Assembly: GCA_036796755.1 (NCBI GenBank)
Contig: DAIRCJ010000002.1
Coordinates: forward strand, 1 to 54,801
Direction of reading: 5' to 3'
DNA from: Candidatus Geothermocultoraceae bacterium
GTDB lineage: Bacteria; Actinomycetota; Aquicultoria; SKW223; CALKMS01
Length of the DNA stretch: 54,801 bases
The notes beneath the pieces were generated by a model. That model worked only from the letters and a program-made list of their open reading frames with translations. It did no database searches and was not told where the DNA came from. The position numbers were made by a program, and so were the translations under genes. The number at the start of each line of letters is the position of its first letter. Positions within the stretch are counted from its first letter, which is position 1. This document shows, in pieces, positions 1 through 54,801 of this stretch.

Positions 1-11
1 CGCTTTTTTAC

Positions 12-117
12 TCTCCCTTACTTTTTCCCTCAGGTTTTTCTTTACCTGTGAAAAGGAGGGATAAATCTCCTTCAATCTCCCTTTAAATTAAAGGTCAAGG
101 TAAAAGATTGAAGTTGC
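12..117 (+). repeat. Copy A of a dispersed intergenic repeat: pyrimidine tract, TCTCCCT..AAAGG hairpin, then an AAGATTGAAG tail
   Basis: 'ccttcaatctccctttaaattaaagg' followed by 'gtaaaagattgaag' aligns by eye with the copies at 7391-7548, 12559-12764 and 42402-42510. Confidence 0.4.
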
Positions 118-765
118 TCAAGGCGTGTACTGCTCTTCTATTCTGGTGACAATGTTTCGGGAATTTAGATAAACCCAGCAAAGTCTGGTGGGTGGGCTTA
201 AGGAAGGCCCGATAGACCTGGTAAACTCAGACCAGCTTACCTTTCGAGTATTAGGAATATCTTCAGAAGTTTTGATAATTTTAATCACGGCTGAAGAAGA
301 AACTTCCAGAGTTCGAATGCGGGAAGAAACATTGCGAATATAAATGTCATTGGGGACAGAAGTCTCATCGGGAGTTATATAACCATCCTCCCGAGCAGCT
401 ATGACTGCTGCCTCACCAGTAAACCACTGAATATAATCTATTTTGATGTATCGTTTTCTGCCGACAGTGTAGGCTCGGGAAATTATTCCAATTTGTTTGG
501 TCACTCTGGTTGAGGACGCTTTATCCTCTGAAGTTTCACTTTCCGTTTTTTCGCTTTCGGTGGCTTCGGCGGAAAGTTTAGCCAGTTCTTCCCGGGAAGC
601 TTTTAAATCATCCTTTGTTAGGTTTAGCTCTTTCTCCAGCTGAGAAACTTTTTGCTTTAAAGTCTCGATTTGACTTTTGAAAACATTTTCCCGGGCGGGC
701 AGGGCCAGGAAAAAAGAGTAAGCCGAAGCAATAACTGCCCCCAGTAAGAAGAAGGAGATGACCAA
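118..765 (-). CDS. Membrane-anchored coiled-coil protein, function unknown
   Basis: Long ORF with a TTG start. It has an N-terminal hydrophobic helix (ISFFLLGAVIASAYSFFLAL), then a heptad-like K/E/L-rich stretch, an acidic S/T/E linker and a C-terminal globular part. Confidence 0.5.
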   Translation of the reverse strand: MVISFFLLGAVIASAYSFFLALPARENVFKSQIETLKQKVSQLEKELNLTKDDLKASREELAKLSAEATESEKTESETSEDKASSTRVTKQIGIISRAYTVGRKRYIKIDYIQWFTGEAAVIAAREDGYITPDETSVPNDIYIRNVSSRIRTLEVSSSAVIKIIKTSEDIPNTRKVSWSEFTRSIGPSLSPPTRLCWVYLNSRNIVTRIEEQYTP

Positions 766-883
766 TATAATTTCTTTCTTTCCCAGCTTTCCCCCTTATT
801 AAATTTGCTTATTTATCCCTTAATGTTAAACCTAAAGCAAGCTTTAGTCAAAAAATCTAAAAAGGCCTGGTTTTCTTTAAAGG

Positions 884-1630
884 TTAGAGCTGGCGGACTA
901 CAGGAGAAGAGTCCGGGAGAAAGGGATTTGTTCGCACTATCAGAGAGAAAAGGAAGGGATAGGTTTGAGAAAGGTGTTTGGTGTAGTCAAGCCATTCAGC
1001 AAGAAGTAAAACATAAGCCCGCTCCAGGTCCTTAGAGAGATGCTCATAATCTGAAGGAGGAAGGTTGCTTAGGCTTGGGCGAGCAGCCAATTCTTCGGTT
1101 AAATGGAAAACTGCCCATAAAAGGTTGGTAAAAGATTCGTGCTCTAAAAGGTTGGGGTTTTCCAGAAGTCTTAAGAGGAACTCCCTTTTACTGACTAAAA
1201 AATCAGCTAAGTCTTTTAGGTTGCCAGAAAGGGCAGAGACTTTAAAATCGAGGCTGCTTAAAGCCTTTTTGGCTTCCAGGAAATTTTTTTCCTTCCAGGA
1301 AGAAGAAAGGAGAAGGCTGGAGCGGACTCTCTCAAAGTTCTGGTCAAAGGCGCTTATTTTTTTGATAAGTTCCTTACCTACCTCACTAAAGAAAGCTCCA
1401 ATAACCATATTCATCTTGCTCAACAAGGCTTGCTTTTCTCGGTAGGAAAGAAGTTCATGAAGAACAATGGTTACCAGAAGAACTTCAACAGGCAGAAAAG
1501 CAAGGTCTCCAAGAAGGTAAATAAAGATGTGCCTCAGGTCTTTAAAAATAAAATAATGGGCAAGGTAAAGCAAAAAAGAAGCGAGAACCAAACTCAAAGC
1601 CAGGGCTACTTGCCAGCTAAACTTTCTCAC
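884..1630 (-). CDS. Hypothetical membrane protein
   Basis: 248-aa ORF with two N-terminal hydrophobic helices followed by a soluble helical region. I recognise no family motif. The plus-strand ORFs 805-1035 and 1065-1445 are antisense to it and low-complexity. Confidence 0.5.
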   Translation of the reverse strand: MRKFSWQVALALSLVLASFLLYLAHYFIFKDLRHIFIYLLGDLAFLPVEVLLVTIVLHELLSYREKQALLSKMNMVIGAFFSEVGKELIKKISAFDQNFERVRSSLLLSSSWKEKNFLEAKKALSSLDFKVSALSGNLKDLADFLVSKREFLLRLLENPNLLEHESFTNLLWAVFHLTEELAARPSLSNLPPSDYEHLSKDLERAYVLLLAEWLDYTKHLSQTYPFLFSLIVRTNPFLPDSSPVVRQL

Positions 1631-1762
1631 AAAATTATTATCCCTTAAAGTCTTGGATTTTGTAAAATTGATTTTGTTTCCTTAAAAAAGTGTTTTTCTG
1701 GCTTTTTAATGGGGGATTCTTTAAAGGAGAAAAAGTTTTTAAAAAAGGCTATTGTTTAGAAT

Positions 1763-3328
1763 TCATTTGGACAGTTTAGCCAGGTGAGCGCGGTAGTAAC
1801 CGCCTTTTCCTTTTTGAAACTCTTCATAAGGGGGAATTTCATAAAGTCTTAAAGTGCCGTCAAGGAAGTCGGAAAAGATGAGAAGTTTTCCATCAGGAGA
1901 AACATCGAGGGCGGTACACTGATTTCCGCCAACAACGGCATCAACTGGCTTTCCAGTTTGAGTATCAAAGACCAGAACCGAACCCCACTCGGGTCCGGGA
2001 AGATAATAGGACTTCGGATTGTTGGCCCCCCGGCAGGAAACAAAGAGGAGCTTTCCGTCGGGGGTTAAGTCAATGGTGTTTGGTTTGTGGTCGGTTCGGG
2101 CAAACTTTTCCACCTTATTGCTGTCAAGATATACTTTCCAGATACAATCCTGACCAAGATCGGAAGCGAAAAGGATTTTTCTTTTTGGGGCAGCTACCAG
2201 GTGACGAACTGCTTCTCCCTGGTTGAAGATGACTTTTCCTTTGCCGTTGGAAAGATTGATTAAGTCAATTTCTCCCTTTCCAAAACCGGCTACATAAAGA
2301 AATTTGCCGTCGGGAGTGGGGAAAAGGCCGCGCGGTGTTTTTACGGTGGGAAGGCGGCGACGAAGCTTACCCGAATTGAGGTCAATTTCCGAAACATCAT
2401 TTCCCGACCAGTTGGAGACAAAAAGGGTTTTTTCGTCTTTAGAAAGGGCAACCACTTTGCTCCAGGCGCTTCCGGTTTTAAAAGTCCTTAAGATTTGGCG
2501 TTTTCTGGTCTCAACTTCATAAACCTGAGCGGTTTCCATCTGGCTGATATAAGCCTTGCTTCCGTCGGAAAGAAAGGTTATTTCTACCGCTCCCGACTTT
2601 CCCAGATAGATGTCGGCAAGTTTTTTCCCGCTTAAAGGTTCAAAAACTCTTACTGCCGGGCGGTTTCCCAGAAGGGTAACCCAGACCTCTTTTCTGCCGG
2701 GGGCGAAAGCAACCCCTTTTGGGGAACCACCGCACTTAAAAATGTTTAAGCAGTGAAGAATCTGGCCTTCCGGGTCAAGAAAAAAAGAAAGGGAAGTGTT
2801 TTCTTCCAGAAAAAAAGATTTTTTAATTGTATTGAAACCTTTCTTGCTTATTTCCAGCTTAACTTTTCCTGCCGGTAGGCTTTTGACAAAAGGGCTTTGA
2901 CCTGAGTTAACCTTGCCCTTTTCTGTTTTAACCTTTATAGTGGCTCCCGGGGGGTGGGTAAGAACTTTCAGGCTCCAGCTCCGGGGTTTGAGAAAAATTT
3001 TCAGGCTCAGTTTTTGTCCTCGGTTAAGTTCAATTTCCTTGCTGTAAGGCAAAAAACCTTTTCGAGTGAGTTCCAGCTTGTATTTTCCCGGCTCGATTTT
3101 TTCAAGGTAGAGCTTTCCTTGAGAGGTAGGGTGAGAAGCAAGTTTTATAAGAGCGTCTGACGGAAAGACTTGTACTTTTAGGGAAGCGGGAAAAGGATAG
3201 AAGTAAAGAGTTAAAAGAGTCAGGAAAAAAAGGAAAAAGAAGGTTAGAAGAAAAAGCCTTTTTCGTCTTCTTCTCCGGAAGTAAGCCTTCCTTTTTTCCC
3301 GTATAATCAGTCTTTCCTCAAAGCCCAT
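1763..3328 (-). CDS. Membrane-anchored PEGA-like / YVTN (YncE-like) beta-propeller repeat protein
   Basis: Arg-rich N-terminus plus a TM helix. Repeated short beta modules (HPPGATIKV, KGF..) resemble PEGA domains. The C-terminal half has repeats of type 'SPDGK.L.VS', 'TPDGKFLYVAG' and 'SKDEKTLFVSN', typical of 40-residue YVTN propeller blades. Confidence 0.6.
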   Translation of the reverse strand: MGFEERLIIREKRKAYFRRRRRKRLFLLTFFFLFFLTLLTLYFYPFPASLKVQVFPSDALIKLASHPTSQGKLYLEKIEPGKYKLELTRKGFLPYSKEIELNRGQKLSLKIFLKPRSWSLKVLTHPPGATIKVKTEKGKVNSGQSPFVKSLPAGKVKLEISKKGFNTIKKSFFLEENTSLSFFLDPEGQILHCLNIFKCGGSPKGVAFAPGRKEVWVTLLGNRPAVRVFEPLSGKKLADIYLGKSGAVEITFLSDGSKAYISQMETAQVYEVETRKRQILRTFKTGSAWSKVVALSKDEKTLFVSNWSGNDVSEIDLNSGKLRRRLPTVKTPRGLFPTPDGKFLYVAGFGKGEIDLINLSNGKGKVIFNQGEAVRHLVAAPKRKILFASDLGQDCIWKVYLDSNKVEKFARTDHKPNTIDLTPDGKLLFVSCRGANNPKSYYLPGPEWGSVLVFDTQTGKPVDAVVGGNQCTALDVSPDGKLLIFSDFLDGTLRLYEIPPYEEFQKGKGGYYRAHLAKLSK

Positions 3329-3348
3329 ACTTTTCTTTCCTGTTTGGG

Positions 3349-3393
3349 AATACTTTAGAAAACTTTCCCTGCTGCTTTCTAAAGTATTTTTTT
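3349..3393 (+). terminator. Perfect 13-bp inverted repeat (AATACTTTAGAAA-N14-TTTCTAAAGTATT) followed by a T7 run; intrinsic-terminator-like on the plus strand
   Basis: Read directly from the sequence. Arms lie at 3349-3361 and 3376-3388, and the T-run extends to 3393. The right arm overlaps the stop codon of the minus-strand gene 3379-4059. Confidence 0.45.
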
Positions 3394-4059
3394 AAACTGG
3401 TTCTTGCGCGCTCCGCAAACCGGACACACCCAGCTTTCCGGAAGGTCCTCAAAAGCTGTCCCTGGCTTTACCCCTGAAACCGGGTCGCCAGTCTTCGGAT
3501 CATAAACATAGCCACAAACAGTGCAAACATACTTGCCAGAATCCTTTTCCCTCGCTGATTTCTGATAGAGGGGTGAGGCTTTGGGAGTAAAACCTTTTTT
3601 GACCAGGTGGTAATAGGCATAAGTCAGCGGTTCTTTATCTTCCAGGTTTTCCGCCTCTACTATCTCGCCCACAAAGAGGGTGTGAGTTCCCAGGTCTATT
3701 TCTTTTCTAATTTGAGCTTCCAGATAGGCAACGGTGTGATCTTCTAAAACCGGGGCGCCGATTTTGCCGATTTTAAAATTTACGGAGGTGAATTTTTCTA
3801 CTTCTCTTCCCGATTTAAACCCGAAAAGCCCGATTAGCTCCATCGGTGTGTCAATTGCCAGAATGGATACACTAAAAACTTGGCTTTCTTTCAGGCAGTC
3901 ATAAGTAAAGTTGTTTTTGTTTATGCTTACGCCAACGGCTAAAGGCTCGGCGGTAAGCTGGAAGACAGTGTTAGCTATCTGGCCGTTTAATTTTTCTCCC
4001 TTTTTAGAACTCACCACATAAAGACCATAACTGATTTTATAAAGAGCGCTTAAGTCCAT
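3379..4059 (-). CDS. Flavin reductase-like domain fused to rubredoxin (high-molecular-weight rubredoxin type)
   Basis: The N-terminal ~165 aa look like the flavin reductase (FMN-binding split barrel) family. The C-terminus '[12 protein letters not shown]...[13 protein letters not shown]' is a canonical rubredoxin CxxCG...CPxCG motif pair. Confidence 0.8.
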
Positions 4060-4093
4060 AATGTTCCCCTTTATATTTTAAAAATTTACCTTT

Positions 4094-4122
4094 AATTTAG
4101 TTTTTAAAAGCTTTTATTTCAA
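4094..4122 (-). promoter_or_regulatory. Candidate sigma70-type promoter for the rubredoxin fusion gene (TTGAAA-N17-TAAATT)
   Basis: On the minus strand, TTGAAA (4122-4117), a 17-nt spacer and TAAATT (4099-4094) lie about 35 nt upstream of the ATG at 4059, with an AAAGGGGA ribosome-binding site in between. Confidence 0.35.
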
Positions 4123-4224
4123 GTTGTCCTTTTTGTTCTTGATTACCTGGTTTTGAGGGCAAGAGATGGGGTTTAAAGCGATTGGCGGTTTTAAAAGGGC
4201 GATTTTGTGATTGAAAAGGGAGAG

Positions 4225-5247
4225 TTAAAAGTTGAAGACTTTCTGGATTTCATTTAAAACTTCTTCTAGGGGTGGAGCCTCAAACCATTTTCTTTCGGTA
4301 AGCTCGTTACAGAAAGACTGATAAAGCTGGGAAATCAAAAGGCTTAGCTGGGGAGGCAAAGGTGGTGGAGAAGAAACCAGACTTTTCCAGTTGAGACGCT
4401 CTTTTCTTTTGGCTTCTTCTACCTCTTTATACCAGAGAGTTTGACGGTAAAAAATTCGAGCTAGTTCCTTGCTGACTGGCATTCCTTGATAGCTAAAGCG
4501 GCACTCATCAGGAGTTCCCAGAACATCGACGACCATCAGGTTGCGTTTTTCATCCAGAGCCATTTCCACTTTGCCATCTTCGTTAACCATTCCCAGGCGG
4601 TTGACTTCGGTAGTTATTAGCTTTTCAATTATAGAAACTAAGCGGCGAAGTTCTTTTATTTCTTCAAGCTTTAAACCAGCAATTTTTTGGGCTTCTTCCC
4701 AGCTCAGATAGCGGTCGGTAATCTCCAGTTTGGTGGAAAGGTCAAGAAAAGGCGGGTCAATTTTTTGCCCGGGCCGAGGTTCTTCTTTTAAGCCAAGGTC
4801 TTTAGTTTTTAAGCTGCCTTCTTTTAATCTTTTAAAAACACTTGAGCCCTCGGGTAAAGTATTGCGATAGATTATTTCCAGGGGCAAGAGGAAGTTTCCC
4901 GACTGGCTTTTATAATCAGAGTAGTCATATTTTCCCTCTTTTATTTGCGGTTCAAGAACCCGAACCAGTTTTACTTCCATAGTTTCAACTGGACTTTCAA
5001 GCTCTGAAATTTTCTTCAGCTTTTGATTTTCTACCAGCCCGAGATAGTGGGTTTTGACTCCCATTGACTCAAGTTTTTCAAAAAAGTAAGCCCCGATTAG
5101 ACAGAGAGATTTTCCTTTGTTCCTCAGGTGATCAGGCATTTCTCCCCAGTCAAAAACTGAGTAGCGGTCGGAAAAAACAAATCTTCCCCGTCCCAACCTC
5201 TCTTCAGTTGGGCTTTCCAGCACTATAAGATCTTTTACACTTCCCAA
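4225..5247 (-). CDS. purC: Phosphoribosylaminoimidazole-succinocarboxamide (SAICAR) synthase, long form
   Basis: The N-terminal 'GRGRFVFSDRYSVFDWGEMPD...KG..LC' and overall layout match the SAICAR synthetase family. Confidence 0.8.
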   Translation of the reverse strand: MGSVKDLIVLESPTEERLGRGRFVFSDRYSVFDWGEMPDHLRNKGKSLCLIGAYFFEKLESMGVKTHYLGLVENQKLKKISELESPVETMEVKLVRVLEPQIKEGKYDYSDYKSQSGNFLLPLEIIYRNTLPEGSSVFKRLKEGSLKTKDLGLKEEPRPGQKIDPPFLDLSTKLEITDRYLSWEEAQKIAGLKLEEIKELRRLVSIIEKLITTEVNRLGMVNEDGKVEMALDEKRNLMVVDVLGTPDECRFSYQGMPVSKELARIFYRQTLWYKEVEEAKRKERLNWKSLVSSPPPLPPQLSLLISQLYQSFCNELTERKWFEAPPLEEVLNEIQKVFNF

Positions 5248-5315
5248 AATAACCTTCCTGAAAATAGTTTTAGAGTTTTAGCTGGTTTAAGCAAGCTTTT
5301 TAAATTTTATTCTTT

Positions 5316-5963
5316 TTAACTCTTTTGATAAAGAACCATTCTTACCAGGCCAGACAAAAGAAATCTCTCTTTTTTTAGCTTAAAGGGAAAATTCTCAATG
5401 AGCTGCGGTAAACTTTTGCGGGCAAAACTTAAAGCCTCATCGTTTTCAATGAGTTGAAGAAGAAAAAATAGAATCTTTCCGATTTTGCTTTGAGGAAAAG
5501 AGAAGTCAACGAGCAGAAGTAAACCTTGCTTTTTTAAAACCCGCAGAACTTCTTTTAGGGCCTCAATTCTTTTTTCTTTTTCCAGTTCATGCAAAGTGAA
5601 TACCAGCAGAGCAAGGTCAACTGTCTGGCTTTCCAGGGGAAGAGAGGAAGCATCAGCATTAAAAAAAGCCACCCGGGAGGCAAATTTTTTCTTTTTGGCA
5701 TAGTCTATCATTGCCCGAGAAGAATCAACTCCCAGGAGTTCAAATTTGCCGGGGAAAGCCTGGTCAATGGCCAAAAGGTTGGAAGCAGTCCCGCTTCCAA
5801 TTTCCAGAATTTTTGCCTGGGGCCAAAGACACTCGGTTGAAATAAAAGAAACGACTGCTTTTCTGAGCTTTCTTTCTCCGCCAAAAGGGAAAAGAAGAAT
5901 TTTTAAAGCCTGGTCATAGTAGGGAGCCAGTTTTTCAAAGTCGTGGCCTGAAGAACTTTTCAT
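5316..5963 (-). CDS. Class I SAM-dependent methyltransferase
   Basis: Motif I 'ILEIGSGTASN', then an acidic 'GVDSS' loop and 'FNADASSLP', as in the Methyltransf_11/25 type. Confidence 0.7.
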   Translation of the reverse strand: MKSSSGHDFEKLAPYYDQALKILLFPFGGERKLRKAVVSFISTECLWPQAKILEIGSGTASNLLAIDQAFPGKFELLGVDSSRAMIDYAKKKKFASRVAFFNADASSLPLESQTVDLALLVFTLHELEKEKRIEALKEVLRVLKKQGLLLLVDFSFPQSKIGKILFFLLQLIENDEALSFARKSLPQLIENFPFKLKKERFLLSGLVRMVLYQKS

Positions 5964-6019
5964 AGTGGGATTTTCCAGAAGAAATAAGTAAAGTTCATTA
6001 GCTCTACCTCAAAACGCCT

Positions 6020-7300
6020 TTAATTTTCAAGGTGGGGAGGGAAAATTATCAAATAGATGGAAAGAGCAAGGGGAACAAGTGCTCCAACTATCATTGCTGT
6101 CGGGGCACTGAAATAGTGAGCCAAGCTGCCAGCCATTAAACTTCCCACCGGGGTGAGGCCCATAAACATCCAGACGAAGAAAGACATAATCCTTCCTCTT
6201 ATCTCTGGGGGAACGATTGTCTGGATTGAAGTGTTTAAAGTGGAGTTTACGGTAAGGAAAGTTAAGCCGGCAACGACCAGGAAGAAAGCAGAAAGGAGAT
6301 AGTTTTTGGATAAAGCAAAACCAATAAGGGAAAGAGAGTAAAAAAGCATTCCCGACTTAATCAGAGTCGATTTTCTCACTGAATAGGCAATATAGGCAAC
6401 GGTTAAAGAGCCAATAAGGGCTCCGGCTCCGTTGAAGCCCATTAAGGTTCCGTAGGTGGTGGAGGTCCCTTTCAAAATACTTCCGGCGAAGACAGGCATC
6501 AGAACGGTTAGAAAAGACAGACCAAAAAGGCTCATAATTCCTACTCCCAGGAGGAGATAAAGAACCAGGCGATTTTCAAAAGCGTAAATCAGACCTTCTT
6601 TAAAATCTTCCAGGCCGGAACTTTTTTCTTTCTTTTTCTGATAAGTGTGGGTGATAAAGACCAGAGCAATAATTACAGCTAGAAAACTTGCTCCGTTTAA
6701 ATAAAAGCAGAAAGCCATTCCAAAAGTAGCAATAGCCCAGCCAGCAAGGGAGGGCCCAAGGAGGCGGGCGGCATGAAACTGAGCAGAGTTTAAAGCTATG
6801 GCGTTTAAGAGGTCTTTCCCAGAAACGATTTCCGAGATAAAAGCCTGCCAGGCAGGAAAGCTAAAAGCTGAGGTGATCCCAGTTAAGAAAGCCAGAACTA
6901 GCAAGGAAAGGAAGGAATGTTTGTTGGTGGCTACCAGAACTCCAAGAAGAAAAGCCAGAATCATCGCTATTATCTGGGTGATGATGAGTAGTTTTTTCTT
7001 GCTCAGTCTATCAGCATATATTCCGGCTATAAAGGAGAGGAAAAAGACGGGAAGGGAAGCAGAAAAGTTTATCAGCCCGAGATATAAAGAAGAGTGGGTC
7101 ATTTGGTAAACTAACCAGGAGAGGGCAACTGTTTGAAGCCAGGTTCCAATATTGGAAAGCCAGGCACCAAAAAAGAAGAAGCGAAAGTTACGGTGGCGAA
7201 AAGAAGCAAAGGTACGGCTTAAGGGAGTAGGTTTTTTTTCTGGAGCAGAAGAGATTACTTCCGCTTCAATCTGTTCAATTTCTTTTTTCTTACTGGCCAT
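6020..7300 (-). CDS. MFS transporter (MFS_3 / EntS-like family)
   Basis: About 12 predicted hydrophobic helices. The N-terminal 'FRHRNFRFFFFGAWLSNIGTWLQ..ALSWLV' is typical of this MFS subfamily. Confidence 0.8.
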   Translation of the reverse strand: MASKKKEIEQIEAEVISSAPEKKPTPLSRTFASFRHRNFRFFFFGAWLSNIGTWLQTVALSWLVYQMTHSSLYLGLINFSASLPVFFLSFIAGIYADRLSKKKLLIITQIIAMILAFLLGVLVATNKHSFLSLLVLAFLTGITSAFSFPAWQAFISEIVSGKDLLNAIALNSAQFHAARLLGPSLAGWAIATFGMAFCFYLNGASFLAVIIALVFITHTYQKKKEKSSGLEDFKEGLIYAFENRLVLYLLLGVGIMSLFGLSFLTVLMPVFAGSILKGTSTTYGTLMGFNGAGALIGSLTVAYIAYSVRKSTLIKSGMLFYSLSLIGFALSKNYLLSAFFLVVAGLTFLTVNSTLNTSIQTIVPPEIRGRIMSFFVWMFMGLTPVGSLMAGSLAHYFSAPTAMIVGALVPLALSIYLIIFPPHLEN

Positions 7301-7390
7301 AGGTTAGTTATGATAGTCTAATTTTTGGAATTTTACCAAGTTGGGAATATTTAAACCTTTGGGATTGCTTTTTTGGAATAACCAAACTTA

Positions 7391-7548
7391 AATCTTCTCA
7401 ATTCCGTTTAAAAATTTAAGGGGGAAAAATTTACCTTCTTTACTTTCTAAGGCTCTCTTCAATTTCCCTTTTTTTACAAAGGGAGTTTGAGGGAAAATTT
7501 GAAAGCCTAAGAAAAATCAAGAAAAGGAATTTATTTAATCAGTTCAGA
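7391..7548 (+). repeat. Copy B (two tandem units) of the dispersed intergenic repeat
   Basis: Unit 1 is 'cttctcaattccgtttaaaaatttaaggggg'. Unit 2 is 'ccttctttactttctaaggctctcttcaatttccctttttttacaaagggag' + 'gagggaaaATTTGAAAG' + 'cagttcaga'. The hairpin is TCCCTTT/AAAGGGA. Confidence 0.5.
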
Positions 7549-7587
7549 GCAGGGAATAGAGTCCGAATCTGAGAGGAAATCGAGAGC

Positions 7588-10500
7588 TCAGGGTTGACTC
7601 TGGAGAGGGAAGCCCAGCGGTGTTTGCTTTTCTTGAGGAGAGATGATGAGGTGAGGGGCGGTATGTCCCCGATGACAAGCAGCGCAAAGGTCGCTATCGG
7701 CTTCAGCTCCACCAGGGGGAAGTTTAAACTCGGGAGATATACTTAAGTATCCGTCGGTACTGGTTGACTTAACTCGGTAATAATAAATGGTGTTGGTTGC
7801 CAGATTAGTCAGAGTTACCAGATGATTGGTAGTGTAGGTGTAATTGACTGCAGACTGATAAGCATAAGGAGCAGTGGGGCTGGGATGGGTGGTAGTGTCG
7901 TAAACGACCTGAGAAGTACCAGAAATGTCGGTTGTCCAGGTAATGGTAGTGTAAGTATAGGGAGGAGCAGTAGCTTCTCGGTCAAAATAGATGTGTTTAG
8001 CCCAGATGTTGGAGATAACCGGCCCTCCAGCTGTGGTGGTGTTAGGAGAAAACTCAGAAGTTGAAGGGTCAGGGTCAATGGTTAGAGCAGTCAAAATGGT
8101 TTCGTGAGTTACTCCCTTATTTTGAACATTCAGGACGAAAGAGAAAGAGTTGGTAGAAGTGGTTTCTCCCGAACCAAGATAAAAACTTCCTTCGCCATAG
8201 CCTGCCAAGTCTCCGCCGGACTTATAAACTTCCACCGTACAGCCGGCAAAATTTTTGCCTGCCGGGTCTGTTCCAATGTAACCTTCCAGATAAAGATTCC
8301 AGCCGCGAGCGTCAAGCTCGGCCCGGGTAATTATCGGATAGTCAGTTTCTTTGTTAGGGAAAGAAGGGTCTGTCGTGCCATTATTAGAGGTGACGGTGGA
8401 GTCATCAGATAAGTCTATTGGAAGAACTGAGCTGTTGGAGAAAGTGTTCTGAGTAATTTTTATGCCATTGCCAGAAGAAACGGATACCCCTTTGTTGTTT
8501 TGCTCAAGCCGATTTTTTTCAAGGGTTACCCGGGAGTCAGCAGCTTCCTCGTTCTTTAAACTTAATTTTGGTTCCGGGTAAGCAAGCTGTCGGTTTTGAA
8601 GAAGCCCGCAAGTCTGCTCTTCATCATTTAAAGAAGCATCTTCAAAGTAAGCATAGACTGGTTTTGATGCGTGAATTAAGCTTCCCGCGGGAATGTAAAC
8701 TCCTGAGGCGGTAGAACCGAAGAAGAACTTGCCGGGGTAATCTCCTGAAGCTTGAACCGAAACCACAGGTGCTTGAGTTGTTCCATCTGGCTCTTCAATC
8801 CAGATGCTGGTATCGGGGTAGGGAGCTGAAATAGCTACATACTGAGCATCAACCGGGATGCCCAGACAAATATTCAAGTTTGTTCTCTCAAAGAAGGTGG
8901 TTGATTCTAGCCCATCTCCGTCCGCTTGCTGGATGACGCCGATGGGGTTGCTGGCAATTAAATGAATTGAGGGTCCTGAACCCTGAGCTCCAAAAGGGTA
9001 TGGAGCCAGAGTTGCCAGGTTAACGCTCTGCCCCCGATTAAGAGTGAAGTTGACAGCAGTTTGAGTTCCGCTTTCATAAGCGAGGTAAGCCGTGACTGAA
9101 GTATTGTTAGCCAGAGCCGCTACATAAGCGTTTTGCGAACCAACCCCGAAAAGTTCAGTTGAGGCCGGATGCATTACAAAACTATCAGAGGGGGAAGCGT
9201 CGTAGGTTGCCAGAACCGGAGCTTCACTTTCAATTATCACTACTCGGGGGGAAGCTCCAATGGTGTAGTGAAGAGATTCTCCTCTGGCTACCTGAGTGGT
9301 AACCGAGCTGCTGAGAGTTCCGGTGGTGAGGTAGACACTGATGGTTAAACTGGTGTCAGTGAAAGGAGAAAGGATGTCAATTTGGGGGGTGTTTCTTTGA
9401 GCAGGGTAAACAAAGCGGGTGGAAGCAAAGGAGAGAGGAACCAGGGTTTCGGAGACATCAGTGATAAAAGCGGAACAAAGGGGTTTGTTGGAGCTAAAAG
9501 AAGTGGTGGGAGAGAGAGTGTTGCTGAGAAAGGTATGAGTTTCGCCCGGGTTCAGAGCTACAGTTTCTCCGCTGGCATCATTTCTAATGATAGTAGCGGG
9601 CAGTCCAGCCATTACTTGGAGATTGGAAGTTGCGCTTCTCTGGCTCACTACATACTTGTTGGTTTTAATCTCTGAATAAGAGAAGAGATCATAAGGAAGT
9701 TCCAGAGAAGGAGCCCGGGGGTTTCCGTAAAGGAGAGTGATGGTGGTTACCGAAGAAGGAGGAATGGTGGGAACTTTTACCCAGATGCGCGAGGTTCCAC
9801 TGGTGTCCCAGTTGTGAATCCAGTAATCAAGAGGTTCTCCTTGGCTGGAAAGGAAGCGAATATCACTTCCATCAGGTTGAGCTCGAGAATAATCAAAGTT
9901 TGAAGGGGTAATGGTTACCAGAACCTGATACTCGGTAAGGGTGGTGGTGCCTGAGTAGTCAATGGTTATTGGCTTCTGATAGTGCCAACCCCAGACATTA
10001 ACCCCCCGATTAAATTTCCTTAAGTTGAGATTTTTAAGGCTGGTGTTCAGTCCTTTGACCGTTAAGCCGTCGGCTGAAGAAATCAGGGAGCCGTCCAGAA
10101 CGATCTTTCCCTGGTTGTACTCGGTTTGAGTGCTTCCGTCAATCACTGTTGAACTGTCGGTTAAGTGAGGAAGTTCGCTGGAGAGAGTGATGACAAACTC
10201 CCTGTTCGTGGACTGGTAGTTGGGGTCGGTCTGGGGAATCTTGAAGTTTATGCTCTGTCCCTTTTTAATGGCGGAGGCGTTTAAAAGAGCCTGACGCAGA
10301 GAGCCCTGAATAGTGCGAGCTGAAGAAGGGTCGTCATCGCCGTCACGAGTGTTGACTATTACTTCAAAACTAAAACCAAAATCAATTTCTTCCAGATTTT
10401 CCCCTTCAAGGTCAATCCGGGCAATATGTTCGTAGTTGTTGTCGCTTACCACCGTTGAAGTGGTGAAATTATCTGAGAGGAGAGGGTTCTTTCCGCCCAG

Positions 10501-12282
10501 GCAGGACTCCACCTGATAGCGGCCGTTTAAATACTCTTTAACGTAGGTTTGCTCGGCCCAGACTTCCTCAGCTTTTCTTTCCGGATAAAGACCATTGTTT
10601 TCGGGAGCGGGCTTAATATCGCGGGAGTTTACCACCACATAGTAGGTGTGCCCTTCAACTCCCGGGAGAAAATAGTAGCCTTCAGTGTCGGTTTGGGTTT
10701 CGGTAATAAAAGTATCACCTGAGGTTAACCCCTGATTTCCATCCTTTTCTTCATAAAGCCGAACTCTAACGCCGGCTTTTCCTTCATCCTCTTGAGGGTC
10801 AAAAGCATCACCAGAAGCGTCCGCGTCTTCAAAGACTCTTCCTTTGATAGCCAGAATTTGAACCGTAGGTTCAGGGTCAACTCTTTTAGCTATTGGGAAA
10901 ACACCTTCTTCGCCAAAAGCCAGAAAGTAAACATCTTCCCCGGTGTGGGCGGTAGTGCCTTCCATTCCTGTTCCCCGAGTGTAGTCTTCTTCCACAGCCA
11001 CCTGGAAAGTTTGGGTAGTCTCGTTTCGATAGCGAAGTTCTGAGTTGTCGCCTCCGTCATAACTTCCCAGAGAAAGCAAAAGAATAGGAGGCGAGGAAAA
11101 GTTTTGACTGAAATTAACCGTGGTCCAGCCATTTCCAATTCCCACCACGTTATCGTAGGATATTCCTATCTGGTAAGGGGTAGGTGTAGAGTCGTTGGTC
11201 TGGTTAGGAATGGTTCCGGTAGTACTTTCGGTTAAACCTTTTCTTTCTAGGGCAATCCAGGCTATGGTTTCAGTAGTAAATCTTTGGGTGTTATTATTAT
11301 ATTCTTCTTCCAGGGCAACTTGAAAGGAGCGATCGTTGTCTCTCAAATCCTGAAGCCTGGTTTTTACTAATCTTGCTTCTTGAGTAAGGTCGTTTGAACT
11401 CATTGGCTGGGCAAAAACCACCGGGTCGCTACCAGTTGAAGAGTAGTTAAGAGAAAAGCTTTGAGTGTCCCAAACATCAGGGGCAACATTGGCTCCTACG
11501 GTGGAGCGGGTCTCATATTTCTGGGCTTCAATACGAGTCCCATCCAAAAACTGGTAGCTACCTTCATTAAGAATCAGGGCTCCGACTGTTTCAGTTGGGT
11601 GAACATTATCTCTCAAGCTACACTCAATAACCCTCAAGAAAAAGGAGGTTGAAGTGGTGTCTTTTATTCTGACCACTGCGCTTTCAGCATTGTTATAGGA
11701 AAGATGTTGAGCAATGACAACTGGGTTGGTGAAGGTGGTGGAAAGAGAAACATTATCCCAGGTCCAGGTAGAGGGGTTGTTTCCGTTTTCTCCGGTAAGG
11801 GTGGTATTGGTTGTGTTTATCCTTCGAATCTCCAGGAAGTCCATAGTTTCTTCTAGATTGCTTTCGGGAAGGGCTGAGGAGTTTCCATAGTAAAGGTCAA
11901 TTCTTTTGGTTTCATTTGGGGAAAGATGAGGGATTTTTACCCAGATTACGGCTTCGCTTCCGTAAGCCCACCTTTCAATCCAGTAAGGAAGAAAATTCCC
12001 GTTTTCCATAAATCTGAGGTCAGAACCGTCCGGGTTTGCTCCGGCAAAGTTGAAGTTGTTGGGGTTAAGAACTACCTTTACCTGATAGTCGTAAAGGTCT
12101 ATACCGGCTCTTTCTTTTATCTCTATTACTTTGTGATAAGCCCAGCCAGGAAGTTGAGCCTGGGTAAAAGGGGCGCTGAGAATGATTACCGAAACTGCTA
12201 CTGCAAATATAAAAGGTAAGTAAGGGGTGGGCTTACTTACCTTGCTAATTTTTAAAGCAAACTTTTTAAATGGTTCTTTCAT
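7588..12282 (-). CDS. Giant secreted/surface protein: 2x DUF2341, three H-lectin-like repeats, SdrD-B/Cna-B-like domain, parallel beta-helix adhesin module, FN3-like domain and a C-terminal CxxCH motif
   Basis: - Signal-like N-terminus: 'PFIFAVAVSVIILSAPFTQAQ'.
- DUF2341 signatures: 'DGSDLRFMENGNFLPYWIERW' and 'DGSDIRFLSSQGEPLDYWIHNW'.
- SdrD-B/Cna-B-like: 'GRVFEDADASGD...GVRVRLY...TDTEGYYF'.
- Beta-helix adhesin module: 'GSLRQALLNAS' ... 'LTALTIDPDPSTSEFS'.
- FN3-like: 'ITWTTD...YYYRVKS'.
- C-terminal 'LCAACHRGH'. Confidence 0.75.
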   Translation of the reverse strand: MKEPFKKFALKISKVSKPTPYLPFIFAVAVSVIILSAPFTQAQLPGWAYHKVIEIKERAGIDLYDYQVKVVLNPNNFNFAGANPDGSDLRFMENGNFLPYWIERWAYGSEAVIWVKIPHLSPNETKRIDLYYGNSSALPESNLEETMDFLEIRRINTTNTTLTGENGNNPSTWTWDNVSLSTTFTNPVVIAQHLSYNNAESAVVRIKDTTSTSFFLRVIECSLRDNVHPTETVGALILNEGSYQFLDGTRIEAQKYETRSTVGANVAPDVWDTQSFSLNYSSTGSDPVVFAQPMSSNDLTQEARLVKTRLQDLRDNDRSFQVALEEEYNNNTQRFTTETIAWIALERKGLTESTTGTIPNQTNDSTPTPYQIGISYDNVVGIGNGWTTVNFSQNFSSPPILLLSLGSYDGGDNSELRYRNETTQTFQVAVEEDYTRGTGMEGTTAHTGEDVYFLAFGEEGVFPIAKRVDPEPTVQILAIKGRVFEDADASGDAFDPQEDEGKAGVRVRLYEEKDGNQGLTSGDTFITETQTDTEGYYFLPGVEGHTYYVVVNSRDIKPAPENNGLYPERKAEEVWAEQTYVKEYLNGRYQVESCLGGKNPLLSDNFTTSTVVSDNNYEHIARIDLEGENLEEIDFGFSFEVIVNTRDGDDDPSSARTIQGSLRQALLNASAIKKGQSINFKIPQTDPNYQSTNREFVITLSSELPHLTDSSTVIDGSTQTEYNQGKIVLDGSLISSADGLTVKGLNTSLKNLNLRKFNRGVNVWGWHYQKPITIDYSGTTTLTEYQVLVTITPSNFDYSRAQPDGSDIRFLSSQGEPLDYWIHNWDTSGTSRIWVKVPTIPPSSVTTITLLYGNPRAPSLELPYDLFSYSEIKTNKYVVSQRSATSNLQVMAGLPATIIRNDASGETVALNPGETHTFLSNTLSPTTSFSSNKPLCSAFITDVSETLVPLSFASTRFVYPAQRNTPQIDILSPFTDTSLTISVYLTTGTLSSSVTTQVARGESLHYTIGASPRVVIIESEAPVLATYDASPSDSFVMHPASTELFGVGSQNAYVAALANNTSVTAYLAYESGTQTAVNFTLNRGQSVNLATLAPYPFGAQGSGPSIHLIASNPIGVIQQADGDGLESTTFFERTNLNICLGIPVDAQYVAISAPYPDTSIWIEEPDGTTQAPVVSVQASGDYPGKFFFGSTASGVYIPAGSLIHASKPVYAYFEDASLNDEEQTCGLLQNRQLAYPEPKLSLKNEEAADSRVTLEKNRLEQNNKGVSVSSGNGIKITQNTFSNSSVLPIDLSDDSTVTSNNGTTDPSFPNKETDYPIITRAELDARGWNLYLEGYIGTDPAGKNFAGCTVEVYKSGGDLAGYGEGSFYLGSGETTSTNSFSFVLNVQNKGVTHETILTALTIDPDPSTSEFSPNTTTAGGPVISNIWAKHIYFDREATAPPYTYTTITWTTDISGTSQVVYDTTTHPSPTAPYAYQSAVNYTYTTNHLVTLTNLATNTIYYYRVKSTSTDGYLSISPEFKLPPGGAEADSDLCAACHRGHTAPHLIISPQEKQTPLGFPLQSQP

Positions 12283-12558
12283 ACTGCAATTATGAACCCT
12301 GTTTTTCTCTGCTACCTTTGAGCTGCTCTTATAATTTCGGGAACTGCTTTTCTTATTTTACCACATAAAGGTGGCAGGTAAAAGGATTTTTTGCTGGTTT
12401 AAGTTTTTTTGCCAGTTTTTTTCTTTTGAGTTAGTTTTTAGGTGCCTGTTTTTTCCCGGACATTAAAAACACCTGTTTAAATTGGCGAATTAAGTTTTCT
12501 TCCGGGCTTATTTTCTCTCTTTTTGCTTTTCGTCATTGCTACTAAGTTGCCAGCAAGG

Positions 12559-12764
12559 ATTTGAAAGCAAAAGCTTCGACTTCTTTGCCTTATTATTCCA
12601 GCCAGCGCGGTTCGCCCGTAGGTTATGAGAATTTGAAAGTCTCCTTCTTTTTCTAACTTCTCAAATCTCCCTCTTAGAATTTAAAGGGGGAGATTTTAAA
12701 CAAAGGAGTGGAAGAATTGAGAAGAAAAAAAATTAAAAATAAGATTTTTTTTTACCAGTTCAGA
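12559..12764 (+). repeat. Copy C (degenerate tandem units) of the dispersed intergenic repeat
   Basis: ATTTGAAAG at 12559 and 12631. 'ccttctttttctaacttctc' is followed by the inverted repeat AAATCTCCC (12663-12671) / GGGAGATTT (12688-12696), then 'gaagaattgagaag' and 'cagttcaga' (12756-12764). Confidence 0.5.
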
Positions 12765-12884
12765 ATAGTTGAGGAGGTTTGGCCTTCGGGTTTGTCCCCG
12801 GATTAAAGGTTAAAGCAAATTGGGTTTTTTTAATCGTCATCTATTGTATAATTTTTGAGGGAATTGAGAGAAAGGGGGAGTTTG

Positions 12885-13307
12885 ATGGTTTCACTATTAG
12901 TTATTATTCTCGGTATTTTAGTAGCAGTTATTCCTCACTATGTTTTTCCTGTCTGTGCTTACTATGGCAAGCTTATTGAAACTAAAGGGGGAGGGCTGGT
13001 TCCTATGGCCTGCACCTACACAGCCCGAGCTGAAACAATAATCGGAGTTGGAATAGCCATTCTCGGTGTGATGCTCTGGCTAGCTAAGGAAAAAGAGACG
13101 CGCCTTTACCTTTCAATTTTAGTGGCGGCTAAGGGTCTGGCAGTTGCTCTTACTCCAGAAGTTATCGGTTACTGCAAATCTCCTTCAATGCCTTGTGTTT
13201 CCGGGACTGTTCCTGCCTTAAGGATTGCGGCGGGAGCTATCCTTTTGCTTGGAGTGGTCAGTCTTGTTTTTGAGCTAAAGGGGAAAAAGGCAAAAGAGAT
13301 TGCTTAA
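12885..13307 (+). CDS. Small integral membrane protein, DUF4418-like
   Basis: ATG at 12885 preceded by AGGGGGAG; the ORF-track start at 12855 is a TTG further upstream. Four hydrophobic helices with Cys pairs 'FPVC...PMACTYTARAE' and 'IGYCKSPSMPC', as I recall for DUF4418. It overlaps the start of the following FtsX permease. Confidence 0.6.
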   Translation: MVSLLVIILGILVAVIPHYVFPVCAYYGKLIETKGGGLVPMACTYTARAETIIGVGIAILGVMLWLAKEKETRLYLSILVAAKGLAVALTPEVIGYCKSPSMPCVSGTVPALRIAAGAILLLGVVSLVFELKGKKAKEIA

Positions 13308-14514
13308 AAAGTGTTTTGGCTTAATCCTTAGAGACCTCTGGTTTTACTTAGAAGTTAACCTTTTTCTGGTTTTAGCTGTTTCTTTAATTGCTGCTCTTCT
13401 TTTTTTTCAGCTGGTTCTGGCAAGTTCAGCAAACCAGGCAATTAATGTTGGCTTTTCTCTTTTAAACGCTGATTTTCTTTTAGTTCCCGCAGGAAAAGGA
13501 GAGAAAGTATCAAGGGCTCTGGTTACGGGAGAGCCAGTTAAATTTTACTTTTCTGACGAAGGAATTTCTGAAAGGTTGAGAAAGGTCAAGGTGGTGGAAA
13601 GGGTGGCGCCTTTGCTTATTATTGAGTCTGCTCCGGCTTCTTGCTGTACAGCCGGTAATGTTTTGTTAGTGGCGATAGACCCTGAACTTGACTTTTCTCT
13701 TTCTCCCTGGATAAAGAAAAAAATCGGGGGAAAGCTGGGAAAAGACGAGTTGATAGTGGGAAATAATGTTAAGCGCCCCCTTGGCCTTAACTTGCGTTTC
13801 TACAATCATCGCTTCAAAGTAAAGGGGGCACTGGAGCCAGTTGGCCTTGGCTTTTATGACAACGGTGTTTTTATGAGGCTTGCCGATGCTTACCGGATGG
13901 CTGAAGAGACAAAATATAAAAAGTTCACCCGACGTCTGAATATAAAATCGGGCGAAGTTTCGGCTTTGCTGATTCAGCAAAAGTCAGGTTTCCACCGGGA
14001 GGAAGTTAAAAGTTTGCTTAAAAAAGAAGCTTTGGGGCTTGAAATAGTGGAGCTTAATCCGCTGGCAGCCCGAGCTCGCCAGAAGCTTTCTCGGGTCTCC
14101 ACTCTACTTGAGGTTTATTTTATCTTTTTTTCCCTGGTTCTGTTGCTGATTTTAAGTCTGGTCTTTTATCTTCAGCTTTTAAGAAGGGAAAGAACCCTGG
14201 GGATGCTGGAAGCTCTGGGAGCCAGTCGTAAAACTCTTTATCTTCTGGTTGTTTCCGAAGTGGGTCTTGTGGGTTTGCTGGCCGGCTTTTTGGGAGCCTT
14301 GGTTGGTTGGATGATCCTTAACTCTTTTTATCTTTATCTTCTTAACCACCTTGAGATTCCCTTTGTTTTTCCTTCGAACCCGGCTTTGTTTAAAGCTTTT
14401 TTGATTGTGATTTTAACCTCTCTTCTTTTTAGTTTTTTAGGGAGCCTTTATGCTCTTTATCGCCTCTGGGGGGAAGAAACTTACAATCTTATCAGGGAGG
14501 GGAAAGGTGGTTAG
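13300..14514 (+). CDS. ABC transporter permease, FtsX/MacB-like
   Basis: One N-terminal TM helix, a ~230-aa extracytoplasmic domain, then three C-terminal TM helices carrying the 'R.RE.G.L.A.GAS' FtsX motif (RRERTLGMLEALGASRK). Confidence 0.75.
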   Translation: MLKKCFGLILRDLWFYLEVNLFLVLAVSLIAALLFFQLVLASSANQAINVGFSLLNADFLLVPAGKGEKVSRALVTGEPVKFYFSDEGISERLRKVKVVERVAPLLIIESAPASCCTAGNVLLVAIDPELDFSLSPWIKKKIGGKLGKDELIVGNNVKRPLGLNLRFYNHRFKVKGALEPVGLGFYDNGVFMRLADAYRMAEETKYKKFTRRLNIKSGEVSALLIQQKSGFHREEVKSLLKKEALGLEIVELNPLAARARQKLSRVSTLLEVYFIFFSLVLLLILSLVFYLQLLRRERTLGMLEALGASRKTLYLLVVSEVGLVGLLAGFLGALVGWMILNSFYLYLLNHLEIPFVFPSNPALFKAFLIVILTSLLFSFLGSLYALYRLWGEETYNLIREGKGG

Positions 14515-15190
14515 AGCTGAAGGTTTAAGCAAAATTTTTGCCCGGGGAGAGGAAAGAGTGGTAGCTTTAAAAGATGTGAGCTTTGAGGTAGAAAAAGGCG
14601 ATTTTGTAGCTGTTTGCGGTCCTTCAGGAAGTGGCAAAACTACCCTTTTAGCTATCATTGGAGGATTAACCCGTCCTACTTCCGGTCTGGTGATAGTTGA
14701 CGGAGTTTACCTTGACTCTCTTTCTCCTAAAGAACTTGCGGCTTTTCGGCGGGAGAAAGTCGGTTTTGCTTTTCAGTTTTCCGGACTTATCCCCTCTTTG
14801 ACTGTTAGGGAAAACATAGCCATTACTTTTCTTTTAGGCGGAAAAGTTGCTTTAAGAAAGGAAGCTGATTTAGCTTCCCGAAGGGTTGAAGAACTGGCTG
14901 AAGAGCTGGGCATTTCTTCCCGTCTTGACGCTTATCCTTCAGAGATTTCGGGTGGAGAAGCCCGACGAGCTTCTCTAGCCCGAGCGCTGGTTAAGTCTCC
15001 TCCTCTTCTTTTAGCTGATGAGCCAACTGGAGACCTGGATGAAGAAAGCGCTGCTTTAATTGAAAAAGTTTTAAAGAAGGTTAATTTCCAGAAAACGACG
15101 GTAATAATGGTCACTCACTCTAGAAAACTGGCAAAAATAGCTAAAAGGACTCTTTATTTAAGAAAGGGAAAGCTTGAAAAAGAAAGTTAG
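14507..15190 (+). CDS. ABC transporter ATP-binding protein (MacB/LolD type)
   Basis: Walker A 'GPSGSGKTT', Q-loop, signature 'ISGGEARR', Walker B 'LLLADEPTGDLD'. I prefer the GTG at 14507, which follows AGGGAGGGG and overlaps the permease stop, over the upstream start at 14450. Confidence 0.85.
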   Translation: MVRAEGLSKIFARGEERVVALKDVSFEVEKGDFVAVCGPSGSGKTTLLAIIGGLTRPTSGLVIVDGVYLDSLSPKELAAFRREKVGFAFQFSGLIPSLTVRENIAITFLLGGKVALRKEADLASRRVEELAEELGISSRLDAYPSEISGGEARRASLARALVKSPPLLLADEPTGDLDEESAALIEKVLKKVNFQKTTVIMVTHSRKLAKIAKRTLYLRKGKLEKES

Positions 15191-15248
15191 GTTTCCTTTT
15201 AAAAGGCCCCTTTTTTCTCTAAATCACCTTGGATTATACTTGTCTTAG

Positions 15249-16286
15249 ATGATGAAAGAATCCTGGGATTATAAAAAAGCCGGAGTAAATATTGAAGCGG
15301 CTGATAAGGCGATCTCCCTTGCTTTAAGATCAATAAAATCTACAGAAACCCGTGATGTAATTTCTGGAGTGGGCGGTTTTTCTGCTCTTTTTGACCTGGC
15401 TTCCCTTGGTTACCGAAATCCGGTTTTGGCCAGCGCTACTGATGGGGTAGGAACAAAGATAAAAATTGCTCAGGCGGTTGGTAAGCACGACACAGTGGGG
15501 ATAGATCTGGTGGCAATGGTAGTAAACGACCTTTTGACTTCTGGAGCCCGTCCTCTCTTTTTCCTTGACTATATAGCCTGTGGTCAGGTTAGGCTCTCAT
15601 TGGTGAAAGATTTAATAAAAGGAGTAGTTAAAGGTTGTAAACAGGCTGGCTGTGCCTTAATCGGTGGGGAAACGGCGGAAATGCCCGATGTTTATCAGAA
15701 GGGCGAGTACGACTTAGCCGGTTTTGGAGTGGGAATTGTGGAAAGAGAAAAGATAATTCAAGGAAAAGAGATAAAGGAAGGAGACTTAGTTTTGGGTTTA
15801 GCCTCTTCCGGTCTCCATAGTAATGGTTTTTCCCTGGTGAGAAAGCTTTTAGAAGCCAGGAGGATTACTTATGAGGAGCCAGCGCCTTTTTCTAAAAAAA
15901 GCTGGGGAGAGATTTTGCTTACTCCGACCAGAATTTATAGCTTCTCTCTCTTAACTCTTTTTGAAGAGGTGAGAGTTAAGGGAATGGCGCATATTACTGG
16001 AGGTGGTATAAGTTTAAATCTTCCCCGAATACTTCCTCCTGGTTTGCAGGCAGTTATCAGAAAGAGTAGCTGGAAAGTCCCGACAATTTTCCGATGGCTT
16101 CAAGAAGCGGGGAAAATTGAGGAAGAGGAGATGTTTAAGACCTTTAATATGGGAATTGGAATGGTAATTGTTGTTTCTCCCTCCCAGGCGAAAAAAGCCG
16201 AGGAAGTTCTAAAAAGAAAAGGAGAGAAAGTTTATCTGATTGGCGAAGTTACCAGGGGTAAGGCGGGGGTGACTTACCTTAGCTGA
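15249..16286 (+). CDS. purM: Phosphoribosylformylglycinamidine cyclo-ligase (AIR synthetase)
   Basis: 'YKKAGVNIEA', 'GGFSALF', 'ATDGVGTK', 'DLVAMVVNDL' and 'AHITGGG' are canonical PurM motifs. Confidence 0.9.
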   Translation: MMKESWDYKKAGVNIEAADKAISLALRSIKSTETRDVISGVGGFSALFDLASLGYRNPVLASATDGVGTKIKIAQAVGKHDTVGIDLVAMVVNDLLTSGARPLFFLDYIACGQVRLSLVKDLIKGVVKGCKQAGCALIGGETAEMPDVYQKGEYDLAGFGVGIVEREKIIQGKEIKEGDLVLGLASSGLHSNGFSLVRKLLEARRITYEEPAPFSKKSWGEILLTPTRIYSFSLLTLFEEVRVKGMAHITGGGISLNLPRILPPGLQAVIRKSSWKVPTIFRWLQEAGKIEEEEMFKTFNMGIGMVIVVSPSQAKKAEEVLKRKGEKVYLIGEVTRGKAGVTYLS

Positions 16287-16287
16287 A

Positions 16288-17268
16288 TTGAAAGATGTAA
16301 TTGGAGTTGGGGCTTTAAATGTTGACCTGGTTTATGAGGTTAAGCGTCCAAGGTTAAACGGTGTTCTGGCTAAAAGGGTTGAGCCGGGCGGGGAAATAAC
16401 TTGCTCGGAAGAGGATTATAAAGCTCTTTCTGATTTCATTCGCAAAACCGGTAGATTTGTCTGGCAAAGCGGTGGTGGTCAAGCAGCCAACACCTGTTAT
16501 GCCCTGGCCCGCTGGGGTTTTTCCACTGGTTTTGTAGGAAAGGTAGGGCGCGACGAGTTCGGTGAGTTTTTGAAAAATAGCCTGGAAGGCGTGGACACCC
16601 GGGCTATTGTTACCGATGAGTTCAGCGGGGTTTGCCTGATTGTCGTGCAAGAAGAAGGGGAACGAACAATTTTTGTTTTCCCTAATGCCAACCAGAAACT
16701 TACTCTGGAAGAGATTGACATAAGTTATGTTTTTAACAGCCGTTTTCTTTATTTCTCTTCCTTTGCCGGCGAAAAGCCTTTCCAGGCTCAAATCTCTCTA
16801 GCTTGTCTTTTACCTGAGAAAGTCAAACTGGCTCTGGACATTGGAGAAATTTATGCTCAAAAAGGTTTTGAAAAACTTAAGCCACTTTTAAGAAAGGCTG
16901 AAATTGTTTTTGGAACAGAGAAAGAACTTGCCCTTTTGACCGATGGAAAGCTTATAGATTCAACCGAAAGATTGCTGGCTGAGGGGGTGAAAATTCTGGT
17001 TCTGAAAAGAGGAGCCAAAGGCGCCAAAATCATTACTCGAGGTGAGGATTTCTTCGTTCCGGCCCCGAAAGTGGAAGCGGTAGATACCACTGGAGCTGGT
17101 GATGTTTTTGCTGCTGGCTTTCTGGCTGGACTTTTAAACGGTCTTGATTTAGAAAAATCAGGAAAGCTGGCCAGCTTGCTAGCAGCAAGATCAGTAACCG
17201 GTTACGGTCGCTCAGCCTATCCTGACCTGGTTTTTTTTGAGCAAGCCTTAAAGGAGGTTGAAAGTTGA
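16288..17268 (+). CDS. PfkB-family carbohydrate/nucleoside kinase
   Basis: 'GGGQAANT' and the PfkB signature 2 'DTTGAGDVFAAGFL'. The substrate cannot be determined from the sequence. Confidence 0.8.
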   Translation: MKDVIGVGALNVDLVYEVKRPRLNGVLAKRVEPGGEITCSEEDYKALSDFIRKTGRFVWQSGGGQAANTCYALARWGFSTGFVGKVGRDEFGEFLKNSLEGVDTRAIVTDEFSGVCLIVVQEEGERTIFVFPNANQKLTLEEIDISYVFNSRFLYFSSFAGEKPFQAQISLACLLPEKVKLALDIGEIYAQKGFEKLKPLLRKAEIVFGTEKELALLTDGKLIDSTERLLAEGVKILVLKRGAKGAKIITRGEDFFVPAPKVEAVDTTGAGDVFAAGFLAGLLNGLDLEKSGKLASLLAARSVTGYGRSAYPDLVFFEQALKEVES

Positions 17269-18092
17269 GAGCTTTTGGCTGGTTTTCTTCAGGCCGGGAT
17301 GAAGCCGCCCGCAAACTTTTAGAGGTGGTTTACCGGGGGACAACGGACGGAAGTTTGCCCGGGAAAATAGGCTTTGTTTTTTTAAGTGCGGAGGCGGGCG
17401 AGAACAAAGAAAGTGACCTTTTTATCTCTCTAGTAAAAGAGCTTGGCTTGAAATTATTCACTTTTTCGGCTCGCTCTTTTCTCCCTGAACTCTGGAAAAC
17501 CAACCGGGCTTGGTGGCGGGAAAAGTATCATCAGAAACTGGAAGAAATTCTGCCTTTAAGCGAGGTTGATTTTTCAGTTCTGGCTGGATATATGTATATT
17601 GTTTCTCCTGATTTTTGCCGAAAGCATATTCTTTTAAACCTTCACCCGGCTTTGCCGGGAGGACCGGCGGGCACCTGGCAGGAAGTAATCTGGAGATTAA
17701 TAGAGGAAAGGGCAGACTGGCAAGGTGCTATGATCCACTTGGTCACCAGGGAGCTTGACCGCGGTACTCCACTTACCTATTTTTCCTTTTCTCTTAAAGG
17801 CAAAGAATTCAAGCCTTACTGGGAGGATTTTTATTTAAAAATTGAGAAGAAAAGTTTTAAGGAGCTAAAGGAAAAGGAAGGAGAAAAGCTACCGCTTTTT
17901 AAAAAAATTCGGGAAGAAGGGGTAAAAAGAGAGCTTCCTTTAATTTTCTTTACCATAAAGAATTTTCTGGAAGGAAGAATAAAGGTGAAAGAAGGTAAGC
18001 TTATTGTTGATGGTGGTGAGTCTCCCCCTCTCAATTTAAACTCAGAAATTGAAGGGTGGTTAAAAGGTGTTTACGGTTCAGATAGACAGTGA
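17265..18092 (+). CDS. Formyltransferase-family protein, atypical PurN-like GAR transformylase with a C-terminal extension
   Basis: 'LAGYMYIV', 'LNLHPALPGGPAG' (catalytic His region) and 'HLVTRELDRGTPL' (catalytic Asp region) resemble PurN. The N-terminal loop and the last ~90 aa are non-canonical. Confidence 0.55.
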   Translation: MRAFGWFSSGRDEAARKLLEVVYRGTTDGSLPGKIGFVFLSAEAGENKESDLFISLVKELGLKLFTFSARSFLPELWKTNRAWWREKYHQKLEEILPLSEVDFSVLAGYMYIVSPDFCRKHILLNLHPALPGGPAGTWQEVIWRLIEERADWQGAMIHLVTRELDRGTPLTYFSFSLKGKEFKPYWEDFYLKIEKKSFKELKEKEGEKLPLFKKIREEGVKRELPLIFFTIKNFLEGRIKVKEGKLIVDGGESPPLNLNSEIEGWLKGVYGSDRQ

Positions 18093-19119
18093 TTGTGAAG
18101 GCCCCCTTTCCTTGAATGACAATGCTTTTGAGCTTTGCGCTGCTTTCCTTCCTCGGGGCGAAAAATTTTTTACTCAGGTTAGTCGCTACGATGACTACCT
18201 TGCTGATATTGAAAAGCGTCCTGGTTACAAGGGAGGGGATACCTTAAAACTAATCATTCCCTTCTTAATTTTGTTTGGGTTGGGAAAAGAGAAGATAAAA
18301 AATTTCTCCCAAAGGACCCTCGTTTTGCTGGAAGACGGAAAACTGCTGACCAAAATTTCCTTTCCGGCCTTCCTTATCAGCACCAGCTACAGCGAGTACG
18401 CTCTTGAGGTTGCTAGGGTGGTTGGTATTCCTGAAGAAAATGTTTACTCCACTTTTGTAGAATGGGATAAGTATAAGTTAAGCCTCAAGGAAAAAGAAAA
18501 ACTGGGCTTATTTTACCAGGAGATCTTGAATTTACCTCCAATTAAAATTTCTGCCGAAGCAAAAAACCTTAATGACTTAAGCGAGGGTTCCCGAAGGGCA
18601 ATCAAAAGGCTGGATGAGATTTTCTTTCAAGAAATCCCTAGCTTAAAAGTAGGAAGGGTCTTCTGGGAGGTTAGTCCGGTGGGGGGCGAGGAAAAGGCGC
18701 GGGCTTTAGCTGACAGCCAGAAAAAAACCGGAATACCTTTTGAGAAAATTGTTTACTTTGGCGATAGCCTGACGGATAAACAGGCTTTGGAAAAAGTTCG
18801 CAAAGAAGGTGGTTTAGCAGTAGCTGTAAACGCTAACCGTTATGCTTTGAAAGAAGCGGAACTGGCTGTTTTAACTTCCTCGGTTTATCCTCTGGTTTTA
18901 ATAGCCTGGATTTTAAACGAAAAAGGCAAAGAGGGAATTTTTCAGCACCTCGGGGGTGAAAAATTGAAAAGTCTTAGCTTGCCTTCCTTTTTGAGGAAAA
19001 AGGATTACAAGGATTATAAAATTGTTGACTTAAAGAAGGTGAGCTGGCAAGATTTTTACCAGGAAAGCGAAGCCTTTCGCCGAAAGCTAAGAGGCGAAAA
19101 AATAGGCAGCCTGGGTTAA
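18067..19119 (+). CDS. HAD-superfamily-like hydrolase, function unknown
   Basis: The N-terminal 'QIDSDCEGPL' fits HAD motif I (DxDxxGxL). 'YFGDSLTDKQAL' fits motif IV (GDxxxD). A large cap-like insert lies between them. Confidence 0.45.
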   Translation: MFTVQIDSDCEGPLSLNDNAFELCAAFLPRGEKFFTQVSRYDDYLADIEKRPGYKGGDTLKLIIPFLILFGLGKEKIKNFSQRTLVLLEDGKLLTKISFPAFLISTSYSEYALEVARVVGIPEENVYSTFVEWDKYKLSLKEKEKLGLFYQEILNLPPIKISAEAKNLNDLSEGSRRAIKRLDEIFFQEIPSLKVGRVFWEVSPVGGEEKARALADSQKKTGIPFEKIVYFGDSLTDKQALEKVRKEGGLAVAVNANRYALKEAELAVLTSSVYPLVLIAWILNEKGKEGIFQHLGGEKLKSLSLPSFLRKKDYKDYKIVDLKKVSWQDFYQESEAFRRKLRGEKIGSLG

Positions 19120-19134
19120 GAGAAAGGAGGTTTT

Positions 19135-20685
19135 ATGAAAAATCTTAAAATCAAAAGGGCGGTGGTCAGTGTTTCCAACAAGCAAGGGGTAGTTAGTTTT
19201 TGTCGGGAGCTTGCCAATCTGGGAGTGGAAATTATTTCCACGGGTGGAACAGCTGAAGCCTTAAGGAAAGGCGGCGTTTCCGTAACTGATGTTTCTGCTG
19301 TGACGGGATTTCCCGAAGTTTTAGAAGGAAGGGTAAAAACTCTTCACCCGGCAATTTTAGCTGGAGTTTTAGCGGATAAAGATAAACCTGCTCATCTTGA
19401 AGAGCTTGAAAAACTGGGCTTGGCTCCTCTCGATCTGGTAGTGGTAAATCTTTATCCCTTTAGAGAAGTTACCTCTAAGCCGGACGTTTCAATGGAAGAG
19501 GCTATTGAAAACATAGACATTGGCGGGGTTACTCTTATTCGGGCCGCTGCCAAGAACTATCGTTCAGTTGCTGTTTTAGTTGATAACCATCGCTATGACG
19601 AAATAATCTCTGAGTTAAAAGAGAACGATGGTTGCTTGAGCGAAGAAACCCGTTATGAACTGGCAAAGGAAGCTTTTGAACACACAGCCGACTACGATGA
19701 GACCATTCATCATTTTTTTATTGGAGAAAGCCCAGGCTTTCCTGCCTTATTAAATCTCCATTTTGAAAAAATTCAAGACCTCCGCTATGGCGAAAATCCA
19801 CACCAGAAAGCAGCTTTATATAGGGAGATAGGAGCCCCTCGTTACACTCTGGTTTATGGCGAACAGCTTCATGGCAAGGACCTTTCTTATAACAATATTT
19901 TGGATATGGATGCGGCCTGGGCAGCCGTTAGGGAGTTTGAGGACCCGGCTTGTGTAATAGTTAAACACACCAACCCCTGCGGAGTGGCGGTGGCTTCTGA
20001 TTTGCTCACTGCTTATGAAAAGGCTTATGCTTGCGATTCGGTTTCTGCTTTCGGAGGAATCGTTGCTTTAAATCGGGAGGTTGATGAAGAAATTGCTAAA
20101 AAACTATCTGAAGTTTTTTATGAGATAATTCTAGCCCCCGCTTTTCTGGAAGAAGGTCTGGAAATTTTAGTGCAGAAGAAAAATCTGCGCCTGATTTATA
20201 TGGGCGAAGACCATCCTGGTGGCTTCTGGGGAGAAGAATACCGTCGGATAGAAGGCGGGCTTTTAGTTCAGGAGTACGATGTAGTGAGAGAACAGAGAAG
20301 CGAGATGACCGTTCCAACTGATAGGAAACCAACTGAAGAAGAATGGCGAGACCTTCTCTTTGCCTGGAAGGTAGCGAAAAATGTTAAATCGAACACCATT
20401 GTTTTAGCTAAAGATTTGGCTACTGTGGGCATTGGGGCTGGTCAGATGAGCCGCATTGATGCTTTCTGGATAGCTTCCCGAAAGTCAAATGGTCGGGATA
20501 ATGGGGCGGTTTTGGCTTCAGATGCTTTCTTTCCTTTTCCTGATGTAGTTGAGGCGGCAGCTCAGGTTGGAGTAACCGCCATTATCCAGCCCGGGGGAGC
20601 AATGCGAGACGAAGAATCCATTGAGGCTTGTAATAAGCACGGAATTGCTATGGTTTTCACTGGCCGTCGCCACTTCAAGCACTAG
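19135..20685 (+). CDS. purH: Bifunctional AICAR transformylase / IMP cyclohydrolase
   Basis: 'RAVVSVSNKQG', 'ISTGGTA', 'GRVKTLHP', 'NLYPF', 'IENIDIGG', 'VKHTNPCG', 'AFFPF' and 'IIQPGGAMRD' are diagnostic PurH motifs. A strong AAAGGAGG ribosome-binding site precedes the start. Confidence 0.95.
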   Translation: MKNLKIKRAVVSVSNKQGVVSFCRELANLGVEIISTGGTAEALRKGGVSVTDVSAVTGFPEVLEGRVKTLHPAILAGVLADKDKPAHLEELEKLGLAPLDLVVVNLYPFREVTSKPDVSMEEAIENIDIGGVTLIRAAAKNYRSVAVLVDNHRYDEIISELKENDGCLSEETRYELAKEAFEHTADYDETIHHFFIGESPGFPALLNLHFEKIQDLRYGENPHQKAALYREIGAPRYTLVYGEQLHGKDLSYNNILDMDAAWAAVREFEDPACVIVKHTNPCGVAVASDLLTAYEKAYACDSVSAFGGIVALNREVDEEIAKKLSEVFYEIILAPAFLEEGLEILVQKKNLRLIYMGEDHPGGFWGEEYRRIEGGLLVQEYDVVREQRSEMTVPTDRKPTEEEWRDLLFAWKVAKNVKSNTIVLAKDLATVGIGAGQMSRIDAFWIASRKSNGRDNGAVLASDAFFPFPDVVEAAAQVGVTAIIQPGGAMRDEESIEACNKHGIAMVFTGRRHFKH

Positions 20686-20817
20686 GCTTGAGGCGGTTAA
20701 GAAAGCTTTAAGCCTAAGGTATTTGAAAGAGTAGCCAAAGAGGCTCGACTCCTAATAAAGCAGTTAATTGAAGTTTGATAGCCAATTTAATTCAGTGAGG
20801 AGTTAAGCTGGCGCAGA

Positions 20818-22128
20818 ATGGATAAGTTTTATCGGGCGGTTTCGCTTTTCTTATTTTTTTTGGTTCTGGTGGCTAAGCCTCCGGCTGCCTACTCAGAGAA
20901 AGAAATACTCGGCTGGCTTGAGTATAAAGAGAAAGTTCTGGTGAGTGTCCCATTAGAGCTTTCTTTTCTCATCCCCACTTCCACTCGTCCTCCAGGTACT
21001 TTTTCAATAGCTAAGGTTGAGAAAGTTTTGGTTAAGCCGGGAGAAGAGGTTAAAAAAGGGGAGGTAATGATTGTTCTGGAAGATCTTTTGGCTCGGGCTC
21101 AACTAAAAAGAGCCGAGGCTAATTTAGAAGTGGTGAAAGCACAAAAGAATCTGCTGAAAGAAAAAAGAAAAGAGATTGAGGATAAACTTTCTGACTTAAT
21201 TGAGAGCGAAAAAAAGATAGGGCAGGCCGAAACTCAAGCTCAACTAAACTACCAGAAAGGAATTAGCCAGCTTAAAAAAGCAAAAGAAGAGATAAATAGA
21301 AAGCTTTTAGGGGTGAAAGAGGGAGAAGGAATTTTAATAAAGGCTTTAGGAGAAGTTAAAAAGGGCATCTCAGCTTTGGAAGAGCAAATTGAGAGAGTAA
21401 AAATGCTTCCTGGTACCGATCCCTCCCGGCAACTCCTTCTTCAGGAGCTGGAGAAAAAATTAACCTCTCTTGAGTTTGAGAAAGGAGCTCTCAATCAAAG
21501 GTTAATCCAGTTAGAAACCGCCAGAAAAAAACTGGTCTTTGCTTTACTTCAGATTGAAAGCGGTTTAAAAGAAGCTCCTTTGAAATATCAGAGGGGTAAA
21601 AGAAAGATTTTAAAGGCGAAGAACAGGCTTAAGAAGGCTCAAACTCAACTTTTAGAAGCTCGAGAAAAGGTTGATTTCCAATTAAGCCTGGTGCCTTATT
21701 ACCTTAAACAGGCTGAGTCCTTGAAAGAAATAAGTGAGAAAGTTTTTAATCTAACCAGGCTACGAACACCAGCAGACGGAATGGTGGTTTCGCTTAATGT
21801 AAAGCCGGGTGAGGTTGTCTTTCCCGGTCAGGTATTGCTGGAGATAGCCGACCCTGAAAGAATAGTTTTTAAGGGTTACCTTAAAGCAAGCCAGGAGTTG
21901 ACCGCCCTTTCTCAGAACTACCAGGTCAAAGTTGATTCCTTTCCTGAACTTTCTTTTAAAGCCTGGTTGCTTTTTCTACCCTGGAAAGAGGAGTTTGCTG
22001 AAACAGCAGTGATAAGTGAAGAAAGCGAGTTAAGCAGGGTTCTGGAGTTCAGGCTGGCAGTTGATAACTCAAACAAACTTTTAAAACCAGGCTTTCCAGC
22101 GACCGCTTTTTTAAAGAACCAAAAATAA
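20818..22128 (+). CDS. HlyD-family periplasmic adaptor with a very long coiled coil
   Basis: Signal/anchor sequence, lipoyl-like hairpin halves ('VKPGEEVKKGEVMIVLED' ... 'DGMVVSLNVKPGEVVFPGQVLLEIAD') separated by ~230 aa of K/E/L/Q coiled coil, then a C-terminal beta-barrel. Confidence 0.7.
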   Translation: MDKFYRAVSLFLFFLVLVAKPPAAYSEKEILGWLEYKEKVLVSVPLELSFLIPTSTRPPGTFSIAKVEKVLVKPGEEVKKGEVMIVLEDLLARAQLKRAEANLEVVKAQKNLLKEKRKEIEDKLSDLIESEKKIGQAETQAQLNYQKGISQLKKAKEEINRKLLGVKEGEGILIKALGEVKKGISALEEQIERVKMLPGTDPSRQLLLQELEKKLTSLEFEKGALNQRLIQLETARKKLVFALLQIESGLKEAPLKYQRGKRKILKAKNRLKKAQTQLLEAREKVDFQLSLVPYYLKQAESLKEISEKVFNLTRLRTPADGMVVSLNVKPGEVVFPGQVLLEIADPERIVFKGYLKASQELTALSQNYQVKVDSFPELSFKAWLLFLPWKEEFAETAVISEESELSRVLEFRLAVDNSNKLLKPGFPATAFLKNQK

Positions 22129-22140
22129 AAAGGAGGAAAG

Positions 22141-22923
22141 ATGGAGATTAAAAAGCCTTTGATTGCTCTGGCTTTAATTTTTGTTTTGGCAGCCGGAGGG
22201 ATAGTTTACTACTTTTATCAGGAGAATATTGAAGAAAACAAAAAGGAGATTGGTGGCTCGGGAGTGATTGAAGCCGAGGAGATAAGAGTGGGGACAATGT
22301 TTGGGGGAAGAATTAAAGAAATAAAAGTCAGAGAGGGAGAGAAGGTTAAAAAAGGCAGTTTGCTTGCGATTTTAGACAACGAGGTTCTTCGACAGCAGGT
22401 CAAAGCAGCTGAGGCAGGGGTTCAAATAGCCCGCGCTCAGTTAAAAGAAGTTAGAGACGAAGGAAACGAGTCAGAAATTGAAGTGGCCAAAGCTCAGCTT
22501 AAGCAAGCTGAAGCTAATCTTGAAGCTTATCAGGTTCAGCTTCGGGAAACAAGAATTACCTCTCCACTGGAAGGAGTTATTCTTTCTCTCCCGGTAAGTC
22601 TGGGTGAAGTGGTAAACAGCGGGTCTACCATAGCGGTGATAGGCGATCTGCGGAAATTAAAGTTAGTCATTTATCTTCCCGAAGAAGAGGCAGGAAAAGT
22701 TAAAGTGGGTGATGAATGTTCAATTTCGGTTGATTCTTATCCGGGTCGGGCTTTTTTTGGGAAGGTTTCCGAAATTGCTGATCAAGCTGAGTTTACTCCT
22801 CAAAATATCCAGACCCGGGAGCAGAGAACCAGCCTGGTTTATGCTGTAACTATCTCCATTGAAAATTCTGACCTTGCTTTAAAACCTGGTCAACCTGCTG
22901 ATGCTTTCATTAAGGCGGAGTGA
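22141..22923 (+). CDS. HlyD-family periplasmic adaptor (YbhG-like, short)
   Basis: TM anchor, 'GGRIKEIKVREGEKVKKGSLLAILD', a short coiled coil, 'TSPLEGVILS', and the C-terminal 'FTPQNIQTREQRTSLVYAV' typical of YbhG-type adaptors. Confidence 0.8.
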   Translation: MEIKKPLIALALIFVLAAGGIVYYFYQENIEENKKEIGGSGVIEAEEIRVGTMFGGRIKEIKVREGEKVKKGSLLAILDNEVLRQQVKAAEAGVQIARAQLKEVRDEGNESEIEVAKAQLKQAEANLEAYQVQLRETRITSPLEGVILSLPVSLGEVVNSGSTIAVIGDLRKLKLVIYLPEEEAGKVKVGDECSISVDSYPGRAFFGKVSEIADQAEFTPQNIQTREQRTSLVYAVTISIENSDLALKPGQPADAFIKAE

Positions 22924-22926
22924 TAG

Positions 22927-23859
22927 ATGGTTGAACCAGCAATTGAAGTTTCCCAGCTTATTTATGAATATCCCGGAATAAAAGCTCTTGATAAAGTTAA
23001 CCTGAAGGTAAACTCAGGGGAAATTTTTGCCCTGGTGGGTCCGGATGGAGCTGGCAAAACTACTTTAATTAAAAATCTGGCTACCATTTTGAAGCCCACA
23101 GCCGGGTCAGTTTGGATAAGAGGGCTGGAAGCGGTTCGTTCTAAAAAGGAGATAAGGAAAATGATAGGTTATATGTCCCAGAGGTTTTCTTTGTATGAAG
23201 ATTTAACTGTGCTGGAAAACCTGACTTTTTTCGCTGACTTATATAACCTTCCCCGGGAAAAAAGAAAGACCACTCTGGAAAAACTGCTTTACTTTTCCCG
23301 ACTTGAAGGATTTACCCATCTTTTAGCAGCTGAGCTTTCGGGTGGGATGAAACAAAAGCTTGCTCTGGCTTGTACTTTAATAAAAGAGCCCCGAATTTTA
23401 TTACTTGATGAGCCAACAACGGGCGTTGACCCTCTCAGCCGTCGTGAGCTCTGGTCTATATTTACCGAACTTCATCATCAGGGAATAACTATTTTCTTTT
23501 CCACTCCATACCTTGATGAAGCCGAGCGTTCAAACAAAGTGGCTTTTCTTAAAGAGGGAAGGATAAGGTTGGTCGAAAAGCCTGAGGTTATAAAGAGGGG
23601 TTTAAAAGGTCTGGTGATTGAGGTTTCCGCTCAGCCCCTGAACGACCTGGTCGGCCTAGTTAAAAGCCTTAGCTTTATTAAAGAGGTAGAAATCTTTGGC
23701 AACCGGGTCGAAGTTTTGGTGGAGTCTTCTAAATTTCTTCCCCAACTTAAGAAGGCTTTAAAAGAAAAGTTTAAAAACTTCAGTCTGCAGCCGAAAAGAC
23801 CTTCTTTAGAACAGGCTTTCAGTTATTTTGAGGGAGTTGAGGAAGATAAGTTTTTATAG
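22927..23859 (+). CDS. ABC transporter ATP-binding protein (ABC-2/DrrA type)
   Basis: Walker A 'GPDGAGKTT', 'YMSQRFSLY', signature 'LSGGMKQKL', Walker B 'LLLDEPTTGVDP'. Confidence 0.85.
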   Translation: MVEPAIEVSQLIYEYPGIKALDKVNLKVNSGEIFALVGPDGAGKTTLIKNLATILKPTAGSVWIRGLEAVRSKKEIRKMIGYMSQRFSLYEDLTVLENLTFFADLYNLPREKRKTTLEKLLYFSRLEGFTHLLAAELSGGMKQKLALACTLIKEPRILLLDEPTTGVDPLSRRELWSIFTELHHQGITIFFSTPYLDEAERSNKVAFLKEGRIRLVEKPEVIKRGLKGLVIEVSAQPLNDLVGLVKSLSFIKEVEIFGNRVEVLVESSKFLPQLKKALKEKFKNFSLQPKRPSLEQAFSYFEGVEEDKFL

Positions 23860-24985
23860 GTTAGTCCGGGCAGTATTTAAAAAGGAGTTTTTTCATATTT
23901 TTCGCGATCTCCGGACTCTTCTGATAATACTTTTTTTGCCGATGATTCAACTTTTTATGTATGGCTATGCTTTAACTTTTGACGTCAGGGAAATTCCTTT
24001 AGCGGTTTACGACCGGGACCACTCAGCTTTGAGTCGGGATTTAGCTTCGGCTTTTACCCGTTCAGGTTACTTCAAAGTGGTGGCTTACCCTTTGGAGTCC
24101 GATTTTCAATTCCGGCTTGACCGGGGAGAGATTGGGGCAGCCTTGATCATACCCGGGGGTTTTCAGAAAAAGGTGAAAAAAGGAGAGAAAACCAGCGTTC
24201 AGATGATAATTGATGGTTCTGACCCGGTAATTGGAAGAGTGGCTTATGGTTACTCTTTAGCTATTATCTCCAATTTTTCTTCCCTTCTGGCCCACTCTTA
24301 TCTGGAAAGCCAGGGCTGGCGTCTAAAAGAAGCCTTTTTACCGCTAGAGGGAAGGTTAAGAGTCTGGTATAACCCTGAGCTTAAGAGTGTTAACTACATT
24401 GTTCCAGGTCTGATAGCTCTTTTGATGCTTACCTTAGGAACTATCGAAACGGCTACCTCTATTGTTAAAGAAAAAGAGAACGGAACCTGGGAAAACCTCT
24501 TAATTTCTCCCCTTTCCAGTCTGGACTTGATACTAGGGAAAACCCTTCCTTATCTTTTGCTGGCTTTTTTATCCGCCCTTCTAGTTACAGCAGTGGGTGT
24601 CTTCTGGTTTGGTGTTCCTTTCCGGGGAAGTTTTTTTCTGTTTTTACTTTCCCTTACGGTGTATCTTATCGGAACTATTGGGATGGGCCTTTTTATCTCC
24701 GCTCTCACTGACTCCCAGCAGGTTGCCACCCTGGTTGCCTTTCTCTCTACTTTTATACCCAGTATGATGCTTTCCGGTTTTATTTTCCCTATCAGGAGCA
24801 TGCCGCAAATTCTTCAGTTTTTGACTTATTTCATTCCTGCTCGCTATTTTCTGGTAATTTTAAGAGGAATTTTCTTAAAAGGCATTTCCTTTGATTTCCT
24901 CTGGCCCGATTTTTTAAGTTTGGTCCTTTTTGATCTGGCAATTCTCACTCTGGCCTCGCTTTTAATCCGGAGGGACCTGGGATGA
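23828..24985 (+). CDS. ABC-2 type transporter permease (YbhS/YbhR-like)
   Basis: N-terminal TM helix, a large external loop, then five or six TM helices including 'VWYNPELKSVNYIVPGLIA'. The exact start is uncertain; a TTG at 23828 or 23837 would overlap the upstream gene. Confidence 0.8.
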   Translation: MRELRKISFYRLVRAVFKKEFFHIFRDLRTLLIILFLPMIQLFMYGYALTFDVREIPLAVYDRDHSALSRDLASAFTRSGYFKVVAYPLESDFQFRLDRGEIGAALIIPGGFQKKVKKGEKTSVQMIIDGSDPVIGRVAYGYSLAIISNFSSLLAHSYLESQGWRLKEAFLPLEGRLRVWYNPELKSVNYIVPGLIALLMLTLGTIETATSIVKEKENGTWENLLISPLSSLDLILGKTLPYLLLAFLSALLVTAVGVFWFGVPFRGSFFLFLLSLTVYLIGTIGMGLFISALTDSQQVATLVAFLSTFIPSMMLSGFIFPIRSMPQILQFLTYFIPARYFLVILRGIFLKGISFDFLWPDFLSLVLFDLAILTLASLLIRRDLG

Positions 24986-26112
24986 GAAGAGTTTTGGTTC
25001 TGGTTAAAAAAGAATTCATTCAGCTTTTGCGAGACCGGCGAATTTTGCCTCTCCTTTTCATTGCTCCGGTAATTCAGATGATTATTTTCGGAACAGTGGC
25101 TAAAACAGAGGTCAAAAGAGTACCGCTTTTTCTGGTAGACGAAGATGTTTCTGTTTCCAGCCGTCGCCTTCTTCAAAGCTTTATTCAATCGGGCTATTTT
25201 GAGCTTATTGGCTCAGGCTGGAGTGAAAAAAAAGCCCGGGAGATGGTAGCCCGGGGAAAAGCCAGCTTGGCTCTTTTAATAGACCCTAATTTTGAGCGTG
25301 AGATTCAGGCTGGGAGAAAAGTTTATGTCGGCGTGATTTTAGATGGCTCGGATTCCAACACGGCTTCTCAGGTTCAGTCCTATGCTGTTCGGATTATTAA
25401 TAACTTTTCCAGCCAGCTTTTTGCCAGGCGAATTGCTAAGCTTAAAGCAGTAATGCTTCAGGTGGTTCAAGTTGAGCCCCGGGTCCGCATCTGGTACAAC
25501 CCTGAGCTTAAAAGCGTTAACTATTTTGTTCCCGGGCTTATCGGAATGATCTTAGGGATGCTTTTAACCACTCTTACTTCACTGGCTATTGTTCGGGAAA
25601 GGGAAAGGGGTACTCTGGAGCAGGTCCTGGTCACTCCAGTTAAGAGATGGGAGTTTATAATGGGAAAGGTAATTCCTTATGTTATTGTAGGCTTAATTGA
25701 GGTAACTCTGGTTTTTTCCACGGCTGTTAATATTTTTAAGGTTCCTTTTCAAGGTAGCTTTACCCTATTTTTCCTATCCTGTCTGGTTTTTTTAATTCCC
25801 AGCGTGGGACTGGGTCTACTGGTTTCCGCTCTTTCTAAAACGCAGCAACAAGCCGAGGTCAGTTCCTGGCTTTTTAATTTTCCTTCCATGATGCTATCCG
25901 GCTTTATTTTTCCAATTGCCAATATGCCTGCGCCGGTCAGGTTTTTAACTTACTTTATTCCCTTGCGCTACTTTCTTTTTATTGTTCGCAGTTTGTTTTT
26001 GAAAGGAAGCAGTCTGGCTGAACTCTGGTTTGAGTTTTTGGCTCTTTTTCTTTTAGGTGTTGCTATCTTTTCAATAAGCATAGTTCGCTTCCGCAAAAAA
26101 CTGGAGGATTGA
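24982..26112 (+). CDS. ABC-2 type transporter permease (paralog of 23828-24985)
   Basis: Same architecture as its neighbour, with a shared 'IWYNPELKSVNYFVPGLIG' block. The ATG overlaps the previous stop (ATGA). Confidence 0.8.
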   Translation: MRRVLVLVKKEFIQLLRDRRILPLLFIAPVIQMIIFGTVAKTEVKRVPLFLVDEDVSVSSRRLLQSFIQSGYFELIGSGWSEKKAREMVARGKASLALLIDPNFEREIQAGRKVYVGVILDGSDSNTASQVQSYAVRIINNFSSQLFARRIAKLKAVMLQVVQVEPRVRIWYNPELKSVNYFVPGLIGMILGMLLTTLTSLAIVRERERGTLEQVLVTPVKRWEFIMGKVIPYVIVGLIEVTLVFSTAVNIFKVPFQGSFTLFFLSCLVFLIPSVGLGLLVSALSKTQQQAEVSSWLFNFPSMMLSGFIFPIANMPAPVRFLTYFIPLRYFLFIVRSLFLKGSSLAELWFEFLALFLLGVAIFSISIVRFRKKLED

Positions 26113-27065
26113 TGAAAGAATGCACCGTTAAGGTAAGAAATCTAACCAAGATTTTTGGTAGCCTGAGAGCGGTTGATGGACTAAGTTTTGAAGTAAAGAG
26201 AGGAGAAATATTTGGTTTCCTTGGTCCTAATGGCTCGGGAAAGTCTACCACCATCAAAATGCTTTGTGGAATTTTAGAACCCACTTTCGGTGAAGCTGAG
26301 GTTCTTGGTTTTGATATCAAAAAGGAAGCAGAAAAAATAAAGGAAAAAATTGGTTATATGTCTCAGAAATTCAGTCTTTATGATGGTTTAAATGTGGAGG
26401 AAAATTTAGATTTTTTCGGGGGTGTTTATGGATTGAAAGGCAGGGAGCTGAAAGAAAGAAAAAATTACTTACTGGAGATCCTGGGGCTCCGGGCTTACGG
26501 GCAAAAACTTGTTGGCGAGCTTTCAGTTGGTTATCGTCAGCGCCTGGCTCTGGCTTCTTCTTTGCTTCATGACCCTGAACTTATTTTTCTTGATGAACCT
26601 ACTTCGGGAGTTGATCCGGCTGCCCGGCGAAGCCTCTGGCAGATTTTGTATAACCTGGCTTCTCAAGGCAAGACTCTTTTTGTCACCACTCATTATATGG
26701 ACGAGTCCGAACACTGCCATCGCCTGGCTTTTATCTTTCAGGGAAGAATAATTGCTCAAGGTGCACCTCAAAGCATTAAAAACTACAAGGTTAAGGCTCG
26801 GGTTTATGAGTTTATTACTCCAGAAACCGAAAGACTTCTTTCCTATGCCCAGAGTTCTTCTCTTTGCCGGGAGGCCTATCTTTACGGAAACACAGTTCAT
26901 ATGGTTTTAAACCCTCTTTCTTCTCTGGAAGAAGTTGAAAAGGATTTAGAAAAATTAGGAATTAAATTTGAAAGTGCCGAGGAAGTTAAGCCTTCTTTAG
27001 AAGATGTCTTTGTTGCCTTAGCCCGTTTGGAAACAGAAAAAAGTTTAAGAAGTTTTTTTAAATGA
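26109..27065 (+). CDS. ABC transporter ATP-binding protein (ABC-2 type, second copy)
   Basis: Walker A 'GPNGSGKST', 'YMSQKFSLY', signature 'LSVGYRQRL', Walker B 'IFLDEPTSGVDP'. Confidence 0.85.
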   Translation: MMKECTVKVRNLTKIFGSLRAVDGLSFEVKRGEIFGFLGPNGSGKSTTIKMLCGILEPTFGEAEVLGFDIKKEAEKIKEKIGYMSQKFSLYDGLNVEENLDFFGGVYGLKGRELKERKNYLLEILGLRAYGQKLVGELSVGYRQRLALASSLLHDPELIFLDEPTSGVDPAARRSLWQILYNLASQGKTLFVTTHYMDESEHCHRLAFIFQGRIIAQGAPQSIKNYKVKARVYEFITPETERLLSYAQSSSLCREAYLYGNTVHMVLNPLSSLEEVEKDLEKLGIKFESAEEVKPSLEDVFVALARLETEKSLRSFFK

Positions 27066-27766
27066 AAAAACTTCCTGGTTGGTCTATAATTTCCGACATT
27101 GTGCCGAAAATGATGCTTGAAGAGAAAAGGATTAAAGAAGGAAGTCCAAGTAAAAGCCTTAACTTTCAGTTTTTTCTGGGCAGTTTTCTAACTTTATTAT
27201 TTGCTGCCCTGTTTTTATTTTCTGGCTGCGAGAAAGAAAAGAAGGGAGTGCTGGCCCCCAAACCACTTCTGGTTTCTTTTAAGCTCTTGAAGGTTAAGTT
27301 TTCTGGCGAAAAAATTCCTGAAAGAAAGGTTCAGAACCGCTTAACGGGGGAAATTGTCGACCTTACCCAGTCTTATTATAACTCTCTTTACTTTACCCCT
27401 CAGAACTTTAATCAAAAGGCAGTTTCCCAGCTGGCAGCTCGGTTTTTTAATCCTTCAGCTTTAGCTGATTTCCAGAAAAAAGCTGCTTTTAAAGGCTTAA
27501 TTAGATTGAGACCTTACCTTCAAAAAATACTTTCCGGGAAAGGAGAGATAAAGAATCTCGCCGTTTATTTTAACAAACAGACTTCCGAGATTATTGCTGT
27601 AGCCGAAGTTAAGGTTAAAGCCCTTTATCTTCTGACCGATAAAAAGAAAGTTGAGCTTAACCACCAAGGTAAGCTGGTTTTTAAGGGAGAGCAGGAGAAA
27701 CTTAGGGTCGAGGAGTTTGATTTTCAGGAAAGGCTAAAGACTTATGAACCTGAGAAAAAAGATTAA
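27062..27766 (+). CDS. Putative lipoprotein, function unknown
   Basis: The hydrophobic stretch ending 'LFLFSGC' is lipobox-like. The true start may be an internal Met (MMLEEK...). I recognise no family. Confidence 0.45.
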   Translation: MKKLPGWSIISDIVPKMMLEEKRIKEGSPSKSLNFQFFLGSFLTLLFAALFLFSGCEKEKKGVLAPKPLLVSFKLLKVKFSGEKIPERKVQNRLTGEIVDLTQSYYNSLYFTPQNFNQKAVSQLAARFFNPSALADFQKKAAFKGLIRLRPYLQKILSGKGEIKNLAVYFNKQTSEIIAVAEVKVKALYLLTDKKKVELNHQGKLVFKGEQEKLRVEEFDFQERLKTYEPEKKD

Positions 27767-28709
27767 GCGCCTCTCAATTTTAAAAGCCAATATAGTTTTT
27801 TGGGAAAGTTTTTTTCTTTTTCCGCTTCTCATTCTTTTTTTGGTAGTCGGGTTTTTTTCTATATTTGGATGTGAGAAAAAAGCGGAAAAAGTTAAGGTTC
27901 CTTCTTTCAATTTAAGCCAGAAAGCAAAGCATTTAACTTCTTTACCCTCGGTTATCAGGGTGCTTTTACTGGGGAGTGATTCGCGGACCGAAAGCATTGA
28001 AGGGCGAAGCGATTCCATTATTCTGGTTCAGATAGACAGGGAAAAGAAAAGAATTTCTCTGATTTCTTTCCCTCGCGACTCCCGGGTTTATATTCCCGGT
28101 TATGGATATAACAAAATAAACTCGGCTATGGCTACTGGCGGACCCCAGCTTACTAAAAAAACAATTGAAAATTTTACAGGTCTTTCAATTGATTACTACG
28201 CAGTCACCACTTTTATTGGATTTAAAAAAATAATTTCCAATCTTGATGGGGTTACGGTTACTCTGGAGAGGCCAGTTCACGACCGCTGGGCTAAGGCCTA
28301 TCTCTCTGCAGGAAGACAGCGCCTGGGACCTTTTGAAGCTCTGGCTTTAGCTCGAGCCCGCCATCTGGGAAACGGTGATTTTACCCGTGCTTTTCACCAG
28401 CAGGTAATTTTGAAAGGTCTTTTTGCTGAACACCAACCCCGGGCAAGCTGGTCAGAACTTCTTTTTTACCTACCCATCATTTTTAAAAACTGTCAGACCA
28501 GTATCACACCCTGGGAAGCTTTTTTGCTGCTGAGAGCTGCTGCCGAAATTCCACCCTCCTCTTTTGAGCACCTGGTTTTGAAGGGGAGTACCGGTTCGCG
28601 AGGTGGGGTAAGCTATGTTTTTCTTGATGAGAATTTTCAAGAGGAGGTTTTTGCCCGCTTGAAAGAGCGAAAAAGTCTTTCGGATTTAGCCAATCAGCAA
28701 GTTAGATAG
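27744..28709 (+). CDS. LytR-CpsA-Psr (LCP) family protein
   Basis: TM anchor followed by 'RVLLLGSDSR...GRSDSIILVQID...ISLISFPRDSRVYIPGYGYNKINSA' and 'ALALARARH', which are canonical LCP motifs. Confidence 0.8.
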   Translation: MNLRKKIKRLSILKANIVFWESFFLFPLLILFLVVGFFSIFGCEKKAEKVKVPSFNLSQKAKHLTSLPSVIRVLLLGSDSRTESIEGRSDSIILVQIDREKKRISLISFPRDSRVYIPGYGYNKINSAMATGGPQLTKKTIENFTGLSIDYYAVTTFIGFKKIISNLDGVTVTLERPVHDRWAKAYLSAGRQRLGPFEALALARARHLGNGDFTRAFHQQVILKGLFAEHQPRASWSELLFYLPIIFKNCQTSITPWEAFLLLRAAAEIPPSSFEHLVLKGSTGSRGGVSYVFLDENFQEEVFARLKERKSLSDLANQQVR

Positions 28710-28711
28710 TA

Positions 28712-28733
28712 TTTTCGAAATTAATTTCAAAAA
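28712..28733. terminator. AT-only palindrome (TTTTcGAAATTAATTTCaAAAA) between convergent genes; weak candidate bidirectional terminator
   Basis: The perfect 12-bp palindrome GAAATTAATTTC (28717-28728) is flanked by T4 and A4. It lies between the LCP stop (28709) and the LysR stop (28734). Confidence 0.25.
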
Positions 28734-29642
28734 CTATAAAGGGAACTTCAGGTTTAACTTTTCTTTTTCCAGAAAATCAAGGAAAGCTTTCTGGGGGGGA
28801 GTAGGGGTTGATTTAACTCGGAAAACATAGAAAATCTCTCTTCTTATGGGTTTTTTAAGCGGGACGATGTTGATCAATTTAGAAAGCCAGGCTTGTCGAG
28901 CAGCCCAGCGAGACACAACTGAAATTCCCAGACCGGCTTCAACGGCAGATAAAATCGCCTGAGTGCTGCCAAGCTCGATCACTACCTCCAGCTCCTTTAA
29001 GCTTATTCCTTCTTTTTCCAGCTCCTGCTGAAAGGTTTTAAGGGTTCCCGAACCCGATTCTCTAATTAAAAAAGGATATTTGGCTGCTTCTTTCAAAGAT
29101 ATGCTTTTTTTTCTGGCTAAGGGATGGTTAGGTGGAGCAATTAAAACCAGCTCATCAGGGACGAGTCTTTTAAAAGAAAGGCGGGAGTGGGGAAAGGTTG
29201 TACCGACAAATCCCAGACCAATCTCTTGCTCCATAACCTTTCTAACTATTTCCAAAGAGTCACCAATTTCAATTGAAACCTTGACTTTGGGATATTTCTT
29301 TTTAAAAAGGGAGATCAAATTAGGAAGAATATATTCGCCAGGGATGGTGCTGGCGCCAATTTTTAACTCCCCACCGACTTCACCCGAAAGAGAGGCAATT
29401 TCTTCTTTTGCCTCTTGCTCCAGCTGAAGGATTTTTCGGGCGCGATGGTAGAGGATTTCTCCGGCCGAGGTAAGGGTTAGTTGCTGGCTGGCGCGATCAA
29501 TTAAGGGCTGACCATATTTTTTTTCCAGAGCTTTAATCTGAAAACTTATAGCCGGCTGACTTAAACCAAGCTTTTCGGCAGCCTTAGAAAAGCTTTTTTT
29601 CTCCGCAACAATGACAAAGGTTCTTAAGTAATCAAAATTCAT
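28734..29642 (-). CDS. LysR-family transcriptional regulator, divergent from selD
   Basis: N-terminal wHTH 'FVIVAEKKSFSKAAEKLGLSQPAISFQIKALE' plus a LysR substrate-binding domain. Confidence 0.85.
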   Translation of the reverse strand: MNFDYLRTFVIVAEKKSFSKAAEKLGLSQPAISFQIKALEKKYGQPLIDRASQQLTLTSAGEILYHRARKILQLEQEAKEEIASLSGEVGGELKIGASTIPGEYILPNLISLFKKKYPKVKVSIEIGDSLEIVRKVMEQEIGLGFVGTTFPHSRLSFKRLVPDELVLIAPPNHPLARKKSISLKEAAKYPFLIRESGSGTLKTFQQELEKEGISLKELEVVIELGSTQAILSAVEAGLGISVVSRWAARQAWLSKLINIVPLKKPIRREIFYVFRVKSTPTPPQKAFLDFLEKEKLNLKFPL

Positions 29643-29671
29643 TTTTATAACTAACTTAAATTTATTTTATA
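29643..29671 (+). promoter_or_regulatory. Candidate selD promoter (TTATAA-N17-TATAAT) overlapping a LysR-type ATAA-N11-TTAT dyad (29645-29663)
   Basis: Read directly from the 68-bp divergent spacer. The consensus -10 TATAAT lies at 29666-29671, about 40 nt upstream of the selD ATG. The background is AT-rich, so specificity is low. Confidence 0.3.
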
Positions 29672-29710
29672 ATTACTTGTATTTCAAGATTAAATTTTAA
29701 GGAAGGAGAT

Positions 29711-30739
29711 ATGGTAAAGCTAACCCATCTGGTTAAAAAGAGTGGCTGAGCTTCCAAGATAGGTCCGGCGGACCTTTCTAAGGTTCTGGATAGTTTTGAT
29801 TTTGGCCAGTCAAAAGAGGTGCTGGTTGGTCTGGACACCCCTGATGACGCGGCTGTTTACCAACTGGATTCAGGCAAATTGCTGGTGCAAACCGTGGATT
29901 TTTTCACCCCTATTGTTAACGACCCCTATCTCTTTGGCCAGATTGCCGCGGCCAACGCCCTTTCCGATATCTACGCTATGGGAGGAAAGCCGTTAGTGGC
30001 TTTAAACATCGTTGCTTTCCCCTGCAAGCTGGATTTTTCTTTGCTTTCCGAAATTCTAAGAGGGGGAAAAGAAAAGGTAGAAGAAGCCGGGGCTTTTATT
30101 ATTGGTGGGCATTCAGTTGACGATGATGAACCCAAGTACGGGCTGGCGGTAACGGGAGAGGTGGAAAGAGAAAGACTAACCACAATTGATCAGGCGCAAC
30201 CGGGAGATTTTCTGGTTTTAACCAAACCGCTGGGTTTGGGAATTTTGGCGACGGCTTTAAAAGCTGATTTTTTGACCGAAAAGGACATTGAGGAGCCGAT
30301 AAGCAAGGCTACTTATTTAAATAAAGGGGCGGCGGAGGCAGCTGCTCAAGTGGGGGCTAAAGCGGTAACCGATATTACCGGTTTTGGACTTCTGGGTCAT
30401 CTTTACGAAATGCTTAAAGCCAGTGGTGCGGGAGCTGAGATTAACTTGAAAGAAGTGCCCTATTATCAAAAGGCTATTGAGTTTATTGAATCAGGAATAA
30501 TTCCAGCCGGCCTTTATGATAATCGTCGCTTTTTAGAAGGCAAAGTTGAGATAGCTTCAGATTTGAGTGAAGCCCTGGTAGACCTTCTTTTTGACCCTCA
30601 AACTTCGGGCGGTCTTTTAATCTGCATTTCAGAAAGCAAATTGGATGATCTCCTCAAACTTTTAAAAGACAGAGCTCCAGTGGCTTCGGTTGTTGGAAGA
30701 GTGGTTGAGGGAGAGGTAAAAATAAGAGTTAAAGCTTGA
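29711..30739 (+). CDS. selD: Selenide, water dikinase (selenophosphate synthetase), selenocysteine-containing, with in-frame UGA at 29747-29749
   Basis: ATG at 29711 follows AAGGAAGGAG. Translation gives 'MVKLTHLVKKSG-U-ASKIGPADLSKVL', in frame with the ORF-track fragment 29819-30739. The UGA aligns with the catalytic Cys, and the Lys three residues later with the catalytic Lys, of the SelD N-terminal G(C/U)xxK loop. The remainder is an AIR-synthase-like fold. Confidence 0.85.
29753..29784 (+). promoter_or_regulatory. Candidate bacterial SECIS stem-loop for selD
   Basis: The hairpin GGTCC-GGC-GGACC (29762-29774) starts 12 nt after the UGA and can be extended by A61-T75, A59-T77, G58-C78, A57-T79 and CC/GG pairs. 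The apical loop begins with GG. Confidence 0.5.
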
Positions 30740-30806
30740 AGCGCCGGGATTTAAAGACTTTAAAAATCATTATCCCTCCTTTGCTTTTTCTATAAAAATT
30801 TTTTAT

Positions 30807-30835
30807 TTGAAAAATAAAAATTTCTTTGCTACCAT
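30807..30835 (+). promoter_or_regulatory. Candidate promoter TTGAAA-N17-TACCAT upstream of the dehydratase-like gene
   Basis: -35 at 30807-30812 and -10 at 30830-30835. The AAAGGAG ribosome-binding site at 30852 and the ATG at 30867 follow. Confidence 0.3.
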
Positions 30836-30866
30836 TGTTTCAATCTTTTTAAAAGGAGTGGTGAAG

Positions 30867-32141
30867 ATGGCTGACTGGTGTAAAATGTGGGAGGCAATGG
30901 GATTAAACCTTGAAGCTCACGATGAGCTTTTAAATGCTCTCCCCCCAATTTATCAGGAAATCTACCTCAATCAGGAAAATCGCCCGAAAAAAATGGAGTA
31001 CTTTGATCTGGTGGTAGCGGAAATTCACGGTTTGCGGATTAAGGAGCTTCAAGACATTAGAACCAATGGTGGCAAAGTGGTGGGAACTTTCTGCGTTTAT
31101 GTACCCGAAGAGATAGTTTTAGCCGCCGGTGGAACCTGCATTGGTCTTTGTGGAGGAGTTGATGTAGGAGCTGACGAAGCCGAAAAAGTTCTTCCCCGCA
31201 ATATTTGCCCTTTAATTAAGTCCTTTATGGGTTTTAAACTGAGCAAAATTTGCCCTTACTTTGAGTCTTGCGATGTAGTGGTAGGAGAAACAACCTGTGA
31301 CGGGAAAAAGAAAGCTTTTGAGGTCCTCTCTGATTTTACCCAGGTTTATGTGATGGAGACTCCTCAAAGAAAAGAAGAGGTGGATAAGGAACTCTGGTTT
31401 TCTGAAGTAAGAAGGTTTAGGGAAATGATGGAAGAACTTACCGGAAAAAAGATAACTGAAGAGTCTTTAAAAGAAGCCATTAAAAAAGTCAACGGGAAAA
31501 GGAGAGCTTTACAAAGGCTCTCGGAGTTGCGGAAAGCTGACCCTCCACCTATCAGCGGAAAAGACGCTCTTTTAATTGAGCAGATTGCTTTCTATGACGA
31601 TGTAGAAAGATTTACCCAGAAAGTCAATGAGCTTTGCGACGAACTTGAGGAAAGGGTAAAGAAAGGGGAAGGAGTGGTTCTTTCGGGAACTCCTCGAATT
31701 ATTGTTTCGGGAACGCCTATGGCTATTCCTAATTGGAAAGTTCCCCACATTATTGAAACCAGCGGGGCAGTAATCGTGGCTGAAGAGCTTTGTACTGGGA
31801 TGCGCTATTTCCAGGATTTAACTTTAGAAACTGATGGTTCAGTTGAGACCATGCTTAAAAACATTGCCGAAAGGCATATTGGAATTGACTGCGCTGTTTT
31901 TACTCCCAATGGAGAGAGAGCAGAAAAGGTAGCCCGCCTCTTTAAAGATTACCGGGCTAACGGCGTTGTCCACTATGTTCTTTCTTTCTGTGACCCTTAT
32001 TCGGTGGAGGCTTATCAGATTGAAAAAATGGCTAAGAGGGAAAACATCCCCTTGCTCAAAATAGAAACCGATTACAGCCAGGAAGATGTAGGTCAGTTAA
32101 AGACCAGAGTTGAAGCTTTTCTGGAGATGATAAAGGCTTGA
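30867..32141 (+). CDS. 2-hydroxyacyl-CoA dehydratase / BcrC-BadD-HgdB family Fe-S protein (double-cubane-cluster-protein-like)
   Basis: I prefer the ATG at 30867 with its ribosome-binding site over the TTG at 30807. Cys-rich blocks 'GTFCVYVPEEIVLAAGGTCIGLCGG', 'RNICPLIKS', 'CPYFESCDVVVGETTCDGKKK', 'EELCTGMRY' and 'VLSFCDPY' are typical of the HGD-D family. Confidence 0.75.
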   Translation: MADWCKMWEAMGLNLEAHDELLNALPPIYQEIYLNQENRPKKMEYFDLVVAEIHGLRIKELQDIRTNGGKVVGTFCVYVPEEIVLAAGGTCIGLCGGVDVGADEAEKVLPRNICPLIKSFMGFKLSKICPYFESCDVVVGETTCDGKKKAFEVLSDFTQVYVMETPQRKEEVDKELWFSEVRRFREMMEELTGKKITEESLKEAIKKVNGKRRALQRLSELRKADPPPISGKDALLIEQIAFYDDVERFTQKVNELCDELEERVKKGEGVVLSGTPRIIVSGTPMAIPNWKVPHIIETSGAVIVAEELCTGMRYFQDLTLETDGSVETMLKNIAERHIGIDCAVFTPNGERAEKVARLFKDYRANGVVHYVLSFCDPYSVEAYQIEKMAKRENIPLLKIETDYSQEDVGQLKTRVEAFLEMIKA

Positions 32142-32926
32142 AAAGAAGTCTTAATAATCCAGAAGAGAAGACTAGATTTGGTGGGCTGGACATAGGCTCA
32201 AGGACGGTGGCTTTAGTAGAGCTTAAGAATGGCTCTTATGACTACTGGATTGAGGAGACTTCTCATTCTCCTTTAAAAGTTGCGGAAAGGCTGGTTAAAG
32301 GAAAATCATTTGCCTATCTAGTAGCTACCGGCTATGGTCGTCATTTAGTTCGGGCTCGCTTTGCTCAAGAAGTAATTACTGAGATTAAGGCCTATGCTAT
32401 AGGAGCGTGCCATCTTTATCCCGAGGTAAGAACAATCCTGGATATTGGAGGGCAGGACACCAAGGTAATTGTTCTTAATGAGGGGGGGAAGGTTGCTGAT
32501 TTTCAAATGAATGAGAAGTGCTCAGCTGGCACCGGGAAGTTTCTTGAAGTAATGGCCAAAGCCCTTGGCTATTCTCTAGAAGAATTTGGAAAAGAGGCTT
32601 TGAAAGCCAAAAAGAAGGTCAAGGTTTCCTCAATGTGCACGGTTTTTGCTGAGTCAGAGGTGGTTTCCCTCCTTCATGAAGGCGAGGAGAGAGAAAGCAT
32701 TGCTTATGCGGTTCACGCCTCCATTGCTGAAAGAGCAGTCGGGATGCTCAAAAGAGTGGGAGTGGTGGAACCCTTGCTTTTTGCCGGCGGGGTGGCTAAA
32801 AACCCCTGTCTGGTAAAGATTCTTCAAGAAAAACTGAAGAAGGAGGTGATAGTGCCAGAAGAACCGCAAATAGTTGGCGCCTTAGGCGCCGCTATTTATT
32901 CTTTTCGTTCAGGCAAGAAATCTTAA
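32138..32926 (+). CDS. BcrAD/BadFG/HgdC-type ATPase (CoA-substrate-specific enzyme activase, [4Fe-4S]-bridged)
   Basis: ASKHA-fold motifs 'GLDIGSRTVALV', 'ATGYGR' and 'LDIGGQDTKVI'; cluster ligands 'NEKCSAGTGKFLE' and 'SMCTVFAESEV'; C-terminal 'GGVAKNPCLV' and 'PQIVGALGAA'. Its start overlaps the upstream stop. Confidence 0.8.
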   Translation: MKRSLNNPEEKTRFGGLDIGSRTVALVELKNGSYDYWIEETSHSPLKVAERLVKGKSFAYLVATGYGRHLVRARFAQEVITEIKAYAIGACHLYPEVRTILDIGGQDTKVIVLNEGGKVADFQMNEKCSAGTGKFLEVMAKALGYSLEEFGKEALKAKKKVKVSSMCTVFAESEVVSLLHEGEERESIAYAVHASIAERAVGMLKRVGVVEPLLFAGGVAKNPCLVKILQEKLKKEVIVPEEPQIVGALGAAIYSFRSGKKS

Positions 32927-32941
32927 CCTTAGGAGGTAGGG

Positions 32942-34042
32942 ATGAAAAAAGAGTATAGTTTGATGGCTTTGGCTGGAGTAATTATAGGTGCTCTGATTAT
33001 CTCTCTTATGAAATTGGGCAATCCACCAAATATGGGAATCTGTATTGCTTGCTTTGAAAGGGACATTGCGGGGGCACTCGGGCTTCACCAGGCAAAGCTA
33101 GTTCAGTATATTCGGCCGGAAATCATAGGGATAGTTTTTGGGGCTCTGGTTGCTGCCTTAATTTTCCGCGATTTTAAGCCAACTTCTGGCTCTTCTCCCT
33201 TAATCCGCTTTATGCTGGGGATGTTTTCAATGATTGGCGCTTTAGTTTTCCTCGGTTGCCCTTTAAGGATGACCATTAGGTTAGGTGGCGGAGACTTAAA
33301 TGCTCTGGTGGGTCTTCTGGGATTTGTAGCTGGAATTGCTGTTGGAACGCTCTTTTTGAAATCAAACTTTGATTTGGGAGCAGCTAAAAAAACTTCTTCT
33401 CTGGAGTCCTATGTTCTTCCCTTGATTATGCTTCTTTTGCTTCTTTTGCTCTTTTTTAAGCCAGTTTTTAATGAGAAAGCCGGTGGACCTATCTTTTTTT
33501 CTATAGAAGGACCTGGTTCAAAGCATGTTCTTCCTTTAATTGGTCTGGCGGCTGGTTTAATAGTGGGCGTTTTGGCTCAGCGGACTCGTCTTTGTTTTGC
33601 CGGGGGCATTCGGGACCTAATCCTTTTTAAAGAGCTTTATCTTATCTCTGGCTTTGTGGTTATCTTTTTAACTGTTCTCTTGGGGAATTTACTCCTTGGC
33701 ACCTTTAAACTTAGCTTTAGTGGTCAACCTATTGCTCACACCGAACATCTCTGGAATTTTTTGGGGATGGGTTTGGTAGGTTTAAACGCGGTTTTACTTG
33801 GAGGTTGCCCTCTGCGCCAACTGGTTTTAGCTGCTCAAGGAAGTGGCGACTCGGCCTTGACCGTTTTGGGCTATATTTTTGGGGCGGGCGTAGCTCACAA
33901 TTTAATGCTGGTTGGCTTTCCGCCTCCCATTCCTCCAGCTACTGGCCCAACCGGGGTTTTAATCTATGGGAAAGTTGCGGTAATTGTGGGTATAATTTTT
34001 TCTCTTCTTGTTGGTTATTTTAATCTTTCCAGGCAAAAGTAG
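32942..34042 (+). CDS. yedE: YedE-family putative selenium/sulfur-compound transporter
   Basis: Polytopic membrane protein with 'GNPPNMGICIACFERDIAGALGLH' and a second 'RTRLCFAGGIRD' half-repeat, characteristic of the selenium-associated YedE family. Confidence 0.8.
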   Translation: MKKEYSLMALAGVIIGALIISLMKLGNPPNMGICIACFERDIAGALGLHQAKLVQYIRPEIIGIVFGALVAALIFRDFKPTSGSSPLIRFMLGMFSMIGALVFLGCPLRMTIRLGGGDLNALVGLLGFVAGIAVGTLFLKSNFDLGAAKKTSSLESYVLPLIMLLLLLLLFFKPVFNEKAGGPIFFSIEGPGSKHVLPLIGLAAGLIVGVLAQRTRLCFAGGIRDLILFKELYLISGFVVIFLTVLLGNLLLGTFKLSFSGQPIAHTEHLWNFLGMGLVGLNAVLLGGCPLRQLVLAAQGSGDSALTVLGYIFGAGVAHNLMLVGFPPPIPPATGPTGVLIYGKVAVIVGIIFSLLVGYFNLSRQK

Positions 34043-34076
34043 CTTTAGGACTATCTTTTGAGGTGGTGATTGAAAA

Positions 34077-34691
34077 ATGAGAGAAGTTGATGCTCGGGGT
34101 TATCCCTGCCCTCAGCCGGTTTTAATGACTAAAAAAGTGGTTGATGAGGGGGAAGAAGAGGTTTTAGTCTGGGTGGATAATCGGGGTTCGGCCGAAAATG
34201 TAGCTCGCTTTGGGGAAAAATCCGGTTATGAAGTTAAAATTGAGGAAGAAGGCGGAGATTTTAAGGTCTGGCTAAAAAGAGGTGGGGGAGTTAAAACCGA
34301 AGCTCCAGCTCAAGTAGCGGAAATAACTTGCGAAACTGGGAGCTGGAAGCTTTTAAAAGAAAAAACCCTCTTCATTTCCACTGATTCTTTAGGGAGAGGA
34401 AGTGAAGAGCTGGGAAGGATACTTATCAAGGCTCTCTTAAATACTCTGGCTGAAAATCAAGTCCTTCCAGAAAAAATAGTTCTTATCAACTCCGGGGTGA
34501 AACTGGCCTGTGAAGATTCGGATGTTCTTGATGCTCTAAAGAAAATAAGTCAGAAGGGGGTTGAGCTTTTGGTTTGTGGCACTTGCCTTAACTTTTTTGA
34601 GCTTACCGATAAGATTAAAGTTGGAAGGGTTTCCAATGCTTATGAGATTTTAAATATTTTAATGGAAGACCAGATAGTCCCTTGGGGCTAA
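34077..34691 (+). CDS. yedF: YedF-type selenium metabolism protein (TusA/SirA-like N-domain + DsrE-like C-domain)
   Basis: N-terminal 'DARGYPCPQPVLMTKK' (TusA CPxP motif), and a C-terminal domain with 'VLINSGVKL' and 'LLVCGTCLNFF'. Confidence 0.8.
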   Translation: MREVDARGYPCPQPVLMTKKVVDEGEEEVLVWVDNRGSAENVARFGEKSGYEVKIEEEGGDFKVWLKRGGGVKTEAPAQVAEITCETGSWKLLKEKTLFISTDSLGRGSEELGRILIKALLNTLAENQVLPEKIVLINSGVKLACEDSDVLDALKKISQKGVELLVCGTCLNFFELTDKIKVGRVSNAYEILNILMEDQIVPWG

Positions 34692-34767
34692 TTTTTACCG
34701 AGAAGTTTTAAAATTTAGTTTGTTTCAATAGTTGCTAAGTTTTTAAAGGCCAGTTATTATTGCTTTT

Positions 34768-35817
34768 ATGCTTGAGGTTAAAGAGGCAAAAAAAGTTTTA
34801 GATGAGGCTTATTTTTTTATCCCCGATGCCAGCCCTTCCAGTTTCTATCGCTTTGTTTTCCCATTAAGACATTTTCGAAGCCAGGGTCTAAAACCTCATC
34901 TTTCCGCTGTTATTCAACCAGATTATTTTGAAAAGGGGCGAGTTTTCTTTTTTCAAAGGGTAGCCGATAGAAGCCTGTTTGACTTAAGCCTGGCTCTTAA
35001 AAATCAACCCCGGGCAATGGTTTTTGACCTTGATACTTACATTGAGCCTCCGCCTTACCATCCAAACTATCATTTTTATCATTCAATGAAACCTTACTTA
35101 GAAATGGTTATTCAGTCCGCTTCTTTTTTAACCGTCCCCACTTTAAAACTCAAAGAAGAGCTCAAAGATTATAATGAAAACATCTTCGTTTTGCCCAATA
35201 AATACAGCCGTGAAGTTCTGGAAGGAGTAAGGGAAGTAGAAAAGACCAAGCTTAAGCTGGAAGCCGGTTTACCTTCCCACTCAGTGGTTATTGGCTGGGC
35301 GGGAGCTCCTTTTAGTCTTCATGAGCTTGCCTTTCTGGAGAGGGTTTTGAACAGGCTTTTTGAGAAGTTTAACTACCTTTACTTTGCTGTCTGGGAAAGC
35401 GAACCTCAATTTCTTTCTCTACCTCAGGAAAGAAGAGTAAAGTTTGACTTTTTACCTCTTTCTTCTCTCTTTGTTTCCCTGGGGTTGGTCGACATTGGCA
35501 TTATCCCTGCAGAGAACACTCTTTTTAATCAATGTAAATCGGGGCGGATGGTTTTTGAGTATGGGCTGGCAAAGACAGCGGTTCTGGCCCAAAAAATTGA
35601 GCCTTTTGAAAATTTAAAGGGGAAGGGTGCTCCAATTGAGCTGGCGGGAAGCGATAAAGAGTGGGAAGAAAAACTGGTTGAAATGATAAAAGAGGACGAG
35701 AAACGATTTAGAAGAGGGGAGGAGCTTAGAAAGTGGGTGGAAAGCAACTGCTTTTTTGGCGAAAAAGAGGAAGAATGGGAAGTTTTTTTGAAAAAGTTGG
35801 CTGAGGTTTTGGAATGA
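34768..35817 (+). CDS. Putative GT-B-fold glycosyltransferase (paralog of 45076-46104)
   Basis: It shares the blocks 'VVIGWAG...H..DLAF', 'DIGI.P...N.FN..KS' and 'EYG' with ORF 45076-46104. Family assignment is tentative. Confidence 0.45.
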   Translation: MLEVKEAKKVLDEAYFFIPDASPSSFYRFVFPLRHFRSQGLKPHLSAVIQPDYFEKGRVFFFQRVADRSLFDLSLALKNQPRAMVFDLDTYIEPPPYHPNYHFYHSMKPYLEMVIQSASFLTVPTLKLKEELKDYNENIFVLPNKYSREVLEGVREVEKTKLKLEAGLPSHSVVIGWAGAPFSLHELAFLERVLNRLFEKFNYLYFAVWESEPQFLSLPQERRVKFDFLPLSSLFVSLGLVDIGIIPAENTLFNQCKSGRMVFEYGLAKTAVLAQKIEPFENLKGKGAPIELAGSDKEWEEKLVEMIKEDEKRFRRGEELRKWVESNCFFGEKEEEWEVFLKKLAEVLE

Positions 35818-36608
35818 AAAAAGACCGTTCTGTTTCAATCGTGATGCTTACTCATAATAATCTTTTTTACACCCGCCAGTGCGTAGAGAAATTAGAAGAA
35901 ACCACAGAAAATTATGAGCTGGTGATAGTGGATAATGCTTCAACCGATGGCACGGTAGAGTATCTTCAAAAACTGGAAAAGGAAAAGAAAAATTTAAAAG
36001 TAGCCTTGAACAAAACTAATCGGGGTTTTGCTGCTGGTTGTAACCAGGGAGTAAGACTGGCTCGCTATGGATTGGTCTGTCTTTTAAACAACGATATTCT
36101 TCCTTTTCCTGGTTGGCTGGATAAAATGAAAGAAGTTATGGAAAAAGGAGTAGGAGCAGTAGGAGCAAAGCTTATCTTTCCCGACTATAACCTCCAGCAT
36201 TGCGGAATAGTTTTTGAGTATCGTCAGCAACCGGCGCCTCATTTCTGGCCCTATCATCGTTTCTTTGGCTTTCCCGAAGAAATTGAAGAGGCAAATCAAT
36301 TAGAAGAAGTGCCAGCTGTTACAGCGGCCTGTCTTTTAACCACCAAAACGGTCTGGGACCGGGTTGATGGGATGGATGAGGGCTACATCATCGCTAACTT
36401 TGAGGATGTGGATTTTAATTTAAAATTGAGAGAAGCCGGTTTCAAGATCCTTTATCAGCCGGAAGCGCGCCTCATTCATTACTGGGGACAGACGGTAAAA
36501 TCTAAAAAGGATGAGCTTGACTCACCTCACCGTTATTTTCAGATGAACTTTGAGAGGTTGATGATTAAGTGGTATCAAAAGTTAACCCTGGGGCTGGCTC
36601 GAGTGTGA
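35814..36608 (+). CDS. Family 2 glycosyltransferase
   Basis: 'VSIVMLTHNN', 'VIVDNASTDGT', 'NRGFAAGCNQG' and 'LLNNDI' are typical GT2 (rhamnosyltransferase-like) motifs. Confidence 0.8.
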   Translation: MKKDRSVSIVMLTHNNLFYTRQCVEKLEETTENYELVIVDNASTDGTVEYLQKLEKEKKNLKVALNKTNRGFAAGCNQGVRLARYGLVCLLNNDILPFPGWLDKMKEVMEKGVGAVGAKLIFPDYNLQHCGIVFEYRQQPAPHFWPYHRFFGFPEEIEEANQLEEVPAVTAACLLTTKTVWDRVDGMDEGYIIANFEDVDFNLKLREAGFKILYQPEARLIHYWGQTVKSKKDELDSPHRYFQMNFERLMIKWYQKLTLGLARV

Positions 36609-36654
36609 TTAAAAGTTTAATTTCTTTATCTGGATTTATCTGGGAGGGGTTAGA

Positions 36655-39228
36655 ATGGAGAAAAAACCTTTGGTAAGCATAGTTTTGCCGGTTTATAACG
36701 GGAAGGAAACGGTAGGGAAAGCCCTGGAAGCCATCTTTAACCAGTCTTATCCTTTTTTTGAAGTGATTGTTGTGGACGATGGCTCAACTGATGGGACGCG
36801 GGAAGAGTTAGAGAAGTTTAAGGAAAGAGAAAATTTTAAGGTAGTATATCAAGAAAACCAGGGAGCTCCCCGAGCCAGGAATAAGGGAGCGGAGTTAGCT
36901 CGAGGCGAATACCTCCTTTTTGTAGATGCGGATACCCTTCTTTATCCTCAATGCCTGGAAAAAATGGTGGAAACTCTTCTTTCCCACCCGGAAGCCAGTT
37001 ACGCTTATTGTGACTATAAGATGACGGGATGGCGGGAAGGAATTCATAAAGCTTCCCCTTTTGACCCGGAGCTTTTGAGAAAAACAAATTACATTAGTTG
37101 CACTTCTCTGGTAGATATAAAGGTATTTCCCGGGTGGGACCCAAAGATTCGGGGTTTACAGGACTGGGATCTCTGGCTAACTCTGCTTGACCAGGGTCAC
37201 ACTGGCGTTTACCTTCCCGAGGTTCTGTTCGAAGCCATTCAGCGGGAAGACTCCATCACGGGAAGCTGGGTCAGAAATCATTGGTCAGAAGCGGTTTCTT
37301 CGGTCCTGGCTAAACATCAAAAGGTGGCTATTTTTACTCTCACTAAGGATAGGCTTGAGTATACTCAAAGAATGTTTGCTTCTCTTGATAAATTTACCCA
37401 TATTCCTTATGACCACTTCATTGTGGATCAAGGTTCAACCGATGGAACGCGTGAATTTTTAAAAAAGATGATGGAGGAAAGAAAAAACTTAAAAGTAATT
37501 TTTAATGAGGATAATAAGGGCATTTCTATCGGTTCCAACCAGGCTTTAGAAGCAATTGGAGATAAGTATGATTACATAATGAAGCTGGATAATGACTGCG
37601 AAATTCTTTCGGACAACTGGCTTTATGAACTTATTCGTTTAATAATTTACTCCAATAACGTTCTGGTTTTATCTCCTTATGTGGAAGGTTTGGTGGAGCA
37701 TAAAGGAGGGGTTCCGCGTTACTTTTCTCTTAAGCTCCTCGGGCATGAAATAGGCTTAACTTTGCATCTGGGAGGAATTTCAGTTATCTCTTCAGCCGCA
37801 GCTTATCAGGGTTTTCGCTTTGACGAGAAGGATACCTTAAGTGGTGTCCAGGATGTTTCCTTTTCTCGCCAGGTGATTTCTCGCGGTTTCCTAATGGGGT
37901 ATGTTGAAGATTTAAAAGTCGAGCATATGGACACCACCACCGGCCAGAAGAAAAAATTTCCCCAGTATTTCGAGGAAAGGGAGAAGGTTGAAAGTAAGAC
38001 TTCTTACGCTGGACTGAAAGATAGTACTTCGAAACTATTGATTGGGGATGAAGTTTTAAGAGGAAATATTAATACTCCTGAGTACTGGGATAAACGATAT
38101 CAAGAGAAAATCAGGCGCCGGGAAGAAGACATTGACCCTTTCCGCTTCCAGGCGCTTTTAGAATTTGTCCCGGCTAAAGGGCGTTTGATAGATGTTGGTT
38201 GTGGATTGGGAGAGTTCCTGCGCTACGCAAGAAAAATAAAGCCTTCGCTTGAGCTTTTCGGGGTCGATTTCTCCCAGAAAGCTATTGAGCGCAATCGCGA
38301 ACTGGATGGTGAGAGCATCTCTTATAAGGTTTGTTCGGCGGAAAAAGTTGATTTTGAAGACAATTTTTTTGATGTGGTGATAGCCGGGGAGCTACTGGAA
38401 CATTTAACTGAGCCTGAAGATTTTATCAGAGAAGCGAAGAGGATTTTAAAACCCGAGGGTCGACTTTTATTGACTCTTCCTTATGAAGACCGAGTTAAAG
38501 ACCCCGAACACGTGCGATACTATTTTCGCTCAGATTTAATAGATTTGTTATCTCCTTACTTCCGACTGGTTGAAGTTACGCCTATCAGGCCTCTGGGAGA
38601 AAACTACGCTTTAGTTACGGCAACTGATGCTGGGCCAAAGGTGTCCATTGATCTTGATGACTTTTCCAGGGATAACAATCGCCTGGACTTGCTAGAAAGG
38701 CTAAAAGAGATTTTCCCCGATTTTAAAATAACTCTTTTTACTATTCCCGCTCAGTCTCCGGAAGACTGGCTTAAGAGTTTGGCTGAGTATGGCTATCTGT
38801 ATTTTGCTTTGCACGGTTTCGAACACAGGTATTTAGAGTGCTCAAGCTGGAGTTACGAGGAAGCAAAGGAGAAAATAACCAAAGCTTTCTCTAAGTTTTA
38901 TCTTAAAGGTTTTAAGGCTCCTTACTGGGCTGTCTCGGAGGGCCTTTTTAGAGCTTTGAAAGAACTGGGCTTCTGGGTGGCCGACCAGGACATTGCTCCA
39001 GCTCCTGAATTTCTTCCTCATTATCGGTATAACTGGTTAATTGATAAACCAGTGCCTCTTTTTCCTGAAATAAGGGGTCATGGTCATGTTCAAAATGTTT
39101 GCGGGAACGGTCTGGAGGAGTGCTTTTCAAATTTGGTAAGTTCTCTGGAGAAGATTAAAGAAATGGCTGGCGAGAAAGAAGAATTTTTTGTCACTGCTGA
39201 CTGGGCTGTTCGATTTCTTTACGGCTAA
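36655..39228 (+). CDS. Four-domain fusion protein: GT2 + GT2 + class I SAM methyltransferase + C-terminal polysaccharide-deacetylase/DUF2334-like domain
   Basis: - Domain 1: 'VSIVLPVYNG...VIVVDDGSTDGT...FVDAD'.
- Domain 2: 'VAIFTLTKDR...FIVDQGSTDGT...KLDNDCE'.
- Domain 3: 'LIDVGCGLGEF...VVIAGELLEHL'.
- Domain 4: 'VSIDLDDF...LFTIP...ALHGFEH...FKAPYW'. Confidence 0.75.
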   Translation: MEKKPLVSIVLPVYNGKETVGKALEAIFNQSYPFFEVIVVDDGSTDGTREELEKFKERENFKVVYQENQGAPRARNKGAELARGEYLLFVDADTLLYPQCLEKMVETLLSHPEASYAYCDYKMTGWREGIHKASPFDPELLRKTNYISCTSLVDIKVFPGWDPKIRGLQDWDLWLTLLDQGHTGVYLPEVLFEAIQREDSITGSWVRNHWSEAVSSVLAKHQKVAIFTLTKDRLEYTQRMFASLDKFTHIPYDHFIVDQGSTDGTREFLKKMMEERKNLKVIFNEDNKGISIGSNQALEAIGDKYDYIMKLDNDCEILSDNWLYELIRLIIYSNNVLVLSPYVEGLVEHKGGVPRYFSLKLLGHEIGLTLHLGGISVISSAAAYQGFRFDEKDTLSGVQDVSFSRQVISRGFLMGYVEDLKVEHMDTTTGQKKKFPQYFEEREKVESKTSYAGLKDSTSKLLIGDEVLRGNINTPEYWDKRYQEKIRRREEDIDPFRFQALLEFVPAKGRLIDVGCGLGEFLRYARKIKPSLELFGVDFSQKAIERNRELDGESISYKVCSAEKVDFEDNFFDVVIAGELLEHLTEPEDFIREAKRILKPEGRLLLTLPYEDRVKDPEHVRYYFRSDLIDLLSPYFRLVEVTPIRPLGENYALVTATDAGPKVSIDLDDFSRDNNRLDLLERLKEIFPDFKITLFTIPAQSPEDWLKSLAEYGYLYFALHGFEHRYLECSSWSYEEAKEKITKAFSKFYLKGFKAPYWAVSEGLFRALKELGFWVADQDIAPAPEFLPHYRYNWLIDKPVPLFPEIRGHGHVQNVCGNGLEECFSNLVSSLEKIKEMAGEKEEFFVTADWAVRFLYG

Positions 39229-39258
39229 AACTGCTAATCGGCGAATTAGAAGTTTGGT

Positions 39259-39708
39259 TTAAGGGATAGGAAGGTAGCAAAGAAAAACAGGCTCGTAAAC
39301 ATTACCTTCTCTTATTATTCCCAACAAATCTTTTTTTTCTCAACAATGGTAACTCACCTTCTTCTAATAATTATTAAGGAACCATTTTTTAAAGTTGATT
39401 ATCAGGTGGGACGGTAGTTGGAGAGGTACTCATTACCTCCTTTACTTTTATATTGTTTACCTCTCAAAAGCTTTCCTACATTTTTTAAAGTCTATTACTG
39501 GAGTTGGATTTTGAAAAAATTGTGCATAGTCTGATACATAGCTTTTGAAATATCTTTTTCCGAGATAACACTGACTACTTTATTCTGGTCGTCTACTACC
39601 GGTAGGTCGGCGATGTTGTGAAGAAAGATAAGATAAACTGCTTTGCTCCACTTTATCTTCAGGTTTTACCTTATGGACATAGTTTTTCATTACTTCTTCC
39701 GCTTTCAT
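39259..39708 (-). pseudogene. Decayed CBS-pair domain gene (multiple frameshifts/stops)
   Basis: On the minus strand, an ATG at 39708 follows AGGTAGGAG. 'MKAEEVMKNYVHKVKPEDKVEQ' breaks frame and continues as 'VYLILFLHNIADLPVVDDQNKVVSVISEKDISKAM'. A second CBS fragment, 'VKEVMSTSPTTVPPDNQL' ... 'LLGIIREGNVYE', lies in other frames. Confidence 0.55.
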
Positions 39709-39829
39709 CAGCTTAAACTCCTACCTTTGTTTAAATTGTTACAATTAAATTATAGCAAATTTTTGAAAAGGGAAAAAGAAACTTCAAAATTTTGAGATAA
39801 ACTTGGAATAAAAAGCTAAAAAGGTTTAA

Positions 39830-40332
39830 ATGGTATAACAAAAAATAAGGGGAGTTTATCAGGAGCTTTTAAGTAGAGCTTTAAAAAAACTAAAGGCTTT
39901 TTACCAAGAAAATCTGGTTTCAGTAGTAGTTTTTAGATCTGTAGCCAGAGAAACGCCGAGTCCTGAATCCGACCTTGGTGTTTTAATAGTTTGCGAAGAG
40001 CTTCCCCGGGGGTGAGAAAAAGGTTGGAAGAGTGTATGAAAATAGAAGAGGATTTGAGTGAATCAATTCGCGAAGCGGAAAGAAAAGGGGTAAGAACGGA
40101 GATTTCACCAGTTCTAAAAACCCGGGAAGAGGTAAAAAAAAGTTAGCCTCCTTTTTCCTGATTTTGTAGAAGAGGCAAAAATTCTCTATAATGGGGATTT
40201 ATTTTTTTCTTCTTTTCTGGAGGAGTTCAAAAAAAGCTGGAAGAATTAGAAGCGAAAAGGATAAAGCAGGGCGACCGCTGGTATTGGGTTCTCAAGCCAA
40301 ATTTCAAACCGGGCGAGGTGTTTGAGATTTGA
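39830..40332 (+). pseudogene. Decayed nucleotidyltransferase (MNT-type antitoxin) gene
   Basis: It starts ATG GTA TAA, so codon 3 is a nonsense codon. It then reads 'YQELLSRALKKLKAFYQENLVSVVVFRSVARETPSPESDLGVLIVCEELPRG', followed by frameshifts at G/A/T homopolymers: 'RKRLEECMKIEEDL...PVLKTREEVKK', 'FLDFVEEAKILYNGDLFF', 'LEELEAKRIKQGDRWYWVLKPNFKPGEVFEI*'. Confidence 0.65.
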
Positions 40333-40756
40333 CCAACCTTATGCTGGCTCAGAGTTATTTAATAAAAATAAAAGCTAAAAAACGCTTGCGGGCATTGGAA
40401 GTTTTACTGGAAGAGGAAGCTTATTCAGATGTAGTTCGGGAAGCTCAAGAAATAGTTGAACTTTCACTTAAGGGAATTTTAAGAGCAATTGGGGTTGAAC
40501 CTCCAAAGTGGCATGATGTTGGAAGTTTAGTTTTGGAGGATCGCGAGAAGTCGGGGAAGAAATAGCCAGTCAGGCAAAGAGAATAGCTCAGATTTCTAAA
40601 AGTTTGAGGCAAGAAAGAGAGCTTTCTTTTTATGGTGAAGTGGATTTCATTCTGACTGAGTCTTACAATAAGGAAGACGCTCATTTGGCTTACCGGGAAG
40701 CTCAGGAAATAGTTTTTCTAGCTGGGAAAGTAATTCCCCTTAACAAAAAACCTTAA
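40329..40756 (+). pseudogene. Frameshifted HEPN-domain (toxin-type) gene, 4-nt overlap with the MNT remnant
   Basis: 'MLAQSYLIKIKAKKRLRALEVLLEEEAYSDVVREAQEIVELSLKGILRAIGVEPPKWHDVGSL' stops at 40565. The family-typical C-terminus 'EEIASQAKRIAQISKSLRQERELSFYGE...YNKEDAHLAYREAQEIV' continues in the +1 frame to 40756. Confidence 0.65.
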
Positions 40757-40820
40757 AAAAGAAAAGCTGGGAGTTTTGGATACTAGTCTTTTGATTGCCC
40801 TTTTTGAGCTGAGAGCTTTC

Positions 40821-40840
40821 TGAGGGAAAATTTTGAAATG
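40821..40840 (+). repeat. Partial copy F of the dispersed repeat tail ('tgagggaaaattttgaaatg')
   Basis: Near-identical to 'tgagggaaaatttgaaag' in copy B (7488-7505). It lies between convergent gene ends. Confidence 0.35.
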
Positions 40841-40882
40841 TTCCTTCGTATTTGTAAGTATAGTATAAATTGGAGTTTTCTT

Positions 40883-42256
40883 TTAAATGAGTTTTTTAAT
40901 TTTCTGTTGGGCGTCCAGAGCCGCGTCTCCGATAACTTCTGCTATTGTCGGATGAGTGTAAATATGAGAGGCAAGCTCTTTTAAATTGGCTCCGCTTCTC
41001 ATTGCCACTGAGATTATCTGAACAAGCTCGGAAGCACTTTCTCCAAAAATATGGGCTCCGAGAATTCTTCCGCCTGGACTTTCGGCGATTATTTTTACTA
41101 TCCCCTCTTCTAATGACTCAGCCCAGTAAACTCCTTCTTCTCTGAGCTTAGCTTTTCCTACCACGTAAGCGAGACCAGTTTTTTTAACTTCTTCTTCAGT
41201 CAATCCGACACTTCCGATTTCCGGTTGAAAGTAAATGGCTCGGGGAACTATTGAGTAATCAACAGTTTCAACATTGCTTTCAATTGCGTTTTTAGCGGCC
41301 AGATTTCCTTCATAATAGGCTACTGAGGTAAGCATAAAACCGCCAATACAGTCGCCTGCGGCATAGATATGGGGCTGGCTGGTCTGGAGAAACTCATTGA
41401 CTTTTATTCCTTTCCTGTCTGCTTCCAAACCGGCTTTGTCAAGTTCAAGGTGTTCAAGATTGGGAATTCTTCCTAGAGCGTTCATAACCAAAGGAAAGAT
41501 AGAAGTTCTTTCCTTGCCCGATTGCTCGTAGGTAAGCTCAAAACCCTTCTTGGTCTGGTTTATTTTTTTAACCATAGATGAGCTAAAGATAGTTATACCT
41601 TTTTTTCTCATTGAGCTTTCCAGAGCTCTTGATATTTCTTCGTCTTCACTGCTGGCTAATCTTTCTCTCATTTCAATCAGGGTTACCTTAACTCCGGCCT
41701 GAGAAAAAATATAGGCAAACTCTAAAGCCACCGCTCCCCCGCCCAGAATAGCTATTTCCTCAGGCAAAGAGGGCAGGTTAAAGGCTTCGTCGCTGGTCAG
41801 GCAGTTTTGAATTCCTTCCACCGGTGGCAGTGCGACTCGGGAACCGCAAGCAACTATTATTTTTTTCGCTTTCACTCTTTCCTTTCCAGCTTTTAATTCA
41901 TTGGGGCTCAAAAAAGTGGCTTTTTCGGGGATTAAATCTACCTTCCAGCGTTTGATGGCTTCATTTCTCTTTTCTCTGAGGAAGTTTACTATATCATCTT
42001 TTCTTTTCCGGGCTTTTTCCCAGTTGAACCTAGCTGAACTTATTTCTATTCCAAATTCATGAGCTTTCTTAACTGTTTCAGCTACCTTTCCCGACCTTAC
42101 CAAGGCCTTTTTGGGGATACACCCCCTGTTAAGTCAGGTGCCGCCTAAATTACCGTAGTCAGCGAGTCCAACTTTTAAATTTGCTTTAGCGGCACGGGCA
42201 GCAGCTGCCATTCCAGCCGTTCCGCCTCCGATGACAAAAAAGTCGTATTCTTTCAT
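40883..42256 (-). CDS. Class-I pyridine nucleotide-disulfide oxidoreductase (Lpd/MerA/GR family) with in-frame UGA (42134-42136) at the first redox-active Cys; candidate selenoprotein
   Basis: ATG at 42256 follows AAGGAG. 'MKEYDFFVIGGGTAGMAAAARAAKANLKVGLADYGNLGGT-U-LNRGCIPKKAL' is in frame (codon 41) with ORF 40883-42103. It has a second Rossmann fold 'ILGGGAVALEFA' and the C-terminal dimerisation-domain motif 'HIYTHPTIAEV'. Confidence 0.75.
42093..42126 (-). promoter_or_regulatory. Candidate SECIS hairpin(s) downstream of the oxidoreductase UGA
   Basis: The minus-strand RNA after the UGA reads CUUAACA-GGGG-GUGUAU-CCCC-AAAAA-GGCCUU-GGU-AAGGUC. It offers two stem-loops. The second (42093-42107) has six pairs including one G-U, and a GGU apical loop. 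Confidence 0.4.
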
Positions 42257-42401
42257 TTATTACTCCTTTTATTAAAATTACTCCTTTTATTAAAATCATA
42301 ACAAAGTAGTTTTTTGGGGTAAAATCTTCCGAAGAATTAGATTTTTTTGTTTTTTTGACCTTCTCAAGAGGTTGAGAGGAGAAGTTTTTTGCTTCCTTAA
42401 G

Positions 42402-42510
42402 CCTTCTTCCATTCTCCTTCTTTCCTCGTTTCTCCCTCAGGTATAAAGGGGCAGAAGGGATTTAGAGACTAAAGAAAAATTTGAAAGTAAAAATTTATTT
42501 CAGCATTTCA
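42402..42510 (+). repeat. Copy D of the dispersed intergenic repeat
   Basis: 'gccttcttccattctccttctttcctcgtttctccctcaggtataaagggg' + 'aaagaaaaATTTGAAAG' (42479-42487) + 'tttatttcagcatttcaga'. Confidence 0.45.
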
Positions 42511-42590
42511 GAGTGGTGGAAAGTTTGAACCTGGTCACAAAACCTGGTGATTTGGAAAATCCTGCCTGGAAAAGTAAAATTAGTTTCAAG

Positions 42591-43652
42591 ATGAAAGGAC
42601 TGGTTTTGTCAGGTGGAACGGGCACGCGTTTGAGGCCTATAACTCATACCTCAGCCAAGCAGTTAATCCCCATTGCCAACAAGCCGGTGCTTTTTTATGT
42701 TTTAGAGCAGCTCAAGGAAGCTGGAATTGAAGAAGTAGGAATTGTGGTTGGGGAAACTAAAAAAGAAGTAAAGGAAGCAGTTGGTGATGGGAGCCGTTTT
42801 GGTTTAAAAGTGACCTATATTGAACAGGAAGCTCCTTTAGGGTTAGCTCACGCTGTAAAGATTTCTCGTTCCTTTTTAAAGGATGACGACTTCGTGATGT
42901 TTTTAGGTGACAATCTAGTTAAAGATGGAATTAAAACTTTTGTGGAGGAGTTTGAAAAAGAAAAACCCAACAGCTTAATTTTGCTAGCTCGAGTACCGGA
43001 ACCTCAACGTTTTGGTGTGGCTGAGCTTTCTAATGGAAAGGTTGTTAGGCTTGTTGAAAAACCCCAGGTTCCTCCCAGCGACTTAGCTCTGGTCGGGGTT
43101 TATCTTTTTGATAAAAATATTTTTCAGGTGGTGGAGGACTTGAAGCCTTCTTTCCGGGGAGAACTGGAAATTACCGATGCCATTCAGAGACTTATTGACC
43201 GGGGTTTTGAAGTTAAGCCTCACATTATTGACGGATGGTGGAAAGACACCGGTAAATTAGAGGATATTCTGGAGGCTAACCGAATTATGCTTTCAGAAAT
43301 CAAAAAGAGGATTGAAGGCAAAGTTGACGAACAGTCAGAAATAGCGGGTGAGGTAGTTTTAGAAAAAGGGGCGGAAGTTATAAGAAGCACCATTAGAGGA
43401 CCGGTTATTATTGGTGAAAAAAGCCGAATTGTTGATAGTTATATTGGCCCGTTTACTTCTATTTACTATGAATCTGAAATTGTAAAAAGCGAAGTTGAAC
43501 ACTCGGTTATCCTGGAAAAAGTGAAAATCAGCGGGGTTGTCCGATTGGAAGACAGCTTAATTGGTAAATCAGTGATTATCCGCAAAAGTCCGCGAAGGCC
43601 TAAAGCTTTTCGCTTTTTAATAGGTGACCAGAGTAATATAGAGATACCTTAG
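42591..43652 (+). CDS. rmlA: Glucose-1-phosphate thymidylyl/nucleotidyltransferase, long form with C-terminal left-handed beta-helix
   Basis: 'MKGLVLSGGTGTRLRPITHTSAKQLIP' (G-x-G-T-R-L signature) and 'GDNL', then hexapeptide-like repeats at the C-terminus. I prefer the ATG at 42591 over the GTG at 42513. Confidence 0.8.
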   Translation: MKGLVLSGGTGTRLRPITHTSAKQLIPIANKPVLFYVLEQLKEAGIEEVGIVVGETKKEVKEAVGDGSRFGLKVTYIEQEAPLGLAHAVKISRSFLKDDDFVMFLGDNLVKDGIKTFVEEFEKEKPNSLILLARVPEPQRFGVAELSNGKVVRLVEKPQVPPSDLALVGVYLFDKNIFQVVEDLKPSFRGELEITDAIQRLIDRGFEVKPHIIDGWWKDTGKLEDILEANRIMLSEIKKRIEGKVDEQSEIAGEVVLEKGAEVIRSTIRGPVIIGEKSRIVDSYIGPFTSIYYESEIVKSEVEHSVILEKVKISGVVRLEDSLIGKSVIIRKSPRRPKAFRFLIGDQSNIEIP

Positions 43653-43667
43653 GTTTTAGGAGGGAAA

Positions 43668-44123
43668 ATGATTGAGGGAGTTAAGACCAAGAAGCTCAGA
43701 GTAATTCCTGATGAGAGAGGAAGGTTGATGGAAATTTTCCGTTCTGACGACGAATTCTTTCAAAAGTTTGGCCAGGTTTATCTGACCACCGTACTTCCGG
43801 GGGTGGTGAAAGGCTGGCACTATCATAAGATTCAGTTTGACAATATTGCCTGCCTAAAAGGAATGATAAAGTTAGTGCTTTACGATAACAGAGAGGATTC
43901 GCCAACCAGAGGAGAGATTAACGAGTTTTTCATTGGCGAACACAATCCATTGCTGGTTCATATTCCTCCTTTAGTTCTTCATGGTTTAAAGGGGATATCT
44001 TTAGAGGAAGCATTGGTGTTAAATGTTCCAACCGAACCTTACAACTATGAGCAGCCGGACGAATATCGCCTTCCCCCTTACACTCCCGATATCCCTTACG
44101 ACTGGCAGAGAAAGGATGGTTAG
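43668..44123 (+). CDS. dTDP-4-dehydrorhamnose 3,5-epimerase-family cupin (short type)
   Basis: 'DERGRLMEIFR', 'GQVYLTTVLPGVVKGWHYH' and 'VHIPPLVLHG' fit the RmlC-like cupin fold. Its position between rmlA and rmlB supports the call. Confidence 0.7.
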   Translation: MIEGVKTKKLRVIPDERGRLMEIFRSDDEFFQKFGQVYLTTVLPGVVKGWHYHKIQFDNIACLKGMIKLVLYDNREDSPTRGEINEFFIGEHNPLLVHIPPLVLHGLKGISLEEALVLNVPTEPYNYEQPDEYRLPPYTPDIPYDWQRKDG

Positions 44124-44125
44124 TT

Positions 44126-45070
44126 TTGCGCCTTTTGGTAACTGGTGGAGCCGGCTTTATTGGGAGTAATTTTGTTCGTTATATTTTAAAAGAGCATCCC
44201 GAAGACAAAGTTATAAATCTGGATAAACTAACTTACGCTGCCAATCTGGAAATCCTAAAAGAGTTTGAAAAGAACCCTTCTTATCAGTTTGTAAAAGGTG
44301 ATATTGGCGATGAAGAATTACTTAATGATTTACTTGAAGGGGTAGACGTGGTTCTTAACTTTGCAGCTGAATCTCATGTAGACCGATCAATAGTAGACCC
44401 TGATGAGTTTATCCGTACCAATGTTTGGGGAACCAATGTGCTTTTGAGAGTGAGCAAAGAAAAAAAAGTTGGGCGTTTTGTTCAGATTTCCACCGATGAA
44501 GTTTACGGGAGCATTGAAAAGGGTTCTTTTTCGGAAGAGTCACTACTTAACCCTAGCAGCCCTTACTCTGCTTCCAAAGCGGCGGCTGACCTGCTGGCTT
44601 TAGCTTACTTCAAAACTTACAACTTTCCTGTTCTTATAACTCGAAGCACTAACAATTTTGGGCCTTTTCAGCATCGGGAAAAATTTATTCCCACCATGAT
44701 TTACTCGGCCCTTAATGATAAGCCTCTGCCGATTTATGGTAATGGTCAGAATATAAGGGACTGGATTTATGTAGAAGACAACTGCCGAGCTATTGATTTG
44801 GTTTTGCGGAAGGGGAAAGAAGGGGAAATTTATAACATTGGGGCAGGTAATGAAAAAACTAACCTGGAGGTGGCTCGAGAAATTCTTAAAATTTTAGGGA
44901 AAAGTGAAAGCCTAATTTCTTTTGTTCCTGACCGGCTGGGTCATGACTTTCGTTACTCGGTAACCACGGAAAAGATAAAAAATTTGGGTTTTAGACTTAA
45001 GTGGAATTTTTATCAAGGGCTAAAAGAGACCATTGATTGGTATCAAAATTTTGGTTTTAAGAGCAAATGA
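44126..45070 (+). CDS. rmlB: dTDP-glucose 4,6-dehydratase
   Basis: 'LVTGGAGFIGSNFV', 'LTYAANL', 'NFAAESHVDRS', 'STDEVYG' and 'PYSASKAAADL' (YxxxK) are canonical. Confidence 0.9.
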   Translation: MRLLVTGGAGFIGSNFVRYILKEHPEDKVINLDKLTYAANLEILKEFEKNPSYQFVKGDIGDEELLNDLLEGVDVVLNFAAESHVDRSIVDPDEFIRTNVWGTNVLLRVSKEKKVGRFVQISTDEVYGSIEKGSFSEESLLNPSSPYSASKAAADLLALAYFKTYNFPVLITRSTNNFGPFQHREKFIPTMIYSALNDKPLPIYGNGQNIRDWIYVEDNCRAIDLVLRKGKEGEIYNIGAGNEKTNLEVAREILKILGKSESLISFVPDRLGHDFRYSVTTEKIKNLGFRLKWNFYQGLKETIDWYQNFGFKSK

Positions 45071-45075
45071 GGTTC

Positions 45076-46104
45076 TTAATTTATCCCTCTTATCTTTTTC
45101 AAGTTTTCCCAGTAAGTTTTTTCCCAGAGATGATAATTTTTCTCAATTGTTCTTTGAGAAGCAACCTGGTAAGCTGCTTCAGCAATTTCTTTCCGGTAGT
45201 CTTCATCCTCAATTAACTTTTTCAGGTACTTAAGCCAGTCTTTAGGAGTTTTAGCCAGAAATCCGGTTTTTTTGTGTTCTATGCTTTCTAAATAGGGGCC
45301 AACCGGGGAAGCAATAATGGGTATCTTAAGCATTCCATATTCAATGAATTTCAAATCGCTTTTACCCCGGTTAAACTGGTTGTCTACCAGGGGGGCAAGC
45401 CCGATGTCAAACTTAGACAGAGTTTTTGCTGGATATTCTTCCACTCTTTGCCATTCGAGAACATGGATGCGAGGGTTGAGTTTAAACGGATAAACATGGG
45501 CTGGCATGCCGGCTAAAACCACCTCGACCTGAGGATATAGCTCCAGAACGCCTTCTATTACTCCTTGAATTAAAGCCAGGTCAGAATAGTGTTGGGCTCC
45601 TCCCGCCCAGCCAATGACTACTTTCCCGGGATGTTTTTCTTTCTTCACCTGGAAAAATTTTTCAGGGAGCATATTCTTGAGCACCACAACATTTGGATTG
45701 ATGGGTCGAAAGACTTCAGCTAAGTTGCTGGTGCTGGTAGTTACCAGCTTGCAGGTTCTCATAGAGTTTACTACACCTCGCTGGTTTTCGGGCTTGCTCC
45801 AGAAGTTGAAAGCTGGGCTTTTGGGGTCAACATGAAAAATGTTGTCGTCAAGCTCATAGACAGTGAGTTTTTTTAAAAGGTTGGCATCTTGTATGGCTCG
45901 AAGTGAGCCTTCGTCCAGTCGGCGCTGAAAAACAATAACATCAAACTCCTGAACGATCTCAGGAGTGATTATTTCATCCATGACAACTTCGTGACCACCG
46001 AGGTCGCGCAAGGCAACTCCCGGGACATGGCAACGGTACCAGCCACAGCCGAAGAGGTCCTGAGAAAAATAGAAAATTTTGAGTTTTGGTATTTTTTCCA
46101 GCAT
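45076..46104 (-). CDS. Putative GT-B-fold glycosyltransferase (paralog of 34768-35817)
   Basis: 'GCGWYRCHVPG', 'VVIGWAGGAQHYSDLALI', 'FDIGLAPLVDNQFNRGKSDLKFIEYG' and 'KKTGFLAK'. It converges on rmlB with a 5-nt gap. Confidence 0.5.
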   Translation of the reverse strand: MLEKIPKLKIFYFSQDLFGCGWYRCHVPGVALRDLGGHEVVMDEIITPEIVQEFDVIVFQRRLDEGSLRAIQDANLLKKLTVYELDDNIFHVDPKSPAFNFWSKPENQRGVVNSMRTCKLVTTSTSNLAEVFRPINPNVVVLKNMLPEKFFQVKKEKHPGKVVIGWAGGAQHYSDLALIQGVIEGVLELYPQVEVVLAGMPAHVYPFKLNPRIHVLEWQRVEEYPAKTLSKFDIGLAPLVDNQFNRGKSDLKFIEYGMLKIPIIASPVGPYLESIEHKKTGFLAKTPKDWLKYLKKLIEDEDYRKEIAEAAYQVASQRTIEKNYHLWEKTYWENLKKIRGIN

Positions 46105-46298
46105 TGGCTTTTAAATTTTAGGGTTAATTTTTTGATTCTTCAAGGAAGGCCTTTTTTAATTTTTCAGCTTGCTGATTTAGGGCTAGACTTTATATAAAAA
46201 CTTTAAATAGTTATCATAAGGAGAAATTTATCTCAGAATCTGTTAAATTATTATGCCAGTTTATTCTTAGGGTTTTTTAGGTTTTAGGGTTTTTTAAA

Positions 46299-47474
46299 AT
46301 GAAGAAAAAAAAGTTAGTCTATATGGACAACGCAGCAACTTCTTATCCTAAGCCGCCTCAGGTCTTGAAGGCGATGATTAATTTTACTCAGAAAATTGGA
46401 GGAAATCCTGGCCGTTCTGGACATCGCCTTTCTCTGAAAGCCGGGGAAAAAGTTGAAGAAGCCAGAGAAGCAATTGCTGAATTGTTTAACATTAAAGACC
46501 CTTTACGGATTTCTTTTTCTTACAACGCTTCTCATGCTCTTAACTTTGCTTTGCTCGGCTTGCTTGAACCTGGCGATCATGTGATTACTACCAGTCTGGA
46601 ACATAACTCAGTTGCCCGTCCTCTTCGCTATCTTGAAGGCCTGGGAGTTAAGTTGACCATTTTGAAAGCCGACCCTTTAACCGGGGAGATTTCCCCTGTC
46701 GACTTTAAAAAGGCGATTAATCGGAAAACTCGAATGCTGGCGATGGTTCATGGTTCCAATGTAACTGGCAGGGTTTTGCCTTTGAGGCTTTTTGGAGAAA
46801 TTACTCGTCAACAGGGACTGATATTTTTAGTTGATGCAGCTCAAACTGCTGGTAGTTACCCGATAGATGTAGAGGAAGACCTGGTTGACCTTCTGGCTTT
46901 TACCGGCCACAAGTCCTTGCTTGGTCCTCAGGGAACTGGTGGTTTGTATGTTCGTCCAGGTATTCAGCTCAGGCCAACTTTGAGAGGAGGCACAGGCAGT
47001 CGCTCAGAAGAAGACCGCCATCCTTCTTTTCTCCCTGATCTTCTGGAAGCTGGCACTCTTAACGCAGTGGGTCTGGCCGGGTTAGCCAGTGGGGTTCGGT
47101 TTATTCTCAAAGAGACAGTGAAAAAAATTCGGGAAAAAGAAAAAGCACTTCTTAAAAGGCTTCTGGAGGGATTAAAAGAAATTGAATTTTTAGAGATTTA
47201 TAGCTCTCCTCAACCGGAAACCAATCTTTCGACAGTTTCCGTTAATTTTTCCAGTCTTAACCCTTCTGAGGTTGGTTATTTACTTGATAAGCGTTTCGGG
47301 ATTATGGTTCGGGTTGGTCTTCACTGTTCACCTTGGGCTCATCAGACTATTGGCACTTACCCTCGGGGGACAGTGCGGATAAGTATGGGTTATTTTAACA
47401 CCTTTCAGGAAGTTGATTACCTTATTGAGGCTTTTTGGGAAATCAGTAAACTGGCGAAAAGGAGAATGAGTTGA
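46299..47474 (+). CDS. Class V aminotransferase, NifS-like cysteine desulfurase / selenocysteine lyase family
   Basis: 'YMDNAATSYPKP', PLP-lysine block 'FTGHKSLLGPQGTGGLYV' and active-site 'RVGLHCSPWAH'. Confidence 0.85.
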   Translation: MKKKKLVYMDNAATSYPKPPQVLKAMINFTQKIGGNPGRSGHRLSLKAGEKVEEAREAIAELFNIKDPLRISFSYNASHALNFALLGLLEPGDHVITTSLEHNSVARPLRYLEGLGVKLTILKADPLTGEISPVDFKKAINRKTRMLAMVHGSNVTGRVLPLRLFGEITRQQGLIFLVDAAQTAGSYPIDVEEDLVDLLAFTGHKSLLGPQGTGGLYVRPGIQLRPTLRGGTGSRSEEDRHPSFLPDLLEAGTLNAVGLAGLASGVRFILKETVKKIREKEKALLKRLLEGLKEIEFLEIYSSPQPETNLSTVSVNFSSLNPSEVGYLLDKRFGIMVRVGLHCSPWAHQTIGTYPRGTVRISMGYFNTFQEVDYLIEAFWEISKLAKRRMS

Positions 47475-47698
47475 ACTGGGTAGTTGTTTTTGAAGCCACT
47501 TCTCACGCTTTGCGGGCTGAAAGGATTTTAAAGAAAGCTGGCTTGAAAGTTTTTGCTATCCCTACCCCTCGTCACCTCTCGGCTAATTGTGGCATTGCTT
47601 TTCGATTTTCGGAAAGTTTAAGATTTCAGGTAGAAAAAAGTCTAAGAGAAGCAGGCTGTCCCTTTGAAGGAATTTACCCTTTAGAGGAAAGAAGGTAA
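47471..47698 (+). CDS. DUF3343 / putative Se-S carrier-like small protein
   Basis: 75 aa: 'VVVFEATSHALRAERILKKAGLKVFAIPTPRHLSANCGIAFRF'. It has the single conserved Cys and the beta-alpha layout I associate with PF11823. It is translationally coupled (GTTGA) to the desulfurase. Confidence 0.6.
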   Translation: MNWVVVFEATSHALRAERILKKAGLKVFAIPTPRHLSANCGIAFRFSESLRFQVEKSLREAGCPFEGIYPLEERR

Positions 47699-47775
47699 CT
47701 TTTTGACATCTAAAGCTTAAACCATTAGATTTTGTTTGGCCTATTGAAGGTTTGAAAGAAAGGTTAAGGTAGATA

Positions 47776-48120
47776 ATGCATGAAGCTCCAATTGCTCAGA
47801 GCATACTTGAGCTGGTAACCGGTGAAGCGGAAAAAGCGAAAGCTAAGAAAGTAAATAAGATTTATCTAAAGATAGGAAAGATGACTGGGGCGGTTGAAGA
47901 TGCTTTACGTTTTTATTTTGAGGTTTTAACCCGGGGAACAAAACTTGAGGAGGCAGAGTTCGAAATTGAGTGGGTTCCAACCCGGGCCGTTTGCTTTCAA
48001 TGCCAGGAAGTTTTTGAGGTAGAGGATATGTTACCGGTTTGTCCTCACTGCTCAGGCTTGGGGGGAAATATCATCTCTGGAAAAGAACTTGAAGTTGTTA
48101 AAATAGAAATTGAGAGGTGA
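47776..48120 (+). CDS. hypA: Hydrogenase nickel incorporation protein HypA
   Basis: N-terminal 'MHE' nickel site and the zinc motif 'CFQCQ...CPHCSG'. Confidence 0.85.
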   Translation: MHEAPIAQSILELVTGEAEKAKAKKVNKIYLKIGKMTGAVEDALRFYFEVLTRGTKLEEAEFEIEWVPTRAVCFQCQEVFEVEDMLPVCPHCSGLGGNIISGKELEVVKIEIER

Positions 48121-48791
48121 GGGTTTTGGAAGAAGTTGATATAAACCGCAGTGTCTTGGAGAAAAACGACCAGATTGCTGAGGAAAATCGCCAGTTGTTT
48201 AAGGAAAAGAAAGTTCTGGTGGCAAATTTTATTGCTTCACCTGGGGCAGGCAAAACTACCTTGATTTTAAAAACCCTTGAAGAACTGGGAAACTCGGTTA
48301 AAGCTGGAGTGATAGAGGGAGATATTGCAACTAAAATCGATGCTGAAAGAATTAAGCAGATGGGCCTCCCGGTAACCCAGATTAACACCGGCGGGATCTG
48401 CCACTTAGATGCTTCAATGGTGAAAAAAGCTCTTAACCATTTTGACCTGAGCGAAATAGACTTCTTAATCGTTGAAAATGTTGGGAACCTTGTTTGTCCA
48501 GCCGATTTTTCTACAGGGGAAAACTTAAAGGTGGTCATTTTAAGTGTGCCCGAGGGAGATGATAAGCCTCAAAAATATCCTTTAACCTTTCATCAGGCTG
48601 ACGCGGTAATCATCAACAAAATTGATTTACTGGCTCTTTCTGATTTCAATTTAGAGCTCGCTTGTCAGTCTATCAGGGCTTTAAATAAAGAAGTCAGCAT
48701 TTTCCCTGTTTCCTGCAAGACGGGTGAAGGCATGGAAAGCTGGCTTAAATGGCTGAAGAAAAAGATAGCGGAGGTAAAAGATAATGGATAG
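48117..48791 (+). CDS. hypB: Hydrogenase accessory GTPase HypB
   Basis: 'SPGAGKTTL', 'EGDIAT..D', 'CHLDA', 'ENVGNLVCPA' and 'INKIDL'. Confidence 0.9.
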   Translation: MRVLEEVDINRSVLEKNDQIAEENRQLFKEKKVLVANFIASPGAGKTTLILKTLEELGNSVKAGVIEGDIATKIDAERIKQMGLPVTQINTGGICHLDASMVKKALNHFDLSEIDFLIVENVGNLVCPADFSTGENLKVVILSVPEGDDKPQKYPLTFHQADAVIINKIDLLALSDFNLELACQSIRALNKEVSIFPVSCKTGEGMESWLKWLKKKIAEVKDNG

Positions 48792-49329
48792 AGAAGAAGC
48801 TCTCAAATTAGTTAAAGAAAAGGTTAAAAATCAAAATCTGGTTAAGCATATGCTTGCCTGTGAGGCAGTTTTAAAAAAACTGGCTAACTATTTTGGTCAA
48901 GATGAGGAAAAGTGGGGCCTGGCTGGCCTTTTACATGATCTGGACTATGATTTAACCTTTGACAAACCGGAAAAGCATTCTTTAATAACAGCCGAGTGGC
49001 TGACTGAGCTTGGGGTAAACGAGGATATTATCAAAGCGGTTAAAGCTCATGGCGGGAAGGCTCCTTTGGATGATCTTTTAAGCCAAGCTCCTTACGCCAC
49101 CGACCCCACAACCGGTTTTTTGGTTGCCTGCGCTTTAATGACTCCGGAGAAGAAAATGGCTGCCGTTGATGTTGGCTTTGCTTTGAGGCGTTTTAAAGAA
49201 AAGTCTTTTGCCCGCGGTGCCAACAGGGAGCAAATGAAAAGCTGTGAGTCTTTCGGAATGCGTCTGGAGGATTTTTTAAAGCTGGCAATAGAAGCTATGC
49301 AAGAAATAAGTGGAGACCTTTCGCTTTAA
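48784..49329 (+). CDS. HD-domain phosphohydrolase
   Basis: 'LVKHMLACEAV' ... 'GLLHDLDY' (H...HD motif), about 180 aa. Confidence 0.7.
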   Translation: MDREEALKLVKEKVKNQNLVKHMLACEAVLKKLANYFGQDEEKWGLAGLLHDLDYDLTFDKPEKHSLITAEWLTELGVNEDIIKAVKAHGGKAPLDDLLSQAPYATDPTTGFLVACALMTPEKKMAAVDVGFALRRFKEKSFARGANREQMKSCESFGMRLEDFLKLAIEAMQEISGDLSL

Positions 49330-51381
49330 ATGAGCACCTTAATCATTACCGAGAAGGATAAAACAGCTCGCCGAATTGCGGAAATTCTATCTGAGGGGAA
49401 GTATGGTTCCAAAAAAATTTCCAGGCTTCCGGTTTACATTTTTAAAAAAGATAGCCGGGAATTTCACATTATTGGCTTGAAGGGACATCTTTTAAAAGTA
49501 GATTTCCCTTCGCGCTATCAAAACTGGCAGAAGGTCGACCCTAAAGAGCTAATCGATGCCCAAATAATCAAGGTTCCGATTGATAGGGGAGTGTTGAAAG
49601 CTTTAAAGGAAGAGGCAGCTCGGGCTGAAGAAATCATCATAGCTACTGATTTTGATCGCGAAGGGGAACTTATCGGTTACGACGCTTCCCAGGAAGCGAG
49701 GAAAGTTAAGTTAATTGAGGCTTTAAAGAGAGCTCGCTTTTCAGCCTTAACCGTTTCGGAGATAAAAAAAGCTTTTCAAAATCTGGAGAGGCCTTATGTG
49801 AGTCTGGCTTTAGCTGGAGAAGCCCGTCAGGAAATTGATTTGATCTGGGGAGCTACTCTCACCAGGTTTCTTTCTATTGCCTCCCGACGTCTGGGAAAGC
49901 AGTTTCTTTCTGTTGGTCGGGTTCAAAGCCCAACCCTTTGTTTGCTGGCTCAGCGAGAGAAAGAAATAAAGGATTTCCAGCCTCAGGACTACTGGCAGCT
50001 AAAACTGATCTTAGGAAAGGATGGCCAGCAGTTTCTGGTTTTTCACGAAAGAGAACGGTTTTTCGACCGAAAAGAAGTGGAAAAGATAAAGAAACAATTG
50101 GGCGAGAGAGGGGTAGTAACAGCAGTTGAAGTAAAAGAGCGAGATGTTTTGCCACCCAGTCCTTTTAACACTACTCAGTTTTTAGTTGCTGCCTCAAGCC
50201 TTGCTCGCCTTTCCCCGGCTCGGGCAATGCAGATAGCTGAGGACCTTTATATGAGCGGGTTAATCAGTTATCCCCGGGTTGATAATACGGTTTACCCTCC
50301 TTCTCTTAACTTTAAAGCGGTTCTTGGCTTTTTAAAAAAGAACCGAGTTTACGAGGAAGCAGTAAGAACCATTTTTTCTCAAAAGAAGATTACACCAACC
50401 CGGGGAAAAAAATACTCAACTGACCATCCGCCAATATATCCAACGGCTTTACCCTCTCCTGGAAGTCTGAAGGGAGCGGCGGAAAAAATTTACGACCTTG
50501 TCGCCCGGCGCTTTCTGGCTACCCTTTCTCCTTCAGCCCAGGTTGAGGAAAGTTCAGTAGTGGTTGAAGTAGGAGGAGAAAAGTTCATAGGAAAAGGTTT
50601 TAGAGTTTTAAAAGAAGGCTGGTATCTGGCTTACCCCTTTTCCCGAAGGAAAGACGAACCCCTGCCTCCTTTAAAAAAAGGTGACTGGGTTGAGGTTCTG
50701 GAAGTTAAACTGGAAAAGAAACAAACCCAACCACCTCAGCGTTATAGTAGCGCTCGGCTGGTTCAGGAAATGGAAAAACTCGGGCTGGGCACCAAAGCTA
50801 CCCGTCACCAGATTATCCAGAACTTGTATGAGAGAGGATATATCAGAGGAGATCCGATTCAGACTACGGAGCTGGGAATGGCTGTAGCTGAAGCTTTGAT
50901 GCGCCATATGAAACCCGTTTCCACTCCTGAGATGACTTCTCAGCTGGAGGACGAAATGACGGAAATTGCTGAGGAGCAAAAAAGTAAAGAAGAAGTAGTT
51001 GACCACTCGCGTCAACTTTTAAAGTCAGTTATGGAAGGTTTGGAAGAGGAAAGAAAGGCTTTGAGAGAAACGGTTCAGGCAGGTTTAAAAGCCGAAGGTT
51101 TAATAGGAAAATGTGTATGCGGTGGTGAGTTAAGAGTGGTGGTATCTAAAAGAACTAAAAAGAGGTTTGTAGGCTGCAGTAATTATTTTAATGCTGACGG
51201 AGACCAGAAGTGTTCCGTTTCTTATCCCTTGCCACAAAAAGGGTTAGTCTCTTCAACCGGTCAAACTTGTTCAATATGTGGGGCACCGATGGTTAGAATA
51301 ATTAATAAAGGGAAGAAACCCTGGGACATTTGCCTTAGCCCTCTTTGCCCGGGCAAAAAACCAAAGGAGGAGAAAAGTTGA
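49330..51381 (+). CDS. topA: Type IA DNA topoisomerase (archaeal/topo III-like N-terminus, two C-terminal zinc ribbons)
   Basis: Toprim 'LIITEKDKTARRIAEIL' and 'IIATDFDREGELIG', active-site Tyr block 'GLISYPRVDN', and zinc ribbons 'CVCGGEL...GCSNY' and 'CSICGAPM...CLSPLCPG'. Confidence 0.85.
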   Translation: MSTLIITEKDKTARRIAEILSEGKYGSKKISRLPVYIFKKDSREFHIIGLKGHLLKVDFPSRYQNWQKVDPKELIDAQIIKVPIDRGVLKALKEEAARAEEIIIATDFDREGELIGYDASQEARKVKLIEALKRARFSALTVSEIKKAFQNLERPYVSLALAGEARQEIDLIWGATLTRFLSIASRRLGKQFLSVGRVQSPTLCLLAQREKEIKDFQPQDYWQLKLILGKDGQQFLVFHERERFFDRKEVEKIKKQLGERGVVTAVEVKERDVLPPSPFNTTQFLVAASSLARLSPARAMQIAEDLYMSGLISYPRVDNTVYPPSLNFKAVLGFLKKNRVYEEAVRTIFSQKKITPTRGKKYSTDHPPIYPTALPSPGSLKGAAEKIYDLVARRFLATLSPSAQVEESSVVVEVGGEKFIGKGFRVLKEGWYLAYPFSRRKDEPLPPLKKGDWVEVLEVKLEKKQTQPPQRYSSARLVQEMEKLGLGTKATRHQIIQNLYERGYIRGDPIQTTELGMAVAEALMRHMKPVSTPEMTSQLEDEMTEIAEEQKSKEEVVDHSRQLLKSVMEGLEEERKALRETVQAGLKAEGLIGKCVCGGELRVVVSKRTKKRFVGCSNYFNADGDQKCSVSYPLPQKGLVSSTGQTCSICGAPMVRIINKGKKPWDICLSPLCPGKKPKEEKS

Positions 51382-52289
51382 TTGGAGTAGTCGGGGCTGG
51401 ACAGGTAGGTTCCACTTTAGCTTTTGAGCTTTTTCGAAGGAACCTTGATAACATTGGATTAGTAGATATTGTTCCCGGTTTAGCCCGGGGGAAGGCCCTT
51501 GATATCACTCAGTGCGGAAACCTTCTCGGGGTTAACCAGGAAGTTATTGGCTCTGAAGATTTATCTATTTTAAAAGAAGCTAGTCCGGTGGTTATTACGG
51601 CTGGCTATCCCCGCCAGCCCGGAATGAGCCGCCTTGATTTAGCTTTTTCCAATGGTGAGATTTTAAAAGAAATCATTGGCCAGCTTCTCAATCTTAATTC
51701 TCAACTTATTTTGATCATAGTTACTAACCCCCTGGATTTAATGGTGCGGCTGGCTCTGGAAATTTCCGGCCTGCCCCGGGAAAAAGTGATGGGAATGGGG
51801 GGGCTGCTTGATTCAGCGCGCTTTCGCTACTATTTAGCTAAAAGCTTAAATCTTTCTTTTACCGAGGCAAAAGGGTTGGTAGTTGGTGAACACGGCGACG
51901 GAATGTTGCCTCTTTTCTCTACAACGGGTCTGGCTTTTCCTGATGAGAGATTAAAGAAAGAAGTTACTGAAGAGACCAAAGATGGGGGAGCAACGATTGT
52001 CAAGCTTCTGGGAAAAGGAAGTGCTTATTTTGCTCCAGCGGTTTCCGCTGCTTTAATGGTGGAGTCAATAGTGAAAAATCGGGGCGATTATTTTTCCGTG
52101 GCTTATCTGGCTCAAGGTGAGTTTGGCTTAGATGACGTTGTTCTTAGTTTGCCTGCAATTTTAGATAGTCAGGGACTTAAACCTGCAAGCTTGCAACTGG
52201 AGAAAGAGGAATTAGACACCTTGAGGGAAAGAGCGGCTGAGTTAAGAAATTCCCAGAAAGATTTTCTGGAAAAGTTTCTCAATGCCTGA
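51378..52289 (+). CDS. mdh: Malate dehydrogenase (LDH-like, NAD-dependent)
   Basis: I prefer the TTG at 51378, after AAAGGAGG and overlapping the topA stop. 'IGVVGAGQVGSTLA', 'DIVPGLARGKALD' and 'GYPRQPGMSRLDL' (Arg at the substrate-discriminating position) indicate MDH rather than LDH. Confidence 0.8.
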   Translation: MIGVVGAGQVGSTLAFELFRRNLDNIGLVDIVPGLARGKALDITQCGNLLGVNQEVIGSEDLSILKEASPVVITAGYPRQPGMSRLDLAFSNGEILKEIIGQLLNLNSQLILIIVTNPLDLMVRLALEISGLPREKVMGMGGLLDSARFRYYLAKSLNLSFTEAKGLVVGEHGDGMLPLFSTTGLAFPDERLKKEVTEETKDGGATIVKLLGKGSAYFAPAVSAALMVESIVKNRGDYFSVAYLAQGEFGLDDVVLSLPAILDSQGLKPASLQLEKEELDTLRERAAELRNSQKDFLEKFLNA

Positions 52290-53130
52290 AAAAATTGAAG
52301 CTACTGCCATTGTAAATAAGGTATTTGACTTAATTTTGAAAGCCAGCTTCGAATTAAGAAGGGATGTTCTGGAGGCTGTCCTTCTGGCGACCGAAAAAGA
52401 AACGGGTTTAGCTCGGAAAAACCTGGAAATTCTGGCTGAAAACGCTTATTTTGCCCGGGAAGAAAAAAGGCCGCTCTGTCAGGACACCGGACTGGTTCAG
52501 ATTTTTTTTGAGGTCGGGCAGGAGGTGGTTTTGCCCGCCGAGCCTCTGGAGGAACTGGTTTCCCGTGCTACTGAGCTGGCCTTTAAGGAAGGGGCTCTCC
52601 GCGCTTCGGTTGTTGCTGATCCTTTGTTTGAAAGGAAAAACACCGGAAATAATTTGCCTGCGGTGGTAGCTTTTAAGCTGGTTCCCGGGAAAGGTTTTAA
52701 AGTTAAAGTTATGCTTAAAGGGGCAGGAAGTGAAAACGCCAGTTTTTTAAGGATGCTTTCGCCTTCAGCCGGTTTGAGGGGGGTAAAAGAAGTTATTTTA
52801 AAAAGGGTTTTCGAGAGAATTCCCTACGCCTGTCCTCCGGTAATTGTTGGCGCCGCCGTCGGAGGTACTTTCGATACAGTGGCTCAGGCAGCTAAAGAAA
52901 CACTTTTTGAGCCGGTTGGGCGTTACAATCCTCAGCCCGGTCTTAATAAGTTGGAAGAAGAAATTCTTCAGGAGATTAACTCCTGGGGGATTGGTCCTCA
53001 GGGGTTGGGAGGAAAGACTACGGCTCTGGCCGTTCATTTGAAAGTTCTTCCTGCTCACATTGCTTCTTTACCTCTGGCGGTTTGCCTTTCCTGTCATTCT
53101 TTAAGGACGGCGGAGGCTGATTTAGAATGA
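52282..53130 (+). CDS. fumA: Class I (Fe-S) fumarate hydratase / tartrate dehydratase, alpha subunit
   Basis: 'PLCQDTGLVQIFFEVG', 'NLPAV' and 'KGAGSEN' are typical of the Fe-S hydro-lyase alpha domain. Confidence 0.85.
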   Translation: MPEKIEATAIVNKVFDLILKASFELRRDVLEAVLLATEKETGLARKNLEILAENAYFAREEKRPLCQDTGLVQIFFEVGQEVVLPAEPLEELVSRATELAFKEGALRASVVADPLFERKNTGNNLPAVVAFKLVPGKGFKVKVMLKGAGSENASFLRMLSPSAGLRGVKEVILKRVFERIPYACPPVIVGAAVGGTFDTVAQAAKETLFEPVGRYNPQPGLNKLEEEILQEINSWGIGPQGLGGKTTALAVHLKVLPAHIASLPLAVCLSCHSLRTAEADLE

Positions 53131-54506
53131 GTGATTGGCGAAAGGATTCCGCTTCATCTCCTCTTGATTTTTCTTACCCGGAAGAAAAAGTTACCGGTAA
53201 GCCTTCTTTTTACGGCGGAATTTTAAAAAGCCGGGGTTTTTTTCTTCTCTGGCTAAGTCAGGCTATATCCAATTTTGGAGACTGGTTAATTGTTTCCCCT
53301 CTTTTAGCTCTGGTTTATAGTTTAACTTCTGGCTCCAGTGCTGCCGTCGGGGTTTTAATGATTTTTAAGATTGCTCCCGCTTTACTTTTAGGCCCTCTGG
53401 CGGGACAGATAGCTGATAAGTTTAGTCGAAAATTAATTATGATTGCTTGTGACTTGATTAGAGCGGCTCTTGTCCTTTTTTTACCTTTTGCTAACTCAAT
53501 TTACCAGGTTTATCTAATAACTTTTTTACTGGAGTCCTTTTCCCTCTTTTTTGTTCCGGCCAAGGACGCCAGCATTCCCAACCTGGTGGAGAAAGAAGAC
53601 CTTTCCCGAGCTAACTCTTTTTCTTATGCTACCACTCAATTAACCATGCTTATCGGTCTGACTTCAGGAGCGACAATCTTGCTTGTTGTTCGCCGCCTGG
53701 TAGAGCGCTTTAAAGTTGTAGAGCTTCCACTCATAGGAAAGGTTGCCAGCCATTTCGTTGGCCCTCATGCTACTTTTGTTCTTGATTCTGCAACCTTTTT
53801 AATCTCGGCTTTTTTTCTCTTTTTTCTTGCCCTGCCAGTTAATAAAAAAAGATTGGCTTCTAAAACTGAAGAAAACATTTTTTCCTTTAATTTCAATTAC
53901 TTTCGCCCTTATCCCCGCCTCCAGGCGCTCATTAAAAATCTGGGTTTAGCTTTGATTGGTGGCGGAAGTTTGTTGGCGGTTGGTGTTGCCTTTACCGAGG
54001 AGGTTCTGGGGGCTGGTCGGGAGGGAGTTTCACCCCTTTTAGCTGTTCTGGCAGCTGGGATGTTTGCTGGTTCTCTGGTAGTTGCTCGCCTTGAGAAGTA
54101 TTTTAAAGTTGAGCAGCAGTTTGCGGTTTACCTTTTTCTTTTTTCTCTGGCTTATTTCTCTTTTGCCCTTATAAATCTTTACTGGACGACGCTGATTAGT
54201 AGTTTCCTGGCAGGGGTTTCTTTAAGTGGAATCTGGATATCCGGTTACACTTACATTCATCGTGTGGTTGACGATGAGGAAAGAGGCCGGGTTTTCGCAG
54301 CTTTAGAAGTCGTAATTCGCGTGTCTCTTATTCTTTCTCTTGTTTTATCCGGTGTTTTAGCTGATTTAATTGGTAATCGCCAGGAAAGAATGTTTGGTTA
54401 TTTAATTAAGTTTAACGGTTCTCAGATAGTAATGGCTCTGGGCGCCTTCCTTATCTTTTTTGCTTCTTTAAATACCTGGCGTAAAATCCTCAGGGAGGAA
54501 AAGTGA
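53127..54506 (+). CDS. MFS transporter (MFS_3 family), inserted between the fumarase subunit genes
   Basis: 'FFLLWLSQAISNFGDWL', 'GQIADKFSRK' and about 12 hydrophobic helices. Same subfamily as 6020-7300. Confidence 0.75.
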   Translation: MSDWRKDSASSPLDFSYPEEKVTGKPSFYGGILKSRGFFLLWLSQAISNFGDWLIVSPLLALVYSLTSGSSAAVGVLMIFKIAPALLLGPLAGQIADKFSRKLIMIACDLIRAALVLFLPFANSIYQVYLITFLLESFSLFFVPAKDASIPNLVEKEDLSRANSFSYATTQLTMLIGLTSGATILLVVRRLVERFKVVELPLIGKVASHFVGPHATFVLDSATFLISAFFLFFLALPVNKKRLASKTEENIFSFNFNYFRPYPRLQALIKNLGLALIGGGSLLAVGVAFTEEVLGAGREGVSPLLAVLAAGMFAGSLVVARLEKYFKVEQQFAVYLFLFSLAYFSFALINLYWTTLISSFLAGVSLSGIWISGYTYIHRVVDDEERGRVFAALEVVIRVSLILSLVLSGVLADLIGNRQERMFGYLIKFNGSQIVMALGAFLIFFASLNTWRKILREEK

Positions 54507-54801
54507 AAAAAATTGTTACCCCCCTTCATTCTGAACTGGTCGAGAGTCTGCTGGCTGGAGAAGAAGTATGGTTATCGGGAGAGGTTTTTACCATGCGGGA
54601 CCGCACTCATACTTTACTTTACGAACTTGTTAAAAGAGGGGAAAAAGCACCTTTTGAGCTTCAGGGAGCAGTTATTTTTTATGCCGGTCCAATTTTTAGC
54701 CCCGATGGCCAGTCCATTAAAGCTATTGGTCCGACAACCAGCAAAAGGATGGACATTTTTACTCCCTTTTTTTTGAGGGCCGGGGCTAAAGGGATGATTG
54801 G
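54503..54801 (+). CDS. fumB: Class I fumarate hydratase beta subunit (5' partial, runs off the window)
   Basis: Not in the ORF track because there is no stop inside the window. The GTG at 54503 overlaps the MFS stop (GTGA). My translation 'VKKIVTPLHSELVESLLAGEEVWLSGEVFTMRDRTHTLLYELVKRGEKAPFELQGAVIFYAGP...GPTTSKRMD' matches the Fe-S hydro-lyase beta type. ORF 54513-54776 is the wrong frame. Confidence 0.8.
   Translation, partial: MKKIVTPLHSELVESLLAGEEVWLSGEVFTMRDRTHTLLYELVKRGEKAPFELQGAVIFYAGPIFSPDGQSIKAIGPTTSKRMDIFTPFFLRAGAKGMI

Follow-up and report, generated by a model that had tools for sequence, protein, structure and literature searches.

A double-cubane cluster protein and its ATPase within a bacterial selenium locus, and their possible role in supplying selenide

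Why do genes for a double-cubane cluster protein (DCCP) and its ATP-dependent reductase (DCCP-R) lie between selD and yedE–yedF in a Candidatus Geothermocultoraceae bacterium? Two questions meet at this locus, which lies in the 54,801-nucleotide stretch of DNA analysed here (the window). One is what DCCPs reduce in the cell: discovered in 2018, they still had no known physiological substrate in the literature of 2022. The other is how anaerobes convert imported selenium into selenide for SelD, including what YedE and YedF contribute. The link between DCCPs and selenium is not itself new. Haft and Gwadz (2022, bioRxiv 10.1101/2022.07.06.499078) found 955 of 970 DCCPs in SelD-positive genomes (98%, against 38% of genomes overall), and suggested either that DCCPs act on selenium compounds or that their cluster is selenium-bridged. 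Dehydratase-like and activase genes also appear, without comment, among the STRING partners of YedE, YedF, LysR_Se and DUF3343 (Lin et al. 2015, PMC5322559, Table 1). Our searches of the literature on yjiM function and on selenophosphate together with dehydratases found no experimental link between DCCPs and selenium. A sequence-only reading of this DNA had suggested that the pair could reduce Se(0), selenite-derived or carrier-bound selenium to the selenide that SelD needs, and had taken such a role to be undescribed. The latter is only partly right, as the co-occurrence with SelD and the general idea of selenium processing are both in the 2022 preprint.

The first gene of the pair, DCCP (30867..32141, + strand), runs from ATG 30867 to TGA 32141 and encodes 424 amino acids. 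An AGGAG ribosome-binding site precedes this ATG, and the mechanically called open reading frame (ORF) reaches back to TTG 30807. The protein scores 505.8 bits against the whole-protein double-cubane model NF040772 (cutoff 350), matches PF06050 (E = 2e-126), and aligns over residues 2–423 with PDB entries 6ENO and 7YYL (E = 1e-163), with approximately 65% full-length identity to the crystallised Carboxydothermus enzyme DCCP_Ch. The published seven-cysteine motif consists of six cluster ligands and one cysteine beside the cluster. All seven are present (C76-X18-C95-X18-C114-X29-C144-X164-C309-X32-C342-X32-C375), at spacings that differ from the published ones by at most 1–2 residues according to the counting mode; each aligns with a cysteine of 7YYL/6ENO and is invariant across 20 homologues. 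The N-terminal extension, which forms channel-closing helices, appears to be kept, as the alignment, free of any gap at the N terminus, begins at residue 2 (6ENO) or 6 (7YYL). Under the class definitions of PMC7317905, a protein of about 420 residues with this extension is predicted to be class I, the small-molecule type. DCCP is the sole PF06050 gene in the window, where a tblastn search with DCCP returned only itself, consistent with a single type of catalytic subunit. We predict that it is the homodimer-type [8Fe-9S] reductase component of a system in the HgdB/BcrC/FldB superfamily (FldB/C cluster IV).

The second gene, DCCP-R (32138..32926, + strand), is adjacent to and co-oriented with the first. 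It starts at TTG 32138, in a 4-nt overlap with the DCCP stop codon (GCTTGA), and encodes 262 amino acids. We assigned a protein as an archerase, that is, an ASKHA-fold, [4Fe-4S]-bridged ATP-dependent reductase, if it exceeded the HMM cutoff and carried both the ASKHA ATP motif and two conserved cysteines for the dimer-bridging cluster. DCCP-R scored 236.9 bits against the acyl-CoA dehydratase activase model TIGR00241 (cutoff 125.4) and also matched PF01869. It contains the ATP motif GLDIGS, and its Cys128 (MNEKCSAGTG) and Cys167 (SSMCTVFAE) align with cysteines of MbdQ. Its PDB matches include DCCP-R itself (7YYL_E, E = 7e-51), MbdQ and HadI, and it is the only ATPase gene of the activase type at the locus. 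Judged by their sequences, the two genes code for a genuine class-I double-cubane protein and for the [4Fe-4S] protein that hydrolyses ATP to supply it with electrons. The sequence-only reading had correctly described them as a translationally coupled gene pair, at these positions, for a single-subunit double-cubane protein and an HgdC-type ATPase.

Many database names would instead make the pair a component of a classical 2-hydroxyacyl-CoA dehydratase or class-I benzoyl-CoA reductase with its activator, and the PF06050 and PF01869 superfamilies are indeed common to all of these systems. However, the window protein has the seven-cysteine double-cubane motif instead of a three-cysteine one, and an N-terminal extension of the kind that shuts the CoA channel. 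Scores against the dehydratase models (HadBC/HgdAB) fell far below their cutoffs (HadC, 130.7 against 700; HadB, 21 against 750), as did those against the benzoyl-CoA reductases BcrABCD/BzdNOPQ (BzdN, 104 against 454; BcrC, 88 against 421; BzdQ, 151 against 380; BcrA, 152 against 578). A four-subunit reductase would require two PF06050 and two ATPase genes, and the locus has one of each. As had been claimed, CoA-transferase, acyl-CoA and aromatic-ring genes were absent among the Pfam-matched genes within 10 kb on either side, where a few genes lacked a Pfam match; the matched genes encode ABC/RND transport components, LytR_cpsA_psr proteins, glycosyl- and methyltransferases, HEPN proteins and a pyridine-nucleotide-disulfide oxidoreductase. 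The classical assignment is effectively refuted by these comparisons, and we consider it almost certainly wrong.

The DCCP/DCCP-R pair is embedded in a selenium locus with the order lysR_Se, selD, DCCP, DCCP-R, yedE, yedF, in which lysR_Se is divergent from the other genes; the pair thus lies between selD and yedE–yedF on the same strand, as first read. LysR_Se (28734..29642, − strand; PF00126, PF03466) scores 311.5 bits against the selenium-metabolism regulator model LysR_Sec_metab (NF040786, cutoff 250). The selD gene (selenide, water dikinase; 29711..30739, + strand; TIGR00476, 347.8 bits, cutoff 125) encodes a selenoprotein, with an in-frame TGA for Sec at codon 13 (29747–29749) that reads MVKLTHLVKKSG-TGA-ASKIG. 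This context is conserved in an orthologous locus, L001 (88% identity), which is fully syntenic with the window locus. Just 3′ of the UGA, centroid folding gave a SECIS-like hairpin with a GGUCC-GGC-GGACC core (29757..29779, + strand); its z-score is weak (−0.85), so it is a plausible SECIS by position only. Scanning the window for Rfam families and tRNAs revealed no riboswitch, annotated SECIS or tRNA-Sec. Downstream of the pair lie a YedE-family putative selenium transporter (32942..34042, + strand; TIGR04112, 467.4 bits, cutoff 200; PF04143) and the selenium/sulfur carrier YedF (34077..34691, + strand; TIGR03527, 197.5 bits, cutoff 110). YedF combines a TusA-like part (CPxP, Cys11) with a DsrE-like part (C167-G-T-C170), and these cysteines are conserved among 16 orthologues that neighbour DCCP. 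SelD, YedE, YedF and LysR_Se thus each pass their own selenium-specific equivalog model. The short spacers described earlier are found between DCCP-R and yedE (15 nt) and between yedE and yedF (34 nt), but the 127 nt separating selD from DCCP are not very short and may allow separate transcription. Elsewhere in the window, at 46299–47474, there is a class-V aminotransferase gene (TIGR01977, SclA-like).

Within the selD–DCCP spacer lie a promoter-like site and, 68 nt ahead of the DCCP ATG, a palindromic LysR-type box, ATAAAAATTTTTTAT (ATAA-N7-TTAT; 30792..30806, identified by motif match). The box abuts a −35-like TTGAAA at 30807, and the equivalent position in L001 carries ATAAATAAATTTTAT. This operator-like motif is short and AT-rich, and it occurs four times in the window against 0.96 expected. 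Across genomes, 15 of 72 loci had it within the 200 nt preceding DCCP, compared with 7 of 365 for other genes (Fisher p = 3e-8); loci lacking DCCP also carried it in front of selD, yedF and lysR_Se. The divergent lysR_Se–selD promoter region (29643..29710) has a conserved AT-rich block (TTTTTATAACT.A.TTAAATTTATTTTATAATT) that is nearly identical in L001 and holds a one-mismatch ATAAA-N5-TTTAT box. We infer that both the block and the palindromic box may be regulatory. A terminator-like hairpin with a T-run over the yedF stop codon (34675..34700, + strand), detected by consensus scan only, probably marks the end of the operon; the promoter and terminator scan gave consensus-level matches that did not exceed those in shuffled sequence.

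Our survey covered 81 class-I DCCP loci, spread over at least eight phyla, and clustered the ORFs within 6 kb without preset families. An ORF of the DCCP-R family was found within this distance in 75 loci. After the activase and shadow ORFs, the most frequent specific neighbours were YedF (20 loci), LysR (12), SelD (11), and SelB and YedE (4 each); a generic ABC-ATPase cluster (18 loci) ranked between YedF and LysR. Family membership of the neighbours was verified, and eight of the ten LysR neighbours tested passed the NF040786 cutoff. Selenium genes accompanied DCCP in 26 of the 81 loci, and in 11 of the 29 with full flanks, whereas about 2–3% was expected (p ≤ 5e-19), an enrichment of 10–15-fold. 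They mostly abut the DCCP/DCCP-R pair directly and occur in several gene orders; one contig (P0004), for example, reads selA–selB, lysR, then selD–DCCP–activase–yedF. LysR_Se is often directly divergent from DCCP, including in several loci (L041, L057 and L062) where no other selenium gene was found nearby; in loci other than that of the window, orthologous LysR regulators lie 74–270 nt from DCCP. The selD–DCCP–yedEF arrangement recurs elsewhere and is therefore far beyond chance, and the linkage of DCCP to YedF, LysR_Se and SelD recurs across many phyla. The sequence-only reading would have been undermined by a co-localisation unique to this genome, or by closest homologues in amino-acid-fermentation or aromatic-degradation operons. 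Neither was found: the closest DCCP homologues (55–91% identity) most often have YedF, LysR_Se and SelD as specific neighbours, followed by SelB and YedE. Further recurrent neighbours were PstS-type ABC transporters (8 loci, below the Pst equivalog cutoffs), rhodanese/DoxX-like pairs (5 loci) and DsrE-like proteins. An ArsP-type permease lies near DCCP in Pelotomaculum.

A single clade of selenium-linked DCCPs, a possibility raised earlier, was ruled out by a neighbour-joining tree of all 81 copies, in which linked and unlinked copies are interspersed and the linked ones scattered over phyla. Because of this interspersion no selenium-specific subfamily can be defined, and the scatter over the class-I tree suggests that the link applies to the whole class. 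About two thirds of the class-I loci, such as those of Desulfothermobacter, Desulfosporosinus, Thermincola and Carboxydothermus, have no selenium gene within 6 kb. Their neighbourhoods are diverse and include glutamine synthetase, glycine cleavage and thiouracil-desulfurase-like genes. The C. islandicus orthologue, 97% identical to the crystallised DCCP_Ch, lies at a contig end whose visible, downstream side carries gcvTHP. In the reverse census, which covered metagenomes with many short contigs, a DCCP-family gene was present in 6 of 80 YedF loci (approximately 7%), which means that the majority of SelD/YedF systems function with no DCCP next to them. DCCP is an accessory, not a universal, partner of YedF systems. 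These unlinked and diverse loci, and the fact that SelD is common in anaerobes anyway, would suit a small-molecule reductase of strict anaerobes that has nothing to do with selenium and came close to selenium genes through shared lifestyle, redox regulation or operon hitch-hiking. We regard this as very unlikely given the size of the enrichment, the immediate adjacency, the number of phyla and gene orders, the selenium-specific assignment of most tested LysR neighbours, the operator-like box common to DCCP and selenium-gene promoters, and the 98% co-occurrence with SelD.

We propose, with a probability of roughly 40%, that the pair provides an accessory reductive step in which ATP-driven DCCP/DCCP-R reduces selenium to selenide for SelD, within the LysR_Se regulon. 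In this proposal, YedE would import selenium species, and the cysteine motifs of YedF (TusA-like CPxP and DsrE-like CGTC) would carry selenium as an adduct of zero-valent or perselenide type. DCCP-R, which together with DCCP would belong to the LysR_Se regulon, would spend ATP to charge the [8Fe-9S] cluster of DCCP with electrons at very negative potential. A small selenium substrate, reaching the cluster through narrow channels, would be reduced near the free Cys95 to selenide, which would pass to the Sec/Cys loop of SelD and yield selenophosphate. As our literature search yielded no citable value for the Se(0)/HSe⁻ couple, we computed its potential at pH 7 from standard constants, which gave about −0.72 V for 1 M and −0.54 V for 1 µM. 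Lying below ferredoxin, this couple would be among the few assimilatory ones that justify an ATP-driven reductase. On the other hand, the many class-I loci that lack a nearby selenium gene, the small share of YedF loci with a DCCP, the short AT-rich operator motif and the 127-nt selD–DCCP spacer count against the proposal. In addition, thiols or thioredoxin are able to reduce perselenides and selenotrisulfides (reviewed in PMC9312934), which leaves no obvious need for an extreme reductant. Small-molecule reduction by DCCP_Ch does require DCCP-R and MgATP, and its cluster is not reduced by dithionite or Ti(III) citrate (PMC7317905).

The genomic data are equally compatible with the opposite direction, in which DCCP is a client of SelD: it would need SelD-derived selenium, for example in a selenium-bridged [8Fe-8S-Se] cluster, or serve a pathway with obligatory selenium-dependent steps, and would be co-encoded and co-regulated with selD, yedE and yedF for that reason. 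Haft and Gwadz listed this as a formal possibility from the 955 of 970 co-occurrence (bioRxiv 10.1101/2022.07.06.499078), the operon and regulon data fit it equally, and selA and selB also occur in some DCCP loci. However, the C. hydrogenoformans DCCP and DCCP-R were purified and crystallised after overproduction in E. coli, and DCCP_Ch from this host has a μ2-sulfide bridge in its crystallographic model and reduced acetylene (PMC7317905). The recurrent neighbours, which are carriers, transporters and regulators, also include no conserved candidate for a maturase that inserts selenium. We consider a client role distinctly unlikely.

Also unlikely, in our estimation, is that the pair serves salvage or detoxification of selenium, another chalcogen or a metalloid compound without supplying SelD, for instance by reductively cleaving organoselenium or organometallic compounds, as proposed for SAO-linked DCCPs, or by reducing selenite or tellurite taken up by an oxyanion transporter. 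Such a function would agree with the reported linkage of DCCPs to the SAO organometallic locus (Haft and Gwadz, bioRxiv 10.1101/2022.07.06.499078), with the recurrent PstS-type transporters, rhodanese/DoxX-like pairs and DsrE-like proteins and the Pelotomaculum permease, and with the many DCCP loci that have no selD nearby. Its difficulty lies in the window locus, where the position between selD and yedEF is an assimilation context and there are no lyase or efflux genes, and in the narrow class-I channels, which argue against bulky organic substrates (PMC7317905).

Selenide supply to SelD could also be stated more broadly, and then more doubtfully: class-I DCCPs and their ATPases may be the missing dedicated selenium reductase of anaerobes, a nitrogenase-like, ATP-driven system that YedE and the DsrE-like CxxC domain of YedF would feed with zero-valent or carrier-bound selenium, and that a selenium-sensing LysR_Se would control through an ATAAA-N5-TTTAT operator. 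If true, this would be the first physiological function for the DCCP family and would account for the 98% of DCCPs found in SelD-positive genomes. Were the pair to form selenide, trace-element assimilation would gain a new ATP-driven step; were selenium to sit inside the DCCP cluster, it would be a selenium cofactor of a new kind. In both cases the near-absolute co-occurrence of DCCPs with SelD would be explained.

Among known systems, the closest is DCCP_Ch/DCCP-R_Ch of C. hydrogenoformans (CHY_0487/0488; PDB 6ENO, 7YYL), which shares with the window pair the seven-cysteine motif, the class-I N-terminal extension and the adjacent ASKHA ATPase gene, and whose non-ligand Cys94 corresponds to Cys95 here. 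The window copy differs in lying inside a selD–yedEF operon with LysR_Se, whereas the 97%-identical Carboxydothermus orthologue precedes glycine-cleavage genes. E. coli YjiM/YjiL, a class-II DCCP with its partner ATPase, has the NF040772 family membership and seven-cysteine motif in common with the window protein; unlike it, YjiM lacks the channel-closing N-terminal helices and so may accept larger substrates (PMC7317905). HadBC/HadI, HgdAB/HgdC and Bcr/Bzd/Mbd belong to the same fold superfamilies and also rely on ATP-driven electron injection by an archerase, but they are hetero-oligomers whose substrates are CoA thioesters and whose clusters are of the [4Fe-4S] type, although an [8Fe-9S] cluster has been reported for some benzoyl-CoA reductases; the window has a single subunit type and no CoA-pathway genes. 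The nitrogenase Fe protein and MoFe protein are a functional analogy, in that a [4Fe-4S]-bridged dimer uses ATP to drive electrons into an 8-Fe cluster that reduces small molecules such as acetylene, azide and hydrazine, but the folds are unrelated and the window locus has no nif genes. YeeE/YeeD (TsuA/TsuB), which take up thiosulfate, are paralogous to the YedE/YedF pair of membrane protein and TusA-like carrier, and the window YedE has weak TsuA similarity in NCBIfam; YedE and YedF nevertheless fall in the selenium-specific families TIGR04112 and TIGR03527, and YedF has the additional DsrE-like CGTC domain. Finally, the known routes to selenide, namely glutathione- or thioredoxin-dependent reduction of selenite and delivery by NifS, CsdB or Sec lyase, serve the same acceptor, SelD (PMC9312934), but are thiol- or PLP-based and have no ATP-driven low-potential step of the kind that DCCP and DCCP-R would provide.

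The two genes between selD and yedE-yedF in the window almost certainly encode a double-cubane cluster protein (DCCP; 30867-32141, + strand, 424 aa, a PF06050 protein) and its activase DCCP-R (32138-32926, + strand, 262 aa, a BcrAD_BadFG ATPase). On the model NF040772 ("double-cubane-cluster-containing anaerobic reductase"; cutoff 350) DCCP scored 505.8 bits, and it aligned end to end (E 1e-163) with the crystallised Carboxydothermus hydrogenoformans enzyme, DCCP_Ch (6ENO/7YYL). The published DCCP_Ch motif comprises six cysteines that ligate the [8Fe-9S] cluster and a free Cys94 adjacent to it (PMC7317905). All seven are present in the window DCCP, where Cys94 corresponds to Cys95, and are invariant across 20 homologs. 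The alignment begins at residue 2 (6ENO) or residue 6 (7YYL), and the window DCCP therefore has the N-terminal extension, which in DCCP_Ch occludes the CoA channel and defines class I, thought to act on small molecules (PMC7317905). The activase passed TIGR00241, matched DCCP-R (7YYL_E), MbdQ, HadI and HgdC, and carries the ASKHA phosphate motif and both cluster cysteines. Together, these profile scores, structure matches and motifs identify a DCCP/DCCP-R system rather than a dehydratase or benzoyl-CoA reductase, in agreement with the family call of the sequence-only reading (a double-cubane-like protein with an HgdC-type activase). A classical CoA-ester enzyme of either kind is effectively excluded: DCCP lay far under every dehydratase and benzoyl-CoA-reductase equivalog, and no CoA-transferase, acyl-CoA or aromatic-degradation genes were found among the gene calls with Pfam matches within 10 kb on either side. 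It is the only PF06050 gene in the window.

The ORF listing and profile searches also bore out the gene order proposed earlier, with the pair placed between selD and yedE/yedF. An in-frame TGA at codon 13 (29747-29749) marks the product of selD (29711-30739, +) as a selenoprotein. A small hairpin (GGUCC-GGC-GGACC) at 29757-29779 lies downstream of this Sec TGA, and the TGA context is kept in an ortholog locus (L001, 88% identity). A spacer of 127 nt separates selD from DCCP, the TTG start of the activase shares 4 nt with the DCCP stop TGA, and yedE (32942-34042, +) and yedF (34077-34691, +) follow, with a terminator-like hairpin at the end of yedF. Divergent from selD is a lysR regulator (28734-29642) that passes NF040786, the model for the selenium-metabolism-associated LysR (LysR_Se). 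All four flanking genes (selD, yedE, yedF and lysR) passed selenium-specific NCBIfam equivalogs. Gene calls with Pfam matches within 10 kb on either side are transporter, cell-envelope and glycosyltransferase genes, a few genes there lack a match, and the remainder of the window holds housekeeping genes. Directly downstream of yedF, 34768-35817 (+) encodes a 349-aa protein that matched nothing in Pfam or NCBIfam; genes for glycosyltransferases and methyltransferases come after it. Further away, and on the opposite strand 6-7 kb downstream of yedF, a pyridine-nucleotide-disulfide oxidoreductase (40883-42256, -; lipoamide-DH/MerA/GR-like, under all equivalog cutoffs) is a probable selenoprotein, in which an in-frame TGA (42134-42136) takes the place of the leading Cys in the CxxxxC redox motif (GGT-U-LNRGC-IPKK). 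A 1564-aa protein at 7588-12282 (-), with DUF2341 repeats and a purple-acid-phosphatase-N-like domain, is unrelated to the pair.

Among genomes sampled at one per GTDB species, a pattern scan found at least 594 relatives. The best 80 (55-88% identity) came from Actinomycetota, Bacillota, Chloroflexota, Thermodesulfobacteriota, Nitrospirota, WOR-3, Zixibacteria and Spirochaetales, and with the window they made up a census of 81 loci. Every ORF within 6 kb of DCCP was clustered without preset expectation, and the ranking left out DCCP itself, antisense shadow ORFs and the activase (present in 75 of the 81 loci). Most recurrent among the remaining families were YedF (20 loci), a generic ABC ATPase cluster (18), LysR (12), SelD (11), a PstS-type binding protein accompanied by its two permeases (8), a rhodanese and DoxX-like pair (5), and SelB, YedE and a "Dicluster-near-Sec"-like protein (4 each). 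All 18 YedF-like neighbours tested matched TIGR03527, and 8 of 10 LysR neighbours passed the NF040786 cutoff, one falling just under at 227 bits and one being truncated. At least one of YedF, LysR_Se, SelD, YedE and SelB lay within 6 kb in 26/81 loci, and the same families were found in 11 of the 29 loci with complete flanks; counts of linked loci are lower bounds because many loci sit on short contigs. Random expectation for five single-copy genes is about 2-3% of loci (p <= 5e-19). The co-localisation thus extends well beyond this genome, into several lineages. Selenium genes mostly abut the pair, with YedF directly after the activase or DCCP and LysR_Se 74-270 nt upstream. Independent gene calls gave the same picture: L001 repeats the six-gene arrangement of the window, an 87%-identical relative has selA-selB | lysR | selD-DCCP-activase-yedF, and yedF comes directly after a 69%-identical Bacillota DCCP. 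In a neighbour-joining tree the linked DCCPs did not form a single clade but were mixed among unlinked copies, which suggests that the link belongs to class I as a whole and not to one subclade.

These results suggest, with a probability of about 0.8, that the pair is functionally tied to selenium metabolism. That it is a selenium-unrelated reductase with coincidental linkage is unlikely, given the neighbour enrichment and the 98% co-occurrence with SelD: Haft & Gwadz, who built NF040772, reported 955 of 970 DCCPs above 400 bits in SelD-positive assemblies (bioRxiv 10.1101/2022.07.06.499078). The linkage also has limits. No selenium gene lies near the class-I pairs of Desulfosporosinus youngiae and Thermincola potens (L085), or near a Desulfothermobacter class-I DCCP that adjoins glutamine synthetase and has no adjacent activase. 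In Carboxydothermus islandicus, whose DCCP is 97% identical to the crystallised enzyme, gcvTHP and no selenium gene comes after the pair, only the downstream flank being visible. In Pelotomaculum thermopropionicum, the place of selenium genes is taken by an ArsP-type permease, an ABC transporter and a DsrE-like gene. In the reverse census, a DCCP-family gene was found in 6 of 80 metagenomic YedF loci (three class I, three at 38-47% identity) versus SelD in 31 of 80; DCCP is therefore an accessory, not an obligatory, partner of the selenium core.

Some loci carry further neighbours. A 2-thiouracil-desulfurase-like gene (PF04463, weak; L085 9213-9761) is divergently adjacent to the Thermincola pair. 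About 10 loci carry a second PF06050 paralog (380-480 aa) beside the class-I DCCP (L007 11343-12500, L010 12177-13322, L031 6506-7780, L033, L039, L070, L078 and others), placed between DCCP and activase in L007 and L010; the window has none. NF045663-like proteins, below cutoff and fused to a membrane SNARE-like/DedA region, lie beside DCCP in four loci (L060 7321-9171, L067, L070 and L029). Stand-alone DsrE-like CxxC proteins occur between activase and selD or, in Pelotomaculum, shortly before DCCP (L069 10421-10795, L080 12187-12561, L023 7591-7926, L012 13959-14312, L071 4026-4424 and L083 9572-9904). Some are of a distinct 124-aa type and some are the C-terminal, DsrE-like half of YedF alone, which in several loci sits between activase and SelD. 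This suggests that the DsrE-like domain is the pair's most constant partner.

We also found a candidate regulatory box. The palindrome ATAAAAATTTTTTAT at 30792-30806 lies 68 nt 5' of the DCCP ATG and abuts a -35-like hexamer, and L001 carries ATAAATAAATTTTAT at the equivalent position. In 15/72 loci ATAA-N7-TTAT was present in the 200 nt preceding DCCP, versus 7/365 other genes having an upstream gap in those same loci (Fisher p = 3e-8), and the stricter ATAAA-N5-TTTAT in 10/72 versus 1/365. The 1.79 Mb of DNA retrieved contains 83 boxes, and 38 of them precede DCCP, lysR_Se, yedF, selD or activase by no more than 250 nt. These 38 give 41 box-gene pairs, because three sit between divergent lysR_Se and DCCP: DCCP 24 (including the window's own site twice, via its copy L081), lysR_Se 6, yedF 5, selD 4 and activase 2. 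Boxes also stand upstream of selenium genes in loci without any DCCP, and their shape is that of a LysR T-N11-A site. This short AT-rich motif suggests that the DCCP operon may belong to the LysR_Se regulon. Further ATAA-N7-TTAT matches lie at 39845-39859 and 40188-40202, in an ORF-poor stretch (39.2-40.9 kb) with small genes including one for a HEPN protein.

To reduce acetylene, azide and hydrazine, DCCP_Ch requires both DCCP-R and MgATP; dithionite and Ti(III) citrate fail to reduce its cluster, and its substrate channels are narrow (PMC7317905). In the scheme we propose, YedE would bring in selenium species, YedF would hold selenium on conserved cysteines (TusA-type CPxP and DsrE-type CGTC), and DCCP-R and DCCP would pass on low-potential electrons, freeing selenide for SelD. 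The Se/H2Se couple has an E0 of -0.399 V, and the pKa is 3.89. From such standard constants we computed Se(0)/HSe- potentials at pH 7 of -0.72 V at 1 M and -0.54 V at 1 uM; these values are lower than that of ferredoxin and would rationalise an ATP-driven reductase. A weak point is that thiols or thioredoxin can reduce perselenides and selenotrisulfides (review PMC9312934). Recurrent linkage sustains the selenium context of the sequence-only reading, whereas its selenide-generating reaction is something we only infer, and we put specific supply of selenide to SelD at rather below even odds. A class-V aminotransferase/cysteine-desulfurase family protein at 46299-47474 (+; TIGR01977 447 bits, above cutoff; second-best match selenocysteine lyase SclA, 347 bits, under cutoff) could be another means, encoded in this part of the genome, of delivering selenium to SelD.

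Selenide supply has two further rivals. DCCP may instead be a client that needs selenium, for example in a Se-bridged cluster; Haft & Gwadz explicitly raised a selenium-bridged cofactor, alongside selenium-compound processing (bioRxiv 10.1101/2022.07.06.499078). Alternatively, the pair may salvage or detoxify organoselenium, organometallic or oxyanion substrates, which fits the SAO association of DCCPs (same preprint) and the genes of PstS-ABC, rhodanese and ArsP type found nearby. The PstS/PstC/PstA/PstB-like four-gene transporter lies 0.1-4 kb downstream of DCCP/activase in L004, L020, L040, L049, L051 and L052 (also L009 and L045). It passed the PstS-family model, with PstC and PstB under equivalog cutoffs, and may import another oxyanion; selenite uses phosphate transporters (review PMC9312934). 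The secreted rhodanese, found with a DoxX/BT_3928-like membrane protein upstream of DCCP in Thermodesulfobacteriota-type loci (L029, L037, L042, L051 and L067), resembles the N-terminus of selenoprotein TsoB.

Papers of 2020 and 2022 state that the physiological function of DCCP is unknown. Lin et al. 2015 (PMC5322559) listed a "2-hydroxyglutaryl-CoA dehydratase subunit" and a "CoA-substrate-specific enzyme activase" as STRING partners of YedE, YedF, LysR_Se and DUF3343 in Slackia and left them undiscussed, and the pair goes unmentioned in a review of selenium metabolism in prokaryotes from 2022 (PMC9312934). The earlier view that such a role was undescribed holds in part: our literature searches found no experimental link between the DCCP pair and selenium, but the family's selenium association was already published. 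The locus puts the open question of DCCP function within direct experimental reach. The core association is not new, and since both family and association are published, the window pair joins a known family. To this family we add an operon-level census with YedF, LysR_Se and SelD as top neighbours across phyla, linked copies scattered over the tree, a candidate shared operator and an explicit, testable reaction scheme.

Follow-up and report, generated by a model that had tools for sequence, protein, structure and literature searches.

We identified a gene with a probability of about 0.87 of encoding a genuine selenoprotein, predicted to be a homodimeric group-1 flavoprotein disulfide reductase (FDR) of the dihydrolipoyl dehydrogenase (Lpd)/glutathione reductase (GR) type. 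The gene, here called Sec-FDR, lies in the 54.8-kb stretch of DNA that we analyzed (the window). Comparative sequence evidence establishes that the gene is intact, that it belongs to this enzyme family, that the predicted selenocysteine (Sec) occupies the column of the interchange cysteine, and that selection has been purifying across the UGA, and it implies that the host decodes Sec. Sec-FDR appears to be a member of a widespread enzyme class that is cut short by gene callers.

Gene structure

The ORF caller starts this gene at a TTG (42103). As an earlier note on this DNA had reported, the same frame continues open for 51 codons upstream, to an ATG (42256-42254) preceded by AAGGAG. ORF analysis of the window and read-through translation of all 457 codons reconfirmed that the sole interruption is one TGA at codon 41. 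The features are:

40883..42256, minus strand: the whole Sec-FDR coding sequence of 457 codons, of which codon 41 is UGA (Sec), closed by a TAA stop (40883-40885)
42134..42136, minus strand: UGA codon 41, predicted to be read as Sec, replacing the N-terminal (interchange) Cys of CxxxxC; TGA in all orthologs
42119..42121, minus strand: Cys46 codon, the flavin-proximal (charge-transfer) partner of Sec41
42263..42268, minus strand: AAGGAG ribosome-binding site, with a 6-nt spacer to the ATG at 42256

The read-through product is 457 amino acids long and contains NLGGT-U-LNRGC-IPKK. Since even the Cys46 codon is upstream of the caller's TTG, the 406-aa call lacks the entire redox centre. The ribosome-binding site is located within a perfect 18-nt tandem duplication (42259-42296), and a promoter-like site is found upstream of the gene (42295-42323). 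The window annotation revealed no operon partner; the gene is monocistronic.

Conservation of the UGA and distribution of Sec forms

The earlier note proposed counting Cys versus TGA at this column in homologs. All 10 independent orthologous loci, ranging from 74% to 38% identity, carried TGA at the same codon, while more distant relatives carried Cys. The note also raised the case of a stop with no conservation of the codons preceding it. This was not what we found: the TGA is kept, and the roughly 40 upstream codons (39 in the calculation) have a dN/dS of 0.05-0.09 with dS at least 1.2 and often saturated, indicating strong purifying selection. Besides the ten orthologous loci, at least ~115 further metagenome contigs contain the same TGA with open, conserved frames on both sides. 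Because the same codon is TGA at the 10 ortholog loci and in the ~115 contigs, its recurrence is, on this comparative evidence, far beyond what coincidence would yield.

The Cys forms are all at most 39% identical to the window protein. Cys occupies the aligned column in the distant relatives 4dna and 8k40 (PDB), P0011, P0151, and ~25 other Cys forms. Two hallmarks of a selenoprotein gene were present: a conserved in-frame UGA with flanking coding conservation, and a Sec/Cys pair at a redox-active site.

These data bear on the simplest alternative, that the TGA is a genuine stop in a pseudogene or truncated gene, so that either nothing functional or only the 406-aa product from the TTG at 42103 is made. 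Gene callers and public MAG annotations do give exactly such a product. However, that product lacks the FAD-binding GxGxxG and both redox residues, the 39 codons upstream of the TGA are under strong purifying selection, and more than 100 independent contigs, drawn from several subfamilies, have TGA at this codon. Moreover, the internal starts picked by the callers vary among orthologs, giving products of 395-410 amino acids. We regard truncation as extremely improbable. A search of protein clusters using the 406-aa ORF (the caller's version) as the query gave a matching picture: among 1.84 billion representatives, each of the four closest 50%-identity clusters starts immediately downstream of the Sec residue.

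A TGA-specific scan of metagenomes recovered at least 120 loci in at least 15 sequence clusters. MAGs that contain Sec forms carry the labels Chloroflexota/Anaerolineae, Marinimicrobia, and Actinomycetota; other Sec forms are on unassigned contigs. Among the matches listed, some loci have mercury-resistance neighbours, and one has tRNA-Sec beside the gene. At this last locus (L100), tRNA-Sec is ~350 nt from the Sec-FDR gene and was the only tRNA found across 55 loci. The closest sister sequences, L021 and L022, have a C-terminal tail ending in ...CCG, and L022 adjoins MerC. Two scan sequences, L037 and L136, are eukaryote-like and may reflect a UGA=Cys code. Our neighbor-joining tree is rough, with Cys forms sampled solely from the window's nearest matches, and we make no claim that the Sec forms are monophyletic.

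RNA element downstream of the UGA

Two hairpins past the TGA, one with a GGU apical loop, had been noticed in the earlier reading of this sequence. We located both:

42113..42126, minus strand: hairpin 1, GGGG-(GUGUAU)-CCCC, over the G-C-I-P codons
42093..42107, minus strand: hairpin 2, candidate SECIS apical hairpin, GGCCUU-GGU-AAGGUC, with its GGU loop at 42099-42101, 32 nt after the UGA

Bacterial SECIS elements (bSECIS) have been defined by an apical loop of 3-9 nt with G in its first two positions, a stem of 4-16 bp, and a UGA-to-loop distance of 16-37 nt (PMC13188914). Hairpin 1, only 12 nt from the UGA, is too near for this spacing; across subfamilies its 12-24 pair alternates between G-C (55 sequences) and C-G (18 sequences) at synonymous sites. 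Hairpin 2 matches the geometry, with a 3-nt GGU loop, a 6-bp stem, and 32-nt spacing. The published energy criterion is -7.5 kcal/mol or lower; hairpin 2 alone has -5.8 kcal/mol (z = -2.7) and the 41-nt segment containing both hairpins has -13.5 kcal/mol, so the threshold is reached only when the two are taken together. A 64-nt stretch is no more stable than shuffled sequences (z = +0.7), making thermodynamic stability uninformative for SECIS here.

Comparisons between sequences were more telling. Of 435 windows across the gene, the ten with the lowest synonymous diversity (0.17-0.32, compared to a mean of 0.54) correspond to codons +4 to +13 past the UGA, the region over which hairpin 2 lies. 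Among 86 unique Sec-form sequences, 66% contained a hairpin that starts at +30 and combines a perfect 6-bp stem with a loop of 3 or 4 nt; in the positional control, the next-best offset reached 17% and the 99th percentile was 7%. Other Sec subfamilies contain compensatory pairs in this hairpin (U-A/C-G, U-A/A-U, and C-G/U-A). The hairpin is missing from Cys forms that encode the identical peptide with other codons, KTLLRS (L143) and KALVRS (L145, L146). Roughly one third of the Sec-form sequences in other subfamilies lack the exact hairpin and apparently adopt other folds, and mutual information between the paired columns was not above the phylogenetic background. A scan of the whole window at Rfam gathering thresholds gave no match; because bacterial SECIS elements are very diverse, we do not count this against the finding. 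The earlier note had asked that an RNA structure be conserved here; variation at synonymous sites is suppressed, the position of the hairpin is unique, compensatory changes occur, and matched Cys forms lack the hairpin, which together indicate that an RNA element after UGA41 is under selection.

Sec decoding in the host

The inference that the host decodes Sec was first drawn from a selenophosphate synthetase gene in the window:

29711..30739, plus strand: Sec-type selD (selenophosphate synthetase), UGA at 29747-29749 (KKSG-TGA-ASK, motif U-A-S-K)

We identified the UGA of this gene, bearing out its assignment as Sec-type, although its distance from Sec-FDR is ~12 kb rather than the 10 kb given earlier. 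In the window, selD is accompanied by genes for YedE, YedF, LysR, a class-V aminotransferase, and a DUF3343-like protein. The supposed likeness between the hairpins that follow the two UGA codons held in part: GGUCC-GGC-GGACC does follow the selD UGA, but the minimum-free-energy fold of that region prefers another pairing. Of the window's 42 long ORFs, 20 end in TGA, making it the commonest true stop, and we rejected global reassignment of UGA. Within the 54.8-kb window, the part of the genome that our data cover, Pfam searches of the remaining large ORFs at 28-54 kb found no selA or selB, and ARAGORN found no tRNA, and thus no tRNA-Sec, in the whole stretch.

We considered whether UGA41 might be read as an amino acid other than Sec, either by a tRNA-Cys with a UCA anticodon, by insertion of Cys through the Sec machinery, or by near-cognate Trp/Cys suppression, producing an ordinary Cys or Trp enzyme. 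Selenium in the protein is predicted from sequence, the window showed none of selA, selB, and selC, and a UGA=Cys code may apply to the two eukaryote-like scan sequences. Nonetheless, this reading is improbable, if less so than truncation, given that TGA is the most common true stop in the window and that the host has a Sec-type selD and a set of selenium-utilisation genes. Further, the structured element past the UGA is position-specific in the manner of bacterial SECIS, the selD UGA in the same window precedes a hairpin with a similar stem and a GGN triloop, and tRNA-Sec adjoins the family member at L100.

Protein family and active-site residues

The full-length alignment to Pyr_redox_2 and Pyr_redox_dim that the earlier note anticipated was obtained with the 457-aa product. 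Pyr_redox_2 matched residues 4-317 over the whole profile (E 3.8e-65) and Pyr_redox_dim matched residues 337-445, also at full length (E 6.7e-31). The expected placement of U41 likewise held: in the alignment to solved structures of GR, Lpd, and MerA, including 4dna and 8k40, it falls in the column of the first Cys of GGTCxxxGC. The motifs are:

42212..42229, minus strand: FAD-binding GxGxxG motif (G10-G-G-T-A-G15), residues 10-15
41726..41743, minus strand: NAD(P)H-binding GxGxxA motif, residues 172-177
41672-41674, minus strand: Glu195, at the end of the beta-strand after GxGxxA, an NADH-type signature
40937..40954, minus strand: His435-x4-Glu440 (HPTIAE), the acid-base dyad of group-1 disulfide reductases

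In the predicted redox centre, U41-LNRG-C46, Sec comes first; the dyad is H435-PTIA-E440. The protein thus has both domains, both Rossmann motifs, the redox centre, and the HxxxxE dyad of a group-1 FDR. In the alignment, Lpd-type Cys homologs have Glu (...VEM/IEM...) at the position of Glu195, where GR-type enzymes have Arg residues. By sequence, the closest relative in the PDB is 4dna (probable GR, E = 2.5e-76), followed by 8k40 (the mercuric reductase GbsMerA, E = 1e-72); 6uzi and 1ebd (Lpd) were also recovered. The C-terminus of the window protein, ...QQKIKKLI, contains no Cys.

We compared the protein to curated families. With U replaced by C, its TIGR01350 (Lpd) score of 415.7 bits passes the 408.8-bit cut-off marginally, and this cut-off is also passed by several unrelated Sec subfamilies and one MerA-like subfamily. 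We rejected several other identities. For GR, scores were below the cut-offs of NF004776 (361.5 vs 480 bits), TIGR01421 (335.3 vs 606 bits), and TIGR01424 (277.9 vs 556 bits), and Glu195 is found where GR carries ...YRGKEILSR. For high-Mr thioredoxin reductase, TIGR01438 gave 207.6 vs 475.85 bits and there is no C-terminal redox tail. For MerA, TIGR02053 gave 365.9 vs 454.45 bits, His435 is present rather than Tyr, the C-terminal Cys pair is missing, and the neighbours are sugar-nucleotide genes. The Sec-type CoA-disulfide reductase/NADH oxidase (TIGR03385, UGxP) gave 97.7 vs 578.8 bits, compared to a motif here of U-LNRG-C. RclA, Mtr, and Sth were dismissed because the protein falls below the curated cut-offs or lacks their defining residues.

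Genomic neighbourhood and candidate functions

In four syntenic genomes, the gene is located between selD-YedE-YedF and a class-V aminotransferase gene with a DUF3343/Se_S_carrier gene. Polysaccharide-synthesis genes separate it from these selenium genes, and its neighbours are sugar-nucleotide genes. No lipoate, glycine-cleavage (gcv), or 2-oxoacid/E1/E2 genes were found near the gene, whether in the window or at the ortholog loci, of which there were more than 10. Such genes do accompany the nearest Cys forms (L144, L145, L146), which are in lipoate-complex operons. A subclade of 54% identity adjoins genes for rubrerythrin, desulfoferrodoxin, and a Fur-family protein and has neither selenium nor mercury neighbours. 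Other Sec subfamilies lie beside MerB, MerR, MerE-Trx, HMA-MerA, and HMA-ATPase genes; the window protein's own clade has no mer neighbours.

One candidate function is that of a housekeeping Lpd, the E3/L-protein of glycine cleavage or 2-oxoacid complexes, that happens to use Sec. The TIGR01350 score, the NADH-type Glu195 with the His-Glu dyad, and the finding that the nearest full-length Cys homologs (P0011, P0079, and P0113) are Lpd genes in gcv/lipoate-ligase operons all fit such a role. Yet identity to those Lpds is just 36-39%, and the expected partner genes are missing from the window and from the ortholog loci. Moreover, the protein lacks the C-terminal ...AIH tail common to most sampled Lpd-type Cys forms, and its closest sisters bear the CCG tail, one adjoining MerC. 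We consider a housekeeping role unlikely.

Somewhat less likely still is a reductase of chalcogens or metals, which would act on selenotrisulfide, perselenide, or selenite to feed SelD, or on Hg(II) in the manner of a short MerA. Such a role would suit the position of the gene between two sets of selenium-utilisation genes in the four syntenic genomes, the short mercuric reductase GbsMerA (8k40) as second-best solved relative, and the mer-type neighbours of other Sec subfamilies, including MerC beside L022. It fits poorly with a monocistronic gene set apart from the selenium genes by polysaccharide-synthesis genes, with retention of His435-Glu440 where MerA enzymes have Tyr, with the MerA score and the absence of both NmerA and a C-terminal Cys pair, and with the lack of selenium or mercury neighbours in the 54%-identity subclade.

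Our best guess is that Sec-FDR is a stand-alone NADH-dependent reductase of a disulfide, persulfide, or selenenylsulfide that functions in redox defence; we think that it is not the E3/L-protein of a lipoate-dependent complex. Because the gene has no operon partner, the choice of substrate is tentative.

Proposed mechanism

The translation step proposed here draws on the comparative evidence, and the catalytic cycle on established FDR chemistry with residues placed by alignment. During translation, SelB carrying Sec-tRNASec would dock on GGCCUU-GGU-AAGGUC, ~30 nt past UGA41, and insert Sec, such that a 457-aa enzyme is made instead of a 40-aa fragment. In catalysis, NADH, the donor suggested by the Glu195 signature, would reduce FAD. 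Two electrons would then pass from the reduced flavin, by way of the flavin-proximal Cys46, to the Sec41-Cys46 selenenylsulfide. The Sec41 selenolate would serve as the interchange thiol and attack the oxidised substrate. Finally, Cys46 would resolve the mixed Se-S intermediate, with His435'-Glu440' of the partner subunit as acid-base catalyst.

Annotation and significance

Few redox enzymes have been studied as closely as Lpd, GR, and MerA. To our knowledge, a natural member of this group with a flavin-adjacent selenenylsulfide has not been described, and thioredoxin reductase, which carries its Sec in a C-terminal tail, is the only other Sec example that we know of among such enzymes. In the openly accessible literature, we did not find the family in the 2026 catalogue of 119 prokaryotic selenoprotein families, in the BSepDB and deep-Sep papers, or in the classic surveys. 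Public records list such proteins in truncated form under the names "dihydrolipoamide dehydrogenase" or "FAD oxidoreductase".

In public MAGs, hundreds of these genes have calls that miss the N-terminus and would be judged catalytically dead. As a consequence of these truncated calls, Sec-FDR would be misrepresented in metabolic reconstructions and selenoproteome counts, for example those of Chloroflexota. A natural Sec version also offers a ready test of how Sec affects nucleophilicity, leaving-group ability, and redox potential at a flavin centre. In addition, the subfamilies with mer neighbours and the location of the window copy within a selenium-utilisation region suggest testable links to selenium and mercury handling.

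A more speculative synthesis, which we consider doubtful, is that the Sec forms represent an old, large, and uncatalogued radiation of group-1 FDRs that share a homologous in-frame SECIS hairpin and whose flavin-adjacent Sec serves the chemistry of chalcogens or soft metals instead of ordinary disulfide exchange. Mercury or organomercury detoxification would then depend on selenium through the U-VNEGC and CC-tailed subfamilies, and the window enzyme would be a selenium-dependent reductase that releases selenide for SelD. If so, selenide release would be a second self-referential step of selenium assimilation, besides the Sec-type SelD.

Comparison with known systems

Sec-FDR shares its fold, domain order, GGT-x-xxx-GC motif on the FAD domain, and HPxxxE dyad with Lpd/E3 (TIGR01350) and glutathione reductase, and shares with Lpd/E3 the NADH-type Glu after the second Rossmann strand. 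It differs in that its interchange Cys is replaced by the predicted Sec and in that it is at most 39% identical to any Cys form. Unlike Lpd, it has no lipoate, gcv, or E1/E2 neighbours and no ...AIH tail. Its scores for GR, Mtr, RclA, and Sth are all under the respective cut-offs.

Among group-1 FDRs, the one well-known selenoprotein is the high-Mr thioredoxin reductase of mammalian type (TXNRD), which acts through a selenenylsulfide, in which the selenolate attacks or leaves. Its Sec is in a mobile C-terminal GCUG tail, its flavin-adjacent CVNVGC is all-Cys, and its mRNA has a eukaryotic SECIS in the 3'-UTR. Sec-FDR would follow the same selenolate logic, but its predicted Sec is in the flavin-adjacent centre, it has no C-terminal redox tail, and its SECIS-like hairpin is within the coding sequence.

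Another bacterial example is the Sec-containing NADH oxidase/CoA-disulfide reductase FAD-dependent oxidoreductase (TIGR03385, motif UGxP; Table 1, PMC13188914). Both it and Sec-FDR fall in the Pyr_redox_2 superfamily and appear to use Sec for a catalytic Cys beside FAD, but the TIGR03385 family is a single-Cys (group-3) family with no CxxxxC and a different motif.

MerA enzymes use NADPH. They are group-1 FDRs with the same redox motif as Sec-FDR, and both Sec-FDR and GbsMerA (8k40; PMC10587081) lack NmerA and a C-terminal Cys pair. However, where MerA enzymes have Tyr at the position of the dyad His (PMC10587081), Sec-FDR has His435 with Glu440, and it scores under the TIGR02053 cut-off. The catalogued "putative mercuric reductase" selenoprotein (NF041115 / PRK13748, UxxU) resembles Sec-FDR in name only: in the deep-Sep supplement sequences it is a heavy-metal-binding domain protein of ~100 amino acids with no flavoenzyme part.

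A UGA codon at the redox center of a flavoprotein disulfide reductase

We characterized a flavoprotein disulfide reductase (FDR) gene in which TGA occupies the codon of the first redox cysteine (Sec-FDR). As an earlier note had claimed, the frame was open on the minus strand upstream of the TTG at 42103 to an ATG preceded by AAGGAG, and the single TGA it had reported was the only interruption:

40883-42256, minus strand: Sec-FDR gene, one frame of 458 codons including the TAA stop
42134-42136, minus strand: TGA codon 41, sole interruption of the frame
42263-42268, minus strand: AAGGAG ribosome-binding site, with a 6-nt spacer to the ATG at 42256

In place of this frame, the ORF lister had reported one piece of 40 aa (42134-42256) and another of 406 aa starting at the TTG; the latter has neither the FAD-binding motif nor either redox residue. 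When scored with U replaced by C, the 457-aa read-through product matched Pyr_redox_dim and the entire Pyr_redox_2 profile. When it was aligned with solved structures, its GGT-U-LNRGC-IPKK fell on GGTC-VIRGC-VPKK of a probable GR (4dna) and GGTC-ALRGC-DPKK of the short mercuric reductase GbsMerA (8k40). Thus, U41 occupies the first Cys position of the CxxxxC center, the column where the earlier note had placed it. From established FDR enzymology, we take this position to be the interchange thiol and Cys46 the flavin-proximal charge-transfer thiol.

The 5′ leader contains a perfect 18-nt tandem duplication (2.1 copies, 42259-42296) whose unit, TTTAATAAAAGGAGTAAT, is read twice on the minus strand, so that the AAGGAG ribosome-binding site occurs twice. 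At 42323-42295 there is a promoter-like TTTACC-17-TATGAT that also has an upstream TG.

The TGA and the codons upstream of it are conserved

A search of 5.8 billion proteins returned ten top matches (100-40% identity), all 395-410 aa long and aligned to no more than 86-89% of the query; full-length relatives (~465 aa) first appeared at 39% identity. When 1.84 billion representatives were searched exhaustively with HMMER, the four nearest clusters (53, 40, 41, and 37% identity) started at the residue right after the Sec position, and all proteins with an intact N terminus were more distant. We retrieved DNA for nine of the ten top protein matches and, from genome matches, for L009 and L010; L009, from a MAG labeled "uncultured Actinomycetota bacterium," is a syntenic ortholog with 71% identity. 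Every ortholog DNA retrieved carried GGT-TGA-L-x-[RK]-GC-IPKK and a conserved N terminus 5′ of the TGA. Among close orthologs, dN/dS was 0.05-0.09 at dS of at least 1.2 for the 39 codons upstream of the TGA, with the same regime in the 60 codons after it. Homologs therefore keep both the TGA and the upstream codons, a check that the earlier note had proposed.

Since TGA terminates 20 of the window's 42 long ORFs (window G+C ~42-43%), it is not reassigned in this organism. Together with the lack of motifs in the 406-aa call, these results rule out in practice a pseudogene, a sequencing error, and code reassignment.

A conserved hairpin follows the UGA

Both hairpins claimed to follow the TGA were found, with the GGU loop in the second:

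42113-42126, minus strand: hairpin 1, 12 nt from the UGA
42093-42107, minus strand: hairpin 2, GGCCUU-GGU-AAGGUC, candidate bSECIS

Published bSECIS geometry calls for a 3-9-nt loop with G within its first two positions, a 4-16-bp stem, and 16-37-nt spacing (PMC13188914). Hairpin 2 has this geometry (3-nt loop starting GG, 6-bp stem, 32-nt spacing), but its own energy is only -5.8 kcal/mol and the whole post-UGA region was not more stable than shuffled sequence. The case for the element therefore rests on sequence comparison.

We aligned 11 distinct sequences from the window's clade by codon. Of 435 alignment windows, the ten with the lowest synonymous diversity (0.17-0.32, gene mean 0.54) all lay within codons +4 to +13 downstream of the UGA, where the codons TTG-GTA-AGG are almost invariant. 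Across 86 unique Sec-form sequences drawn from all subfamilies, each offset between -110 and +700 was also examined for a perfect 6-bp hairpin whose loop is 3 or 4 nt. Such a hairpin began at +30 in 66%, compared with 17% at the next-best offset and a 99th percentile of 7%. Stems varied in a compensatory manner among subfamilies (GGCCUU/AAGGUC, GACCCU/AGGGUC, GACCCA/UGGGUC, GGCCCU/AGGGCC, GGCUCU/AGAGCC), with GGU, GUU, or GGUC loops, as expected of the conserved RNA structure that the earlier note had proposed looking for. Hairpin 1 covaried as well: at synonymous sites, its pair 12-24 occurs as G-C (55 sequences) or as C-G (18).

Three Cys forms served as matched-peptide controls, and none contained hairpin 2 (0/3). 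L143 encodes K-T-L-L-R-S, a peptide common to 22 Sec-form sequences, as ACC TTA TTG CGT TCA, whereas the Sec forms use ACC TTG TTA AGG TCN; the window's own peptide, K-A-L-V-R-S, is spelled with different codons in L145 and L146. The roughly one-third of Sec-form sequences without hairpin 2, mainly a sub-branch of the U-VNEGC subfamily (named, like the others, by redox motif) plus L031 and L113, appear to use a longer stem instead.

Selenium genes in the window and at related loci

Production of a Sec-type SelD requires Sec machinery. The earlier claim that the window's selD is of this type was borne out by a TGA in its UxxK motif:

29711-30739, plus strand: Sec-type selD, reading KKSG-TGA-ASK

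UxxK is the Sec-type SelD motif (PMC13188914, Table 1). Around selD lie several genes linked to selenium, among them those for YedE (Sulf_transp), YedF (TusA), and a LysR regulator transcribed divergently. Past the Sec-FDR gene, about 4 kb on its far side, a class-V aminotransferase gene is followed by a 75-aa ORF at the position held by the PF11823 Se_S_carrier (DUF3343) gene in loci L001, L003, and L004. ORF annotation and a tRNA scan did not find selA, selB, or tRNA-Sec in the 54.8-kb window. Scanning 55 related loci revealed a sole tRNA gene, for tRNA-Sec (UCA):

L100 9431-9524, minus strand: tRNA-SeC, anticodon tca, ~350 nt downstream of the Sec-FDR gene (7779-9077)

Between selD and YedE/YedF (30807-32926) are genes for an HGD-D protein (2-hydroxyacyl-CoA dehydratase D-component-like) and a BcrAD/BadFG-type activator ATPase, which are unusual members for a selenium-utilization cluster.

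A proposed role in redox defense

The window enzyme is a complete group-1 FDR, with a U41/C46 center and an HPTIAE dyad (His435, Glu440). Glu195 closes the second Rossmann strand; this position is Glu in Lpd-type NADH enzymes, whereas GR has Arg. The top NCBIfam model, TIGR01350 (lipoamide dehydrogenase), scored 415.7 bits, exceeding its cut-off of 408.8, as would fit a housekeeping lipoamide dehydrogenase carrying Sec. We consider that role unlikely, as the nearest Cys forms (P0011, P0079, and P0113; 36-39% identity) all lie in glycine-cleavage or lipoate-ligase operons, while the Sec gene never does in the window or ortholog loci. A selenium- or mercury-handling reductase is slightly less likely still. 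Speaking against a MerA role, the window enzyme retains His435 where MerA enzymes have Tyr, including GbsMerA, its second-best solved relative by sequence; it also lacks a C-terminal Cys pair and mer neighbors. Scores were also under the NCBIfam cut-offs for MerA, GR, Mtr, Sth, RclA, TGR, and CoA-disulfide reductase.

In the window, L001, L003, and L004, a sugar-nucleotide operon runs divergently from the gene, which is monocistronic; in a 54%-identity subclade, the gene has a GAF histidine kinase gene on one side and genes for rubrerythrin, desulfoferrodoxin, and a Fur-family protein on the other. This context, with the points against MerA and housekeeping roles, leads us to favor a stand-alone, NADH-dependent enzyme that would reduce a disulfide, persulfide, or selenenylsulfide as part of redox defense. 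In such an enzyme, NADH would reduce FAD, FAD would reduce the Sec41-Cys46 selenenylsulfide, and the Sec41 selenolate would attack the substrate.

Downstream lies a gene-poor 1.6-kb stretch (39229-40882) holding a HEPN-domain ORF (40329-40565) and a small ORF (40604-40756). The latter may be the downstream part of the HEPN ORF, which would suggest a decayed gene.

A wider class of Sec-FDRs

A single scan of a metagenome collection for G-G-T-TGA-x3-G-C-[ILV]-P-x-K yielded at least 120 loci, and nearly all those listed were genuine FDR N termini, open on both sides of the TGA. Full-length read-through proteins (79, from scan loci among the matches listed, the earlier ortholog loci, and the window) formed at least 15 clusters at 55% identity, with motifs including U-VNEGC, U-ITRGC, U-INVGC, U-VNRGC, U-PNYGC, U-MNTGC, U-LNVGC, and the window's U-L.RGCIPKK. 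None of these clusters is covered by an NCBIfam selenoprotein model. In a neighbor-joining tree too rough for firm phylogenetic conclusions, the window's clade joined L021 and L022 in a group adjacent to, but not within, the canonical Cys-Lpd clade, and one Cys form (P0151) fell inside a Sec clade.

Loci of the U-VNEGC subfamily (including L109, L115, L142, L059, and L077) have recurring neighbors: MerB, MerR, a MerE-thioredoxin fusion, zf_CopZ, canonical HMA-MerA, and an HMA P-type ATPase. Although the enzymes retain the His-Glu dyad, this points to a candidate selenium-dependent enzyme of mercury/organomercury resistance loci, apparently of Chloroflexota judging by named homologs. These are Chloroflexota/Anaerolineae and Marinimicrobia MAG proteins (e.g., KAA3644021.1, MCH8340698.1) labeled "dihydrolipoamide dehydrogenase," "FAD-containing oxidoreductase," or "NAD(P)/FAD-dependent oxidoreductase"; of the best 120 database clusters, at 100-62% identity, only one does not lack the N terminus. 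MerC adjoins L022, which is sister to the window's clade. Some subfamilies end in ...CCG or ...SCC (L021, L022; L073, L081, L124), resembling the MerA or insect-TrxR redox tail, and L073, a U-VNRGC member ending ...SCC, passed the MerA NCBIfam cut-off.

L081 carries two distinct Sec-FDR genes, of U-VNRGC and U-VNVGC type, ~1.4 kb apart (4596 and 6029). L037 and L136 encode a TrxR-like ...TW.(L/V)GGT-TGA-[LV]NVGC[IV]PKKMMH, eukaryotic in look, and L037 has additional in-frame stops; their TGA may stem from a nuclear code with UGA=Cys and not from Sec. In L031 and L113, with canonical Lpd-like GGT-TGA-LNVGCIPSK, the TGA is present and the +30 hairpin absent; they could be errors, or could represent a separate switch from Cys to Sec that uses another SECIS.

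Comparison with known selenoproteins

The earlier note had asked whether this family was already catalogued. No Lpd/GR/MerA-type enzyme and no UxxxxC motif is among the 119 prokaryotic selenoprotein families and subfamilies in Table 1 of a 2026 review (PMC13188914). Nor is the class mentioned in the BSepDB or deep-Sep papers, in the Sargasso, GOS, Olavius-symbiont, 2006, and 2016 surveys, or in the Haft preprint, and full-text search of the open literature found no earlier description. Both the enzyme family and the recoding mechanism are classic, but Sec at this position is not previously recorded in the open literature searched. The closest Table 1 entries are CoA-disulfide reductase/NADH oxidase (UGxP) and type III SQR (HxxU) (PMC13188914), while the catalogued "putative mercuric reductase" (UxxU) is merely a metal-binding domain protein of ~100 aa.
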